Source: Myxococcota bacterium (GTDB lineage: Bacteria > Myxococcota_A > UBA796 > UBA2385). Taken from it: DNA of 64,000 bases. Position 1 is the first letter of the stretch; every line of letters starts with the position of its first letter. This document shows, one piece after another, positions 1-64,000 of this stretch. Position numbers and translations under genes: made by a program. Below the pieces are notes generated by a model. That model was not told the origin of the DNA and made no database searches. It saw only the letters and a program-made list of their open reading frames with translations. The stretch lies in the NCBI GenBank assembly GCA_044344255.1, contig JBIJDH010000015.1, positions 64,001-128,000 on the forward strand. The letters run 5' to 3'.

Positions 1-601
1 CATCTGTGTCGACGGAGATCGCGCGGTCGTCGGGGAGGCCGTCCCAGCGGGTTAGGACGCGGAGCCCTTCGCCCTTGGCCTCGAGCGCGACGAGGCCCCC
101 CCCGAGGCTGCTCGCCCAGGCGCCGCCGCTGGTGGGATCGGCGACGATCTGCCCGACGTCCTCGGCGAGGATGGCGGCCTGGCCGCCCGCGGCGAGGCGG
201 GCGAGGTCGGCGGGGCTCGACCAGGGGTCGGGAGAGACCGGCTCGCTCCAGCGGCCGCTGGGCCCGAGGCGGACCCGGAAGCGCACGTCGCGCTCGACCG
301 CCGCGCTCTGCCAGCCCGGGCGCGCCGACTCCGCGACGAGGCGACTGCCGCGCGCGTCGATCTGCTCGATGTCGGCCGGGGGGCCTCCCTCGTCCCAATA
401 GAGGCGAACGGGGCGGGCCTCCCGGCGCAGGTCGGCCCAGCGCTCGGGCGGGGCGCGGACGGCGCGGAGCTGCTCCGGGCGCGACCAGGCGTCCTCCGCC
501 CGGGCGGGCGCAGTGCAGAGCAGCGGGGAGAGCAGCGGGGCGAGGAGCGCGCAGAGCGCGAGCCGGCGGAGCGCGGAGACGGGCGGCGAGGGGGGCGTCA
601 A
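1..601 (-). CDS. Secreted protein, possibly ligand-binding beta-propeller (partial, runs off left edge)
   Basis: Manual translation: TTG at 601 overlaps the upstream TGA (TTGA). Signal-peptide-like LRRLALCALLAPLL...APARA is followed by ...GGAWASSLGGGLVAL...LTRWDGLPDDRAISVD, which resembles two-component-regulator propeller repeats. Not in the ORF track. Confidence 0.6.
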   Translation of the reverse strand, partial: MTPPSPPVSALRRLALCALLAPLLSPLLCTAPARAEDAWSRPEQLRAVRAPPERWADLRREARPVRLYWDEGGPPADIEQIDARGSRLVAESARPGWQSAAVERDVRFRVRLGPSGRWSEPVSPDPWSSPADLARLAAGGQAAILAEDVGQIVADPTSGGAWASSLGGGLVALEAKGEGLRVLTRWDGLPDDRAISVDTD

Positions 602-1845
602 AGCTGCTCGATCTCCACCTTGTATCGCTCGGCTTGTCGGGCGAGGGGGCCGAGCTCCCCCTCCAGCCGGAGGGCGTCCTTCGGACAGACCCACCAGCAA
701 TAGAGACAGGTGATGCAGCGGCTGGGATCGACCGTGTGGCCGATCTCGGCGAGCGGGAGGCTCGTCGGACAGAAGTCGACACACTTCACGCAGTCACCGC
801 AGCGGCGGTCGTCGCGGTGCAGCGCGGTGAGGCTGTCGTCCTGGCGGCTATAAACGTCCTGGATCACGCCCAGCCGATAGGCCAGCGCCGTGACCTCGGG
901 CCGCTCGGTGATCGGCCGGGCGGCGATCTTCAGCCACTCGAGGGCCCGGTGGTCGGCCATGCGGGCGAGGGCGCCGCGGGCGGGGGCCGGGCGGACCGCC
1001 CGCAGGCGGGGGACCTCGGCGGTGACGGCGTCGAGCAGCGCCTGATCGAGGCGGCCGGCCTCTTCGGCGTGGCCGAGGTAGGGCATGGCGCGCGGGGAGA
1101 GGCCGATGAGCTGGCAGACGACGACATCATTGACGATGGCGTGGTCGCTCATCAGGAGCTGACCCAGCCGATAGGGTGAGCCGTCGCCGGGGCCGTTGCC
1201 CTCCATGCCGACGAGGCCGTCCACCAGCACCAGATCGGGGGTGACGACCTCGTTGAGCGCGAAGATGTTGCGGCCGAGGTCACGGTGCATGTGCCGCTTG
1301 TCTTGCCCGCGGGTGATGCCCACCCAGTTCTTCATGGCGCAGGACAGGCCGGCCTCGACGTGCGTCTTCACCTTGGGGAGGCTGATCAGGAAGTCGGCGT
1401 CGAGCACGGTGACGGCGACCTGTGGGTGGGCGCCCCCGTGCAGCACCACCATCCGGCCCGCGTCGTGGTTGAGGTCGACCGTGCGCACGCCGTGTCGGTC
1501 ACAGAGCGGCCGCACCCGCAGACGCTCGAGGGTGTTGATGCCGCGCCGCTCGACCCCCACGTTCGAGCCGTCGGCCACGGTGAGGTCGGTGTAGCCGCGG
1601 GCGCGGAGCTCCGTGAGCAGGGCGTCGAGCACGCGCAGATCGACAGAGTTGCCGGTGAGGGCGACGAGGTCATTGTTCAGGTTGGGCTTGATCACCACCC
1701 GGGCCGCGCGGTCAACGGGCAGCCGGTGCTCAAAGTGACGCAGCAGCGCGCCCACCGCCGCCCGGATCTCCGCGCCGGTCCAGGCGGGGCAGAGGGCGAC
1801 CTCCGCTTCGCCGATCGCCGGGCTCCGGAAGCGCCAGGCACGCAT
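598..1845 (-). CDS. DUF362 domain protein with C-terminal 2x[4Fe-4S] ferredoxin domain
   Basis: VVIKPN, LPKVKTH, MKNWVG and DGLVGMEGNGP motifs; CGDCVKCVDFCP and CITCLYCWWVCP. Confidence 0.85.
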   Translation of the reverse strand: MRAWRFRSPAIGEAEVALCPAWTGAEIRAAVGALLRHFEHRLPVDRAARVVIKPNLNNDLVALTGNSVDLRVLDALLTELRARGYTDLTVADGSNVGVERRGINTLERLRVRPLCDRHGVRTVDLNHDAGRMVVLHGGAHPQVAVTVLDADFLISLPKVKTHVEAGLSCAMKNWVGITRGQDKRHMHRDLGRNIFALNEVVTPDLVLVDGLVGMEGNGPGDGSPYRLGQLLMSDHAIVNDVVVCQLIGLSPRAMPYLGHAEEAGRLDQALLDAVTAEVPRLRAVRPAPARGALARMADHRALEWLKIAARPITERPEVTALAYRLGVIQDVYSRQDDSLTALHRDDRRCGDCVKCVDFCPTSLPLAEIGHTVDPSRCITCLYCWWVCPKDALRLEGELGPLARQAERYKVEIEQL

Positions 1846-1851
1846 CCGGGG

Positions 1852-2439
1852 CTAGCTCGGATCCGGCAGCAGGCCGAGGCCGATGAGATCGGGGCAGGGG
1901 GCGTAACAGTGGGCGTCGGGGAGCTCCGGGTTTCCGATGCAGACCGCCCCTGCAGGGCAGATGGCCCCCTCCACATCGACACAGTTGGGCAGACAGAACG
2001 AACGCCCCGACTTGTCGAGCGGCGGGCACCAGGCGTCGGCCCCGCAGCCCCCCTCGAGGGTGGGGTCACACTCGGGGGCGCAGAAGGGGCCCGTCGCGGG
2101 CGCACAGACGCCGCTGCCGAGGTCACAGACCTCGCCGAGCGCGCAGTCCGCCTGGGTGTCGGTGCAGAGCGAGGTCACGCAGGCGCCGACCGTCGCGTCA
2201 CAGTGCTGGCCGGCGTCGCAGTCGTCGTCGTCGTTGCAGCCCTCTACGCAGCTATAGGATTTCGAGCTGCACATCTGGCCGAAGCTGCACTGTTCGTCTT
2301 GGAGGCAGTCCACCGCGCCACAGCTCCCGTCGCGGCAGCCCTCGCCGGGGGTGCAGTCGCCGTGGTCGACACACTCGGTCTCGGCGGGGGCGCCCTTCTG
2401 ACAGGCGAGGAGCGTGAGCAGGGAGAAGAGTACGATCAC
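1852..2439 (-). CDS. Cysteine-rich repeat lipoprotein
   Basis: Lipobox LLAC followed by repeated C-x4-DC-x2-G-x2-C units. Confidence 0.75.
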   Translation of the reverse strand: MIVLFSLLTLLACQKGAPAETECVDHGDCTPGEGCRDGSCGAVDCLQDEQCSFGQMCSSKSYSCVEGCNDDDDCDAGQHCDATVGACVTSLCTDTQADCALGEVCDLGSGVCAPATGPFCAPECDPTLEGGCGADAWCPPLDKSGRSFCLPNCVDVEGAICPAGAVCIGNPELPDAHCYAPCPDLIGLGLLPDPS

Positions 2440-2441
2440 GG

Positions 2442-3443
2442 TCAGCCCCTGCAGAAGGTGTCGGCGGCGCCGCTGCCTTCATTGTAGCGGACGACGATCC
2501 GGCTGCCGAGGGGCGGCACCGTCTCGGTCGAGAAGACGATGAGGCCGGTCTCGACGCCGTTGTACATACCGAGCTCGTACTCCCAGATGTTGTCCTTGCA
2601 GTCCACCTTCTGGTCGTCAATGAGCACGACGATGCTGTTGGCATCGGGCTTACGCGACATGTAGAAGGTGGTGTTCAATCGGCTGATCGACTGGGAGATC
2701 TTGGTGACGATGGGCCCGAAGTCCTCGGCGCAGAGGTCTTCCGAGACGCCGCCGGTGCGCTCGGCCATCGCCATGTAGCGCGAGCCGATCGAGGACTCGT
2801 TGGTGCCCTCGCCGCAGCCGGCGTCGTCTTGTACGACCAGGGCCGAGGCGTTGAAGCCCTTGCGGGAGAAGGGCTTGAGATCGCGCAGATCGGCGATGTA
2901 GTCGTTGACCGAGAAGGGCGAGCTGTCCTCCTCGTCGGTCACGAAGACGGTGCTCAGGAAGGCCTCGGGGCGGAGGAAGTCTGCGTTCTGCGCCGAGAGG
3001 CTGGGATCGACCAGGGCCTCCCAGGCAGCGTGGAGCCCCATCTCGGCCCCGGAGCCCTCGATGCCCAGCGTCACCATCTCGGCGAAGACGGCCTCGGCGT
3101 CTTCGGTGTCGTTGGTGACGCGGGCGTCAGAGACGCGGCCGTGCCCTTCGGAGATGACGTCGGTGGAGGTGACCGCGATCTGGTAGTCCATCTCGGCGGC
3201 GATGAACCAGGTGAGGAAGGCCGCGAGGTTCTGACCGAGCTTCTCCTGGTACGGGCCCATCGAGTGGGAGTTGTCGACCACGATGAGCACGTCGACCGGG
3301 ACCTCGGGCTCCTGCGCGAAGACATCGACCACCTCGAACTCGTGGTAGGCGTAGTCTTGACACCCCACCCCGCCCGCGGCGAGGGCGGCGGCGAGGAAGG
3401 TGCCCGCCCGGGCGGCGGTGGGGCGCGTGCGGAGGGGGCGCAT
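2442..3443 (-). CDS. vWA-domain lipoprotein (myxobacterial type)
   Basis: ATG at 3443; lipobox GVGC; MIDAS DVLIVVDNSHSM; FLRPEA and VTDEEDSS motifs. The longer ORF-track start overlaps plsY antisense. Confidence 0.8.
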   Translation of the reverse strand: MRPLRTRPTAARAGTFLAAALAAGGVGCQDYAYHEFEVVDVFAQEPEVPVDVLIVVDNSHSMGPYQEKLGQNLAAFLTWFIAAEMDYQIAVTSTDVISEGHGRVSDARVTNDTEDAEAVFAEMVTLGIEGSGAEMGLHAAWEALVDPSLSAQNADFLRPEAFLSTVFVTDEEDSSPFSVNDYIADLRDLKPFSRKGFNASALVVQDDAGCGEGTNESSIGSRYMAMAERTGGVSEDLCAEDFGPIVTKISQSISRLNTTFYMSRKPDANSIVVLIDDQKVDCKDNIWEYELGMYNGVETGLIVFSTETVPPLGSRIVVRYNEGSGAADTFCRG

Positions 3444-3539
3444 GCGGAGGCGGCTGGGGCGAGGCTGACTTGGATGCACCTGGGACTCCGGGCTACACAG
3501 CGTCGTAACCTCCGCGTCGCCGGCCGGCCCGAGGCGCCC

Positions 3540-4175
3540 ATGACCCCCGCCCTCGTGCTGCTCGCGGCCTACCTCATCGGGGCCTTCCCCACGAGCTACC
3601 TCGTCGGGCGGCTCGTCCGCGGCATCGACCTCCGCGAGCACGGCAGCGGGAACCTCGGCGCCACCAACGTCTATCGGCTGATGGGCCTCCGTTGGGCCCT
3701 GCCGGTGGCCCTCGTCGACATGGCCAAGGGCGCGGCCCCGGTGCTGCTGCTCGCCCCGCTGGCCTCCGCCGAGCGGCCCTTCGCCCTGCTCGTGGGCCTC
3801 GTCGCGGTGGTCGGTCACTCCGCCTCGGTCTTCGTTCGATTTCGCGGCGGGAAGGGCGTCGCCACCGGGGCCGGCGTCATCCTCGCCCTCGCCCCGGCGG
3901 CCGCTGCCTTCAGCCTCGCCCTGTGGGTCGGGGTGGTGCGCCTCAGCGGCCTCGCGTCGCTGGGCTCGATCCTCGCCGCCCTGCTGTTGCCGGCGCTCGT
4001 CGCCGCCTGGTACCCCGAGGCCCCCGAGACGCTCGGCCTGACCGCGCTGCTCTCCGCCTTTGTGCTCTTCCGCCACCGCTCGAACATGGTCCGCCTCTAC
4101 CGGGGTACGGAGCACCGCGCCGCCCGCACGGACCCTCGGCCGGGAGCGGATCGGCCGCCCCCGCCTCTGTCATGA
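3540..4175 (+). CDS. plsY: Glycerol-3-phosphate 1-O-acyltransferase PlsY
   Basis: YLIGAFP, DLREHGSGNLGATN, DMAKG, GH, FRGGKGVAT and HRSN motifs. Confidence 0.95.
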   Translation: MTPALVLLAAYLIGAFPTSYLVGRLVRGIDLREHGSGNLGATNVYRLMGLRWALPVALVDMAKGAAPVLLLAPLASAERPFALLVGLVAVVGHSASVFVRFRGGKGVATGAGVILALAPAAAAFSLALWVGVVRLSGLASLGSILAALLLPALVAAWYPEAPETLGLTALLSAFVLFRHRSNMVRLYRGTEHRAARTDPRPGADRPPPPLS

Positions 4176-4200
4176 TGGGGCCCACAACGCCGAGGTCAGC

Positions 4201-6075
4201 ATGGGCTGGACGGGACCCTTCATCGCCATCACCCTCGAGTCGACCGTGCCCTTGGCGCCGCTCGACCTCACCTCCACCAGCACCACGGTGGTCGAGACGG
4301 GGGCCGGGCTCACGCTGCGCATGATGGGGGTGCCCTCGGCGGCCCTCGACCGCGCCGCGGGCCGACAGGGCCTCTTCCGAGCGGACACGCCGATCTGCAC
4401 CGAGCACAGCGCGCAGCAGGGCCACATCACCTGGCTCGGCTCGGCGGCCCGCGAGGGGGAGCCCTTCAGCCTGCGGGTCTTGGTGCCCTCTCCGCCCCCG
4501 AGCCCGACGGGGGGCCGCCCGCCCGGGGGCCCACCCGAGGGAGGGCCGCCCGGGAGGGGCCCCGAGGGGCGGCCGACCCCACCGCCGCCGGGGAACGACG
4601 GGAAGGGCACGCCGCCGCCGCCGGGGAGCGACGGGGGGACCCGCCCCCCGCCGGGGCAGGACGGGCGGGGGAAGCCACCGCCGCCGGGGAATGACGGCCG
4701 GGGCACGCCGCCGACGCCCGGGCTGGACAGCCGTGGCCTCCCGCCGCCGCCGGGGAGTGACGGTCGGGGTACGCCTCCTCCACCCGGCGGCGCCGGAGTC
4801 ACCGGCGGCGGTGAGCGTCGCCCCTCTCCGCTGCAGGCGACCTGTGTGCCCGACATGCGCCTCGTCCAGGGCTGGACCTACGAGCAGCGCCGCGCCTATC
4901 GGGGGCGCTGGCTCCCCTGGCGGAGCGACGACACCGTCACGGCCGACATGCGGGTAGTCTACAAGGACGCTGACGTGGTGCGGCTCCCCGGCGAGGAAGG
5001 CTGGCTGCTGGTCTTGAACCGGATGCGGGTGCTGAGCGAGGACGCGGCACCGCCGGCCCGCGGAGACACGGGGCAGGAGGCCGGGAAGCCGATGGGCGGC
5101 GGGCCTCCGACGAGCGGCGGTCCTCCGACGAGCGGCGGGCCTCCGACGAGCGGCGGGCCGCCGGGCGGCGGCGCGGGGCTCAACCCCGAGAACACGCTCT
5201 CCGACGTGATCGTATGGTGGTCGAAGACGCCCGACTTCGCCGGATACTCGGTCTTCGGGCCGATGCTGGCGGTGGACTCCCTCGACGCCCAGCGCGGCGC
5301 GGCGGCCCGGGCCTGGCTCGGCGTGCCTGCAGGGGTCACCGGCGTCACCGACCACCCCGACGAGCTGCTGGTCTACTACGTCGTCGAGGCGCCGCCCCAG
5401 CCCTATGTCGATGCGGCCAAGGGGTATGACCCCACGGAGCTCGACCTCGGCGTCTCGGTCAAGCGCGTGTCGCTGCGGCACCTCCAAGGGGCGGTCTCTG
5501 TCGAGGCGGGCGGCGGTCGCGGCCCGGGCTCCACCGCCGAGGCGACCTGGACAGACAAGGACGCGCTCCGCGGGGACCTCCTCGGCGGGGTCCGGGTGTG
5601 GATGGCGGAGCCCGGACAGGCCGGTGCGGTGCGCCCCTTCGAAGGGCCCGGCGAGGCCCCGGTGCGGATGGTGGATCCCAACCCCGTCACCTGCGAGGGC
5701 GCGCTGCACCTCTGGTTCAGCCGCCTCCGCCGCGGGCCGCCCAACGGCCAGCCCCCCTCCCCGAGCGAGGGCCTCTGGCACGCCGCCGCCCTTCCCGAGG
5801 GCCTGCCCCTCACCGACACCGCGACCGGGCGGCGCTTCAAGGTGGAGCACGGGGTCGACTTCATCGTCGCGCCCCCCGGCGCCGACGGGCGCTCGGCCAA
5901 CCAGGTCGGGCCAGAGGGCGGCGCGGATCGGCTCTTCATTGACCCCGATCCCGTGCGGCTCCCCGACGGGCGCTGGTTCGTCTACACGGGCTCCCTCGAC
6001 CGCGGCGGCTTCTACCGCTTCGAGGGCACCGACGCCGAGGCCTGCCCCGCCTGGCGGGCGGCCTGGGGGAGCTGA
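4201..6075 (+). CDS. Hypothetical protein with Pro/Gly-rich tandem repeats
   Basis: Long ORF with GC-rich third positions; ATG at 4201 just after the plsY stop; internal PPPPGxDGxGx and GGPPTS repeats. Confidence 0.7.
   Translation: MGWTGPFIAITLESTVPLAPLDLTSTSTTVVETGAGLTLRMMGVPSAALDRAAGRQGLFRADTPICTEHSAQQGHITWLGSAAREGEPFSLRVLVPSPPPSPTGGRPPGGPPEGGPPGRGPEGRPTPPPPGNDGKGTPPPPGSDGGTRPPPGQDGRGKPPPPGNDGRGTPPTPGLDSRGLPPPPGSDGRGTPPPPGGAGVTGGGERRPSPLQATCVPDMRLVQGWTYEQRRAYRGRWLPWRSDDTVTADMRVVYKDADVVRLPGEEGWLLVLNRMRVLSEDAAPPARGDTGQEAGKPMGGGPPTSGGPPTSGGPPTSGGPPGGGAGLNPENTLSDVIVWWSKTPDFAGYSVFGPMLAVDSLDAQRGAAARAWLGVPAGVTGVTDHPDELLVYYVVEAPPQPYVDAAKGYDPTELDLGVSVKRVSLRHLQGAVSVEAGGGRGPGSTAEATWTDKDALRGDLLGGVRVWMAEPGQAGAVRPFEGPGEAPVRMVDPNPVTCEGALHLWFSRLRRGPPNGQPPSPSEGLWHAAALPEGLPLTDTATGRRFKVEHGVDFIVAPPGADGRSANQVGPEGGADRLFIDPDPVRLPDGRWFVYTGSLDRGGFYRFEGTDAEACPAWRAAWGS
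4579..4794 (+). repeat. Coding tandem repeat, about 6.5 units of 30-33 bp (PPPPG-x-DG-x-G-x)
   Basis: PPPPGNDGKGT / PPPPGSDGGT / RPPPGQDGRGK / PPPPGNDGRGT / PPTPGLDSRGL / PPPPGSDGRGT / PPPPGG. Confidence 0.9.
5098..5163 (+). repeat. Coding 18-bp tandem repeat, 3 units plus a partial (GGPPTS)
   Basis: ggcggKcctccgacgagc repeated. Confidence 0.9.
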
Positions 6076-6078
6076 GGG

Positions 6079-6915
6079 TCAGCCCCCGAGCTTGAGGCCG
6101 ATGCTGTAGCCGGACTCCTCGCCGTAGGGCGTGATCTGGAGCACATAGTCGAGGCTCACGGCCGCCGCGCCGACGTCGACCGAGACGCCGGTGAGCCAGG
6201 CGAATTCGTGGCCGAAGCCGAAGCGCTCCTGTTGGGACCAGGCCACCGTCTGGCCCTCCCCGCTGAAGTACCAGGAGGGCTGGAGGCCGCCGTAGACCAT
6301 GAACTGCGGCACGCCGATGCGGGCGATGAGGGGCACGGCCATGCCCGTGGTGGCGTCGAGCTCGTAGCCGCCCACCTTGTACTTCTGCCAGAAGATGTCG
6401 GGGCCGACGGTGGCGCCGATGAACTTGTACCAAGGGCCGATGAAGTTGCCGACCCGCACCTCGGGCCCGGAGATGCCGCTCCCGAAGAAGTAGAGCCCCT
6501 TCACGCGGCCGACGCCGGTGAGGAAGGGGTCGGGCTTCTCCTGCCAGTAGCGGAGGCCCACCTGGCCGCCGAGGCCGACCGAGACGAGGGCCGAACCGTC
6601 GCTGGCGCCCAGCACGCTGGCCTCGACCGCGGGGGCCAGGATCGGCTCCTTGCCCCAGGGGACCTTGGCCGCAGGCGGGCCGGACTCACCGCGGTCGTCT
6701 TTGTCGTCGTCTTTGTCGTCGTCTTTGTCGTCGTCTTTGTCGTCGTCTTTGTCGTCGTCTTTGTCGTCGTCTTTGTCGTCGTCCTCTTCCTCTGCGCCGT
6801 CGTCATCCCCCTCGGCGGCCTGGGCCTGCGCGGGGGAGGGGGCGAGGGCCAGGCCGAGGGCGAGCAGCGGGAGGAGGGCGGCCAGGGCGGGGGAGTCGGA
6901 GAGTCGGGCGCGCAT
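6079..6915 (-). CDS. Secreted protein, probably an outer-membrane beta-barrel, with an acidic repeat linker
   Basis: Signal peptide ending AQA; (DDDK)7 tract; amphipathic beta-strands ending YSIGLKLGG. Confidence 0.7.
   Translation of the reverse strand: MRARLSDSPALAALLPLLALGLALAPSPAQAQAAEGDDDGAEEEDDDKDDDKDDDKDDDKDDDKDDDKDDDKDDRGESGPPAAKVPWGKEPILAPAVEASVLGASDGSALVSVGLGGQVGLRYWQEKPDPFLTGVGRVKGLYFFGSGISGPEVRVGNFIGPWYKFIGATVGPDIFWQKYKVGGYELDATTGMAVPLIARIGVPQFMVYGGLQPSWYFSGEGQTVAWSQQERFGFGHEFAWLTGVSVDVGAAAVSLDYVLQITPYGEESGYSIGLKLGG
6694..6783. repeat. Perfect 12-bp tandem repeat x7 (gtcgtctttgtc), encoding DDDK
   Basis: Directly visible in the sequence. Confidence 0.95.
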
Positions 6916-6933
6916 GGCACCTCCGGTAGGCGA

Positions 6934-7767
6934 TTAGGGCTTCTTCAGCGATTCGGGGCGGGCCCGACGGACCCGCGACGTGGCCTTGGGGAGAGCCCGT
7001 TGATCCTGGGCCTCGAGCAGCTTCAAGGTGGCGGCAGCGGCCTCGGCCTCTCCCCGCCAGGCCTGGGCCTCGGCGAGCAGCACGAGCCCCTCTTTGGCGG
7101 CCTCGCTGCCGGCGTGGTCGGCCTGGAGGCCCTGCGCGCGACCCTCGACCGCCGTCCACGCCTTGCGGTTGCGGTAGAAGCGGGCGACCACCAGCTCTTT
7201 CTTGGCGAGGCGCTCCTTACACTCCGTGTACTTCTCGGCGACATCGGCCTTGTGCGCGCTGTCGGGGAAGCGGGTGTCGAAGTTCGACCAGGTGTTGACC
7301 GCTTGGCGGGTCCAGGTCTGGTCGCGGCCGGCGGCGCGGGGGGCCTTCTTGTACACGCTCATCCCGATGCGGAACACGACGTAGTCGAGCTCAGCGTTTC
7401 GGGGGTGCATCCGCATGAAGTCCTCGTACGCGAGGCGAGCCTGGTCCCACTCGGCCTTCTTGTAGTAGACGTCGGCGATGGCGAGCTCGGCCTTGATCGC
7501 GTAGGGGTCGTCCCGGTGATAGTTCCGGATCCGATTGAATTCTTCGAGGGCCTTGACGTAATATCCCCGCTTCAGGTAGCGGAGGCCGAGGTTGTATTGC
7601 TCCTCCACGCTGAGCTGCTTTCGAGCCGCCTGAGCTTCTCCCTCGCTCCAGGACAGGCCTGCGAACACGAGGATGAGGAGGAGGCAGGCCCGGCGGGCCC
7701 AGGACGCCTTGGGTGCGGAGGCGGCGGTTCGAAGTTCGGCGGTTCGATGGGCGGCGAGGCGGGTCAT
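6934..7767 (-). CDS. bamD: Outer membrane protein assembly factor BamD
   Basis: TPR pattern, YEDFMRMHP, RDQTWTRQA, RFPDS, LAKKELVVARFY. Start uncertain. Confidence 0.88.
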   Translation of the reverse strand: MTRLAAHRTAELRTAASAPKASWARRACLLLILVFAGLSWSEGEAQAARKQLSVEEQYNLGLRYLKRGYYVKALEEFNRIRNYHRDDPYAIKAELAIADVYYKKAEWDQARLAYEDFMRMHPRNAELDYVVFRIGMSVYKKAPRAAGRDQTWTRQAVNTWSNFDTRFPDSAHKADVAEKYTECKERLAKKELVVARFYRNRKAWTAVEGRAQGLQADHAGSEAAKEGLVLLAEAQAWRGEAEAAAATLKLLEAQDQRALPKATSRVRRARPESLKKP

Positions 7768-7922
7768 GGGGCACTCGTAGCGCGGGGTGGGGACCTCTTG
7801 CAAGCCTCGGGGCGACTCGAACAAGGCGGAGGGGGGGCGTTGCCGAGCCGGAACCGGCGCCTATGTGTTCGGGCGGGCCCAGCTCGGCGCCCTCGCTCCA
7901 CCGCACACCCGCCCAACCTCGA

Positions 7923-9323
7923 ATGAAACGGCCGGCGCTCCTCCTCTCCCTCGTCTCCGTCGGCTTCCTGGTCGGGGTGGCGACCTCGGTCGCGTTCGAC
8001 GCCCAGAGCTCGAACGCCGAACGAGGCGCCGGCGGCACGCCCGAGGCACCGCACCCCGAGGAATTGACGCCCGAGAGCCCTGACCTCCCGTTCAACCCGG
8101 TCCAGGCCCCGATGGGGACGGTCGACCCCATCCGCCGAACGCCGGTGGTGGAGGCCGTGGAGCGGGTCGCCCCGGCCGTGGTCTCCATCACCACCGAGGT
8201 GCCGGTGCAGGACCCCTTCCGGGTCTTCGCCACCGGCCAGAAGAGCGAGTCCTCGGAGGGCTCGGGCGTCGTGATCGCCGCCGACGGCGTGGTCCTCACA
8301 AATTCCCACGTGGTGGAGAGCGCGAGCCGCATCAAGGCCACCTTCGCCGATGGCAAGAGCTACGAGGCCGACGTGCTCGGCCTCTCCCCCGAGCTTGACC
8401 TCGCCGTGCTCCGCCTGCGCGGGGCCAAGGGGCTCACCGCCGTCCCCATCGGCACCAGCGCTGACCTCATGCTCGGGGAGCCGGTGATCGTCATCGGCAA
8501 CCCCTTTGGCCTCGGCCACACCGTCACGACCGGCGTGGTGAGCGCCCTCGAGCGGCCGATCGAGACCGATCGGCGGGTCTACCAGGACTTCATCCAGACC
8601 GACGCCGGCATCAACCCCGGCAACTCGGGCGGGCCGCTGCTCAACGCCCGCGGGTCGCTGGTGGGCGTCACCACGGCCATCCGTCCGGACGCCGAGAACA
8701 TCGGCTTCGCCATCCCGGTGGATCGGGCGATGAAGGTGGCCCGCGACCTCGTCGCCTACGGCACGGTGCAGGTGCCCTGGCTGGGCGTTGACCTCGAAGA
8801 CATCCGCTTCCTCGACGGCCAGCGCCGCACGACGGCCGCCCGGGTGGTGCGCGTCCACCCCGACGGTCCGGCCCTCAAGGCGGGCATCCAGGCCGGTGAC
8901 GTCGTGATCGGCGCCGACGGCAAGACCGTCCAGGGGCGCGGCGACCTCAACACCTTCTTGGCGGCCTTCGACAGTGACCGCGAGCTCCACCTCCAGGTCG
9001 CGCGCGGCGACCGACGCATCGAGGCCGCGGTGCGCACGGGCCACCTGCCCGAGTCGGTGGTCGACGCCGCCATCCGCGAGGGGCTCGGCGTCGAGCTCGC
9101 CGACGACCAGGGTGTGGTCGTGCGGCGGGTCCTCGATCAAGGCGGCTTCTCCCGCATCGGCGGGCAGGCCGGAGATCGCATCATCGCCGTCAACGGACTG
9201 GCGGTGCGTGATGTCGCCGCCTTCCGTGCGGCCGTCCTGCGGGTCAAGAGCGGCCACCGCCCCGAGGCGCTGTTCACCATCCGCCGCGGCGACCGCCAGG
9301 CCTCGCTCACCCTCTCGCTCTGA
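7923..9323 (+). CDS. HtrA/DegP-like trypsin serine protease with two PDZ domains
   Basis: GSGV, LTNSHVV, DLAVL, IQTDAGINPGNSGGPL and PDZ motifs. Confidence 0.93.
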   Translation: MKRPALLLSLVSVGFLVGVATSVAFDAQSSNAERGAGGTPEAPHPEELTPESPDLPFNPVQAPMGTVDPIRRTPVVEAVERVAPAVVSITTEVPVQDPFRVFATGQKSESSEGSGVVIAADGVVLTNSHVVESASRIKATFADGKSYEADVLGLSPELDLAVLRLRGAKGLTAVPIGTSADLMLGEPVIVIGNPFGLGHTVTTGVVSALERPIETDRRVYQDFIQTDAGINPGNSGGPLLNARGSLVGVTTAIRPDAENIGFAIPVDRAMKVARDLVAYGTVQVPWLGVDLEDIRFLDGQRRTTAARVVRVHPDGPALKAGIQAGDVVIGADGKTVQGRGDLNTFLAAFDSDRELHLQVARGDRRIEAAVRTGHLPESVVDAAIREGLGVELADDQGVVVRRVLDQGGFSRIGGQAGDRIIAVNGLAVRDVAAFRAAVLRVKSGHRPEALFTIRRGDRQASLTLSL

Positions 9324-9428
9324 GCGAGGCGGGCCCCACCCGCCGCCTCCCGCTCCGCGCTCACCTCTCTTCCTCGACGAATCTTCCTCGACGAACCCTC
9401 GCACCCACCCTCCCAAACCGGAGCCCTC

Positions 9429-9734
9429 ATGGACAGCTCGACCCCCCCGCCCAGCGGACTCTGCGGGGAGGGGCTGCCCTGCAGCTTCTCCCAATTCCTC
9501 GTCAGCATCGGCAGCTCGGCCCTGGTCCACCTCGGTGAGCTCGCCGATCCCGGCACGGGCCGCAAGGAGCGTGACCTGCCGGTCGCCTTGCACTCGATCA
9601 AGGTGCTGGAGCTGCTCCGCACGAAGACCAAGGGCAACCTCGAAGACGGTGAGGCCAAGCTGTTGGACGCCCTGATCGGAGATCTCAGCCAGAAGTACGA
9701 GGCGGGCCGCGCCGCGCCGACCACGGCAGGCTGA
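9429..9734 (+). CDS. DUF1844 family protein
   Basis: FSQFLVS...ALVHLGE...L..KTKGNL..E..LL pattern. Confidence 0.85.
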   Translation: MDSSTPPPSGLCGEGLPCSFSQFLVSIGSSALVHLGELADPGTGRKERDLPVALHSIKVLELLRTKTKGNLEDGEAKLLDALIGDLSQKYEAGRAAPTTAG

Positions 9735-9825
9735 CCGGTCCCGCGCAGCGCAGGGCGTGACCCCCGGGGGGATCTCGGGCGGGCCGCTCGCCGGTGGCCC
9801 GTGGAGGTCGGCGGGAGCGTAGCCG

Positions 9826-9855
9826 TTGACAGGGCCGGGAGCTTCGGGCTACCAT
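9826..9855 (+). promoter_or_regulatory. Sigma70-type promoter
   Basis: TTGACA-N18-TACCAT about 35 nt upstream of ATG 9891, which has an AGGA RBS. Confidence 0.6.
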
Positions 9856-9890
9856 CCGCCGGCTCGGCCCCTTCGACGGAGAAGACAGGA

Positions 9891-11021
9891 ATGGCTCGCA
9901 CTGGAACGGCCCGTATCGCTGGTGTTCTTTCTCTCTCTCATCGGTCGAGCGCGCTCCGCCTCGCCTCGCTGTTGGCACCCCTGGCCCTCGCCGCGGCGTG
10001 CGGCGGCGACAAGGGTGAGGGCGATGAGGGCTCCGCAGGCGACGACGGGGGCGCCACGGTGTGCTCCGCCGACCTCGCCTCCACCTTCCCGCTCGACGGT
10101 GCCTCCGACTTCTTCTACTCCTACACCATGGAGTTCAAGTTCTCGGGGGAGGCCGCCGCCGAAGAGGCCGCCGCCGCCTCGGTCACTGTGACGGGCGCCG
10201 CTGGCGATGTCGCTGGCACCACCTCCGTCGAGGGCGCCACCCTCTACTTCACGCCGAGCGCCCCCCTCGCCGCCGCCGCCCAGTACACGGCCACGGTCTC
10301 CTTCTGCGAGGCCACCGACGAGCCCAAGGCGCCGAGCATCAGCTTCTCGACCGGCCCCCTGGGTGACGTCGTCGCCGATCCCGCCTCTCTCGAGGGGCGC
10401 ACCTACACCGTGGCCCTCAGCCAGGCTCGCTTCGTCAAGCCGGAGGGGGTCGCCGATCTCCTGCTCGGCCAGCTCACCAGCGACATCCTCATCGGGGTCA
10501 CGGCCACGGAGGGCACCAGCCTGAAGATGGGCGGGGCGCTCTCCACCGTGATCGGCGGCCCGCAGGACTTCTGCAACCCCTCGATCGACTTCCCCGAGGC
10601 GGCCGACTTCTCCGACAACCCGCTCTTCCAGGTGGGCCCGGCTGACGTCATCATCGCGGCGGCCGGCTTCGACATCCCCATCAACTCGCTCATGATCAGC
10701 GGCGCCTTCGCCTCGGACGGCAGCTACTTCGGCGGCGGCATCCTCGCCGGTCAGCTCGACGCCCGCTCGCTCGCCCCGCTCGTGGCCGAGCTCCTCGGCT
10801 CCGACGATCCGGACGAGATCTGCGTGCTGCTGCAGAGCTTCAGCGTCTCCTGCAACGCCTGCGACTCCGACGGCGCGGTCTACTGCGTGGACGTGTACGT
10901 GGACTCCATCCGCGCCGACGAGAAGGCGGACACCGTCCTCGAGTGTGTCGATGAGCAGGACTGTCACCCCTCGTGCGAGGCCAACGTCTGCGCGGATCCC
11001 ACGGCCGGGTATTGTGATTGA
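9891..11021 (+). CDS. Ig-like (Big_5-type) domain lipoprotein with Cys-rich C-terminal domain
   Basis: Lipobox LAAAC; P.DGA...FTPSAPL....YT...FSTG Ig pattern; paralog of the next gene. Confidence 0.75.
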   Translation: MARTGTARIAGVLSLSHRSSALRLASLLAPLALAAACGGDKGEGDEGSAGDDGGATVCSADLASTFPLDGASDFFYSYTMEFKFSGEAAAEEAAAASVTVTGAAGDVAGTTSVEGATLYFTPSAPLAAAAQYTATVSFCEATDEPKAPSISFSTGPLGDVVADPASLEGRTYTVALSQARFVKPEGVADLLLGQLTSDILIGVTATEGTSLKMGGALSTVIGGPQDFCNPSIDFPEAADFSDNPLFQVGPADVIIAAAGFDIPINSLMISGAFASDGSYFGGGILAGQLDARSLAPLVAELLGSDDPDEICVLLQSFSVSCNACDSDGAVYCVDVYVDSIRADEKADTVLECVDEQDCHPSCEANVCADPTAGYCD

Positions 11022-11052
11022 CCGGGTATTGTGATTGACCGGGTATTGTGAT
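11005..11052 (+). repeat. 17-bp tandem repeat x2.8 (ccgggtattgtgattga) spanning a stop codon
   Basis: Directly visible; the first unit ends in the TGA of the upstream gene. Confidence 0.95.
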
Positions 11053-11184
11053 GGACGCGCGGGTGGGGAGGGTGACGGGCGGCCGTATTCTTCCTCTCGC
11101 GGCGAATATGCAGGGCCCCATCGTGTTCTAGGGCCTGTCGGAAGTTCTACCGACAGGCCGTCCCATTTCTGGAGGAGACCAACC

Positions 11185-12213
11185 ATGAAGTTCCTGAGCG
11201 TTTCGATTCTCTCTCTCTCCTTCCTCGCCGCGTGTGGTGGGGACAAGGAAGACACGGCGGGCGCGGGTGAAGATGGTGCCGACGGCGCCTCCTGCACCGT
11301 GAGCCTGTCCGGCACCAGCCCCTCGGACGGCGCCTCCGACGTCGCCGGCGCCGGCCCCTTCACCGCCACCCTCTCGGGTGACGACGCCTCCGCCGAGATC
11401 ACCGTCTGGACCGCCGACGGCGCCGCTGTCTCCGGCACCTCCACCGTCTCCGGCTCCACGGTGTCCTTCACGCCCTCGGCCGCCCTCGCTGGCTCGACGG
11501 CCCACCAGCTCAAGGTCACCTGGTGTGACGCGGCGGAGGAGAGCACCATCACCTTCACCACCGCCAATTCCGACCCCGCGGCCGTCACCGAGGGCCTCTC
11601 CTACAAGGTCGACCTCACCACCGCGAACTGGGAGCAGCCCGCGGGCCTCGGCACCATCATCGCCGGCGCCATCACCACCGACATCCTCGTCGGCGTGCTG
11701 GCCGTGGACGACTCGAGCCTCACGCTCGTCGGCGCCACCACCACCGAGCTCGGCGGCCCCCAGGACTTCTGCGCCCAGTCGATCGCCTTCCCGGCCGCCG
11801 ACTGGTCCAGCAACCCCTACTTCTCGGCCGGCCCCTCGGACGTCGCGCTGGTCGTGCAGGGCGTCGCCGTCTCGATCAAGAACTTCAACCTCGCCGGCAC
11901 CTTCAACGGCGACGCCTCGGCGATCGGCGGGGCCCAGCTCTCCGGTCAGATCGACGTGCGCGACATCGCCCCGCTCGTCGAGCCCCTCCTCGGCACCTCC
12001 GATCCCGATGAGGTCTGCGGCGCCCTCGCTGGCTTCGGCGCGTCCTGCGTGACCTGCTCGAGCGACAGCGAGCCCTACTGCATCGACGTGCTGATCACCG
12101 AGATCAACGCCAGCCAGATCTCGGCGACCGTGGAGTGTGTGGATCAGGATGCCTGCCACCCCTCCTGCGCCGAGAGCACCTGCTCCGACCCCAACGAGGG
12201 TGTCTGCGAGTGA
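11185..12213 (+). CDS. Ig-like domain lipoprotein, tandem paralog of 9891-11021
   Basis: GGAGG RBS; MKFL...LAAC lipobox; shared GGPQDFC, NP.F..GP, SD...YC.DV and CHPSC motifs. Confidence 0.8.
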   Translation: MKFLSVSILSLSFLAACGGDKEDTAGAGEDGADGASCTVSLSGTSPSDGASDVAGAGPFTATLSGDDASAEITVWTADGAAVSGTSTVSGSTVSFTPSAALAGSTAHQLKVTWCDAAEESTITFTTANSDPAAVTEGLSYKVDLTTANWEQPAGLGTIIAGAITTDILVGVLAVDDSSLTLVGATTTELGGPQDFCAQSIAFPAADWSSNPYFSAGPSDVALVVQGVAVSIKNFNLAGTFNGDASAIGGAQLSGQIDVRDIAPLVEPLLGTSDPDEVCGALAGFGASCVTCSSDSEPYCIDVLITEINASQISATVECVDQDACHPSCAESTCSDPNEGVCE

Positions 12214-12264
12214 GCTGAGCGCGAGCGGCGGGGCTGCGGGTCCGCTCGCAGGCCCGCTCCTCCT

Positions 12265-12297
12265 CAAGGGCCGCCTTCGGGCGGCCCTTGTTCGTTT
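12265..12297 (+). terminator. Rho-independent terminator between convergent genes
   Basis: Perfect 11-bp stem caagggccgcc-TTCG-ggcggcccttg followed by ttcgttt. Confidence 0.85.
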
Positions 12298-12321
12298 ACC
12301 GTGTTCGTTTGCCGTGTTCGT

Positions 12322-12327
<6 letters not shown>
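12289..12327. repeat. 13-bp tandem repeat x3 (tgttcgtttRcSg) including the stop codon of the RluA gene
   Basis: tgttcgtttaccg / tgttcgtttgccg / tgttcgtttacgg. Confidence 0.9.
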
Positions 12328-13323
<996 letters not shown>

Positions 13324-13329
13324 GGCGGC

Positions 13330-14274
13330 TCAGCCTCGGGCGCTCTGGTAGAGGGACATGTAGCCGTCCACGACGCCGCGATCGGCGATCGTGAGCACTT
13401 CGGCGATCTGCTTCATGTAGCCGCGGACAAATGTGGCGGCGGGCAGCTTGTCGAAGGTGTTGTCTTCGATGGCGGCGAGGTAGCGCGTCGAGATGCGGGT
13501 GGCGCGGGCCATGTCCTCGATGCTCATGTGCCGCGCCTCGCGGACCGCCTTGAGGAAGCGACCGTCGAAGCCGTAGGCGCGGATGAGGCGGTCGATCTCG
13601 TCGCCGGGCTCCTCCACCTCGACCGGGGCCTGCGCGCGCGGCGGGGGGCTGTGCCCGAGGGCGGCTGGGCTGCCGCCGTTCAAGAGGCGCAGGCGGCCCT
13701 CGGTGGGCAGCTCGTGCTCTGGGGCCGGCAACGGGGCCTCGGCGGCGCGAGGCAGCGGCATGATCTCCGGGTCGTCGTCGTCCTCCTCGAAGCTGTAGCT
13801 GGCCGTGTGGGAGGGCGGCGGCGGCGGGGGGAGCTGTACGACCTCCGCAGGGGCTCGGCGGAGCGCGGGGACGGTCGAGCGCCGAGAGCCATAGGGTGCC
13901 AGGGGCTCGGGGAGAGGGTCCCCGACGGGGAGGTCGGTGAGAGCGCGCACTGCGGCGAGGGCGGCGTGGGCGATAGGATCTGTGAGGGCGCGGCGGGCCT
14001 GCTCCCACAGGGGCTCGGCGCCCTCGGGCAGGCCCTGGCTGGTGGCGAGCCGGAAGGCGTCGTAGCTGCGGCGGCGCCCGCCGTCGGCCAGCACCTCCAT
14101 CGCCTCTCGGATGTCGCGCTCCTGGCCCTCCAAGATGCGGACGTCGGCGCCCTGACGGCGGGCAGCACGAAGCCTGCGCACGAGCTCGGCGAGCCTGCGC
14201 TGGTAGGCGGTGCGGATCTCCTCCGCGCTCGCCGAGGGGTCTACGCCCAACATCTCGTAGAAACCATGTGCCAT
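13330..14274 (-). CDS. J-domain-like N-terminus plus C-terminal RodZ-type HTH (HTH_25)
   Basis: FYEMLGVDPSASAEEIRTAY...L.D...RRSYD; LKAVREAR..SIED.A..TRI...YL.AIE...FVRGY. Confidence 0.8.
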   Translation of the reverse strand: MAHGFYEMLGVDPSASAEEIRTAYQRRLAELVRRLRAARRQGADVRILEGQERDIREAMEVLADGGRRRSYDAFRLATSQGLPEGAEPLWEQARRALTDPIAHAALAAVRALTDLPVGDPLPEPLAPYGSRRSTVPALRRAPAEVVQLPPPPPPSHTASYSFEEDDDDPEIMPLPRAAEAPLPAPEHELPTEGRLRLLNGGSPAALGHSPPPRAQAPVEVEEPGDEIDRLIRAYGFDGRFLKAVREARHMSIEDMARATRISTRYLAAIEDNTFDKLPAATFVRGYMKQIAEVLTIADRGVVDGYMSLYQSARG

Positions 14275-14285
14275 CGCGGCGCCCC

Positions 14286-15632
14286 CTAACGGGCGTTGCC
14301 CGACTCTGCGAGGGCTTCGCTCAATCGGCGCGACAAGGCGGGCTCCTCGCCGGGGAGGAGGGTGCGGGGGTCGAGGAGCACGGCGCCGCGGGACACTCGC
14401 ACGAGCACCGCGGGCTCCCCCCTCCGGAGGCGGGCCGCGAGGGCGCCGGGGTCGTCGACCCGCAGCGCGACGACGGAGGTCGGCAGGGCCTCGCCGGGCA
14501 GGGCACCCCCACCGGACCACCCGACGTCCGCCTCGACCACGGCGCCGGGGAGGGCGGCGGCGAGGCGCTCGGCCACCCGCCGGCAGTCGTCGGCGCTGCG
14601 GGCGAACATCTGCCGCACCGGGAGCTCGGCCTCCCGCCCCTCGGTGTAGAGGCGGAGGGTGGCCTCGAGCGCGGCCAGCACGAGCTTGTCGAGGCGGAGG
14701 GCCCGGTAGAGCGGGTGCTCCCGCAGCCGGGACACCAGCGCCGCCCTCCCGGCGATGAGGCCCGCTTGCGGACCGCCGAGCAGCTTGTCGCCCGAGAAGC
14801 AGACGAGATCGACGCCGTCGGCGAGGGCGGCCTCCACCGCCTCCTCGGCCTCGACTGCGGCGGGCAGCGGACCGATCAGGCCGGCGCCCAGGTCTTCGAC
14901 GACGGGGACCCCGCGGGCCTGACCGAGGGCGACGAGGGCGCGGCGGTCGGCCCGCTCGACGAAGCCGACCTGCCGGAAGTTGCTCGGGTGCACGCGGAGG
15001 ATGAGGGCGGTCTCTGGGGTGATGGCGCGCTCGAAGTCGCTGACCCGGGTGCGGTTGGTCGTGCCCACCTCGACGAGGCGGGCGCCGCCGTCCGCGATGA
15101 TGTCGGGCACGCGGAAGGAGCCGCCGATCTCGACGAGCTCGCCGCGGCTCACGAGCACCTCCCGGCCCCGCGCGAGGGCGGTGAGCGTGAGGAGCACCGC
15201 GGCGGCGTTGTTGTTGACGGCCAGCGCCGCCTCGGCCCCCACGAGCGCGCACAGCGGCGGGCCCACCCCGGCGAGCCGCCCGCCCCGTTGGCCGCCCTCG
15301 AGGTCGAGCTCGGTGTTGCTGTAGCCGCAGGCCACCGCGTGCACTGCGGCGGCCACCTCCGCGCCGAGCGGGGCGCGCCCGAGGTTGGTGTGGAGGATCA
15401 CCCCCGTGAGGTTGATCACCGGCCGGAGCTTGGGCTGTCGGGCGAGGAGCGCGCGGCGGAGCACGCCGGGGACGGGATCGTCGGGGAGGACGCCCCCGGC
15501 CAAAAGCTTGGCCCGCAGCGCCTCGACCTCGGCCCGACACGCGGCCACCACCACCGCGCGGGGGAGGGCGCCGAGCCGGGGATCGGAGAGGAGGCGAGAG
15601 ACGCTCGGGAGGCGAGAGAGGGGCGTCGACAT
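14286..15632 (-). CDS. selA: L-seryl-tRNA(Sec) selenium transferase
   Basis: [44 protein letters not shown] and [13 protein letters not shown] motifs. Confidence 0.97.
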
Positions 15633-15733
15633 CGGCCGAAGATAGCCCGCCCCTCGGCGGCGGACCGCGGGCGCGATCGACGGTCCGGCGGTCCATCGGT
15701 TATCGAGGGCGGCCCTTGGACTCGGAGATCTCG

Positions 15734-17083
15734 ATGGCGCTCGTCTCTGCGCGCACCATGCCCGGCGTGATGGAGCTGCTCCCCCGGGAGCAGATCGCCC
15801 TTCAGGCCATGCTCGACACCATCCGGCGGAGCTACGAGTCCTTCGGGTTCCTGCCCGTCGAGACGCCTGTGATGGAGTACACCGACGTGCTGCTCACCAA
15901 GAGCGGCGGCGAGACCGAGAAGCAGGTCTACTTCGTACAGTCGACCGGCGCGCTTCAACAGAGCCGAGAGGCGGAGCTCGCCCTCCGCTTCGATCTCACC
16001 GTCCCCCTCGCCCGCTACGTGGCCGAGCACGAGGGGCAGCTCGTCTTCCCCTTTCGACGGTATCAGATCCAGCGGGTCTATCGGGGAGAGTCCGCCCAGC
16101 GTGGCCGCTTCCGCGAGTTCTACCAGTGTGACATCGACGTCATCGGCAAGGACAAGCTCAGCCTCGCCCACGACGCCGAGATCCCCGCCATCATCGACAC
16201 CCTGTTCCGCGAGCTCGACTTCGGGCCCTTCACGATTCGGATCAACAACCGGAAGCTGCTCTCTGGCCTCTTTGAGGACCTCGGGGTCGCGGACGGGGAG
16301 GCCCAGAAGCTCGTGCTGCGGGAGGTAGACAAGCTCGACAAGCGCGGCCGGGACGCCGTCATCGCCACCCTGTCGCGGGAGCCCTTCGGCCTCGACGCGG
16401 GTAAGGTGTCGGCCTTCCTCGACTTTGCGAGCGCGGAGCTCACCAACGCCGAGCTGCTCGACGCCCTCGATCGTCGCGAGAGCAGCAGCGCGCGCTACCG
16501 ACAGGGGGCGGCGGAGCTGCGGCAGGTGATGGAGCAGATCAGCCTGCAGGGCGTCCCCGAGGACAACGTCCGCATTGACCTCACCATCGCCCGCGGCCTC
16601 GACTACTACACCGGCACCATCTACGAGACCGTGCTCCGCGACCACCCGAAGGTTGGGAGCGTCTGTTCGGGCGGGCGGTACGATGACCTCGCCAGCTTCT
16701 ACACCAAGTCGAAGCTGCCCGGCGTGGGCATCTCCATCGGGGCCACGCGGCTCTTCGATCAGCTCCGCGCCGTCGGCCTCATCGAGACCAGCGGCACCGG
16801 CCAGGACGTGCTCGTCACTCGCTTTGACCCCCGCTATCAGGCCGACAACCTGCGGATCGCCGCGGCCCTGCGCGCCGCCGGTCTGCGGGTGGAGGTGGTC
16901 CATGAGGACTGGTCGCCGAAGAAGCAGCTCCAGTACGCGAGCCGCCAGGGCGTGCCCTTCGTGCTGATCCAGGGAGAGTCCGAGGCCGCGGAGGGCGTGG
17001 TCTCGGTCAAAGACATGCGCAGCGGCGAGCAGCAGAAGCTGCCGGTCGAGGGGCTCCCGGGCTTGATCCGAGCGAGCCTGTAG
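15734..17083 (+). CDS. hisS: Histidine--tRNA ligase
   Basis: [32 protein letters not shown] and GGRYD motifs; anticodon-binding domain. Confidence 0.97.
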
Positions 17084-17116
17084 GCCGCCCCGAGGCGGTG
17101 AGAGGGGGCCCGGCGC

Positions 17117-19261
17117 TTGAACACCCTCATCTACATTGCGGCGGCCGCGCTCTGCTTCGGCCTCGCCTTCCGGGCCTGGTACCGGGACCCGCGCGACCTC
17201 GTGCGGCGGGCCTTCCTGCTCATCGGGGTCTTCGCGGCGATCTCGTATGCCGCCTTCGCGGTCTACCTCGTGCTGGGGACGCCGATCCCCCGCTATGTAC
17301 ACGCGATCAGCGGCGCGGCCCTGCCGATCTGCATCCTCACCTTCCTCGAGCGTTTCACCGGCGAGACGAAGGTGCTGTTCAGCCCGCGCATCCGGCGGCT
17401 GTCGCTGATCTGGGTGGCGTTGAGCGCGCTCTTCATCCTCGCCCACCTGACGATGGGCTTCGATCCTCGCTTCGCGGTGCCCCACAAGAGCCTCCCCGAG
17501 CTGCTGATGTCGCTCTGGGTGGTCGGTGGCTTCGGCACCTGCATCCGCCACCTGTGGCAGATGCGGCGGCGGAGCGACCACCCGGTCGAGCGGGCGCGCA
17601 TCCGCTACCTCCTCGTCTTTCTGCTCATGGCGGCCAGCTTCTTCGGGGTGGAGCAGCTCGGTCGCTGGATCCACCCGATGGACGCCGCCGATGGGAGCCT
17701 CGATCCCATCGAGCTCTCGTACGCGCTCCAGGGCCTCGTCCCGCCGGTGGGCACCGTCTGGGGGACCCTGTTCATCTATTTTTTGTATCAGGTGGTGCAG
17801 CTCCGCCGCCTCGTCGATCTCGATGAGGTCTTCTCCCGCATCGTCGCGCTCACGATCATGGCCGTGGTCTTCGCGGGCTGGGCCGGCATCTCGGTCCTCT
17901 TCGTGCTGGCCTTCCTCGCCGAGGAGCAGTGGCAGCCGGCCTATCTCGTGTTTCAGATATTCCTCTCGGCGGCCCTGTTCCTGTCTGTCCACGAGCCCTT
18001 GAAGCGCCGTGTGTCGAGCCTCGCCGGAGACGCCTTCAACCGCGCCGGCCGTCGCCTCGAGGCGACGCTCGACGAGATCGATCGCGACATCACCAAGGCC
18101 ATCTCGCTCGAGGCTCTGGGCAATGAGCTGCTGGGCCCGCTCGAGGCCTCTGGCCGAAGCCCCTTCGTGAGCTTGTACCTTTGGGATCAGGAGCGCGGCG
18201 CCTTTCGCCTCAAGCTGCAGCGCGGGGCCTCTGACCAGCCGGTGATGCTCACCATCGGCAGCCGCCCCTTCACCGACGGCTTCCACAAGGGGGAGCGGAT
18301 CTATGAGCAGCGGGCCCTCCGCCGCCTCGTGCTCCGCCGGGGGCCGGACGAGGCCACCGATCGCAGTCGCATCATGGAGGCGATGGACGCCGATCTCACC
18401 ATCGTGATGCGCTCGGGTGACCTCGTGCTCGGCTGGCTCAACCTGAAGGACGAGCGGTGGTCGGACGGCTTCTCGCAGGAGGAGATCCGCAGGCTGGTGC
18501 GCACCGTCGATCGGGCGGCCATCGTGGTCGAGAACATCCACAGCGTCGAGCAGATGGAGGAGCAGCACCGCCTCGCCGCGCTCGGCACGATGGCCGCCGG
18601 CCTCGCCCATGAGATCCGAAACCCGCTCGCGGGCATCAAGGGGGCGGCACAGTACCTGCAGACCGCCGGCGACGACCCCGCCGAGGTGCGCGACTTCCTC
18701 GACGTCATCGTCGGTGAGGCCGACCGCCTGAACGGTGTCGTGACACAGTTCCTCGATTATGCGCGCCCCCTCGACATCCGCGCCGAACCGGTGGCGCTCG
18801 CCCGGCTGCTCGATCGCCTGCTCGACCTCATCCGTGCGGAGGGCCTGCCGCCGGGGGTGGAGCTCCGCCTCGAGGTCCCTGTCGACCTCCCGCGCCTCTC
18901 GCTCGACTCCGACAAGGTGCGCCAGGTCTTGCTCAACCTCGTCCACAACGCGATCCAGGCGGTGGGCACGCGCGGGCTGGTCACGGTGCGGGCGGCGATC
19001 GGAGAGATGGGCGGCCCCGCCCGCCGCGGCGGCCCCGCGGTGGAGATCAGCGTCGCGGACGACGGCCAGGGCATCGAGGCCCAGGATCTCGACAAGCTCT
19101 TCATCCCCTTCTTCACCACCAAGCGCGACGGGACCGGCCTCGGCCTCAGCATCAGCCGGCGGCTCGTCGAGGCCCAAGGGGGAGAGATCGCCGTGCGCTC
19201 GCAGCCGGGCAAGGGGAGTCTGTTCACCGTCCGCTTCCCCCTGCCGGAGGGCCCGGGCTGA
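17117..19261 (+). CDS. Multi-TM sensor histidine kinase (TM, GAF-like, HisKA, HATPase)
   Basis: Hydrophobic N-terminal half; LAHEIRNPL, NLVHNA, DDGQGI, PFFTTK and GTGLGL motifs. Confidence 0.92.
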   Translation: MNTLIYIAAAALCFGLAFRAWYRDPRDLVRRAFLLIGVFAAISYAAFAVYLVLGTPIPRYVHAISGAALPICILTFLERFTGETKVLFSPRIRRLSLIWVALSALFILAHLTMGFDPRFAVPHKSLPELLMSLWVVGGFGTCIRHLWQMRRRSDHPVERARIRYLLVFLLMAASFFGVEQLGRWIHPMDAADGSLDPIELSYALQGLVPPVGTVWGTLFIYFLYQVVQLRRLVDLDEVFSRIVALTIMAVVFAGWAGISVLFVLAFLAEEQWQPAYLVFQIFLSAALFLSVHEPLKRRVSSLAGDAFNRAGRRLEATLDEIDRDITKAISLEALGNELLGPLEASGRSPFVSLYLWDQERGAFRLKLQRGASDQPVMLTIGSRPFTDGFHKGERIYEQRALRRLVLRRGPDEATDRSRIMEAMDADLTIVMRSGDLVLGWLNLKDERWSDGFSQEEIRRLVRTVDRAAIVVENIHSVEQMEEQHRLAALGTMAAGLAHEIRNPLAGIKGAAQYLQTAGDDPAEVRDFLDVIVGEADRLNGVVTQFLDYARPLDIRAEPVALARLLDRLLDLIRAEGLPPGVELRLEVPVDLPRLSLDSDKVRQVLLNLVHNAIQAVGTRGLVTVRAAIGEMGGPARRGGPAVEISVADDGQGIEAQDLDKLFIPFFTTKRDGTGLGLSISRRLVEAQGGEIAVRSQPGKGSLFTVRFPLPEGPG

Positions 19262-19305
19262 CGTGGACGCCGGGGCATGCTAAGAAAGTACATGAGGTAC
19301 TCCTC

Positions 19306-20721
<1,416 letters not shown>

Positions 20722-20727
<6 letters not shown>

Positions 20728-20759
20728 GCCCCCCGCTGAGCCCCCTGCGCTGAGCCCCC
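20722..20759 (+). repeat. 12-bp repeat x3 (cgctgagccccc) including the kinase stop codon
   Basis: Directly visible; first TGA at 20725-20727. Confidence 0.85.
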
Positions 20760-20781
20760 CCTTCGGAAGGGCCCTCCCGTC

Positions 20782-21579
20782 GTGACCGACCCTCTCCAGG
20801 CCTTGCTCGACGGCTGGGCCGCCCAGGACCTCTCGCCCACCGAGCTGCTGCTGCTGCTGGGGGCGGCCCTGGTGGCGGGCTTCGTCGACGCCATCGCCGG
20901 CGGCGGCGGCCTCCTCACGCTCCCGGCCCTGCTCGCCGTCGGCCTGCCGCCCCACCTCGCGCTCGGCACCAACAAAGGGCAGTCGGTCTGGGGCTCGGGC
21001 GCGGCCCTGTCCGGCTTCCTGCGCGCCGGGAAGGTCGACCGCGCGCGGGCGCCCGCCGCCTTCGGCCTCGGCTTCGCGGGCTCGCTCCTCGGCGCGGCCC
21101 TCGTGATGGCGGTCTCCCCGGCCGTCCTCAAGCCCGTGGTGATGGGCCTCCTCGCCGCGGTGGCCCTGATCATGGTCTTCCGGCCCCCCCTCGTGGCGGA
21201 CCCCGAGAAGGCGAAGCGCCCCCACGCCGCGCGCCTCGCCCACGGCCTCGCCTTCGGCGTCGCGGTCTACGACGGCTTCTTCGGCCCCGGCACCGGGACC
21301 TTCCTCATCATCGGATACGCGCTCTTGCTCGGCCTCCCCCTCGTGGCGGCCAGCGCCGACGCCAAGGTGGTGAACTTCGCCTCCAACCTCGCCGCGCTGC
21401 TGATCTTCGCGGCGCGGGGCTCGGTGCTGTGGTCGGTGGCGCTGCTGATGGCCCTCGGCCAGCTTGTCGGCGGCCTGCTCGGCAGCCGCGTGGCGCTCCA
21501 GGGCGGCGACCGCCTCGTTCGGGTGGTCGTGCTCTGTGTGGTGGTGGCGCTGATCACCAAGCTGGCTGTGGTGGGCTGA
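20782..21579 (+). CDS. TSUP (TauE/SafE) family transporter
   Basis: AGFVDAIAGGGGL, GTNK, YDGFFGPGTG and NFASN motifs. Confidence 0.92.
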   Translation: MTDPLQALLDGWAAQDLSPTELLLLLGAALVAGFVDAIAGGGGLLTLPALLAVGLPPHLALGTNKGQSVWGSGAALSGFLRAGKVDRARAPAAFGLGFAGSLLGAALVMAVSPAVLKPVVMGLLAAVALIMVFRPPLVADPEKAKRPHAARLAHGLAFGVAVYDGFFGPGTGTFLIIGYALLLGLPLVAASADAKVVNFASNLAALLIFAARGSVLWSVALLMALGQLVGGLLGSRVALQGGDRLVRVVVLCVVVALITKLAVVG

Positions 21580-21597
21580 GGGGCGCCACGCACCCCC

Positions 21598-24006
21598 TCA
21601 GCGTGCCAGGAGCTCGGTGACCAGCTCGTCCAGCCGCTTGTCCCCCGAGGGGGGCACGCCCGTGGTGCGGAGGCGGATGGTGCCGTCGCGCTGGATCCAG
21701 AGGGTCGTCGGCAGCCCCTTGTTGGGGAACTCGTTGAAGAGCGCGCTCGTGGGATCGCGGGCGATGGGGAAGGGCATGGGATGGGCCTGGAGCCAGGCCC
21801 CGAGCTTGGCCGGCTCGCTGTCGACGCTCACGCCGAGCACCTTGAGGCCCTGGTCGGCATACTTCGTGGCCAGGAGAGCGAGGGCGGGCATCTCCTTCTG
21901 ACAGGGGCCGCACCAGCTCGCCCAGAAGGTGAGGACGGCGGGGCGCCCGCGGAGGCTGTCTGCGCGGACGCTGCCCCCCTCGAGGGCCTCGACCGAGAAG
22001 TCGCCGAGGCGCTCTCCCGCCTCTCGCCCCTTCACCGTCGCGGGGAGGGAGGGGAGGGGACCGGCGCAGCAGCGGAGGCCGTTGGAAGGGTCCTCGGTGT
22101 CGATGGCCACGTCGTCGCGGAAGTAGCCGCAGCGGGCCGAGTCGCCCGAGGCGTAGGAGCCCCCCTTGAGGGCGGCGGTGCGGGGGGAGAGGCCCACCCA
22201 CTCCTTCACGCCGCCGGTGAGGTCGTAGGCGCCGGCCGGGCTCTTACAGCCCGGGTGATCGCCGGTGAGGAGCTCGCCCACGGCGGTGGGGTTGCGGGCG
22301 TCGGCGCAGAGGCCGACCCGGCGGTGATCGCCGTAGCCGTACCGCTTGCCCTGGAGCTCCTCGTCGGCGATCCGCTCGTCCTGGTCGGTGTCCGGGGAGA
22401 GCGCCCCGCTGCAGGCGGCGGACCACTCCTGATCGGTGCAGAGGCGCTTGCCGGCGGCGGCGCAGGCGTCGCGGGCAGCGGTCCAGCTCAGGCCGCGGGC
22501 GGGCGCGACGCCGGGGGCGCTCTCGGCGCGGCCGCCGACGACCGAGGCCTCGAAGGTGTCGATGGTGACGCCGTCGAGACCCGGGACCGCCACGCTCGTC
22601 GGGGCTCCAGTGACCGCGCCCTTGGCCTCGACGCCGAGCTGGACGTCGAGATCGAGGGCCTCCTTCTGGCCGGCGAGCTCGGCGTCGATGACGGCGCGCA
22701 GCACCTCGATCGGCTGACCGCCGCTGAGCACGCGCCCGTTCACGAAGAACATGGGCGTGCCGGAGACGCCGAGCGAGCCGCCGAGGGCGCTGTGTTCGCC
22801 GATCACGGCCTTCGTCTCTGGGGAGGCCATGCAGGCCTCGAAGGCGGGCTGGTCGAGCCCGAGCTCGCGGGAGAAGCGCAGCCAGTTCTTTTGCCCGAGG
22901 CCGGCCTGGTCCTCGAAGAGGCGGTCGTGCATCTCCCAGAAGCGGCCCTGCGCGTGGGCGCAGTGCGCTGCGGCTGCGGCTTCACAGGCGCTGGGGTGCA
23001 TGGACTTGTGGATGCCGCCCTGGTTGCAGGCGAGATCGAGGGGGAAGTAGGCATAGACGAGCCGGACGTCCTCTGGGTGCTCCTCGACCACCTGGTGGAG
23101 CGTGGTGGCGAGGCGCCGGCAGAAGGGGCACTGGAAGTCGCTCCACTCGATGATCGTCACCGGGGCGTCGGCGGGGCCGATGGAGGGGGCACCGGCGGGG
23201 GCCCGGACACCCTCCTTGGCCATGCCGAGGCGGACCTGCTTGCGGTCGGCCGGGAGCACGTCCTTGACCCGGAAGACCCCCGCGGGCTCCTCGGCCGGCG
23301 CGGCGCGGGCGGCGGCCACCTCGCGGGCGGCGGCGGCCTCTGCGGCCACACCGCGGCGCTGCTCATACACCCCAAAGGCGAGGGCGAAGCTAAAGAGGCC
23401 GGCGACCGCCCCGGCGCCGACCACCCCGGGGGCGCGGATCGGCAGGGCGGCGGCGGCGGGGAGCCAGCGGGCGGGGCGAACGCCGCTGGCGGCGGCGCCG
23501 AGGGCGAGCAGCGCGGCGTGGATGACGTACAGGATGATGCAGAAGAGGCACCAGGCCTTGATCACTGCCGCAGAGATGTAGGCGAGGTAGGCGCTGTAGC
23601 CGACCGAGAGCAGGCCGAGGGCGAAGAGCGCGAGGGCGTAGCGGCGGTCGGCCTTCCGGTAGGCGAGCAGCCCGAGCGCCGCCGAGGCGCCGTAGACGGG
23701 GAAGGCGAGCACCGACTGCGGCACGCCCCAGAGCTCGGACTCGGGGGCGCCGTTGACCGTGCTGCACCGAAAGGTGTCGCCGATGTCGCAGAGGGAGTCG
23801 GCCACCCCGGCGCCGTAGAAGAGGTCGAGGTGGAGGCCGGTGAGGTAGGCCGCGACCGCCGCGCCGGTGGCCGCGCTGACCAGCACCAAGCCGAGCCACC
23901 CGCGCCCCGGCCCGTTTGAGCGCTTGCTGGGCGGCGGCGCGGAGTCTGCGAGCGCGGCGGCGAGATCGTCAGGGGAGGCCGGTCTATGGGGCTGCATCTC
24001 GGGCAC
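21598..24006 (-). CDS. VKOR + DsbA-like thioredoxin + FGE/SUMF1-like + TlpA-like fusion protein
   Basis: VKOR: C-x7-C, S..WGVP, WCLFC. DsbA: SDFQCPFC, GTP..FVNG. FGE-like: GKRLC...EW..AC, YDLTGGVKEW, GLRCC. TlpA: FWASWCGPC, GLPTT. Confidence 0.85.
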   Translation of the reverse strand: MPEMQPHRPASPDDLAAALADSAPPPSKRSNGPGRGWLGLVLVSAATGAAVAAYLTGLHLDLFYGAGVADSLCDIGDTFRCSTVNGAPESELWGVPQSVLAFPVYGASAALGLLAYRKADRRYALALFALGLLSVGYSAYLAYISAAVIKAWCLFCIILYVIHAALLALGAAASGVRPARWLPAAAALPIRAPGVVGAGAVAGLFSFALAFGVYEQRRGVAAEAAAAREVAAARAAPAEEPAGVFRVKDVLPADRKQVRLGMAKEGVRAPAGAPSIGPADAPVTIIEWSDFQCPFCRRLATTLHQVVEEHPEDVRLVYAYFPLDLACNQGGIHKSMHPSACEAAAAAHCAHAQGRFWEMHDRLFEDQAGLGQKNWLRFSRELGLDQPAFEACMASPETKAVIGEHSALGGSLGVSGTPMFFVNGRVLSGGQPIEVLRAVIDAELAGQKEALDLDVQLGVEAKGAVTGAPTSVAVPGLDGVTIDTFEASVVGGRAESAPGVAPARGLSWTAARDACAAAGKRLCTDQEWSAACSGALSPDTDQDERIADEELQGKRYGYGDHRRVGLCADARNPTAVGELLTGDHPGCKSPAGAYDLTGGVKEWVGLSPRTAALKGGSYASGDSARCGYFRDDVAIDTEDPSNGLRCCAGPLPSLPATVKGREAGERLGDFSVEALEGGSVRADSLRGRPAVLTFWASWCGPCQKEMPALALLATKYADQGLKVLGVSVDSEPAKLGAWLQAHPMPFPIARDPTSALFNEFPNKGLPTTLWIQRDGTIRLRTTGVPPSGDKRLDELVTELLAR

Positions 24007-24019
24007 CTCGGTCGCCGGA

Positions 24020-24847
24020 TTAGCCCCTCCTGCGCCGGGGAGGCCAGGGGACGAAGGCGCTCGTGCGCTCGATGTAGTCGCGGTAGGCCGGCCGCCGCTC
24101 GTGGATGTCGCGCTCGAGCAGGGCCACGCCGCTCACCCGCAGCAGGAGGAAGGTCATCAGGGCCGGGGCGAAGAGCAGGGGCCAAGCCCCGATGGAGAGG
24201 GCGAAGAGCCCGAAGCCCCACCAGAGCAGGGCGTTGCCGAAGTAGTTGGGGTGCCGGCTCCAGGCCCAGGGGCCTCGATCGCAGACGGCGCCCTTGTGGG
24301 CGGGATCGGCCTTGAAGGTGCGCAGCACGGCGTCCGCCCAGGCCTCCAAGCCGATCCCCGCGAGGGCGAGCGTGGCGCCGAGGAGATCGAGCAGGCCGAG
24401 CTCCTCGGGCCCGAGCGCGCCCACGGTCGCGTAGACCGGCAGCCCGATCAGGAGCTGAAGCAGCCCCTGGAGCCCGAAGACGACGGGGAGGCTCCAGAGG
24501 TCAAAACGAGGGCCGAAACGACCGCGCATGGCCACGTAGCGGAAGTCCTCACCGTGACCGAGCTTTCGGAGGGTGAGGAAGAGCCCGAGGCGGAGGGCCC
24601 AGAGGGTGATGAGCCCGAGGACGATCTGCGGCCGGAGGCCCGGCCCCAGACCCAGGATCGCGGTCACGGCGGCGCCGAGCGCGAAGCCGGGGGCCCACCA
24701 GGGATCGACGATGCTCACGTCTCGGAGGCGGAGGCTCCAGAGCCAGAGCAGCACCATCGAGAGCCCGATCGCAGCAGCGACGCTGGGGATCGCGTGGATC
24801 AGCGGTGTCCAGACCCCGTCGGAGGCTTGCTCCATCCCTGCCTCCAT
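24020..24847 (-). CDS. DUF1295 membrane protein (steroid 5-alpha-reductase-like)
   Basis: SIVDPWW, WALRL, EDFRY, GPWAWSRHPNYFG and TSAFVPW motifs. Start uncertain. Confidence 0.88.
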   Translation of the reverse strand: MEAGMEQASDGVWTPLIHAIPSVAAAIGLSMVLLWLWSLRLRDVSIVDPWWAPGFALGAAVTAILGLGPGLRPQIVLGLITLWALRLGLFLTLRKLGHGEDFRYVAMRGRFGPRFDLWSLPVVFGLQGLLQLLIGLPVYATVGALGPEELGLLDLLGATLALAGIGLEAWADAVLRTFKADPAHKGAVCDRGPWAWSRHPNYFGNALLWWGFGLFALSIGAWPLLFAPALMTFLLLRVSGVALLERDIHERRPAYRDYIERTSAFVPWPPRRRRG

Positions 24848-24954
24848 TTCACTGCCTCCATTTCGCTGCCGCCATATACCTGCTTTCATCGACTCGTTGG
24901 TGAGTTGCCCCGCGGGTGGGCGCCAGACGCGGATCCGGGCTACCTCAGCCGTAG

Positions 24955-26151
24955 ATGTCCGGGAAGAGGTGGCCCATCATTCGATCCCTGCTGGTCCTGC
25001 TCACGCTGATCGTGGGGGTGGCCCTCGCCGGCCGCGCGAGCAAAAAGGATGACGCCCCCACGGAGATCGCCCCCGCGGAGGTCCCCGTCGTCACGGTCGC
25101 GGCGCCCCCGGCCGAGCCACCGCCCCCTCTGTTTCCATCCCCCTTGCCGATCGCGATCCCCACCGTGCCGGAGGGCCTCGCCAACCTGTCGGCCCAGGGT
25201 TGCAACGCCTGCCATGGGCAGGTGCACGACGACTGGGCCCGCTCCGCCCACGCGAGCGCCTGGTCGAGCCCCAGCTACCAAGCCGCCCTCCAGCGTACGG
25301 GGGAGTCCACCGTCTGTCGGGCTTGTCACCTGCCGATCTCCAACCAGCACCCGCGTCTCGCCGTCGGCTATGTCGGTGGCGATGTCGCACGGCCCGAGCT
25401 CCAGGTGAACCCCGCTTGGGACGCCACGCTGATGACCGAGGGCGTCACCTGTGCGGCCTGCCATGTGCGCGAGGGCAAGATCCTCGGCCTCCACCCGAGC
25501 GCCGGGGCGCCTCATGCGGTGGTGGTCTCGGCCGAGCTCAGCAGCCCGGAGATGTGCGCCACCTGCCACCAGCTCACCTGGCCCGGCGCCGACCGCCCCT
25601 TCTACGACACCTACGGCGAGTGGAAGGCCACGGCCTGGGCCAAGGCCGGCGTGCGCTGCCAGGACTGCCACATGCCGCCCCGGGCCGGGGAGGCCACCGC
25701 CACCCGCTTCGCCGCGACCCCCTCCCACGCCGCCCGCGCCGACGTGGGGCGGGCGCTCTCCATCCTCGTCGACATTGACCAGCCCGAGCTTCAGCGCGGC
25801 AGCGTCTGGTCGGCCCGCGTCAAGCTGCAAAACACGGGCGCGGGGCACCACGTCCCGACGGGCTCCCCCTTCAAGTCCCTCGAGCTCGTGGTCACCCTGC
25901 TCGGAGCCGATGGCAAGGCCCTCGCGCCGCCCTTTGTTCACGAGCTCGGCCGAAAGGTGGAAGACGCACCGCCCTACAAGACCCTCAGCGACTCCCGGAT
26001 CCCTGCCGGGGGTGAGGTCACGGTCGGCCCCTCTTTTACCGTTGATCAGAAGAAGCCGCCCGGCACCGCCACCCTTGAGGTGATGGTGCGACAGAAGGGC
26101 AGCAGCGCCGCGCCGGTCGCTATCCAGCGCATCCCTGTCCCCGTCCTTTGA
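24955..26151 (+). CDS. Multiheme (5 x CxxCH) c-type cytochrome
   Basis: CNACH, CRACH, CAACH, CATCH, CQDCH; N-terminal membrane anchor; NTGAGH..PTG. Confidence 0.9.
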   Translation: MSGKRWPIIRSLLVLLTLIVGVALAGRASKKDDAPTEIAPAEVPVVTVAAPPAEPPPPLFPSPLPIAIPTVPEGLANLSAQGCNACHGQVHDDWARSAHASAWSSPSYQAALQRTGESTVCRACHLPISNQHPRLAVGYVGGDVARPELQVNPAWDATLMTEGVTCAACHVREGKILGLHPSAGAPHAVVVSAELSSPEMCATCHQLTWPGADRPFYDTYGEWKATAWAKAGVRCQDCHMPPRAGEATATRFAATPSHAARADVGRALSILVDIDQPELQRGSVWSARVKLQNTGAGHHVPTGSPFKSLELVVTLLGADGKALAPPFVHELGRKVEDAPPYKTLSDSRIPAGGEVTVGPSFTVDQKKPPGTATLEVMVRQKGSSAAPVAIQRIPVPVL

Positions 26152-26172
26152 GGCCACCCCGATCCCGAGGCC

Positions 26173-27387
26173 ATGATGATCCGCCACGCCGCCCTGACGC
26201 ACCCCGGTAAGCGCCGCAGCCAAAACGAAGACGCCCTCCTCACCCTCGCCGAGCACGGCCTCTTCGTCGTCGCCGACGGCGTTGGCGGGCGGACCGCCGG
26301 AGAGGTCGCGAGCGCCTTGGCCATCGAGACCTTCCAAGAGGCGGGGCCAAAGCTCTCCGCCGCTGTGAAGCGCTACGGTGAGAAGATGGATTGGTCCTCT
26401 CGAAATGAGGTTTTGGAGGCCTTGGACGAGACCTGCCAGCGGGCCTCGGACCGGGTCTACAATGAGGCAGAGCGCACGAACCGACGCGGCATGACCACCA
26501 CGATCGTGGTGGCGCTCGTGGGCGGCGGGGCGGCCTTCCTCGCCCATGTCGGGGACTCCCGCGCTTGGCTCGTCCGCGACGGCCTCATCCGCCAGCTCAC
26601 CGAGGACCACTCGATGGTCAACGAGCTCGTGCGGAGCGGGCAGATGACCTACGACGAGGCGAAGAAGTCCCGCTACAAGAGCGTGATCACCCGCGCGATC
26701 GGGCTTTACCCCTCTGTGAACACCGATCTGATGAGCATCGAGATCCTGCCCGGAGATCGGCTGCTCCTCAATACAGACGGCCTCTCGGATCCGGTCAGCA
26801 CCCCGCTGATCGAAGAGTTGACCGGTCAAGATGAGGTGGAGACCGCCGCCCAGAAGCTGATTGAGGCGGCCCTCGACGGCGGCGGCCCAGACAACGTGAC
26901 CGTGGTGCTGGTCGATCCCGAGGCCACGCCCCAGACCGAGGCGGCGCGGGCCCGCGCGCAGGTGATGCAAGACCTCTTCCTCTTCCACGGGCTGCCCTTC
27001 CACGCCCGCCTGCGGGTGTCGCGCATCTGCCGGGAGCTCTTCTTCATCCCCGGTCAGGTGCTGATGGAGGAGGGCTCGGAGGGCGACGCGATGTACGTCA
27101 TCGTGCAAGGCGAGGTGGCGGTCACCTTCGGCGACCAGCAGCTCGCCACGCTCAAGGCGGGGGAGCACTTCGGGGAGCTCGGCCTGCTCGAGGCCAACCA
27201 CCGCTCGGCCACCGTGACGGGCGCCTCCTTCGGCTCGGCGATCGTCATCTTGCGGAAGGAGCTCCAGGACTTCTGCCAGCGAGAGCCCGCCCTCGGCAAC
27301 GAGATGTTGTGGCGCCTGCTCGCGACCCTCGGCGGCCGGCTGCGGGAGGCCAACGCGCTGGCCACCCGTCGCGCGGGCGAGGGCTGA
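26173..27387 (+). CDS. PP2C-type Ser/Thr phosphatase with C-terminal cyclic-nucleotide-binding domain
   Basis: NED, VADGVGG, HVGDSR, DGL and GGPDNVT; cNMP motif FGELGLL....RSATV. Confidence 0.92.
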   Translation: MMIRHAALTHPGKRRSQNEDALLTLAEHGLFVVADGVGGRTAGEVASALAIETFQEAGPKLSAAVKRYGEKMDWSSRNEVLEALDETCQRASDRVYNEAERTNRRGMTTTIVVALVGGGAAFLAHVGDSRAWLVRDGLIRQLTEDHSMVNELVRSGQMTYDEAKKSRYKSVITRAIGLYPSVNTDLMSIEILPGDRLLLNTDGLSDPVSTPLIEELTGQDEVETAAQKLIEAALDGGGPDNVTVVLVDPEATPQTEAARARAQVMQDLFLFHGLPFHARLRVSRICRELFFIPGQVLMEEGSEGDAMYVIVQGEVAVTFGDQQLATLKAGEHFGELGLLEANHRSATVTGASFGSAIVILRKELQDFCQREPALGNEMLWRLLATLGGRLREANALATRRAGEG

Positions 27388-27390
27388 GCC

Positions 27391-28278
27391 TTGGGCGAGC
27401 CGGCCGTCGCCCCCCCTCCGTCGCCGGTGATCCGCTGCTCGATCAGCCCGGACGCCGACGATCTGTTCATGTTCCGGGCGCTGCTGCTCGGCCTGCTCGA
27501 CACCGAGGGCCTCCGTTTCGACATCCGCACGGCCGACACCGATCGGCTCAACCGTGTGGCTCAGGGAGAGACGGTGGACGCCGCTGAGCTGCCGCACGTC
27601 TCGGCGGTGAGCGTCGCCTGGTACCCCCGCCTCCACGGCGCCTGGCAGCTCCTCCCGCACGGGGGCTCGGTCGGGCGCGGCTACGGCCCGGTCCTCGTGG
27701 CTCCGGCCGCCCTGTCCATCGAGGCCCTGCGCGGCGCCCGCATCGCCGTCCCGGGCACGAGCACCACCGCCTACACCGTCCTCCGTCTCATGCTCGACTT
27801 CGAGCCGGTCGTGGTGCCGATCGTGCCGCCGGGGGCGGTCTTCGAGGCGCTGGCCCGAGGCGAGGTGGATGCCGCGCTGCTCATCCACGAGGGCCGCCTC
27901 ACCTTCCACGAGCACGGCCTCCACCTCGTCACCGACATCGGCGTGGCCTGGGAGCGTGACACCGGGCTCCCGCTCGCCCTCGGCGGCAACGTGATCCGCC
28001 GCGACCTCGGCCCGGCGCTCATCGCCCGGGCCAGCCGTGTCATCCACGCGAGCATCTGCCACGCGCTCGACCACCGCGCGGAGGCCATCGCCTGGCTGCA
28101 CGCCCGGGGGACGGCGCTGCCCGACGAGGCGGCGATCGACCACTACCTCCAGCTCTACGCCAACGAGGACAGCCGCGACTACGGCGCCGACGGCCGCGCG
28201 GGCATCGCCGCCCTGCTCGAGCGCGGCGCCGCCGCTGGGCTGCTGCCCGCCTGCCCGCCGGTCGACTACGCCCCCTGA
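27391..28278 (+). CDS. mqnD: 1,4-dihydroxy-6-naphthoate synthase MqnD (futalosine pathway)
   Basis: SPD.DD.FMF, G.SVGRGYGP, PG..TTA, LIHEG.LT, LPL.LGG and LY.NE motifs. Confidence 0.85.
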   Translation: MGEPAVAPPPSPVIRCSISPDADDLFMFRALLLGLLDTEGLRFDIRTADTDRLNRVAQGETVDAAELPHVSAVSVAWYPRLHGAWQLLPHGGSVGRGYGPVLVAPAALSIEALRGARIAVPGTSTTAYTVLRLMLDFEPVVVPIVPPGAVFEALARGEVDAALLIHEGRLTFHEHGLHLVTDIGVAWERDTGLPLALGGNVIRRDLGPALIARASRVIHASICHALDHRAEAIAWLHARGTALPDEAAIDHYLQLYANEDSRDYGADGRAGIAALLERGAAAGLLPACPPVDYAP

Positions 28279-28296
28279 GCGGTGGGCCCTCCGGGC

Positions 28297-29346
28297 TCAG
28301 CAGGCCTCGCGCACCGGCGCGGCGGCCCCGAAGAGGGAGAGCTGACGGGCCTCCCAGGGGCGCCGGAAGGTGAGCGGCGCGGCGGGCGTGGGCTCCGCGT
28401 TGAGGCCGAGGCGCTCGGTCCAGACTCGAAAGAGCTGCTCGGTGACCGCCCAAGCCGGGCCCTCGCCCTTGTGGCGTTCGCCGAAGCGGCTGTTGGTGAG
28501 CGCGCCCCCGCGGGCCCGCCGGATGCCGTTCATCACACGGTCGGCGCGGTCGGGGAGCTGCTCCCGCAGGCGGCTCTCAAAGACGGTGGCCACCGTGCCG
28601 GACAGCCGCACGAGCGTCATGAAGGCGGTGCGGGCGCCGGCCTCCTGGGCGGCCTCGAGGGCGGCGGGGATGAGGTGGTCATTCAAGCCGGGGATGACGG
28701 GCGCGAGCGAGATCCCCACCGGGATCCCCGCCGCCGCGAGGGCCGCCATCGCCTTCAGCCGCGCCGAGGGCGGCGGGGCGCCGGGCTCGAGCAGGTGGGC
28801 CATCACAGGGTCCAGCAGGGGGATCGAGAAGTGGACGTGGGCGCCCGCGGACGCCTGCAGGGCGAGCAGGAGGTCCAGATCGCGCGTGACCAGCGGGGAG
28901 CGCGTGATGACGCCCACCGGGTTCTGGTAGCGCTGGCAGACCTCGAGGCAGGCCCGTGTGAGCCCGTAGCGCCGCTCCAGCGGCTGGTAGCAGTCGGTGA
29001 CCCCGGAGAAGATCACCCGCTCGCCTGTCCAGGCCGGGAGGTCAAACTCGGCCTCGAGCAGGGCCGCCGCGCGCCGCTTCACGACGATCTTGCGATCGTG
29101 GTCTGTGCCTGCGCCGAAGCCGAGGTACTCGTGGTAGCTCCGCGCGTAGCAGTAGGCGCAGGCGTGGGTGCAGCCTCGATAGGGGTTGACGCTCCAGGAG
29201 AAGCCGAGGTCTGGGCTCTTGTTGTGCGAGAGGATGCCCTTGGTGTCGTCCTCGATGACCTCGAGGGCGGCCGGCGGCTGTGGCTCGTCCCACTCCACCT
29301 CGGTGAGCTGAAAGCGGCCCTTGGGGTTCCAGGCGTTCCTGATCAT
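28297..29346 (-). CDS. PA0069/Rv2578c-family (SplB-like) radical SAM protein
   Basis: SPDLGF..SVNPYRGCTHACAYCYAR, SGVTDCYQPLE and APVIPGLND motifs. Confidence 0.92.
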   Translation of the reverse strand: MIRNAWNPKGRFQLTEVEWDEPQPPAALEVIEDDTKGILSHNKSPDLGFSWSVNPYRGCTHACAYCYARSYHEYLGFGAGTDHDRKIVVKRRAAALLEAEFDLPAWTGERVIFSGVTDCYQPLERRYGLTRACLEVCQRYQNPVGVITRSPLVTRDLDLLLALQASAGAHVHFSIPLLDPVMAHLLEPGAPPPSARLKAMAALAAAGIPVGISLAPVIPGLNDHLIPAALEAAQEAGARTAFMTLVRLSGTVATVFESRLREQLPDRADRVMNGIRRARGGALTNSRFGERHKGEGPAWAVTEQLFRVWTERLGLNAEPTPAAPLTFRRPWEARQLSLFGAAAPVREAC

Positions 29347-29355
29347 ATGTTCAGC
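29339..29355 (-). promoter_or_regulatory. Putative Myxococcus-type LexA (SOS) box overlapping the start codon
   Basis: Near-perfect palindrome CTGAACATATGATCAG, similar to the M. xanthus LexA consensus CTRHAMRYBYGTTCAGS. This gene family is damage-inducible in other bacteria. Confidence 0.65.
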
Positions 29356-29503
29356 TCACCCGTCGCGCGGCCCGCGTCAAGGGTCGGCTCGGGGGCCGGG
29401 CGCGCGGCGGCGATGGACGTTCGCCCTTTGTCCGGACACTGTGATGTCTGGAGAGTGTGAAGGGGCGGCCCCCTCCTGTCGTCTCCGGACCGTAGAGGAG
29501 CCC

Positions 29504-30193
29504 ATGCCCACGCCCGCCTTCGTCCTCGGCCTCCAGCTCTCGGCCTCGCCCGTCCCCCCGCCGCCGGTCTCGCTGCTGCAGCCCGGCGTCTACGCGGCGG
29601 ACGAGGTGCAGGCCCCGCTCGGAGATCAGGGTCCAGGCTGGTTTGCCTTGGTCATCTCTCTCGAAGGGGTCGCTCGGCTCCAGTCGACCGCGGTCTCCGT
29701 GGCGGCCGTGCCACACCCGCTCGATCGGTCGGAGTCCGCCCGCGAGGTGCTCACCCCGGGGCTCGAGGACGCGGTGATCTTGCTGCGCGGCCTGCCGGCG
29801 ATGAAGGCGGGGCCGGTGCCCTCGACGGGGCCGCTCCCATCCGTGGTGCGCCTCGGGGCCCCCGTGTCCCTGCCGGCCCTCGCCCAGACGGGCCTCCCTC
29901 CCGGGGCGGTGAGCCGCCTCCGGCTGGTCTCGGGCGCGCCTGGCCCCGCGCGGCTCTTCTTCGAGGGCGGCGCTGCGACCGCTCCTCGCCGACAGGAGCT
30001 GCTCCAGGCCGAGGACGAGCCCTACCTGCACTGGGCCGGCGATCTCGACGGTGACGGCCGCACCGATCTCCTCCTCAGCGCGGAGCAAGCCGAGCCGCAC
30101 CCCGTGACCCGCCTCGGGCTCTACCTGAGCGGGCGCGCAGCCGCGGACGACCTCGTCGGGCTGGCCGCCGAGCTCGTGTTCGGCGGCTGCTGA
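29504..30193 (+). CDS. Hypothetical protein (WAGDLDGDG motif, ends in GC)
   Basis: GAGGAG RBS plus ATG; LHWAGDLDGDGRTDLL...LYLS. Confidence 0.7.
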   Translation: MPTPAFVLGLQLSASPVPPPPVSLLQPGVYAADEVQAPLGDQGPGWFALVISLEGVARLQSTAVSVAAVPHPLDRSESAREVLTPGLEDAVILLRGLPAMKAGPVPSTGPLPSVVRLGAPVSLPALAQTGLPPGAVSRLRLVSGAPGPARLFFEGGAATAPRRQELLQAEDEPYLHWAGDLDGDGRTDLLLSAEQAEPHPVTRLGLYLSGRAAADDLVGLAAELVFGGC

Positions 30194-30256
30194 GCGGGGC
30201 GGCCCGCCGGGGTCGCGGGTAGCCTTGGGTGCCCTCGCTGGCTTAGGCTCCGCGGC

Positions 30257-30868
30257 GTGAGCTCCAAGGCCGATCCTCGACTCTCCTCCGCGCGCGCCGT
30301 GGTGCTCCTCCTCGTCCATGGGGCGCTCCTGCTGCTCGCCACCCCCGGCCTCGACAGCGTGGGTAAAGGGGGCCTCTCGAAGCGGCAGCGCGCCGACGGC
30401 CTCTCGATGGGCTTCCCGCCCTGGGTGATCGACGCCGTCGATGGCCTGAGCGGCCTCAACGCCGTCCGCGTGCCGATGATGCGCGTCCTGACGCCGCTCC
30501 AGCGCCCGCTCCGCCTCGGACAGAGCTGGAATCTTTATGGGAACGGCCCGATGGTGGTGCGCCGAATGGAGATCGTCTTTGACGACGCTCTCGTCTATCG
30601 GAGCGGAGACCCCGACCTCGACTGGTTCGAGCCGGCCCTGCGCAACCGTCGCATGCGGCCGGTCATCGAGACGGCCGCCGAGGTCCCGAAGGCGCGCAAC
30701 CGCCTCGGGCTCGCCCGCCTCGTCGTCGAGAAGGCGCGCGCCAGCGTGCCCACCGTCCAGCGGGTGGAGCTCCGCTTCACCGTCTCTGATTTTCCGGGAG
30801 GCGCTCCCGTGCTCGACCACAGCCTCTCGGCTGCCGCGCCCGATTGGACCGTGGAGAGCGGACCATGA
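30257..30868 (+). CDS. Membrane protein, partner of the HTTM protein (SdpA/DUF5819-like)
   Basis: N-terminal TM with His; Q.W.LY motif; ATGA-coupled to the HTTM gene. Confidence 0.6.
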   Translation: MSSKADPRLSSARAVVLLLVHGALLLLATPGLDSVGKGGLSKRQRADGLSMGFPPWVIDAVDGLSGLNAVRVPMMRVLTPLQRPLRLGQSWNLYGNGPMVVRRMEIVFDDALVYRSGDPDLDWFEPALRNRRMRPVIETAAEVPKARNRLGLARLVVEKARASVPTVQRVELRFTVSDFPGGAPVLDHSLSAAAPDWTVESGP

Positions 30869-31788
30869 GCGGCCTGTGGTCCCGCTGGCGGGCGCGCTGT
30901 GACCGCCAGGAGGACCCTACCCCCCTCGCCCTGGTGCGGATCCTCGCCTGCTCGGTGGTGGTGGTGGATCTCGTGCGCGCCGCCGCGCTCGGCCTCGTCC
31001 CGGTCTTCTGGCGCACCTACGAGGCGGGCGGCCTGTCGCGGATCACCGGCGGCCGCTCGGTGGTGGAGGACTGGTCCGCGGACTGGGGCGGGCCCGCGGT
31101 GTGGCTGATCACGCTCCTGTCGATGGCGCTCGGCGCCCTCGGTGTCGCCACCCGCCCGGCGCTCCTGGTGGGCCTCCTCGCGTATGCGCAGCTCGGGCAC
31201 CTCTATCCCCCCGGGGACCGTGCGATAGACCGCCTGCTGCGAACGGTGCTCCTTGTCCTCCTCTTCTCCGGCTCCCACCGCCGCCTGTCGTTGCAGGGCT
31301 GGCTCCAGCGGCGACCGCCGGCCGCGCAGATCGGGGGCTGGGCCTCTGACCTCCTCCGCTTCGAGCTCGTCCTGGTCTATCTCAGCGCCGGCTTCCTCAA
31401 GCTCGGGGCCGACATCGGCTGGCTCCTCCCGACAGAGTTCCCGCCGCTCTATCGCATCCTCGCCGATCCGATGGCCGGTCGCCTCGACCCAGTCGTTTGG
31501 GCCGACTGGACGCCCCTGTTCTATCTGGGCGGCGTGGTCACCATCCTCCTCGAGGTCTCAGCCCCGCTGCTGCTGACCCGCCTGGCGCCAGCCTGGGCGG
31601 TCGCCGGCCTCTTCATGCACCTCGGCATCGCCGCGGGGATGCACCTCGGCATGTTCTCTTGGGGGATCCTGTCCTTCTATCCGCTCTTCTTCGGGCCCTA
31701 CCTGCTCGGCCGTTGGAAGCTGCGCGCGGCGCCGGGTGGGGGAGGGGAGCCCGGCCGAGGGCCCGCGCAGGTTATGGACGGCGGATGA
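30865..31788 (+). CDS. HTTM-domain membrane protein (SdpB / vitamin K-dependent carboxylase-like TM domain)
   Basis: PLALVRI, G.D, VYLSAG.LK...W, T..LE and HLGI...M.LGMFS motifs. Confidence 0.8.
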   Translation: MSGLWSRWRARCDRQEDPTPLALVRILACSVVVVDLVRAAALGLVPVFWRTYEAGGLSRITGGRSVVEDWSADWGGPAVWLITLLSMALGALGVATRPALLVGLLAYAQLGHLYPPGDRAIDRLLRTVLLVLLFSGSHRRLSLQGWLQRRPPAAQIGGWASDLLRFELVLVYLSAGFLKLGADIGWLLPTEFPPLYRILADPMAGRLDPVVWADWTPLFYLGGVVTILLEVSAPLLLTRLAPAWAVAGLFMHLGIAAGMHLGMFSWGILSFYPLFFGPYLLGRWKLRAAPGGGGEPGRGPAQVMDGG

Positions 31789-32684
31789 TCCGATGGACCA
31801 CCTCGGGGGCCGTGCCGACCCCCACCACCGTGCAGATCCGCGTCCAACGCAGCTATCCGGGCCGGATCCGCGCCGGTGCGCCCGTGCCCACCCGGAGCAT
31901 GTCTCCCGAGGAGGTAGCGGCGAACATCCTTTACTTCACGGTGGGGCTGCGCACGCCCCGCACCACCCCGTGCACCGCCCTCGTGCTCTCGGGCGTCGGT
32001 GTTGCCGCGCGGCCCGACACCGCGGAGGCCGTGGCCCTGGCTCGCTCGGAGGGGGTGGAGCGGGTGATCCTCCACGTCGGCGTTGAAGACCTCGACGGCC
32101 TCGAGATCGCCCGCTTCGCGGACAAGGTGGACGTGCTCGTCGTCCCGGTGCAGCCGGGCGCGGGCGCCCTCGTGGCGGCCGGCCGCGCGATGGCGGAGGC
32201 GCGGGAGGCGGGCCTGCGGGTGGCCGCCAACACGACGCTGAGCGCCAACACCCTGAGCCAGCTCCCGGCCGCGGCGCGGGTGCTCGCCGCGGCGCGCCCC
32301 GCCGAGATCACCTTCACCTACCCCTTCCCGATCAACGGGGGAGACCTCGCGCTGGTGCCCACTCCGGCCCGCACGATGGTCGCCCTCCGCGAGGCCCTCC
32401 GCCTGCTCGACCAGGCGGGCCTCCCCGCCGGGATCAAGGGCCTCCCCGCCTGCCTCCTCGGCCCGGAGCAGCACCGCCTCCGCCGCACGGCGAACCGCTG
32501 GTACGTCGACGCCGACCACCAGCTCCAGGGGGCGCTGCTCTTCTTCCCCGACGTGGTCGCCTTCCACAAGGAGGAGCTCTGCCGCTTCTGCGCCGCCGAC
32601 GACCGCTGCGACGGCTTCTTCGCGAGCTACCTCCGGCGGCCGGGCTCGCCGCAGCTCGAGCCCATCGAGGAGCCGCAGGGATAG
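31785..32684 (+). CDS. Radical-SAM-like protein lacking the CxxxCxxC motif, retaining C-terminal cysteines
   Basis: ATGA-coupled. VQIRVQRSYPGR sits where CxxxCxxC is expected and LSGVGV replaces GGEP. V..NTTL, GLPACLL and CRFCAADDRCDGF are retained. Confidence 0.65.
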   Translation: MIRWTTSGAVPTPTTVQIRVQRSYPGRIRAGAPVPTRSMSPEEVAANILYFTVGLRTPRTTPCTALVLSGVGVAARPDTAEAVALARSEGVERVILHVGVEDLDGLEIARFADKVDVLVVPVQPGAGALVAAGRAMAEAREAGLRVAANTTLSANTLSQLPAAARVLAAARPAEITFTYPFPINGGDLALVPTPARTMVALREALRLLDQAGLPAGIKGLPACLLGPEQHRLRRTANRWYVDADHQLQGALLFFPDVVAFHKEELCRFCAADDRCDGFFASYLRRPGSPQLEPIEEPQG

Positions 32685-32685
32685 G
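32640..32685 (+). repeat. Left copy of a 46-bp imperfect direct repeat (3' end of the rSAM-like gene)
   Basis: ccgggctcgccgcagctcgagcccatcgaggagccgcagggatagg; 42/46 identical to 37763-37808. Confidence 0.95.
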
Positions 32686-32815
32686 GTGCTGCATCAAAGG
32701 GGCCGCTGGGAGTTCCGGCTCGGAGCGCGGAGGAGGCCGATCGCGGCGTCGTCCGGACGGCTCGTCGGCCGAGGATCCGGCTCGCTCCCGCTCGGTGGTC
32801 CGCGGTGATAACGGG

Positions 32816-34261
32816 ATGGCTCGGCGTTCGGGAGCTCCGGAGGCCCAGCCGAGGTCCAGCGTGAAGGCCTTCCGACTCCAGAACTTTCGCGGCTTCGAGG
32901 ACACCGGCTGGATCGAGCTCCTGCCCCTGACGTTGCTCGTCGGGCCGAACAGCACCGGGAAGAGCAGCCTCCTCCGCTTCCTGCCGCTGGTGCAGCAGAG
33001 CGTGCTGTACCCCACGGTGGGGCCCTTCTTGTGGAGCCGGGAGGGGGGCCTCGACTTTGGGACGCTCGCGACGGTGCGAAGGCGAACCACAAGTGAGCCC
33101 ATGACCGTGCATATGAAACTCGATGACTCTCCGGTCGCGCCCTTGGAGCTGTCAGTTCGAATTCCCTCCGAGGCTCCTCACAACGCTCCCGATCTGGTGG
33201 CCATTCGAGATAGGCTCTTCAACGTCGAGCTTGCTCTTGATAGTTCGGGAAAGGTCACTTCCTCGTCGAAGCTGATTGGGAAAAGTAGGCCTCTATCGTC
33301 GCTGAGTTTTGCCGAAGGCCCTGTGCCGAGCGAGTCCCTCGGAGAAGCCGGTCGGCAGATACGCTTTGGGAGAGCTTCTGTATTTATTGAGGCCATTCCA
33401 GTCACCGTCAAGTCGCTTTACGATGAGGAGGGAGAACTCCTACACTCACTGATCTGGAAATCGGCGGATGCTGCACGAGGCGTCCTGAGCGACAACAATC
33501 TTTACGCGCCAACGGACGATGAGTGGGCCATTCTCCAGGCACTCTGGTGGGCCAGAGGACTTGACCATCGACTGGGAGTGGCGCAGCGCTCTCTGCGAGA
33601 GTGGGGCAGCCGTGTCGCCTACCTCGGTCCCGCCCGCGAGAGCCCCCGGCGCTACTACCGACAGTGGGAAGACCCAGCCCGCCGCCTCGACCCGAGCGGA
33701 CGCAACCTGCCGCTCGTGTTCCTGGCCCTGCCCGAGGCCGATCGCGCCGCCTTCAACGAGCTCCTCGCCGAGCGCCTCGGCTTTCGGATGGAGGTGGAGG
33801 GCACTGGCGCGAACGTGGAGCTCGTGCTGGTCGACGGCGACGGCACTCGTTCCAACCTCATTGACCTCGGCTTCGGCTTCTCCCAGGTCCTCCCCATCTA
33901 CCTGCAGGCCTTCCTCGGTCGCCGCGCGGATCGAGAGGCTGGGCGGGATGTCTCGGTCTTCGCGGTGGAGCAGCCGGAGCTGCACCTTCACCCCCGCCAC
34001 CAGGCCCAGCTCGCCGACCTCTTCGGCTTCGTCACGGCGCCTGTCGAGGGCGGACCTCCGCCCTTCCCCTGCTTCGTGGAGACCCACAGCGAGGCGCTGA
34101 TCGACCGAATGGGCGAGCTCATCTCGGAGGGGAAGGTGCGTCGGGAGGATGTACAGGTGTTGCTCTTCGAGAAGAAGGGAGCTGACTGCACCGTCCGCCG
34201 CACCAATTACGACGCCGAGGGGGTGCTCACCGACTGGCCCCCGGGCTTCCTGGCCCGCTGA
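32816..34261 (+). CDS. ABC/AAA_21-type ATPase with DUF3696-like C-terminus
   Basis: LQNFRGF, Walker A GPNSTGKS, GFGFSQVLP, EQPELHLHP..Q, ETHSE and terminal WPPGF. Confidence 0.88.
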   Translation: MARRSGAPEAQPRSSVKAFRLQNFRGFEDTGWIELLPLTLLVGPNSTGKSSLLRFLPLVQQSVLYPTVGPFLWSREGGLDFGTLATVRRRTTSEPMTVHMKLDDSPVAPLELSVRIPSEAPHNAPDLVAIRDRLFNVELALDSSGKVTSSSKLIGKSRPLSSLSFAEGPVPSESLGEAGRQIRFGRASVFIEAIPVTVKSLYDEEGELLHSLIWKSADAARGVLSDNNLYAPTDDEWAILQALWWARGLDHRLGVAQRSLREWGSRVAYLGPARESPRRYYRQWEDPARRLDPSGRNLPLVFLALPEADRAAFNELLAERLGFRMEVEGTGANVELVLVDGDGTRSNLIDLGFGFSQVLPIYLQAFLGRRADREAGRDVSVFAVEQPELHLHPRHQAQLADLFGFVTAPVEGGPPPFPCFVETHSEALIDRMGELISEGKVRREDVQVLLFEKKGADCTVRRTNYDAEGVLTDWPPGFLAR

Positions 34262-34264
34262 GCC

Positions 34265-35245
34265 ATGCTCTACTGGCTTCATGAGGAGCTCGAGGAGGGC
34301 ATCCGCGCTCAGGAGCGGCACACGGTCGAGGCCCTCGGCGTGCTCCTCCGCCGGGCCGCGGAGGGCAAGCACCTCCTGCTCTGCGGTCGGCGGGTGCTCA
34401 CCGCGCTGGGGGACTGGGGAAAGCAGGCTCAGCTCGACTTCCGCTCCCGCGGGGCTCTGGAGGAGCTCGGGAAGCGGCTCAAGGACGCGCCCCCCCTCCT
34501 GAATGCAGCGACCGTGCGCGTCGATGTCGGGCCGGCCCGTTGGCCGCGTGGCTGGGCGGACCACGCGAAGTCGGTCTATCAGCTCCCCGTCACCGCCCTC
34601 GACGATATGGACGCCGCCGCCGCGACCACGCTGCTCACCGAGGGGCAGGCGGACGCGAATTTGTTCGAGCAGGCGGCGAGAGCGCTCTTCGCACACAAGG
34701 ATTACTCTTGCCCCCGCTACATTCAGCTCTGCATCCGTCCAGGCCTCGGGGGAGGAGGGCAAATCGGAGACGAGCTGGTGAGAATCTCCCGTCATGGCGC
34801 CCCTGTCCTCTGTGTCGTGGACGCTGACGTCTCCGCACCGGGTGAAGCACCCCGAGAGGGCCAGACAGCCTGGAAGGCGCTCGCCGCCTGTGTCAAGCTG
34901 AGGTCCCCTGCACATGTGGAGGTACTTGCGGCGCGAGAAGTTGAGAACCTGCGACCCTTGCCCCTTCTGCTTGCTGCATTCAGTCCGGTGGACCGAATGC
35001 TGGGCGCTCAATGGGAGGGGAGACAGCAGGAAGGCGCGTTTTTTCCGGATAAGCGGGGACGGTACGAGGAGCTCAAGGGCTCCCTGCCGACGGGGACCAC
35101 AGCCCGATGCGCCGGGCATCTCGCCGACCTCAACAGCCGTGACGCTGCGGGCTTGCTCTTCGCGGGTGGCGATGACACCTGGGCCTCCCTCGCCCGGCTG
35201 GTGCTGGACTGGGGCATCGGGGTCCGCCCAGTGCGATTGTCCTGA
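34265..35245 (+). CDS. TOPRIM-like protein (putative nuclease effector)
   Basis: Starts 3 nt after the ATPase stop; LLTEGQAD, GGGG, CVVDAD and REVENL give the EG..D / DxD / ExEN pattern. Confidence 0.6.
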   Translation: MLYWLHEELEEGIRAQERHTVEALGVLLRRAAEGKHLLLCGRRVLTALGDWGKQAQLDFRSRGALEELGKRLKDAPPLLNAATVRVDVGPARWPRGWADHAKSVYQLPVTALDDMDAAAATTLLTEGQADANLFEQAARALFAHKDYSCPRYIQLCIRPGLGGGGQIGDELVRISRHGAPVLCVVDADVSAPGEAPREGQTAWKALAACVKLRSPAHVEVLAAREVENLRPLPLLLAAFSPVDRMLGAQWEGRQQEGAFFPDKRGRYEELKGSLPTGTTARCAGHLADLNSRDAAGLLFAGGDDTWASLARLVLDWGIGVRPVRLS

Positions 35246-35345
35246 ACCTGAGGGCCTCCCGGGCCCTTGGCCCCTGGATCTGCTTCCGCCCCGGCAGCTC
35301 GCGCCCTCTTGGTGGTAACCTGCCGCCTTGAACCCGGACCTCCCC

Positions 35346-37688
35346 ATGCCCAGCCCGATGCCCCGACTCCAATTGCTGTGGGTGCTGTGCATCGCGGGGC
35401 TCCTCTCCGTAGGCTGCAAGGGCAAGGGCACCACGGAGGGCTCCTGCACGGCGGAGGAGCTCGACATGCTGCAGGAGACCTGCCTCTCTCACGGCGGGGA
35501 CTTCGAGGGGGCGTCGAGCTCGTCGAGCTTGGAGGAGTGTGGCACTGCGGTGGGGTGGACGGAGATCAGCGGCAGCTGCCGCCTGGATGGCGAGGGCTCT
35601 TGCTCGGTCGTGTGCAGCTTCCCGTCGGAGGCCGACAGCGGCGACAACGACGGAGACGGCTTCTCGCCAGAGGAGGGGGACTGCGACGATGAAGACCCCG
35701 AGATCAACCCTGCCGCGATCGAGGTCTGCAATGGGGTGGATGACAACTGCAACAACTTCACCGACGACGCCGATCCCAGCCTTGATCTGAGCACGACGAC
35801 CGCCTGGTACCCCGACAACGACGGAGATGCCTTCGGTCAGGTCGAGCCGGCGGCCTATCGCTGCGCAGGTCTTCAAGACGAGGCGTCGCTCTCGGGAGAC
35901 TGCGACGACGGAAACCCCGCCATCAACCCCGGGGCCGACGAGTATTGCGACGGACTCGACACAAACTGCAACGACATCGCCGATGATGAGGCCGTCGACG
36001 CGCCTCCCTGGTTCCCCGACGCCGATGGTGACGGGTACGGGGACCCCTCGCTCATGGTCGCCGAGTGCCATCGCCCGCCGGGGACCTACCTCGACAATGG
36101 TGAGGACTGCGACGACTCCGATGCCTCCATCTCCCCCGCAGCAGTCGAGCGCTGCAATGGCTGGGATGACGACTGCGACGGGGACATCGACGAGATTGGT
36201 GCGTCGGATGGCAGCGTCGTCTACGCAGACCTCGACGGCGATGGCCATGGGGACCCGGGTGCTGCCACCCTCGCCTGCGGGCCCACCGACGGCTACGAGG
36301 CCCTCGGCGATGACTGCGACGACGCGGATGCAGACGTACATCCCGAGCAGACCGAGCGGGCTGCGGATGGCCTCGACAACGACTGCAACGGCGAGATCGA
36401 CACGATCGATATGGGTGATGCCGGGGCGAAGGTGATTGGGGATGCCACCACCAGCAGCGACTATTACTTGGGATACTCCTGGTCCTCCTCCGTTGACGTC
36501 GACGGCGATGGCGACGATGATTTGGCCCTCGGCTCCTATTATGGAAGTTATGGGCGAATCGATCTGGTGGATGGATCCATTTCCGGAAGCGTCAGCGTGG
36601 CGACCGCCACAGCCAGTCTCATTGGCTCGGCGGCTGGAGTAGGTGTCGGCTCCAAGGCCTTCTCTGATGGCGCAGATGCAGACGGAGATGGTTTCGAGGA
36701 CGTTGCAGTCGGGTCCACTTTGTTTGACCATTCCGAGATTTACCTTCAGTTCGGACCTTTTTCAGGTGTGGAATCACTGTCCGAGGATTATGCTGCGCTG
36801 TTGTTTGAAGAGTTCGGTCTATCGGCCAGTCTGGCCGATGTCGATGGCGATACGCTGGCCGACGTGGTGGTTGGAGCCTGGGCTGACTGTCTCCCTGGGG
36901 GCACCCGGCCGGGAGGGGTTTTCGTCTTCGCCTCTCCTCCCTCGCAAAATTCGTCGCTGGCTGACGCGGAGTGGCAGTGGTGTGGCCCACACGACAACGG
37001 AGTCGCAGGAAATGCGGTAGAACCGCTCGACTACAACGGGGATGGTATCTCTGACCTTGTGATAGGTGCATACGAGGACGGCTTCGCGGGGAGCCACGCC
37101 GGAGCGGTCTATCTGGTGCCCGGGGGCGTGCCTCAGGGGAACTACTCTCTCGCTGACGCCGACGACGTCTACTACAGCGAAGCGGCGACAGGCGGCGGCG
37201 CCAATGCCAATCTCGGCCGCTCCGTGGCCAACGGTGGTGACACCAACGGCGATGGACTCGACGATGCAGTCGTTGGCTCCCCCGGTGACTCGGAAGGTGG
37301 TGGAAGCGCTGGCGCTGCCTGGATCCTCGATGGGAGCGTGAGTGGGCCTTCGCTGGCGGGTCTGCCTAAATGGATCGGAGTCATAGCCGACCAGGCGGGC
37401 ATCGTGGTGTCGGGTGTCGGTAATATTGACGGCGCCACGGGGTCGGAGATGCTGGTCGGAAACGCGGATGGCAAGACCTGGCTGGTCGCCAATCCGGGCT
37501 CGAGCACCAGTCTGTTGGAGGACGCTGCGCTCTTCGTCTCCGGCGGAACAGGAGGGGGCGCCTTTGGAGTGGGAGACCTTGACTCCGATGGACTTGGCGA
37601 CTTCCTGGTCACGGACTACTCCGACTCGGAAGGCGGCGCGCAGGCCGGTGCGGTCTTCCTGTTCTTCGGTGCGGACATCGCACCCTGA
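35346..37688 (+). CDS. Lipoprotein with four putative metal-binding (MopE-type) repeats and FG-GAP/integrin-like repeats
   Basis: Lipobox SVGC; 4 x D.DGDG...DCDD....I.P...E...G.D..C; repeated D.DGDG..D..VG units. Start uncertain (35328-35358). Confidence 0.85.
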   Translation: MPSPMPRLQLLWVLCIAGLLSVGCKGKGTTEGSCTAEELDMLQETCLSHGGDFEGASSSSSLEECGTAVGWTEISGSCRLDGEGSCSVVCSFPSEADSGDNDGDGFSPEEGDCDDEDPEINPAAIEVCNGVDDNCNNFTDDADPSLDLSTTTAWYPDNDGDAFGQVEPAAYRCAGLQDEASLSGDCDDGNPAINPGADEYCDGLDTNCNDIADDEAVDAPPWFPDADGDGYGDPSLMVAECHRPPGTYLDNGEDCDDSDASISPAAVERCNGWDDDCDGDIDEIGASDGSVVYADLDGDGHGDPGAATLACGPTDGYEALGDDCDDADADVHPEQTERAADGLDNDCNGEIDTIDMGDAGAKVIGDATTSSDYYLGYSWSSSVDVDGDGDDDLALGSYYGSYGRIDLVDGSISGSVSVATATASLIGSAAGVGVGSKAFSDGADADGDGFEDVAVGSTLFDHSEIYLQFGPFSGVESLSEDYAALLFEEFGLSASLADVDGDTLADVVVGAWADCLPGGTRPGGVFVFASPPSQNSSLADAEWQWCGPHDNGVAGNAVEPLDYNGDGISDLVIGAYEDGFAGSHAGAVYLVPGGVPQGNYSLADADDVYYSEAATGGGANANLGRSVANGGDTNGDGLDDAVVGSPGDSEGGGSAGAAWILDGSVSGPSLAGLPKWIGVIADQAGIVVSGVGNIDGATGSEMLVGNADGKTWLVANPGSSTSLLEDAALFVSGGTGGGAFGVGDLDSDGLGDFLVTDYSDSEGGAQAGAVFLFFGADIAP

Positions 37689-37762
37689 GCGGGTCTCCAA
37701 GACCTGGAGGCAGAGCGAGTCGCTCCATTCCCTGTGAGGTGCCCTGAGCGGCGAGGCCATCT

Positions 37763-37808
37763 CCGGGCTCCCCCCAGCTCGAGCCCATCGACGAGCCGCA
37801 GGGGTAGG
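37763..37808 (+). repeat. Right copy of the 46-bp imperfect direct repeat (displaced gene end)
   Basis: ccgggctcccccc-agctcgagcccatcgacgagccgcaggggtagg; encodes PGSPQLEPIDEPQG*. Confidence 0.95.
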
Positions 37809-37823
37809 CCGCCCGGTGGACCG

Positions 37824-38381
37824 TCAGCCGTGCCGGTACATGACGTCCGTGCGGAGCACATACTTCCTGCCCCGGGTGACCGCTGCACCCTCGTGCGGCA
37901 CCGCGTGCTTGAACAGGAGCACCTTTCCGGTCTCTGGCTTCACCTGGATGTTCGGGACGAAGTTTGTCTCTCCGCCCTCGAAGTCTTCGTTCAGGTAGAT
38001 CATGCAGGTCAACAGGCTCCGCTCCAGCGCGGAGCGGACGAAGGCGCCGTCGGAGTGGAAGGCGAAGCGCTCTCCCGGATCGTATCGATACCAGCGAAAG
38101 CGCTCGTTGAGCCCGACGGGGGTGAAGGCCCCGCCCTGAGGAGGGGTGACCGATTCGAGTCGGCCCCACAGGGCCGCGGCGAGGGCGGGGTTGTCCTCCA
38201 TCAGCCGCGTGTTGTTCCGGATGTCGGTCCGCATCACGGGCCCTCGCGCGGTGGTCACCGGGGCGGCGGTGAAGCCCCGGGACTCGGCGGACGCGATCGC
38301 GGTGGCGCAGTCGGCCGGAGAGAGGAAGGACGGGACCTCCCAGATGAGGCCGGCTTCGACCGTGTGGAGTTTTGGGGCCAT
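37824..38381 (-). CDS. 2OG-Fe(II) oxygenase (prolyl-4-hydroxylase-like)
   Basis: GLNERFR.YRY, HSD, YLNE..EGGET, HEG and KYVLRTDV motifs. Confidence 0.9.
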   Translation of the reverse strand: MAPKLHTVEAGLIWEVPSFLSPADCATAIASAESRGFTAAPVTTARGPVMRTDIRNNTRLMEDNPALAAALWGRLESVTPPQGGAFTPVGLNERFRWYRYDPGERFAFHSDGAFVRSALERSLLTCMIYLNEDFEGGETNFVPNIQVKPETGKVLLFKHAVPHEGAAVTRGRKYVLRTDVMYRHG

Positions 38382-38469
38382 CGCCGTGGGTCACTCCTCG
38401 ATCGGAGTCTGCCACAGGCGTGGCCGCGCGGGGGCGAGCGCCGCTCGGCGGCCTCGCCCCACCGCACCC

Positions 38470-39084
38470 TCAGGCCACGAGGTCGCCGTGGACGTGGGGC
38501 ATCACCATCGGCGTCGTCGGGTGCATGTCGGCGAGGCCGAGCACGTTGCGGGCGAGGGCGATCATCTCCGGGCTGCCATGGGCGAGCACGAGGTACTGGC
38601 CGGCGTTCACGGCGAGCTCGTACTGCACGACGCTGTCCTTCGGCAGGCCGATGCCGGTGAGGGCCGCGGTGAGCGCCCCGGTGGCGCCGCCGACCGCCGC
38701 GCCCTCGAGGGCGCCGAGGATCCAGCCGGCGAGGGGGCCCATCACGACGAGGGGGCCGATGGCGGGGATGAAGAAGAAGGCGCTGCCGAAGAGCACGCCC
38801 CAGAGCGATCCCCAGAACACACCCTGGCGGCCCCAGTAGCGGATGCGGTCGCCGGAGGTGTAGAAGCCGACGGCCTGCTCCTCGGTGTGGAAGTCCTTGC
38901 CGACGATCGACAGCTTCTTCATGTCGATGCCGGCCTTCTGGAGGGCGCGGATCGCGAGCTCGGCGGCCTCGTGGGTGGCGTAGGTGGCGACGACCGACTG
39001 GTCGCCGGTCACTCCCGCGCCGACGGAGAGGGGGACGGGCAGGGCGCCGAGGGGGAGGGGCGTGTGGGTGAGGGTCGGGTTCAT
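38470..39084 (-). CDS. General stress protein-like membrane protein (YflT/DUF1269-like)
   Basis: VA.Y.TH..AE.A...LQ..G.D...LSIVG; IP.IGPLVV.GP; GGAG RBS. Confidence 0.85.
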   Translation of the reverse strand: MNPTLTHTPLPLGALPVPLSVGAGVTGDQSVVATYATHEAAELAIRALQKAGIDMKKLSIVGKDFHTEEQAVGFYTSGDRIRYWGRQGVFWGSLWGVLFGSAFFFIPAIGPLVVMGPLAGWILGALEGAAVGGATGALTAALTGIGLPKDSVVQYELAVNAGQYLVLAHGSPEMIALARNVLGLADMHPTTPMVMPHVHGDLVA

Positions 39085-39117
39085 GAGTGCTCCAGTCGTG
39101 GGTCTGTCCCCGAACGG

Positions 39118-39133
39118 TGCAACAACCGCGCCG
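39118..39133 (-). promoter_or_regulatory. Putative sigma54 (-24/-12) promoter
   Basis: cGGCGCGgttgTTGCA (GG-N10-GC) about 35 nt upstream of the stress-protein ATG. Confidence 0.5.
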
Positions 39134-39312
39134 CTCGGCCGGGGGCCACCTCGGCGGGCAAGCATCGGCGAGAACGGCGCTTTCTTCCTACTCCAGCGAG
39201 TGAGCGTCGCCCCCGATTCACGGGAGTGGGCCCTGCGGAGCGACCATCACCTTGACGGTGGCCCCCCCTCACCCTGGGGGCGGCGCTGGGTCCGCCTCGA
39301 GGGTCGGCGCGT

Positions 39313-40263
39313 TCAGCCGCGCCAGCAGACGCAGCGCGCGCAGACCGGGTGGCGGTCGACGTCGAGGTGGCGTCGCTCGGGGCGGCTCTCGCGCATCGCC
39401 GTGCGCAGGCCCTCGCGGGTGTGGGCCGCGGTGGGCAAGAAGAAGCAGTGGCGCCAGGCGCCGGTGGGATCGACCACGCCGGAGGTCCAGGGGGCGAGGC
39501 ATCGGGGGGCCTCGACCTGACCTTCGCTGAGGCGGAGGCTTCGGTCGAGGGCGTAGGCGGACATCTTGATGAAGGGGTCCCGGGCCGCGGTGGAGAGGAA
39601 GGCGGAGAGCCGCGGGAGCTGCTCGGGGCGAGGGGCCTGGCCGAGGGGCCCCTCCTCCAAGGCGTGACCTGCGCGGTCACCGAAGGCGGCGCTGCTGGTG
39701 TCGGCCGCGAGGACGCTCATGGCGTCACAGCCCGAGGCCTCGGTCATCTCGCGGATCTGATCGAGCTCGTCGATGTTCTCGGCCCAGAGGGTGACGCGCG
39801 CGTGGAGCGGGCGCCCGCGCAGCGCCTCCGCCCCCTCCCGCAGGGCGCGGAGGCCCTTGAGCCCGCGGAGGCGGAAGTAGGTCTCCTCGGTGGCGGCGTC
39901 CCAAGAGACGAACACCCGCGCGGCCGCGTCTCGCACCAGGGCGGCGTGCTTACGGAGGGCGAGGCCGTTGGTCATCAGCGCGACCGGCAGGTGGCGGGCG
40001 AGGGCGGGCAGCAGGGTGGTGATGTCGGGGTGGCTGAGCGGCTCTCCGCCCGTGAGCACGAGCTCATGGAAGCCCAGGTCGGCCGCCTCCCGCGCGAGCT
40101 CCACCCAGCGAGCGGAGGGGAGCTCACCGGCCTCAGGCTCTCGAAAGGCGCAGCCGGCGCAGCGGCTGTTGCAGCGGTGGGTGATGTCGAAGACCACCAC
40201 CTCGGGGCGCATCAGGCCGGTGCCGCGGAGGAGGTGGGCGCTGAGGTCGCGGGCGAGGCGCAT
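39313..40263 (-). CDS. Radical SAM protein with SPASM/twitch-like C-terminus
   Basis: CNSRCAGC, TGGEP, TNG; CLAPW...C...CARC. Confidence 0.88.
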   Translation of the reverse strand: MRLARDLSAHLLRGTGLMRPEVVVFDITHRCNSRCAGCAFREPEAGELPSARWVELAREAADLGFHELVLTGGEPLSHPDITTLLPALARHLPVALMTNGLALRKHAALVRDAAARVFVSWDAATEETYFRLRGLKGLRALREGAEALRGRPLHARVTLWAENIDELDQIREMTEASGCDAMSVLAADTSSAAFGDRAGHALEEGPLGQAPRPEQLPRLSAFLSTAARDPFIKMSAYALDRSLRLSEGQVEAPRCLAPWTSGVVDPTGAWRHCFFLPTAAHTREGLRTAMRESRPERRHLDVDRHPVCARCVCWRG

Positions 40264-40343
40264 CCCAGCGCCTATCTCGGGCGGGAGCTTCGAGGCCCTC
40301 GGGCTCCGCGGCGCCCAGGCGGGGGCGCGCGCGCGGCGGCGCC

Positions 40344-41840
40344 TTGACGAGCGAGGGGCGCCGCGGAAAGGAGCGCCCACGCGGGCGCGCGCCGCCGCCA
40401 CGCCCTCCTCACCGCCGAGACGCAGGAGCCGCCCTGTCCACCGCCCACCCCGCCCCCCTGCTCTCCCGTCAGGTCAGCCTCTGCACGGTGGTCGCCAACA
40501 GCGACGACTGCGTGCCTCGCTTTCTCCGGTGGGCCCTACCTCGCTTTGAGGAGATCATCCTGCTGCGCTCCCGCTCCGAGGACGGGACGGACGCCCTCTT
40601 GGAGGAGGCCGCCCGCAAGCACCCCCTCCAGATCCGCCTCGCCTTCCGGGAGATCGACGACATCGCGCGGCAGAAGCAGGCCGCGGTCGAGCTCGCCACC
40701 AAGCCCTGGCGCTTCGTGGTCGACGCCGACGAGGTGGTCGAGGACACGAATTGGGACGCGGTGGTGGCCCACCTCGACCGGGAGGGCATCGACCTCCTCC
40801 AGCTCCCCCGATACAACCTGCAGCGCGACGACGCGCATTATACGACCGCTATTTATCCGGACGTGCAGGCCCGCGTCTTCAACCGTCGGGTCTCTTTCTC
40901 GCTGGAGCCCAAGTACCAGACGCACCACCGGATGATCGGCGCCCGACGGGGGATGACCGCGAGTGACATCCATATCATCCACCATGGCCACATCCGGCCC
41001 ATCGGTCAGCTCGCCTGGAAGAGCCAGTGGCGACGCCGCTTCGCGGAGACCGACTACATCGAGGGGCGGCAGCTCCTCTCCCACGAAAATTGGTTCGCCG
41101 AGCGAAACCCGGCCCTCGAGGCCTCGCTCGCACCTTTGCCCGCGAAGGCCCTGGCCCTGCTGCGCGCGATCGAGCCGCAGCGGCTCTCCCTCGATCTGGG
41201 GCGCTGGCCCGCGCTCTGGCTGAGCCGCGGGCTCCAGATCGAGCCGCCGGGCGCGGACGGCATGATGTCCGTCAATGGGGTGCGGGGCTTCCTCACGCCC
41301 GGTGACGTGGTCTTCCTGTTCAACCTCGCGGGGCAGCTGCCCCGGGGTGGGGTCTATCTGGAGGTGGGCTCCTGGCAGGGCCTGTCCTCGATCCTCTTCG
41401 CCTATGGCCTCCTCGCCCACATGAACATCCGGGCGCGGGTCATCGCCGTCGACACCTGGCGGGGCTCGGTCGAGCACCAGGGCATGGGCATCCTCGTCGA
41501 GGACGGCCTCTACCGGACCTTCCAGGACAACGTCGCCGGCAGCGGGGTGGGCGCCTTCATCGAGCCGCGGCGGGGGGAGAGCCCGGCGGTGGCCGCGGCC
41601 TATGACGGTCCGCCGATCGACATCGCCTTCATCGACGGAGACCACACCTTCGAGGGGTGTCGGGCCGACATCGAAGCCTGGCGGCCCCACCTCGCGCGGG
41701 GCGGTCGGATGCTCGGCCACGACGCCTGGCCCGGCGGGGGCGTAGAGCGGGCGTTGGAGCAGCATTGCCTACAGTCGGGGGCGACGTGGCGGCGCTACCC
41801 GCACACGCACCACATCTGGGAGCTGCGCTGGCCGTCTTGA
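40344..41840 (+). CDS. GT2-like glycosyltransferase fused to a class I SAM methyltransferase (Methyltransf_24-like)
   Basis: SEDGT, VDADE, PD.Q.R, H.GH; LEVGSWQG.S, VDTW, FIDGDH, HD. The true start may be CTG at 40434. Confidence 0.8.
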   Translation: MTSEGRRGKERPRGRAPPPRPPHRRDAGAALSTAHPAPLLSRQVSLCTVVANSDDCVPRFLRWALPRFEEIILLRSRSEDGTDALLEEAARKHPLQIRLAFREIDDIARQKQAAVELATKPWRFVVDADEVVEDTNWDAVVAHLDREGIDLLQLPRYNLQRDDAHYTTAIYPDVQARVFNRRVSFSLEPKYQTHHRMIGARRGMTASDIHIIHHGHIRPIGQLAWKSQWRRRFAETDYIEGRQLLSHENWFAERNPALEASLAPLPAKALALLRAIEPQRLSLDLGRWPALWLSRGLQIEPPGADGMMSVNGVRGFLTPGDVVFLFNLAGQLPRGGVYLEVGSWQGLSSILFAYGLLAHMNIRARVIAVDTWRGSVEHQGMGILVEDGLYRTFQDNVAGSGVGAFIEPRRGESPAVAAAYDGPPIDIAFIDGDHTFEGCRADIEAWRPHLARGGRMLGHDAWPGGGVERALEQHCLQSGATWRRYPHTHHIWELRWPS

Positions 41841-41858
41841 GGGGGCGGCGCTCGGCCT

Positions 41859-42293
41859 TCAGTCGTCCCAGTCGCCGCCGCTGCCGCCGCTGCTGCTGTC
41901 GGGCTCGAGCTTCTCGCCGACCACGATGAGCCCGGCCGCGCCCACGAGGGTGGCGCCGGCCACCCGCCAGCGGCCCCGCTGCTCGACGATCTGGAGTGTG
42001 GCGACGCCGTCCTCCTTCTCGCCGTCGACGTCGTACTCGATCTCCCAGTAGGCGAGCCCGGCGGCGGTGGACCAGGCGAAGGCGCCAAGGCACTGCTGCT
42101 CCGCGCCCCGCACACCGCCAAAGCTGCGGCGGGCGGCGGAGTCTTGCTTGAGCCAGGTGACCCCGGCGGCCAAGGCGCGCTCGCGGCCGGGGTTCAGGAG
42201 GTCGATGAGCCAGTCCCAGGCGTCACAGCAGCCGCAGCAGCAGATCGAGGCGGCGATCGGGAAGATCGTGAGGGCGGCGAGCGGGCGGGGCAT
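41859..42293 (-). CDS. Hypothetical protein with an N-terminal Cys cluster
   Basis: ORF with ICCCGCC after a hydrophobic stretch; GC-rich third positions. Confidence 0.6.
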   Translation of the reverse strand: MPRPLAALTIFPIAASICCCGCCDAWDWLIDLLNPGRERALAAGVTWLKQDSAARRSFGGVRGAEQQCLGAFAWSTAAGLAYWEIEYDVDGEKEDGVATLQIVEQRGRWRVAGATLVGAAGLIVVGEKLEPDSSSGGSGGDWDD

Positions 42294-42389
42294 CCCGGGA
42301 GGCTATCACTTCGGCCCCGACGGCCGCGCCCGGTTCGGCCGGCGGGTTAGGGCGGCGCGGCTTGGGCCCCCTCCAGCTGCAGGTCCGCG

Positions 42390-43241
42390 ATGGCGATTCA
42401 TTACTTTCCTGGTCATATGTCCACCGCGTTGGATGAGATCCGGCGCATCCTGCCGAAGGTCGATCTCGTCATCCAGGTGCTGGACGCCCGCATCCCCTTC
42501 ACCAGCGACAACCCCGTGGTGGCGGGCCTCCGCGGAGAGCGCCCCTGCGTGCAGATCGTCAACAAGAGCGATCTGGCCGAGCCGGGGGTCACCCGTGACT
42601 GGCTCTCCGCCTTCGACAACACGCCCGGCATCCGCGCCATCGAGCACAACAGCAAGCTGCAAGGCCTGCTCCCGGCGGTGGTGGGGGCGGCCAGCAGCCT
42701 CGTCAAGCGGCGGGGCACGGGCCCGATGACGGCGCTGATCCTCGGGATCCCGAACGTCGGCAAGTCTACGGTCATCAACCGGATGGCGGGCAAGAACATC
42801 ACCCTCACCGGCGACAAGCCGGCGGTCACCCAGATGCAGCAGCGTGTGCAGGTGGGCCCGGATCTCCTCCTGATCGACACGCCGGGGATGTTGTGGGGCC
42901 GCCTCGAGCCCGTCGAGGTCGCCTACAAGCTCGTGCTCACCGGGGCCATCGGAGAGCGGGCGGTCGACCACCTCGAGGTGGGGCTCTTCGCCGCCCGCTG
43001 GCTCCGCGAGCGCCGCCCGAAGGCCATCACCGGCTTCTATGGCATCGCCGAGCTCCCCGCCGATGAGCTGCTGCTCATCGAGGCGATCGGGCGTCGCCGC
43101 GGCTTCCTGGTGAAGGGGGGAGCCGTGGACATGGAGCGTGCCAGCGACCGGCTGCTGCACGACCTGCGCGACGGGGCCTTCGGGCGGTACAGCCTGGAGC
43201 GACCGGGGGAGCAGGTCCGCGCCGCACCGCCGGCCTCGTAG
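42390..43241 (+). CDS. ylqF: Ribosome biogenesis GTPase YlqF/RbgA
   Basis: I..FPGHM, DARIP, NKSD, GIPNVGKST and DTPG motifs. Confidence 0.95.
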   Translation: MAIHYFPGHMSTALDEIRRILPKVDLVIQVLDARIPFTSDNPVVAGLRGERPCVQIVNKSDLAEPGVTRDWLSAFDNTPGIRAIEHNSKLQGLLPAVVGAASSLVKRRGTGPMTALILGIPNVGKSTVINRMAGKNITLTGDKPAVTQMQQRVQVGPDLLLIDTPGMLWGRLEPVEVAYKLVLTGAIGERAVDHLEVGLFAARWLRERRPKAITGFYGIAELPADELLLIEAIGRRRGFLVKGGAVDMERASDRLLHDLRDGAFGRYSLERPGEQVRAAPPAS

Positions 43242-43244
43242 GGG

Positions 43245-43703
43245 CTACTCTTCGCCCGACTCTTCAGACCCCGTCTCTTCTGGATCGGTCTTGTCAGACT
43301 TCGGAGGGGCCTCGGCCTGAGCGGCCTTGAGCGCGCGCCGCGCCCGCCCGTTCGGAGCCTTCTCCTTGGCCTTCTTCTCCTTGGGTGGCAGGGTGGAGGT
43401 CCAAGAGAGGGCCTCGGCGGCCAACGTTTGGAGGGTGGCGGGCGGGGTTTCGCTCCCGACCTGGATGTAGTCGCGCCAGGGCCGGTCGACCATCGGCGTG
43501 AAGACGCGCATCCCCGGCTGCCCGGCCAAAGCGGCGACCCGCATCGGGCCCACCCGGGCGACGAGGCTGTCTTCGAAGACGCCGAAGAACATCTGCCGGT
43601 TCACGAAAGCGCAGGGCATCCCGAACATCTTCTTGCGCTCGATGTGCGGGTTGCCGCCGAGCGCGGCCTCATAAGCGGCGACGACGGCGGTGTTGAGGTC
43701 CAT
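43245..43703 (-). CDS. TfoX/Sxy N-terminal domain protein
   Basis: KKMFG.....VN..MF.G; GGAG RBS. Confidence 0.82.
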   Translation of the reverse strand: MDLNTAVVAAYEAALGGNPHIERKKMFGMPCAFVNRQMFFGVFEDSLVARVGPMRVAALAGQPGMRVFTPMVDRPWRDYIQVGSETPPATLQTLAAEALSWTSTLPPKEKKAKEKAPNGRARRALKAAQAEAPPKSDKTDPEETGSEESGEE

Positions 43704-43765
43704 GAGTGCTCCGGGGTCGGGCGCCTTATCCGACCGCGACCGGCGCCGTGCGCGCCGATCCCCGC

Positions 43766-44818
43766 TCAGGAGGGGAGGGCGAGCTCCCGCCAGCGCACCA
43801 TCCCCCCGGAGAGGTTGGCGACCTCGAGCAGGCCGGCCTTCTCGAGGATGGTCGTGGCCAACCCGGAGCGTCGCCCGGTCTGGCAGACGACGATGACCGG
43901 CTTGGCGACGGGCACCTCCGCCAGGCGGGAGCGGAGGGCGTCCAGGGGGATGTGCAGGGCGTCGCGGAGGGCGCCGAGCTCCCCGCAGAGCTCGTCTTCG
44001 GCCCGTACGTCGAGGATCTGAACCTGGGCGCGGTGGCGCGCGACCCACTCGGGGTTGATCTCGGGTGTACCGGCGTAGCTGCGGAGCACGGGGCCCCAAA
44101 GCGGCGGGGGCGGTCCGTCTCCGCCCTCCGGCCGGCCGCCCCGTAAGTTGGCTGGGACGGCGACGGCGATCTGCTTCGGGTGCGGCAAGGCCAGGTTGGT
44201 CATGTAGCCGACGAAGTCTTCTTCCCGGGCCCCTCCGCCGATTCGCGGGTTGAACAGTCGCTCCTCGCGGATCGTGCTCGACGTTCGGCCCTCGTAGTCG
44301 TGGCCCGGGTAGACGACACAGTCATCAGGGAGCGTGAAGAGCTGCTCTTGGATCGAGCGGAACAGGCGCCGGGCGTCCCCCGCTTGGAAGTCTGTGCGGC
44401 CCGCGCCGCGCACCAGCAGGGCGTCCCCTGTGAAGACCATCCGATGTTCAGCGGACGCGAAGGAGAGGCAGCCGTCGGTGTGTCCGGGGGTGGCCCGCAC
44501 CTCGAGGGCGGAGGCGCCGAAGGTGACCCGGTCACCGTGGGCGAGGGGAATGTCGATATTATCAGCGTTATATCTATAGGATAGCGCGGACTTTGAGCCA
44601 AGCGCAGCCCGCATCCGCCACGCCCCGGTGACGTGGTCTGCGTGGCAGTGGGTGTCGAGGGTGGCGATCAGGTGTAGGCCCAGCTCCCGGATCAGCGCCG
44701 CGTCCCGGTGGTGCTGCTCAAAGACGGAGTCGATGAGTACGGCCTCCTTGGACTGTTCATCACCGAGGAGGTATGTGTAGGTGTTGGAGGCCGAGTCGAA
44801 GAGCTGTCGAACGATCAT
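43766..44818 (-). CDS. ETHE1-like persulfide dioxygenase (MBL fold) fused to rhodanese
   Basis: THCHADHVTG, TPGHT, FTGD.L..RG.GRTDF, PGHDY; rhodanese DVR and C.TGRRS. Confidence 0.92.
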   Translation of the reverse strand: MIVRQLFDSASNTYTYLLGDEQSKEAVLIDSVFEQHHRDAALIRELGLHLIATLDTHCHADHVTGAWRMRAALGSKSALSYRYNADNIDIPLAHGDRVTFGASALEVRATPGHTDGCLSFASAEHRMVFTGDALLVRGAGRTDFQAGDARRLFRSIQEQLFTLPDDCVVYPGHDYEGRTSSTIREERLFNPRIGGGAREEDFVGYMTNLALPHPKQIAVAVPANLRGGRPEGGDGPPPPLWGPVLRSYAGTPEINPEWVARHRAQVQILDVRAEDELCGELGALRDALHIPLDALRSRLAEVPVAKPVIVVCQTGRRSGLATTILEKAGLLEVANLSGGMVRWRELALPS

Positions 44819-45064
44819 GGTCGCTCCTGCTTCGGGGGTGATCGGGGGGGGGGCGGAGAAGGTCACGCGCAGCGCCTCATCCTCCTATTGATGGCATCCG
44901 CGGCTGGCCCTTCGGCCCAGCGGGCCGCTCCACCGAAAGTGACAGAAATTTGGAGATTGTAGGTGAAAGTAGCCGAAGTGATGCCCTGGCATTGTGGATC
45001 GAGCGTCGCCGTGCTCCCCCGGAGGCTGGTCAGGGCTCTACGCTGATCGTAGGATGGTCCCACC

Positions 45065-46312
45065 ATGCAGTCCGAACGTCCAGGTCAGCTCTCCGGTGAC
45101 CGCTACCAGCTTGTCCGAACTCTCGGAATCGGCGGGATGGCGACGGTTTGGCTCGCGTGGGACCGCCGGTTCGACGTCCCTCGCGCGGTGAAGCTGCTAA
45201 ACCCCGCGCTCGTCGCGATCCCCGCTGCCCGCCAGCGCTTCGTGCGCGAGGCCCAGATCATGGCGCGGCTGCAGCACCCCCACGTGGTGGTGGTGCATGA
45301 CTACGGCGAGACAGCCGAGCAGGCCTGGATCGTCATGGAGCTGTTGGCGGGAGGGAGCCTCGAGGCGTGGGTGATCCGCAACGGCCCGCTCGAGCCCAGG
45401 CGCCTCTGCGAGGTGAGCCTCGGCCTGCTGGGCGCGCTCGCGGTCGCCCACGACGACAACGTCGTGCACCGTGACATCAAGCCGGCGAACCTGCTGATCG
45501 GCAGAGGCGGCGTGGTCAAGCTCGGAGACTTCGGCATCGCACGGCTGCTGCAGGGTGGCCAACCGCTCACCCGGCAGGGGGTCGGGATGGGCACCGAGAG
45601 CTTCATGGCGCCCGAGCAGGTGACCGACGCCAGCCATGTGGAGTTTCAGGCGGATATCTTTGGGTTCGGTGCCACGCTGTTCGCGCTCGCCACGGCTCGG
45701 GCCCCGGTCGGCGTCTACGGAGAGGAGCATCGCCAGCGCCTCGCCTTGATGCTGGCTCCCGGGATCCGGGAGGTCTTCCTGAAGGCGACGGCCTTCTCGG
45801 TTCGAGACCGCTACGCCACCGCCGCCGAGATGGCCTACGCGCTCTCCTTGGTCCTGGAGGGCCTGCCTCCCGATCGGACCCACCAGCCGGCGCTCGATGA
45901 CGTCTGTGTCTCGATGATGCGGCCCCCCAGCTTGGCGGCCGAGGTCCGCTCCCCGGCCGTCTCCCCCACGCTCCTCCCGCTCCCCTCGCCGGACTCCCGC
46001 ACGCACGACTCCCTGCTCATGGACGGCTTCGGCGAGGCGTCGGCCCGCGGCGTGGAGCCCCCCATCCGCCCGCCGCCGCGGTGGCCCTCGGGCGCGCCGA
46101 ACGGGCTCCACCCGCCCGTCAAGGGGCGGGCGCCGCACGGGGCGGCGTTGAACGCTGAGCTCGACGACGACTTCGAGAACAGCCTGACCGAGACCTTCCT
46201 TGCTGCCGACCGGCGGGCCGTCACCTACCGCAAGGTGGTCCTCGGCGTTTCGTTGATCGGCCTGATCCTTGCCGCTGCGGTCATCTTGCACACGTTCGCC
46301 GGTTCCCCCTGA
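45065..46312 (+). CDS. Serine/threonine protein kinase
   Basis: GIGGMA, AVK, HRDIKPAN, DFGIA, MAPEQ motifs; C-terminal TM segment. Confidence 0.92.
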   Translation: MQSERPGQLSGDRYQLVRTLGIGGMATVWLAWDRRFDVPRAVKLLNPALVAIPAARQRFVREAQIMARLQHPHVVVVHDYGETAEQAWIVMELLAGGSLEAWVIRNGPLEPRRLCEVSLGLLGALAVAHDDNVVHRDIKPANLLIGRGGVVKLGDFGIARLLQGGQPLTRQGVGMGTESFMAPEQVTDASHVEFQADIFGFGATLFALATARAPVGVYGEEHRQRLALMLAPGIREVFLKATAFSVRDRYATAAEMAYALSLVLEGLPPDRTHQPALDDVCVSMMRPPSLAAEVRSPAVSPTLLPLPSPDSRTHDSLLMDGFGEASARGVEPPIRPPPRWPSGAPNGLHPPVKGRAPHGAALNAELDDDFENSLTETFLAADRRAVTYRKVVLGVSLIGLILAAAVILHTFAGSP

Positions 46313-46323
46313 GCTCAGCTGGA

Positions 46324-47358
46324 ATGATGATGTCGACCCCTGTTGAACGTGTGTTGTTGGACTTCGCGGACGAGGGCGTCGCGGTCCGCGCCCTCTCGTC
46401 CACCTTTGGCGTCGAGCTCACCGGTCTACGGCTCGAGGAGCCTGCATCCGCCGCCCTGGTGGAGCGCCTCGTGACCCTGCTCGGAACGCGCCTGGTCGTG
46501 CTGATCCGCGGCGTCGAGATGTCGGAGGCCCGCCAGGACGCGCTCACCCGCGCCTTGGGTGCGCTCCGCGATCAAGGCCTGCACGCCTGGGCCCCGCCGG
46601 CAGACCCTGACGCAGCGGTGGGTCGCGATGGGGTGCTCGGTCCGCTCCACCTGCTCAACAAGGGCAACCTGCTGCTCTTCGTCAACGGGCCGGAGCTGTG
46701 CACGGGTGACCCCACCGCCGCCTACACCGAGGAGGAGGCTGAGCTGCGCGGAGGCACCTCCTGCTGGCACACGGGCGACACCGAGAAGGAGAACGTCGAG
46801 GTCATCAACATCCTGCACCCGGTGATCGTGCCGGAGCGCGGGGGCCAGACCCTCTTCCTCGACACGACGGCCGCCTTCGCCGACCTCGATCCCACCACCC
46901 AGGCGGCTCTCGAGGGCCTTCGGGTGCAGCACTTCACCCACTTCCCGCCCTCGACGCCCGAGTTTCGGATGCCAGACCCCACCTGGCCCGTGAACCAGCC
47001 GCTCGTCAAGCAGCACCCGCTCACTGGGGCGCGCTACCTGTACTTGAACTTCAATGACATGGACCGGGTGATCGGCCTCAGTCGGGCCGAGAGCGGCGCG
47101 CTGATCCGGCGCCTCTACGACCACGCCGTTCAGTCGCGCTACGTCTACGCCCACACCTGGACGGAGGGTGACCTCATCCTCTGGAACTGTAACGGCACCT
47201 TGCACAAGCGCGGCGTGCTCGATCCGAGCTGCAAACGAGCGCTCCGTCGCACCCAGACCGCGGTGCCGGCCTTGCAGAGCGTGCGCGAGTGGGATCACAC
47301 CCGGCAGGTGGAGAGCCACGACGGCGAGTCGTGGCACCCGTACCCCTTCCAGCGTTGA
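46324..47358 (+). CDS. TauD/TfdA-fold Fe(II)/2OG enzyme with HxG motif (candidate halogenase)
   Basis: FGVE..G, WHTG, P..GG.T.F.D, PLV..HP.TG, H.W..GD...W, distal H, R...R. Confidence 0.85.
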   Translation: MMMSTPVERVLLDFADEGVAVRALSSTFGVELTGLRLEEPASAALVERLVTLLGTRLVVLIRGVEMSEARQDALTRALGALRDQGLHAWAPPADPDAAVGRDGVLGPLHLLNKGNLLLFVNGPELCTGDPTAAYTEEEAELRGGTSCWHTGDTEKENVEVINILHPVIVPERGGQTLFLDTTAAFADLDPTTQAALEGLRVQHFTHFPPSTPEFRMPDPTWPVNQPLVKQHPLTGARYLYLNFNDMDRVIGLSRAESGALIRRLYDHAVQSRYVYAHTWTEGDLILWNCNGTLHKRGVLDPSCKRALRRTQTAVPALQSVREWDHTRQVESHDGESWHPYPFQR

Positions 47359-47362
47359 CCGA

Positions 47363-47557
47363 TCAGGTGGCTGGGGAGGTCGTCGCGGCGGTAGTGCCCG
47401 CGGGCGGAGCGACCGGCCGGAAGGCGTAGAGGCCCAGGAAGACGGGGATCGGCGTGAAGAAGAAGGCCACCACAAAGGTGAGGAAGAAGCCGAGACGGGT
47501 GTCTTTGGCGAGCAGGGCGGATACGATGCAGAGCAGGAGGTAAGACAGGAAGGACAT
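47363..47557 (-). CDS. Small two-TM membrane protein
   Basis: GGAG RBS; 64 aa, hydrophobic; co-oriented downstream of the DUF697 gene. Confidence 0.65.
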   Translation of the reverse strand: MSFLSYLLLCIVSALLAKDTRLGFFLTFVVAFFFTPIPVFLGLYAFRPVAPPAGTTAATTSPAT

Positions 47558-47623
47558 GTACAGTCTCCAATGTTCAGGGGTGGGGACGTAGGATCGCGGT
47601 GAGCTCAGGGAACAGCTCGTCGT

Positions 47624-48202
47624 TCAGGGCACAGCGGGCGCGGCCGGAGTCGGAGTCGAGGCGGGAGACGATGCCGGAGCGACCTCCGGCTTGAGCGAGT
47701 CTCGCACTTCGGACGCGCTCCGGACGACCTTGCTGTACTCTTCCTTGAAGAAGTGCTTGAGGCGCGCGGCGTCGAGGTCAAGGATCGTGCCGCCGCGCTC
47801 GAAGTGCTCGATGAAGACGTGGCCCACAGAGTGGGTGACCGCCGATGCGGCGATGGGCAGCGTCGTCCAGGCGGCCAGCGGGCCGGCGACCGGGATGAAC
47901 TTGAAGGCGCTGGCGACGAAGGCCGTGGCGACCGCCCCGCCGCCGAGGGTGCCGAGGAGGCTGAGGATCACCGAGCGGGCCGCGTGCTCGCTGAAGGGGA
48001 CCTTGTAGACGGCGCTGATCTCGGCCACCATCTTGAGCTGGACCCCGGTGATGGCGATGAGGTCAAACAGCGGGAGGGGGAGCACCCCCGCTGCGGCGGA
48101 CCACGCGAGGTTGGATCGGACGATGTCGGAGGCGCGGTCGCGCTTGGAGCGGGGGGCTGCGGCGTCGGCGGCGACGGCGGGCGTGGGCGCGGGTTCGGAC
48201 AT
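47624..48202 (-). CDS. DUF697 (YcjF-like) protein
   Basis: P.P..D...I..VQ.KM...I...Y.V.F; IP..G; T...G..FIEHFE.GG motifs. Confidence 0.82.
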   Translation of the reverse strand: MSEPAPTPAVAADAAAPRSKRDRASDIVRSNLAWSAAAGVLPLPLFDLIAITGVQLKMVAEISAVYKVPFSEHAARSVILSLLGTLGGGAVATAFVASAFKFIPVAGPLAAWTTLPIAASAVTHSVGHVFIEHFERGGTILDLDAARLKHFFKEEYSKVVRSASEVRDSLKPEVAPASSPASTPTPAAPAVP

Positions 48203-48277
48203 GAGCGGACCTCCGGGGCGGGGTGTAGAGGCTCAGATCGACACCGATCGCGAAAGCGAGCATCTACAGACGCAGCG

Positions 48278-48306
48278 AAGCTACCACAGGTCACCGGCCC
48301 CCTCAA
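48278..48306 (-). promoter_or_regulatory. Possible sigma70 promoter with extended -10
   Basis: TTGAGG-N17-TAGCTT with TG.-TAGCTT upstream of the DUF697 gene. Confidence 0.4.
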
Positions 48307-48331
48307 GGTCCATCCTGGGCCCTCGCCGGTG

Positions 48332-49240
48332 TCACCGAGCTCCCAATGGGGCGATGGGAGGCGGCTCGGCGTGCGCCCGGAGCGCGTCCACGATGATGCG
48401 GCACACATCGCTCCACGTTGGCTGCAGCGTCATCCGGAAGTGCTCGGTCTCGACGCCGACTCGGCGCACGTCATCGTGCAGGAGCCCGTTCCAGCCCGAG
48501 ATCGGAGACGGATCCTTCATCCAGATCCGAGGGAGGCGGAGCGGGTTCTCCTCGCTGACGAAGCCCTGGGTGTTGTGGATGAACAGAGTGGGGATGTGTG
48601 AAGCCTGCGGGGTCGGATGGTATCGGCCCATCATCTGCGCGTGGTGGGCCATCCCGTCCAAGCTCTGGCGGAGGTGCCGGGAGAGCAGCTCGGGTGCGTG
48701 AGGGATGTCCGAGCGGGCCTTGAGTTGACGGACTGCGGCCTCGATCTGGCCGTCCACCGAGAGCTCCATCAGCTCGCCGGGGCCGAGGGGCTCGCGCAGA
48801 CCGAAGGGGAGCCCGATCAGGTTGGTGGCGAGCTGCACGAGGGTGCCGTTGCTGGCCCAGCGGGGGAGCGCGCGGATGGGCGGGCTGGACGGCGCGTAGG
48901 CGTCGAGGAGCAGGAGCTCGGCCGGCGCGAGGCCGCGGCGGGCCGCCTGTTGGGCCATCTCGAAGGCGATGATCCCGCCGAAGGAGTAGCCGAGGAGCAG
49001 CCAGGGTCGATCCTCCGCGACCGGGAGGGCGGCGTCGAGGTAGGCGGCCGCCATCTCCTCGACCCGTGAGTAGGGCGGCCCGGGGTGCGTGAAGCCCGGC
49101 GCGGCGAAGCCGAAGACGGCGTGCCGAGGGGCGAGGGCCGCGGCCAGCGGCGGCAGCCACGTGAGCTCGCCCGCCATGCTGTGGACCGCGAAGAGGGGCG
49201 GGCCCCGGCCCTCCCGACGGATGGGGACGAGGTGGCTCAC
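48332..49240 (-). CDS. Stand-alone PKS/NRPS-type thioesterase
   Basis: GTG start overlaps the AT-ER stop (GTGA); PLFAVH..AG, GYSFGG, LLD and EHF motifs. Confidence 0.85.
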   Translation of the reverse strand: MSHLVPIRREGRGPPLFAVHSMAGELTWLPPLAAALAPRHAVFGFAAPGFTHPGPPYSRVEEMAAAYLDAALPVAEDRPWLLLGYSFGGIIAFEMAQQAARRGLAPAELLLLDAYAPSSPPIRALPRWASNGTLVQLATNLIGLPFGLREPLGPGELMELSVDGQIEAAVRQLKARSDIPHAPELLSRHLRQSLDGMAHHAQMMGRYHPTPQASHIPTLFIHNTQGFVSEENPLRLPRIWMKDPSPISGWNGLLHDDVRRVGVETEHFRMTLQPTWSDVCRIIVDALRAHAEPPPIAPLGAR

Positions 49241-51477
49241 GCGTCCGCTTCCCAGAGCCCGCCGAAGCGGCGGCTGAGGTGCTCGGCGGCCCCCTCGATC
49301 AGCCAGACGGCGAGCGTGTCGGCGTGGCGAGCGCGCCAAGGCTGGAGCGGACCGCCTAGGACCACCTGGTTGAAGGCGCCGAGCGCCGGCCCGCAGTGGA
49401 TCTGAAAGTCCACCTGGTGCGCCGCCTCCCCCGCGAGGGCCCACTCGGTGCTGTATCGGAAGTACCGCTTGAAGATGAGGGCCATCCGGTGCTTCGGCAC
49501 CCGCTCGGCTCGGGCGAGGGCCTCGACGGACAAGCCTCGTCGCACCTCCTCGTAGACCGCCTCGAAGGAGCGGTGGAGGTAGCGGTCTTGGATCTGGCGG
49601 CGGGTACCGGCGTCGATCTCCTCGATGGCGCCGTGCTGCTGGTAGAGAGACAGCAGCTTCTTGGCCCGGGCGGGGAAGAAGGTGCCCTTTCGGAGCACCT
49701 GGATCTTCGCCCCCATCTCGAAGAGGGCCCCCGAGGGGGCGTGATCGGTGTCTTGGACGTCCATCCCCTCGAGCATGTCCTTGACCAGCGCGCTCGTGCC
49801 GGCCTCGACCGTGCACTGGTTGATCGAGCCCGTGAGGATGAAGTCGGCGCCGAGCACGAAGGCGGCGGCGGCGCCCTCGGGGGTGCCGATCCCGCCGGCC
49901 GCCCCGACGAAGACGGGCGGGGCCGCCGGGCGAGCCGCGGCGAGGCGGTCGCGGAGCTGGAGCACCGAGGGGATGAGGGAGAGCGGCATACCCTGGTCGG
50001 TGTGGCCGCCGGAGTCGGACTCGACGCAGAGGGCGTCGGCCATCGGGATCCGGGCGAGGAGCGCGGCGGCCTCGGCGGTGATGAGGCCGGCCTGGCGGAG
50101 CTTCCCGACGATCCGCTCTGGAGCCGGGCTCAGGAAGTGTACGGCGACGTCCGGGCGGGAGACCTTGGCCAGGACGCGGTGCTCGGCCACCACCGCGCCG
50201 CCCGGCCCCTCGCGCAGGCCTGCCGCCCGATAGCGCACGAGGGCGGGGGTCACCTCCATGAAGGCGGAGGCCTCGATCGTGCGCACCCCCTCGCGCAGGA
50301 GCAGGTCGCAGAGCGCGTCTTCGGCCTCGGGGCGCTCCGCGTGGGCGATGAAGTTGACGCCGTAGGGCGCCCCCTCGGGGAGCTGGGACTGGATCGTGCG
50401 GACGGCCGCCTCCACCTCGGAGAGGGGGAGCCCGCCGGCGCCGAAGAAGGCGAGGAGGCCCGCCCGCGCCATCCGCACGACGAGGGCTGTCGAGGCGATC
50501 CCCCGGTACATGCCCCCGGCCAGCACGGGGAGGCGGAGGCCGAAGCGCTCGCAGAAGGCCCGTGATCCGAGGTGCTCGGCGCGGATGCCACGGCGAGGCC
50601 GTGGGGGCGGCGCGAGGGGGCCGGCCTCTCGCTCGGTGGCTACCACCATCGCCTTGAGGATCGGCCGCTTCCCGGAGCCCACCTCGATGAAGTCGGCGGC
50701 GCGCAGGCCCTGGGAGAGCAGGTAGCGGACGCTCTCGCTCCACCGCACCGGGGCGGAGATCTGCTCCACCATCCGTCGGGCGAGGTCGGCGTCCTGGTGG
50801 GGGCGGGCGGTGACGTTGCAGATCACCGGGATCTGGAGGGCAGACCAGCGCACCGTCGCGGCGAGCTCGCCGAAGGCGGCCTGGGCCTGCGCCATCCGCG
50901 GGGAGTGGAAGGCGGCGCTGACCGTCAGGTGGACGAAGCCGGTCGCGCCTGCGGCCCGGAAGGCCCCCTCGGCGGCGACCACCGCCGCGCGCTCGCCGGA
51001 GATCACGATCTGGCGCGGCGCGTTGTAATTGGCGGCGTACACCGGCCCGATCTCTGGGCCCCGGAGCACGGCCTCCACTGCGGCCGCGTCGAGCCCGATC
51101 ACCGCCGCCATCCCGCCGCCGTCGGCCTCCCCCATCCGGGCGCCCCGGGCGGCGACGAGGCGGAGCCCGGTCTCGAGGTCGATCGCTCCGGCGGCGAGCA
51201 GCGCGTTGTACTCGCCGACGCTGTGGCCCATCAAGAAGTCGGGCGCAGGCTCCTGCTCGCGCCACCGCAGGTAAGCGAGCGCGTTGCAGAGGAAGATCGC
51301 GGGCTGGGTGTGGCGAGTCTCTGTGAGGGTGGACAGGGGCCCCTGTTCACAGAGCGCGCGGATCGGGTAGCCGAGGACCCGGCTCGCGAGCTCCACCTCG
51401 GCGGGGAAGGCGTCGAAGAGCTCGGCGCCCATGCCGACATGCTGGGAGCCCTGCCCGGGGAAGATGACTGCGCGCAT
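49237..51477 (-). CDS. trans-acting malonyl acyltransferase fused to a PfaD-type enoyl reductase (AT-ER, PksE-like)
   Basis: FPGQGSQ, GHSVG, AFHS; GGMYRGIAS, EASAFM, DSGGHTD, GAAGGIG motifs. Confidence 0.93.
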   Translation of the reverse strand: MRAVIFPGQGSQHVGMGAELFDAFPAEVELASRVLGYPIRALCEQGPLSTLTETRHTQPAIFLCNALAYLRWREQEPAPDFLMGHSVGEYNALLAAGAIDLETGLRLVAARGARMGEADGGGMAAVIGLDAAAVEAVLRGPEIGPVYAANYNAPRQIVISGERAAVVAAEGAFRAAGATGFVHLTVSAAFHSPRMAQAQAAFGELAATVRWSALQIPVICNVTARPHQDADLARRMVEQISAPVRWSESVRYLLSQGLRAADFIEVGSGKRPILKAMVVATEREAGPLAPPPRPRRGIRAEHLGSRAFCERFGLRLPVLAGGMYRGIASTALVVRMARAGLLAFFGAGGLPLSEVEAAVRTIQSQLPEGAPYGVNFIAHAERPEAEDALCDLLLREGVRTIEASAFMEVTPALVRYRAAGLREGPGGAVVAEHRVLAKVSRPDVAVHFLSPAPERIVGKLRQAGLITAEAAALLARIPMADALCVESDSGGHTDQGMPLSLIPSVLQLRDRLAAARPAAPPVFVGAAGGIGTPEGAAAAFVLGADFILTGSINQCTVEAGTSALVKDMLEGMDVQDTDHAPSGALFEMGAKIQVLRKGTFFPARAKKLLSLYQQHGAIEEIDAGTRRQIQDRYLHRSFEAVYEEVRRGLSVEALARAERVPKHRMALIFKRYFRYSTEWALAGEAAHQVDFQIHCGPALGAFNQVVLGGPLQPWRARHADTLAVWLIEGAAEHLSRRFGGLWEADA

Positions 51478-51507
51478 GGCCGAAGCCCCTCGTCCTGGTG
51501 GGTCTGC

Positions 51508-53181
51508 CTAATTGCCCATGGGGTCGGGCACGAGCTCGCCGCCGGCCTTCTCCCAGGCGACGGAGCCGAGATCGAGGCGGATGACCCGATCGGCCACATG
51601 CCAGTACCGATCATCGTGGGTCACCGCGAGGACGGTGCCGCCGCGGGCCTTGATCATCGGCAGGATGGAGAAGTAGAAGAACTCTCGGAATTCCTGGTCT
51701 TGCTCGGCCGGCCACTCGTCGAAGACGGTGATCGGGCGGTCTTCGAGCAGGGTGGTGATGAGCGCGAGCCGCTTCTTCTGACCGGTCGACAGCTTGATGT
51801 CGGAGAAACGACCGTCTACGTAGCGCACCTTGTGGGAGAGGCGCATGGTCTCGATGAGCTCGGTGACCCGCGCGGGATCGACCCCCCGCAGGCCGTAGAG
51901 GCGGTCAAAGAGGTGGAAGTCGGTGAAGATGGCGCTGTACAGCTCGCGCAGGCCAGCGAGCGCCGCGCCCTCCACCGGGGCGCCGTCGATGCAGATGCGG
52001 CCTGCCTCGTGCGGGTAGAGGCCGGTCATCATGCGCAGCGAGGTTGACTTGCCGGCGCCGTTGCCGCCGACGAGGAAGAGGATCTCGCCCCGGCGCAGGT
52101 TCACGTGGAGGGGGCCGGCGGTGAAGGTGACCCGGCCCGTGGTGTCGCGGTAGCTCGTCTGGAGGCCCTCGAAGCGGATCTCCTGAAAGCCCTGGAACTG
52201 GGCGGACAGCGCTCGGGCCTCCGCGGGCGCGACCCCGCCGGCGGCCTCCAAGCGAGCGAGGGCGGCCTCGAGGCCGCTCACCCCGACGTTGGCGCGGAGG
52301 ATCAGGGGGACGGCGCCCACAAACTTGAACAGGGGCCCCATCGCGAGCAGGAGCGCTGGAGTGAGCGCGAGGATGATGTGATTGTGACCGGTGACGAAGG
52401 TGGGGAACAGGAAGACCACCACCCCGAGCATGTAGTAGGTGAGGAAGCTGGTCATCATCACGATGGCCACCCAGCGCTCGCCGAAGCGGGAGGTCCAGCG
52501 CTCCGCCTCCGCCGAGGCGCCCTGGAAGGCCTCGAACACACCGTCGCTGCGGGCCGCGCTCAGGCGGAGCTCCACCGCGCCCTCAACGATGTCGCCGATA
52601 CGATCGAGCATCCGCGCCTGCCGCTCGTTCACCTCCCAGAGGGTGGCCATGAGCCGCTCCCCGTTGCGGAGATAGATCACGATCCCCACGGCGGTGACCG
52701 CGACGAAGAGGGCCGCGGCGGCGGGAGAGAGGACGGTGATGTAGGCGAGGGAGGCCCCGAGCACCGCCGCTTGCGCCACACAGTCGACGAGCACCGGGAA
52801 GACCATCGAGAGGTGGTTCGTCTCCTGCGAGATCAGGGTGTAGAGCTCGCCGCGATCGAGGTCCTCGATGGTCTTGAGCTCGGAGCGGCGGATGCGCTCG
52901 ACGATCTCCAAGCGCACCTCCCGAAGCTGGGACTCGATCACCGTGTTGGCCCGCAGCAGGGCGGCGCGGTTGCAGGTCAAGAAGACGCCGAAGGCCGCGA
53001 GGAAGCCGATGGCGGCGCTCCAGTCGGGGTGAGCGCCGTCGGCCACGGCCTCGGCCACGGCGTTGACCACGATGAGCAGCGCGGTCGTGGCGAGGCCGGA
53101 GGCGGCGCTCAACAGCCCCATGATCTGGAGGTCCCGCGCCGGGATCCGCCGGATGAAGCGCAGCAGGGGCTGGGGGTTCAT
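51508..53181 (-). CDS. SyrD/PvdE/YojI-type cyclic peptide export ABC transporter
   Basis: TM domain plus GGNGAGKS, FTDFHLF, LSTGQKKRLA and FDEW. Confidence 0.92.
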   Translation of the reverse strand: MNPQPLLRFIRRIPARDLQIMGLLSAASGLATTALLIVVNAVAEAVADGAHPDWSAAIGFLAAFGVFLTCNRAALLRANTVIESQLREVRLEIVERIRRSELKTIEDLDRGELYTLISQETNHLSMVFPVLVDCVAQAAVLGASLAYITVLSPAAAALFVAVTAVGIVIYLRNGERLMATLWEVNERQARMLDRIGDIVEGAVELRLSAARSDGVFEAFQGASAEAERWTSRFGERWVAIVMMTSFLTYYMLGVVVFLFPTFVTGHNHIILALTPALLLAMGPLFKFVGAVPLILRANVGVSGLEAALARLEAAGGVAPAEARALSAQFQGFQEIRFEGLQTSYRDTTGRVTFTAGPLHVNLRRGEILFLVGGNGAGKSTSLRMMTGLYPHEAGRICIDGAPVEGAALAGLRELYSAIFTDFHLFDRLYGLRGVDPARVTELIETMRLSHKVRYVDGRFSDIKLSTGQKKRLALITTLLEDRPITVFDEWPAEQDQEFREFFYFSILPMIKARGGTVLAVTHDDRYWHVADRVIRLDLGSVAWEKAGGELVPDPMGN

Positions 53182-54833
53182 CGGGGGGCCTCCGGCGCGG
53201 GCGGCGGCGGCGCCGCGGCGACGATAGTGCCGAGGTCGAGGCGGATCACCCGATCACAACAGTGGAAGTACCGATCGTCGTGAGTGACCACCACCACGGT
53301 CTTGCCGCGGGCCTTGAGCTCTGGCAGGAGCTCGGTGTAGAAGACCTCCCGGAAGCGCCGCTCCTGGTCGGCGGCCCACTCGTCGAAGATGAGGATCTCC
53401 CTATCCTCGAGCAGGTTTACCACCATCGCCAGCCGCTTCCGTTGTCCCGTAGACAGGCGTTGGGTGGAGAAACGTCCGTCCAGGTACTCCACCTTCTCGT
53501 CGAGCTCCATGCGCCGGAGGAGGCCGCGGACGCGCTCTGGATCGACGCCCTCGAGGCCGTAGAGGCGGTCGAACAGGCGGAAGTCCGTGAAGATCGCCGA
53601 GAACAGCTCCCGGTACGCAGGGCGGCTCTCCTGGCTCACGCTGCGGCCGTCCACCCGGATGTCGCCCGCCTCGGGGCGGTACAGACCACAGAGGAGCTTC
53701 AAGGCGGTCGACTTTCCACAGCCATTGCCGCCCAGCATGAAGACGAGCTCGCCGCGGTGGAGGCTGAGGTCCCAGGGGCCGCTGGTGAAGGCGGCCTGGC
53801 CCTGGGCGTCGCGGTAGCGGAAGAGGATGCCCTCGCAGCGGATCGACTGAAAGCCGGTGAACGACAGGATCGGCGGTGAGCCGTCGGCCTCGGGCCGGAG
53901 GGGCGGGTCGAGGAGGTCGGCGAGGCGCATGACCTGATCGAGGCCGATGCGGGCCTTCGTGAAGATGGGGGCCACCGCGGTGATGGTGCCCACGGGGGCC
54001 ACGCAGAAGAAGGCGGCCGCGGTGAGCTTGTAGATGATGTCGGTGTAAGAGTCGAAGAAGAGCGGGAGGATGAAGGTGACGGCGCCCAGCAGGAGGTAGA
54101 GGAAGGCGCTCGAGAACATCAGCAGCAGCACCCAGGTCTCGCCGATCCCTACGACGAGCTCGCGGAGGCGGGTCACCACGCGATCGAAGTGCGCTTGCAG
54201 GCCGTCGCTGCGATCGGCGTTCAGGCGGAGCTCCTGGAAGCCCTCCAGGAAGTGGATGAGGGTCTCGAGCGTCTCGCCTTCGGTCTGGGTCACCGTGGTC
54301 ATCTGCTCGATCAGCGCCCGCCGCTTGGCCCAGAAGGCGAGCAGGGCCAGCGCGGTGACCCCGCCCACCACGACAAAGGAGACAAACGAGAGCGTCGCGA
54401 CGTAGGCGAGGCAGAAGCAGAGCAGGAAGGCGGCCTGGGCGGCGGTGACCAGCAGGGGGAAGCTCTGGGAGAGGTGGTTCGTCTCCTGGGCGACCTTGGT
54501 GTACACCTCGCCGCGGCCGAGGCCCTCGAGGGTGCGGAGCTCGGCGCGGCGGATCTTGTCGGCGAGCTGGAGCCTCAGCTCGCCGAGCCGGGCCTCGAGG
54601 AAGTCGTTGGCGCGGAGCAGGGCCGTCCGCTGGGCGACGTAGTAGGCGCCCAGCGCGATGAGGAAGAGGAGGACGGAGTCGGCCTCGGCCTCCAGGCCCT
54701 TCGCCGAGCTCGCCGCCACCGCGTTGATGAGGCCGATGAGCGCCGCGTTGGCGAGGCCGGCCAGGCCCGCGATGAGGACGATCGACCGGAGCTCGCGGAG
54801 ATTATTGGGGACGAGGAGGCGGAGGAGCTGCAC
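53178..54833 (-). CDS. SyrD/PvdE/YojI-type cyclic peptide export ABC transporter (paralog)
   Basis: GGNGCGKS, LSTGQRKRLA, FDEWAADQ and THDD.YF motifs. Confidence 0.92.
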   Translation of the reverse strand: MQLLRLLVPNNLRELRSIVLIAGLAGLANAALIGLINAVAASSAKGLEAEADSVLLFLIALGAYYVAQRTALLRANDFLEARLGELRLQLADKIRRAELRTLEGLGRGEVYTKVAQETNHLSQSFPLLVTAAQAAFLLCFCLAYVATLSFVSFVVVGGVTALALLAFWAKRRALIEQMTTVTQTEGETLETLIHFLEGFQELRLNADRSDGLQAHFDRVVTRLRELVVGIGETWVLLLMFSSAFLYLLLGAVTFILPLFFDSYTDIIYKLTAAAFFCVAPVGTITAVAPIFTKARIGLDQVMRLADLLDPPLRPEADGSPPILSFTGFQSIRCEGILFRYRDAQGQAAFTSGPWDLSLHRGELVFMLGGNGCGKSTALKLLCGLYRPEAGDIRVDGRSVSQESRPAYRELFSAIFTDFRLFDRLYGLEGVDPERVRGLLRRMELDEKVEYLDGRFSTQRLSTGQRKRLAMVVNLLEDREILIFDEWAADQERRFREVFYTELLPELKARGKTVVVVTHDDRYFHCCDRVIRLDLGTIVAAAPPPPAPEAPR

Positions 54834-55845
54834 CGTTCCCTCGGGAGGTCGGGGGGGGCGTGGGCGCCGCGGTGGGGGCGGCGCTCGACGAGGGCTCGAC
54901 CGGGGGGACGGGGCTCGTCGGCGAGCTCTGCGGCGCGGCCGGCAGCGGTGGCGGCAGGGTTGCGGGCAGCGTTGCCGGTAAGGGGCTGTTGGGCTCCGTG
55001 TTGAGGATGATCGGGAGCTGGCCCGCGTCGGTCCCCATCAAGACGATCTTGGTGTTCTGCGACTTGGCGAGCTCGATGGTGGCGGCGATGCCTCGCCACT
55101 TGAGGGGGTCGATGCCGGAGATCTCGTGAAAGCGGGAAAGGCCGCCGGCCTCGATGATCTTGCGGTTCGCCTCGGCCTGCTCGGCTTGGACTCGAAACTC
55201 GTACGACTGGAAGGTCTGCTGTTCGATCAGCTTCTGGACGATCGCCTGCTCCATCAGCGGCGGGAGCGTGAGCTCCATGATCTGCACGGACAGGAGCTCG
55301 ACGGGGGCCTCCGAGAGGCGGTTGATCACGTCTCCGGAGATCTGCGCGAGGAGGCCCGCTTCGTCCTGGGCGTAGATCTCGTCTGCGCGGTAGTTCCCGA
55401 TCACCTCGCGGAGCGAGGACACCACCTCGGGGATGATCAGCCGCTCCGCGTAGTCGGGGCCGACGGTGCGGTGGAGCTCCGGCAGGCGGGCCGCCTGGGG
55501 GCGGTAGCGGATGTACCAGTGCACATCGAGGTTGAGCCCGTCGGTGGTGAGCAGGACGGTCTCGTCGCGGATGGCGTGCTCGCGCACGTCGTAGATGGTG
55601 ATGGTGTCCCAGGGGAGCTTGAGGAAGGTGCCCTCTGAGATCTCCCAGTCCACGGTGCCGCCGAAGAAGCGGCTCCAGTACACGCCTTGCTGCCCCGGGA
55701 AGATGGGGATGAAGATCGACTTCCAGAAGAAGATCACGATGAAGCTGATGATGAGGCCGATCAGCGTGATCTCGCTGCGATGCAGATCGACCCACCGCTG
55801 GAGGGCGCTCCGCGTCGGCGGCGGGGTGGACGGGGAGGGTGGCAT
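54802..55845 (-). CDS. SPFH/prohibitin family membrane protein
   Basis: N-terminal TM; I.PG..GV, EG.....PW, Y....I.P.V.S..R and LP.....AI..K motifs. Confidence 0.88.
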   Translation of the reverse strand: MPPSPSTPPPTRSALQRWVDLHRSEITLIGLIISFIVIFFWKSIFIPIFPGQQGVYWSRFFGGTVDWEISEGTFLKLPWDTITIYDVREHAIRDETVLLTTDGLNLDVHWYIRYRPQAARLPELHRTVGPDYAERLIIPEVVSSLREVIGNYRADEIYAQDEAGLLAQISGDVINRLSEAPVELLSVQIMELTLPPLMEQAIVQKLIEQQTFQSYEFRVQAEQAEANRKIIEAGGLSRFHEISGIDPLKWRGIAATIELAKSQNTKIVLMGTDAGQLPIILNTEPNSPLPATLPATLPPPLPAAPQSSPTSPVPPVEPSSSAAPTAAPTPPPTSRGNGAAPPPPRPQ

Positions 55846-56056
55846 TCCGGATGTGCCCTGCGAGGAGGGCGCATCCTGTCACCAAGCGCCGATCATGTCA
55901 CCCCCTCCCCGGCCCCTGGCGGGCGCATTTGCGCCAGGGCGGCCTCCGTGCGATGGTGCGGCCACTGTGCGGTCCGGTCGCGCCGCGCCGAATCGAGCAG
56001 GTGGACCGGATGGGGCCTCCGACGCCTGCTCGGTCCCGTCCAGATGGAGATTGAAG

Positions 56057-56338
<282 letters not shown>

Positions 56339-56366
56339 GCCGGCGCGAGCGGAGGAGTCGGAGCCG

Positions 56367-58343
56367 ATGTGCGGGATCGCTGGCCTCTTCACCCACGGCG
56401 CGGACCCCGGCGCGACGCCGTCTGTCCTTCGGGCCATGCTCGGCCGCATCGCCCACCGCGGCCCCGACGCCGCCGGGCTCTATGTCGACGACCGCTTCGG
56501 GATGGGCACCGCGCGGCTCAGCATCATCGACGTCGCCGCGGGCGCCCAGCCGATGGCAGACGCCGCCGAGCGCGCATGGATCGCCTACAACGGTGAGCTC
56601 TACAACTACGTCGAGCTCCGCGCCGAGCTCGAGGCCCTGGGGTGCAGCTTCCGCACCCGCTCCGACACCGAGGTCGTGCTCCAGGCCTGGCTGCGCTGGG
56701 GAGCGGCGGGGCTCCCGCGCCTGAACGGTGGCTTCGTCTTTGCGATCTACGAGCCCGCCAGCGAGCGGCTCGTCGTCGTGCGCGATCGGTTCGGCAAGCG
56801 CCCGCTCTTCTACGCCGAGGGGCCGCACGGCCTCCTCTTCGCCTCCGAGATGAAGGCCTTCTTGGCGGTGCCGGGCTTTCGTTTCGAGCGGGATCCGGCG
56901 CAGGTCGCCGCCATCCTCGGGCAGTGGACGCCCTTGCCCGACCAGTCTGGCTTTCAGGGCCTCCACAGCCTGCCGATGGGCGAGTGGCTGGAGGTCGCGG
57001 GCGGCCGTGTCCAGACCCGGCCTTACGAGGCCCTCCGCTTCGACACCGAGCCCCCGCCCGCGACCGAAGCGGCGGCTCGCCAGGCCATCCGCGCCGCCCT
57101 CGAGCAGAGCGTGGCCCTGCGCCTGCGGAGTGACGTCGAGGTCGGGGTCTATCTGAGCGGGGGCCTGGACTCTGCGGTCATCGCCGCGCTGGCCAGTCGC
57201 CTGTCCGGGCACCCGCTGCGCACCTTCTCGGTGGAGTTTGAAGACCGCCACTTCGACGAGTCGGCCGAGCAGCGGCTCGTGGCGGGCTCCCTCGGCACCC
57301 GGCATGAGGCGCTGCGCGTCCGCGACGCCGACATCACCGACGCCTTTCCGGACGCGGTCTATCACGCCGAGGTGCCGGCCTTCCGCAGCGCCTTCGTCCC
57401 GATGTACCTGCTCTCGCGTCGGGTGCGGGAGGCCGGGATCAAGGTGGTGCTCACCGGCGAGGGCGCCGACGAGGCCTTCCTCGGCTACGACATCTTCCGA
57501 GAGACCCGCCTCCGCGCGGAGTGGCCGGGCCTGAGCCCGGAGGAGCGCAGCCAGCGGAGCGCCGCCCTCCATACCTACCTGCCGCACTTCGAGGCGGGCG
57601 GGGCGGCGGCCGCGGGGCTCTATCAGCAATTCTCTGTCGAGCGGATGCCCGGGCTCTTCTCGCACGAGCTCCGCTTCCAGAACGGCCGCTTCTGCGCCCG
57701 GCTCTTGAAGGACAAGCTGGACCCCTTCGCGGCGCTCCAGCGGGCGGTGGCCGCCGCCCCGGGCTACGCCGAGCTGCCGCCTGTCCAAAAGGCGCAGTGG
57801 CTCGAGTTCCGAACCCTGCTCGCCGGCTATCTGCTCTCTACCCAGGGGGAGCGGATGAGCCTCGCCCACAGCGTGGAGAACCGCTGCCCCTTCCTCGATC
57901 CAGGTGTAGTGGGCATCGCCGCCGCCACCAATTGGCGCTTCGACGACGGCGCGGTGGAGAAGCGGCTGCTGCGAGAGGCCTTTCGCGGTGATCTCCCCGC
58001 CAGCATCATCGACCGCAAGAAGCACCCCTACCGTGCTCCCGACAGCGCCGCCTTCGTCCGCGCCGCGCCGGCCTACCTCGAGGCCCTGTGCTCGGAGGCC
58101 GAGCTCAAGAAGCTCGACTACCTCAACCCCACCTTCGCCCTCGCGCTGGTCCACAAGATCCGGACCTCGCCGCCGGAGCGGATCAGCACCAAGGAGAACC
58201 AGGCCTTCATCTTCCTGCTCTCGCTCGTGCTGCTCGACGCCGTCTATGTCCGGGGCGAGGGGCTCCCCGCGCTTCACCCGGCGGCGGGGGCCGCCCCGAG
58301 CCCGTTCATCGACCGCCGCAGCCGCTCCCCCGCTTCATCGTAG
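56367..58343 (+). CDS. asnB: Asparagine-synthetase-like glutamine amidotransferase
   Basis: MCGI, HRGPD, RLSIID, NGE.YN, SDTEV, LSGGLDS, GEGADE and R.PFLD motifs. Confidence 0.93.
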   Translation: MCGIAGLFTHGADPGATPSVLRAMLGRIAHRGPDAAGLYVDDRFGMGTARLSIIDVAAGAQPMADAAERAWIAYNGELYNYVELRAELEALGCSFRTRSDTEVVLQAWLRWGAAGLPRLNGGFVFAIYEPASERLVVVRDRFGKRPLFYAEGPHGLLFASEMKAFLAVPGFRFERDPAQVAAILGQWTPLPDQSGFQGLHSLPMGEWLEVAGGRVQTRPYEALRFDTEPPPATEAAARQAIRAALEQSVALRLRSDVEVGVYLSGGLDSAVIAALASRLSGHPLRTFSVEFEDRHFDESAEQRLVAGSLGTRHEALRVRDADITDAFPDAVYHAEVPAFRSAFVPMYLLSRRVREAGIKVVLTGEGADEAFLGYDIFRETRLRAEWPGLSPEERSQRSAALHTYLPHFEAGGAAAAGLYQQFSVERMPGLFSHELRFQNGRFCARLLKDKLDPFAALQRAVAAAPGYAELPPVQKAQWLEFRTLLAGYLLSTQGERMSLAHSVENRCPFLDPGVVGIAAATNWRFDDGAVEKRLLREAFRGDLPASIIDRKKHPYRAPDSAAFVRAAPAYLEALCSEAELKKLDYLNPTFALALVHKIRTSPPERISTKENQAFIFLLSLVLLDAVYVRGEGLPALHPAAGAAPSPFIDRRSRSPASS

Positions 58344-59389
58344 AGGAAGGGCAGGCTGCAGAGGCGGCGGCCGCGGGTGACGGGATCGACGGCGTGCAGG
58401 AGGGCGCAGGAGAAGACGAGCGCCGCCCCCTGGGGGGCGCGGTATCGAGCGGGGCCGTGCTCGGGGAAGCTCACGTCGCCGCCGTCGTAGTCGTCGGGCC
58501 CGACGCTGATCGAGCAGGCGAAGCGGCGGTGGGCCGTGCGCTGGCTCTGGTTGTCGCGGTGGGCGCCGAACCAGCCCTGGTCTTCCGCCTCGTAGGCGGC
58601 GAGCAGGTAGCGCTCCACCTCCGTGGCCTCAAATTGGAAGGCGAGGGCGACGGCGGGGATGACCCGCTGGACGACCGCGGCGTGCACGGCGGCGCGGAGC
58701 AGGGGCTCGGTGATGAGCAGGTCGCGGCGCCGCTTCCGGGCGCCGTCCACCACCATCCGCGCGCCGCCGTCGGCGAGGTTCTCCATCACGCCGGTGGGCT
58801 CGGGGCGCCCGGCCTCCCAGTAGCGGATGAGGTCTGCGCAGAGCGCCGGCTCGAGCACCCTCGGCAGCAGGAGGACCGGCGCCAGGCCGACGGGCGCGCA
58901 GAACGCGGGGGGCGCCGCGAGGCGACGGAGCACCGCGGCCACCTCGGCGGCGTGGGTGGCGGGGTGGGTGATCGGCAGGCGGGCGACCGCTCGCAGCGCG
59001 GCGTCGAAGACCCAGGTGACCGCGACGAGGCGGGTGGGGGCGCCCGCCACGGCGACGAAGAGCCCGAGCGCCTCGCCGAGCCGCCGGTCGAGGTCGAGGA
59101 TGAGCTGGCGCCCGGGCCGATCGGGCGGGGCGCGGCCTGGGGCGGCGTCGGCGGGATCCTGGCTCACCAGAAAGAGCCGCGCGGCCTGCCCGTCGAAGAG
59201 CTCGGCCTCCGCTTCGAAGCCGCGCAGCAGCGCCCCCACCGCGGGGTGTCCGACGGAGCCCGGACAGCTGAAGGCGACCGGCCGCCCCGCGGCGCCCGAC
59301 AGGGCGAAGGGCTGGCCCCCCGCGGCCTGGACGATCAGCCAGGGCAGCGGATCGCCAGGAGCCCGCACGGCAGCGTCCATCCTTGACAT
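58274..59389 (-). CDS. 2OG-Fe(II) oxygenase with degenerate peroxiredoxin-like N-terminal domain
   Basis: APVL..PRVLE..LC, KRRRD, HRDN, HRRFA, GG...FPE and FSC.LLH motifs. Confidence 0.85.
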   Translation of the reverse strand: MSRMDAAVRAPGDPLPWLIVQAAGGQPFALSGAAGRPVAFSCPGSVGHPAVGALLRGFEAEAELFDGQAARLFLVSQDPADAAPGRAPPDRPGRQLILDLDRRLGEALGLFVAVAGAPTRLVAVTWVFDAALRAVARLPITHPATHAAEVAAVLRRLAAPPAFCAPVGLAPVLLLPRVLEPALCADLIRYWEAGRPEPTGVMENLADGGARMVVDGARKRRRDLLITEPLLRAAVHAAVVQRVIPAVALAFQFEATEVERYLLAAYEAEDQGWFGAHRDNQSQRTAHRRFACSISVGPDDYDGGDVSFPEHGPARYRAPQGAALVFSCALLHAVDPVTRGRRLCSLPFLYDEAGERLRRSMNGLGAAPAAG

Positions 59390-59508
59390 CGGCGCACCTC
59401 CGGCGGACCACCCTATCCTCGGCCGGGCTCCGCACCCCTCGGCCGGTGACGGGCTACCTTGAGACCCGCTTCGATCGCAGCGATCGCCCGCGCGGCCCCG
59501 AGGTGACC

Positions 59509-62035
59509 ATGCCCCTGCCCCCCCCTTGGTGGAGCCGCCCCACGGCGGAGCTGGTCGCCGGGCTCTCCACGCCGAGGGGCCTCGATCCCGCCGAGGCCGC
59601 CGCCCGGCTCCGGCGAGACGGCCCCAACCGCGTCGTCGATCGCGCCGAGCGGAGCGCCTGGCGGGCCCTCTTCGCCCAGCTCGGCAACCCGCTCGTGCTG
59701 CTGCTGATCGTCGCCGCGCTGATCTCGCTCGCGGTGGGCGAGTGGGTGGACGCCGCGATCGTGCTCACCATCGTCTTCGTGAGCGCCGGGGTGGAGTGGT
59801 GGCAGGAGCGGCGGGCCGGAGAGGCCCTCGGCCGCCTCCGCGCGCGGGTCACCGTGCTCACCACGGTCGAGCGCGGCGGGGCGGCGCTCCAGGTGCCCGC
59901 CGAGGCGGTCGTGCGGGGTGACGTCGTGCGCCTGTCGGCCGGGAGCCTGATCCCCGCCGACGGCGTGGTGCTCGAGGCCCGCGACTTCTTCGTCAATCAG
60001 GCCAGCCTCACCGGAGAGACCTTCCCCGTCGAGAAGACCGCCGCGCCCTCACCGGCTGACGCCGCCCTCTCCGCCCGCACGAACGCGGTCTACCTCGGCA
60101 CGAACGTGCGCAGCGGCTCGGCGCGGATGCTCGTCGTCGAGACCGGCCGCGCCACGGTCTTCGGCGACATCGCGGCCCGCCTCGCCACCCCGACCGAGGA
60201 GACCGACTTCGAGCGGGGCCTCCGCGACTTCGGGCGCCTGCTCACCCAGGCGATGGCGGTCCTCGTCCTGCTCGTCTTCGCGGTCCACCTCTGGCTCGGC
60301 CGGCCCCTCGTCGACGGGCTCCTCTTCGCGATCGCGCTGGCGGTGGGCATCGCGCCCGAGCTCCTCCCCGCCGTGCTGCTCGTCAACCTCTCGCGCGGGG
60401 CGGAGCGGATGGCCGCGGCCGGGGTCATCGTGCGGCGCCTCGCCGCCATCGAAGACATCGGCAGCATGGACGTGCTGTGCACCGACAAGACGGGCACCCT
60501 CACCGTCGGCACCGTGCACCTGCAGGACGCGCTCGACCCCGAGGGCGCGGCCTCCCCCGAGGTCCTCCGCCTCGCCATCGTCAACGCCCGCTTGCAGACC
60601 GGCCTCGAGAACCCCCTCGACCTCGCCCTCTCCGCGCAGGATCCCGACGGGCCCCTCCCCGAGAAGATCGGCGAGATCCCCTACGACTTCCTCCGTAAGC
60701 GGCTCACCGTGGTGGTGCGGCGCGAAGACGGCGCGGCCGAGCTCATCACCAAGGGGGCCCTCGAGTCGGTCCTGTCCGTCTGCGCCTTCATCGACAGCCC
60801 GACCGGCTTTGTCCGCCTCGACGAGGCCGGCCGCGCCGCGCTCCACGCGCGCCTCGTCGACTGGAGCGCCGAGGGGTCGCGGGTGCTCGGGGTCGCCCGC
60901 GGCACCGTGAAGGACCGCGGGCGATACAGCCGCGCCGACGAGGCCGACCTCATCTTCATGGGCTTCCTCCGCTTCGAAGACCCGCTCAAGGAGGGGGGTG
61001 CGCGAGGCCATCGGCGCCCTCGCCGCGCTGGGGGTCGGCCTGAAGGTCATCACCGGAGACAACCGATACGCCGCCGAGCACCTCCGAAAGGCCCTGTCCC
61101 TGCCCGAGGCCCCGGTGCTCACCGGTCACGACCTCCTCCAGATGTCCGACGAGGCCCTCGGCCACCACGTCGAGGCCACGCAGGTCTTCGCCGAGGTCGA
61201 TCCCAATCAGAAGGAGCGCATCATCCGCGCCCTCCAGCGGCGCAGCCACGTCGTGGGCTACCTCGGCGACGGCATCAACGACGCGCCGGCCCTGCACGCC
61301 GCCGACGTGGGCCTCTCGGTAGAGGGGGCGGTCGACGTGGCCAAGGAGGCCGCCGACTTCGTCCTCCTGTCGCCTGACCTCGACGTGCTGCGCGCGGGTG
61401 TGATCCAAGGGCGGACCACCTTCGCCAACACGATGAAATACGTGATGACCACCGAGTCTGCCAATCTCGGAAATATGCTCTCGATGGCGGCGGCGTCCTG
61501 GTTCTTGCCCTTCCTGCCCTTGCTCGCCAAGCAGATCCTCCTCAACAATTTCCTGTCCGACTTTCCGGCGATGGCGATGGCCTCGGACACCGTAGACGAG
61601 GAGCTCATTCGCCGCCCCCAGCGTTGGGATGTGGCCGGCATTCGTCGTTTCATGATCTTCTTCGGGCTCATCTCCTCGGTCTTTGACGGCCTCACCTTCT
61701 TCGTGCTGCTCCACGTCGCCCGCGCGAGCGAGGTGGGCTTCCGCACCGCCTGGTTCGTCGAGTCACTCCTCTCGGAGCTGGCGGTGGCCCTCGTCATCCG
61801 CACCCGCCGCCGCGCCTGGCAGAGCCGCCCCGGCAAGGCCCTCTGGTGGAGCTCGGTCGTCGTCGCCGCCGTGGCCATCGCGCTCCCCTACCTGCCCGGC
61901 GCCGACCGCCTCGGCTTCGCCCCGATGCCCCCGGCCCTGCTCGCGACCGTCCTCGGGGTCACGGCCGCCTACGTGGTCACCGTCGAGGTGGGCAAGGTGG
62001 TGTTCTACCGTTGGCTGTTCGTGGACCGGCCCTGA
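59509..62035 (+). pseudogene. mgtA: Magnesium-translocating P-type ATPase, frameshifted near 60993-60998
   Basis: TGE, PELLP, DKTGTLT and KGA lie in one frame; TGD, GDGINDAP and N.GNM.SM lie in another. The break is in a G6 run within DPLKE-GV. Confidence 0.85.
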
Positions 62036-62065
62036 CGCCCAGAGACCCGGACGGATAGCGCTGGT

Positions 62066-64000
62066 ATGATGAACGCCTTCCTTCACAAGTCCGTCCACAG
62101 TCAGCCCGCCGAGCAGATCGCCGACCTGATGGAGTGCCTCTCGGCGATCCCCGCGAAGGGGCCCATCCGATTGCCGCAGGTCAAGGCGTTGCAGGGCGGC
62201 TTGAGAGGCGTCCTTCGCCTCCGGGACGGTCACTATCGCGCCTTCTTCCATGTTGAGGATGTGGAGGGCGAGGGTGTAGACGGCGAAGGTGTAGAGTCCA
62301 CGCGTCGCACCGTCTGGATCCACGCGCTCGTGCCGCGAAGGGATGCCTATCGCCAGGCGGGGCCGCAGCAGCGAGTTGAACGTTGGCTGAAGACCAACCC
62401 TCGGAGCGTAGACGGGTACGTTCGTCGTGCGGTGCCCGTGTTGGGTCCGACCGTCCTCGGTTCACCCGTTGTCCTCCCTTATGTCCTCCCTTGGCTCAGT
62501 GAGCGGCAGGGTGACCTGTTGGAAGCGATCAGCGCAGGCGCAGGCGCTGGCGCCGAGAGGCGGAGCTTCTTGCACCTCGCGGTCGGGCCGCCGGGGAGCG
62601 GCAAGACTGTCGTCGCTATCGAAGCCGCGCGGGAGGCCTGGCTCCGCGACGCCGATGTGCTGTTCCTCGTCCCCTCCAGCCGCTTGGTGCGGCAGGTCCG
62701 GGATGCGCTGGTGGACGGCGAGCGCCTCGCGCCAGAGCCATTCGGCGCAGGCGCTCCATCGAGCGCACCCCAGGTCTGGGTTGAGCGTGTTCAGGACTTC
62801 TTTCGTTCCTTCGGGCGGGCCCGTGAGCCCGACGGTTGGGTCGCAAATTGGCTGCGGCGCGCCTACCAGCTCCCGGCCCTCCAGCGCTGGAGGGCTGAAC
62901 ATCCGACCGCGTCGGGCCCCCGCTTCGTCGAGCTCGTGGACGCGGTCCTGTTCGATGAGCAGGCGACAGGCACCAAAGAGAAGGACGCCCTGTCCAATCA
63001 GGATGACAAACTTCGAAGGGCGCTGGAGGCGCTCGAGGGGCCCGCGCTGCGGGCTGCGCTCGGAGGTTGCCGACCCCCCGACCGCGCGCTTCGGTGGGAG
63101 CGGGCCCGCGCCACCTTGGACCCGCTTCGGCACCTTCATCGGGGGCGAGAGCTCTTGATCCTCGTCGACGAAGCTCAGGACCTTGCCCCCGGTGAGTGGC
63201 AGACGCTGGTGAAGGCGGCGTGGCACCGAAGCGCGCGGGGCGGCCCTCGAACCACCCTCGCCCTGTTCGGGGATGAGAACCAGCGGATCACACCCTCTGC
63301 TTTTTCCTGGTCTGACGTTCAGGACTTCACGAGCGGGCTGGCTCCAGAGCTCGGCCGTGGCGGGGGGCATCGAAGGGTGAGCCTCCCCGGTTCGCACCGA
63401 ACCCCGGCCAACATCGCCCGTGCGGCGGCCTCCCTCATGGACGGCTCCCTCGTCGGGGGTCGCCACCGCCGAGCGGAGACCGCGGATCCCGAGCGCCTTC
63501 AGCCTGGCGGATTGGTGCTTGTCCACGTGTGTGACGCCCCCGAGGCGCTCCTGCACGAGGCGGCGAGCACCGCCTTCCGAGGTCGAGACCGCGACGACCG
63601 CGTCGTCGTCCTCCCGGTGTCGGAGGGCCCGCTCGGGCCGCACCTCGACGCGCTCGCGGTCGAGGAGGCGAAGGGCTTGGAGTGGCCGGCGGTGGTGTTG
63701 CTCGGGCTCTTCGGGGACGGGGTAGACTTCGATGCCCGTGCTCGGGCCTATACGCGCCTCACCCGCGCATGGTGCCAGGTGCTCATCCTCCTCCGGCCAG
63801 AAGAGTGGGAACGTGTCGGCGGTGTCTGGACGGAGGCGGGTGTTCCCCACCGAACGGTAGGCGCTGAGCACCTCCCCGCGGTGCTCGTGGGCTTCATCGA
63901 CACCAGCGGCCACGCGCAGCGGACGTCGGAGCGGGTCTCTCGAATCGAGAGCCTCATCGAACAAGCGGAGAGCGGGGGCGAGCCATTCCCCTTGGAGGTC
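62066..64000 (+). CDS. RelE-like domain fused to a superfamily 1 (UvrD-like) helicase (partial, runs off right edge)
   Basis: Manual translation, open for 645 codons: VKALQG...LRLRDGHYRAFF...VWIHALVPRRDAY; GPPGSGKT (62585), VDEAQD, GDENQ, SHR, AKGLEW, LTRA. Confidence 0.85.
   Translation, partial: MMNAFLHKSVHSQPAEQIADLMECLSAIPAKGPIRLPQVKALQGGLRGVLRLRDGHYRAFFHVEDVEGEGVDGEGVESTRRTVWIHALVPRRDAYRQAGPQQRVERWLKTNPRSVDGYVRRAVPVLGPTVLGSPVVLPYVLPWLSERQGDLLEAISAGAGAGAERRSFLHLAVGPPGSGKTVVAIEAAREAWLRDADVLFLVPSSRLVRQVRDALVDGERLAPEPFGAGAPSSAPQVWVERVQDFFRSFGRAREPDGWVANWLRRAYQLPALQRWRAEHPTASGPRFVELVDAVLFDEQATGTKEKDALSNQDDKLRRALEALEGPALRAALGGCRPPDRALRWERARATLDPLRHLHRGRELLILVDEAQDLAPGEWQTLVKAAWHRSARGGPRTTLALFGDENQRITPSAFSWSDVQDFTSGLAPELGRGGGHRRVSLPGSHRTPANIARAAASLMDGSLVGGRHRRAETADPERLQPGGLVLVHVCDAPEALLHEAASTAFRGRDRDDRVVVLPVSEGPLGPHLDALAVEEAKGLEWPAVVLLGLFGDGVDFDARARAYTRLTRAWCQVLILLRPEEWERVGGVWTEAGVPHRTVGAEHLPAVLVGFIDTSGHAQRTSERVSRIESLIEQAESGGEPFPLEV

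Follow-up and report, generated by a model that had tools for sequence, protein, structure and literature searches.

A SecA-type TauD-fold enzyme with an HxG iron site at the edge of a sesbanimide-type cluster: a predicted glutarimide chlorinase of an uncultured freshwater bacterium

SecA of Pseudomonas syringae DSM 1242 is the chlorinase of secimide, annotated as a 2,4-D dioxygenase of the TauD/TfdA family and carrying an HXG motif (PMC12171316; what is said here of SecA follows the accessible parts of that paper). Its gene adjoins the trans-AT cluster for secimide, which is a glutarimide (PMC7930024, in the searchable part of whose supplement we found no entry for SecA). Secimide A accumulates in a secA knockout and is converted to its 3-chloro congener in E. 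coli carrying secA, the substrate being free secimide A, and NMR of the chlorinated compound shows the methine that bears the chlorine to be a neighbour of C-4 within the imide ring. The model of SecA fits AtsK (1OIK) at about 1 Å, the rmsd against the halogenases SyrB2, WelO5, BesD and AdeV being 7.9-20 Å, and SecA sequences share 90-100% identity within P. syringae, falling below 45% outside that species (PMC12171316). It is worth emphasizing that, while HxG or HxA is regarded as the signature of a halogenase (PMC13519999, PMC10947486, accessible text of both), calls made from such a short motif produce false positives (PMC13519999), and that the motif is insufficient as proof because human AspH, with HXG...H, hydroxylates its substrate (PMC10947486).

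The window, by which we mean the whole stretch of 64,000 nucleotides analysed here, holds a reading frame for a protein of 344 amino acids, gene-like in its GC content by codon position, whose only Pfam match is TauD (PF02668; E 1e-38, 134 bits against a curated cut-off of 27). This gene and the cluster that it accompanies comprise the following features, positions being those of the window unless the contig is named:

46324..47358, forward strand: SecA-type TauD-fold Fe(II)/2-oxoglutarate enzyme with an HxG motif, predicted glutarimide chlorinase (from Pfam, fold, identity to the P. syringae protein P0176 and clade tree)
46768..46779, forward strand: codons of H149-T150-G151-D152, with Gly at the carboxylate-ligand position (from the sequence and alignments)
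47624..48202, reverse strand: DUF697 protein, with which the converging accessory operon ends; the cluster of genome G160 has one too
48332..49240, reverse strand: stand-alone (type II) thioesterase with GYSFG, start codon inferred
49237..51477, reverse strand: trans-acyltransferase fused to a PfaD-type enoyl reductase (AT-ER), SbnN-like
51508..53181, reverse strand: ABC exporter resembling cyclic-peptide exporters
53178..54833, reverse strand: second ABC exporter
54802..55845, reverse strand: SPFH/Band 7 protein, with a counterpart in the G160 cluster
56051..56338, forward strand: stand-alone ACP resembling the SbnK loading ACP, start approximate (weak PP-binding match; 46-48% to the amidotransferase-adjacent ACP in genomes G042 and G160)
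56367..58343, forward strand: asparagine-synthetase-type amidotransferase, SbnJ-like
contig positions 133342-138300: ECH, KS, ACP, HMG-CoA synthase and P450, after about 11 kb of unrelated genes

The metal site of the 344-residue protein reads H149-T-G151...H294, which is the HxG/A...H motif of Fe/2OG radical halogenases; the canonical HxD/E...H facial triad is absent, Gly151 occupying the position of the Asp with the spacing unchanged. In pairwise alignments with solved dioxygenases of the RdpA/AAD type, Gly151 falls on the Asp ligand in a segment without gaps. The codon of His149 starts at 46768, and the distal His294, Arg305 and Arg309 are all present; Thr176 and Arg305 presumably bind 2-oxoglutarate as they do in TauD. 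Gly151 is not a sequencing error, because the identical protein is found on 12 contigs from four source collections and the motif codons are unchanged in contigs from three of the four sequencing runs compared; together with conservation in the clade described below, this rules out a private mutation as well.

The gene begins 11 bp downstream of that of an unrelated kinase and is oriented away from the accessory operon; a search for promoter-like sites gave none. Between it and the DUF697 gene lies a hydrophobic reading frame of 64 codons (47363-47557, reverse strand), possibly a small membrane protein. The DNA datasets that hold the window sequence are all lake or freshwater metagenomes, and among the listed datasets holding window DNA there was no RNA dataset.

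A first homologue search retained 13 proteins among the 7999 candidates scored; twelve of them, of 46-98% identity, were aligned with the query (P0013, at 29%, was left out), and WHTGDTEK is invariant in all 13 aligned sequences. In a profile search that does not rely on a word index, three representatives scored 337-564 bits, after which the scores dropped to 151 (best 150 of 9901), and a search with P0014, the most distant member, brought in seven more. The final set comprises the query and 19 others, a near-duplicate (P0001) and a fragment (P0012) being left out. As the pattern used in the locus searches contained HTGDT, and was blind to members with HxD or HTGDS, the motif counts given here are taken from the protein searches.

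Position 151 is Gly in 18 and Ala in two of the 20 clade members, never Asp or Glu, to be set against 146 Asp, one Ala and one Glu in 148 outgroup proteins. His149 and Thr176 delimit 28 residues in every clade member and in 135 of the 148 outgroup proteins, a spacing that rules out a one-residue insertion by which Asp152 would become the ligand. Thr176 is kept throughout the clade and in 146 of the outgroup proteins, Arg305 in all proteins of both sets. Asp152 is conserved in 19 of 20 members, P0180 having Asn; Glu154 and Glu159 are found in all 20 and are absent from those columns in the whole outgroup; altogether fifteen clade-specific positions are kept in 19-20 of the members. The 20 HxG/A proteins, P0176 included, are monophyletic to the exclusion of HxD proteins (FastTree support 0.998, tree rooted on one outgroup protein). 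Descent of the clade from HxDD proteins was considered and is unsupported, the nearest sisters being mostly HxDL. Outside the clade a single TauD-family sequence, P0107, has Ala at the ligand position and a one-residue gap nearby, reflecting either a decayed gene or a separate origin of HxA.

Members of the clade are scarce among the sampled genomes: further ones were absent from 40 relatives, from 400 genomes of the window genome's own phylum and from 400 of the phylum of G042, while one (G160) was found among 120 other genomes of the order of G042; in a search of 405 plasmid records the best 8 rows included no close match. Its hosts are plant-associated Pseudomonas, Kordiimonadales, an uncultured lake bacterium, and bins of Myxococcaceae and Thermoanaerobaculia.

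The earlier note on this DNA had read HxG in place of HxD, without gaps and with the His codon at 46768, and had taken the distal His and the 2-oxoglutarate-binding Arg to be intact; the alignments to solved dioxygenases bear this out, with H294 and R305 in place. It had proposed to look for HxG in homologues, where Gly or Ala is indeed found in all 20 clade members and HxD in none, and had allowed for a sequencing error or private mutation, an alternative that the 12 identical contigs dispose of, and for iron binding through the next Asp, against which stand the Asn of P0180 and the presence of the same Asp in the family of P0176.

P0176, which matches the window protein at 143 of 324 positions (44% identity, E 6e-96), heads a 57-member sequence cluster from P. 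syringae; the 15 members listed are 97.6-100% identical and all carry WHTGDSEA. Judging from accessions, host, annotation and identity ranges, as far as the accessible parts of PMC12171316 give them, this is very likely the SecA family. Table S26 of that paper, a list of SecA relatives in 967 rows, opens with HEX6100182.1 (P0178), HSP78630.1 (P0015), MBL4837432.1 (P0174) and WP_194215035.1 (P0006, from Kordiimonas pumila), all of them clade members, and the next 28 rows are WP_ accessions, four of which belong to the P0176 cluster. In a table of this length the listing is weak by itself, yet we infer that its head is SecA's own branch. If the P0176 cluster is the SecA family, then Asp152, Glu154 and Glu159, all present in P0176, occur in a working chlorinase; the Asp that follows Gly151 is compatible with halogenation, since the P. 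syringae family is also HTGD. The loop after His203 is about 10 residues longer in the window protein than in P0176, and longer also in the sesbanimide-type members.

Metal-free AlphaFold models of the window protein (mean pLDDT 79 and 88) find their top fold matches exclusively in the TauD family, the superposition on AtsK (1oik) giving Z 25.8 and an rmsd of 2.1 Å over 247 residues; none of the 50 rows of this comparison names a halogenase. The earlier note had called the enzyme a TauD-type halogenase after the example of SyrB2, WelO5 and BesD: the SecA clade supports the halogenase, but the closest precedent is SecA and not those three.

The polyketide cassette that had been noticed beside the gene is indeed part of a glutarimide trans-AT cluster, of the sesbanimide type, but the window holds its accessory arm only, with the thioesterase, AT-ER, two ABC transporters, ACP and amidotransferase; the megasynthases lie 10-53 kb beyond the window end on the same contig. 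Amidotransferases like SbnJ provide the malonamyl starter of glutarimides (PMC8262917, accessible text). After the P450 come, in contig order, a PKS/NRPS frame (7113 codons), a flavin monooxygenase, a PKS (6812 residues), a PPTase and a carboxylesterase (contig 181680-183620), with which the cluster ends. The modules of the first PKS are KS-DH-KR-ACP, KS-(B)-ACP, KS-KR-ACP, KS-MT-ACP, KS-ECH-ACP-ACP and KS; those of the second megasynthase are ACP, KS-DH-KR-ACP, KS-DH-ACP, KS-DH-ACP, KS-KR-ACP, KS-ACP and C-A-PCP-TE. The stretch between the second KS and its ACP matches residues 561-804 of RhiE, beyond the KS of that protein (E 5e-13), a DH-bearing module scoring higher. Both megasynthase frames are free of internal stops and keep their KS, ACP, KR, DH and TE motifs. 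Several marks of an sbn line are found: loading by amidotransferase and ACP, a KS-B-ACP second module, the order PKS/Baeyer-Villiger monooxygenase/PKS-NRPS, a fifth module with ECH and tandem ACPs, and a terminal C-A-PCP-TE. This is the layout given for SbnO, SbnP and SbnQ in the accessible descriptions (PMC8262917; 10.1101/2020.09.18.303172), and by gene content and domain order the contig encodes a sesbanimide-type trans-AT line.

The genes between the amidotransferase and the beta-branching cassette (58274-64000 and contig 128001-133341) are unrelated, with an oxygenase, a cation ATPase, and helicase-like and Schlafen/Fic-like genes; in G042 and G160, unlike the window genome, amidotransferase and beta-branching genes are adjacent. 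The oxygenase (58274-59389, reverse strand) is a second 2OG-Fe(II) enzyme with an ordinary HRD motif, which converges on the amidotransferase; its NCBIfam matches are below cut-off, and the fetched regions of G042 and G160 contain no match to it. The P-type cation ATPase (59383-62035, forward strand) lies in two overlapping frames (59383-61377 and 60998-62035), probably through a frameshift. The janustatin pathway (PMC11755721, accessible text) was considered as a context for the locus and is unrelated.

In sequencing run X11 a single contig of 12,085 bases spans 46255-58364, from the HxG gene to the amidotransferase, at a depth of 18 where the upstream flank has 31-32; a short contig departs from the window sequence after 46312, and contig ends are identical in run X13 of the same study. 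In both runs the block is covered at lower depth than its flanks, a hint, within one study, that the HxG gene moves together with the cluster rather than with the kinase. Contig depth does not measure the fraction of cells, but possibly only some members of the population carry the cluster. No indel is seen in the HxG gene among the strain variants of two runs. The summed contig depth over 55674-56340 is several-fold above that of the neighbours in all four runs, which may reflect a repeated or conserved short element within the ACP gene or close to it.

The two megasynthases align colinearly with those of G042 and G160, at about 41-46% identity over most of their length; the second one of G160 (C1:1200058-1217877), of about 5,900 residues, is less alike towards its end, which suggests that a module is missing or altered there. 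At L001 and L002 (Kordiimonadales), L007, L009 and in G160 the HxG gene is flanked by an amide C-N hydrolase on one side and by P450/beta-branching genes on the other, and AT-ER, PPTase, metallophosphoesterase and amidotransferase lie nearby. The linear amide C-N hydrolase comes directly before it at L001:8811-9863, L002:8858-9907, L007:8808-9932 and L009:8838-9929. Replacement of the sbnD methyltransferase by the HxG gene is rejected because L007 has both. The earlier note had suggested that homologue neighbourhoods be checked, and a sesbanimide-type cluster is found at all six clade loci with long flanks (those of L008 and L010 are too short to score); five of the six share their gene order, so that they are closely related, not independent, and represent roughly one event. 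The related clusters include a metallophosphoesterase, an acyl hydrolase and an amide hydrolase that are missing from the window cluster; its carboxylesterase, and their amide C-N hydrolase, could shorten the product at its ester or amino-acid tail.

We can therefore understand the enzyme as, probably, a late-stage chlorinase of glutarimide C-3 that would act on the released sesbanimide-type product and make a chlorosesbanimide, this prediction following from the presence of a 44% relative of the likely SecA family at the edge of a sesbanimide-type cluster. Gly151 would leave the iron site open and chloride would fill it, Fe(II) being held, if the chemistry is that of Fe/2OG halogenases, by two histidines, 2-oxoglutarate and chloride. 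Dioxygen would then give a chloro-ferryl species, which would take a hydrogen from the carbon adjoining the imide carbonyl (C-3), and chlorine would rebound. By analogy, the substrate would be the released product or a hydrolysed short form of it, and the clade-specific Asp152, Glu154 and Glu159 would shape the substrate pocket instead of binding iron. An identity of 44% leaves room for an altered site, and the gene stands at the edge of a cluster that is split. The earlier proposal that the adjacent trans-AT/glutarimide product is chlorinated is thus supported as a prediction, none of the three results that it had named as contrary (iron bound by the next Asp, HxD in the close homologues, an enzyme that only hydroxylates) having been obtained.

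A radical halogenase that acts elsewhere, be it at a side chain, at the lipid tail or, in the manner of SyrB2, on an intermediate still bound to its carrier, is a rather unlikely alternative. It would fit the longer loop after His203, the different side chains of sesbanimide and secimide (from the accessible descriptions) and the place of the HxG gene directly before the P450 and beta-branching genes in five loci, but what the two pathways have in common is the glutarimide ring, SecA acts on free secimide in E. coli (PMC12171316), and the fifteen clade-specific positions are conserved. We consider it unlikely that the enzyme is a hydroxylase or other oxidase, with two His as ligands as in AspH or with Asp152, Glu154 or Glu159 added, which in the making of sesbanimide A would, for instance, hydroxylate C7 or close the ring. 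These two steps, hydroxylation and cyclisation, have no assigned enzyme in the accessible text of the sbn paper (10.1101/2020.09.18.303172), AspH hydroxylates with the same motif (PMC10947486), the freshwater sources presumably hold little chloride, and the three acidic residues are conserved in 19, 20 and 20 members, respectively. Yet these residues are found also in P0176, of a family that is very likely chlorinating, the first of them is Asn in P0180, and a Gly/Ala exchange that admits neither Asp nor Glu fits a halide site; furthermore, the accessible main text on the sesbanimide A producer, in which the word TauD has no occurrence, describes no such gene.

That the enzyme or the cluster would be inactive in this host, as a relic that is carried along, or the protein a non-catalytic binding protein, seems very unlikely: unrelated genes do interrupt the cluster and three hydrolytic genes of its relatives are missing, but the megasynthase frames are open with their motifs kept, the metal and 2-oxoglutarate positions are all intact, and the strain variants leave the HxG frame without indels. 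The late-stage glutarimide chlorinase remains our preferred reading. On balance, and with less assurance, we lean towards seeing the SecA clade as a portable glutarimide-ring chlorinase that moved between unrelated assembly lines and hosts, giving 3-chloro-sesbanimides here and a broad late-stage chlorination of glutarimides.

The kind of enzyme is already published with SecA, four clade members figuring in the accession list of the SecA paper (PMC12171316, accessible part), so that a TauD-fold halogenase is not new; SecA is the only one characterised in the searchable literature. In the literature searched, mostly without subscription papers, we found neither a chlorinated sesbanimide nor a link between SecA homologues and sbn clusters: 'sesbanimide' has no occurrence in the accessible main text of the SecA paper, nor 'chlor' or 'halogen' in that of a 2025 glutarimide review (PMC12710063). 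SecA is now placed in a small, sharply bounded clade with a natural exchange of Gly and Ala, a second branch of which is tied to sesbanimide-type clusters. A specific class of compounds is predicted, recognisable by its chlorine isotope pattern; the clade homologues are material for understanding how the TauD scaffold turned into a halogenase, and selective C-H chlorination adjoining the imide carbonyl would be useful on glutarimide scaffolds.

How this locus relates to known systems may be put as follows. With the sbn clusters of Stappia indica PHM037, Labrenzia aggregata PHM038 and Magnetospirillum gryphiswaldense, compared through their accessible descriptions (10.1101/2020.09.18.303172; PMC8262917), the window cluster shares the SbnO-like PKS, Baeyer-Villiger monooxygenase, SbnQ-like PKS/NRPS, amidotransferase and ACP, as well as the HMGS-ACP-KS-ECH cassette, P450, trans-AT, ABC exporters and PPTase. 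It adds the HxG enzyme, type II thioesterase and carboxylesterase, no halogenase being named in the accessible main texts on the sbn clusters, and it differs in having no FkbM methyltransferase inside and in its interruption by unrelated genes over about 11 kb.

With TauD, AtsK, RdpA and TfdA (PF02668) the window protein has in common the fold, the two His, and the positions of Thr and Arg, at 18-27% identity; it differs by Gly for the Asp ligand, by NCN where those enzymes have DNR ahead of the distal His, and by an extended C-terminus. SyrB2, WelO5, BesD and AdeV have a like metal site, HxG/A...H, and by inference a like chloro-ferryl chemistry, in other sequence families, and none of the four is among the 27 solved sequences matched by the window protein. 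In BesD and SyrB2, too, the Gly or Ala is followed by Asp; we found no passage on this in two BesD preprints and do not use it as an argument. From SecA (PMC12171316, accessible text) the window enzyme differs in that its line is of the sesbanimide type and not that of the migrastatin-like secimide, in the longer loop after His203, in its uncultured freshwater host and in that its activity is predicted; the two share the TauD/TfdA annotation, the AtsK-like fold, the HxG motif and a glutarimide trans-AT PKS as neighbour.
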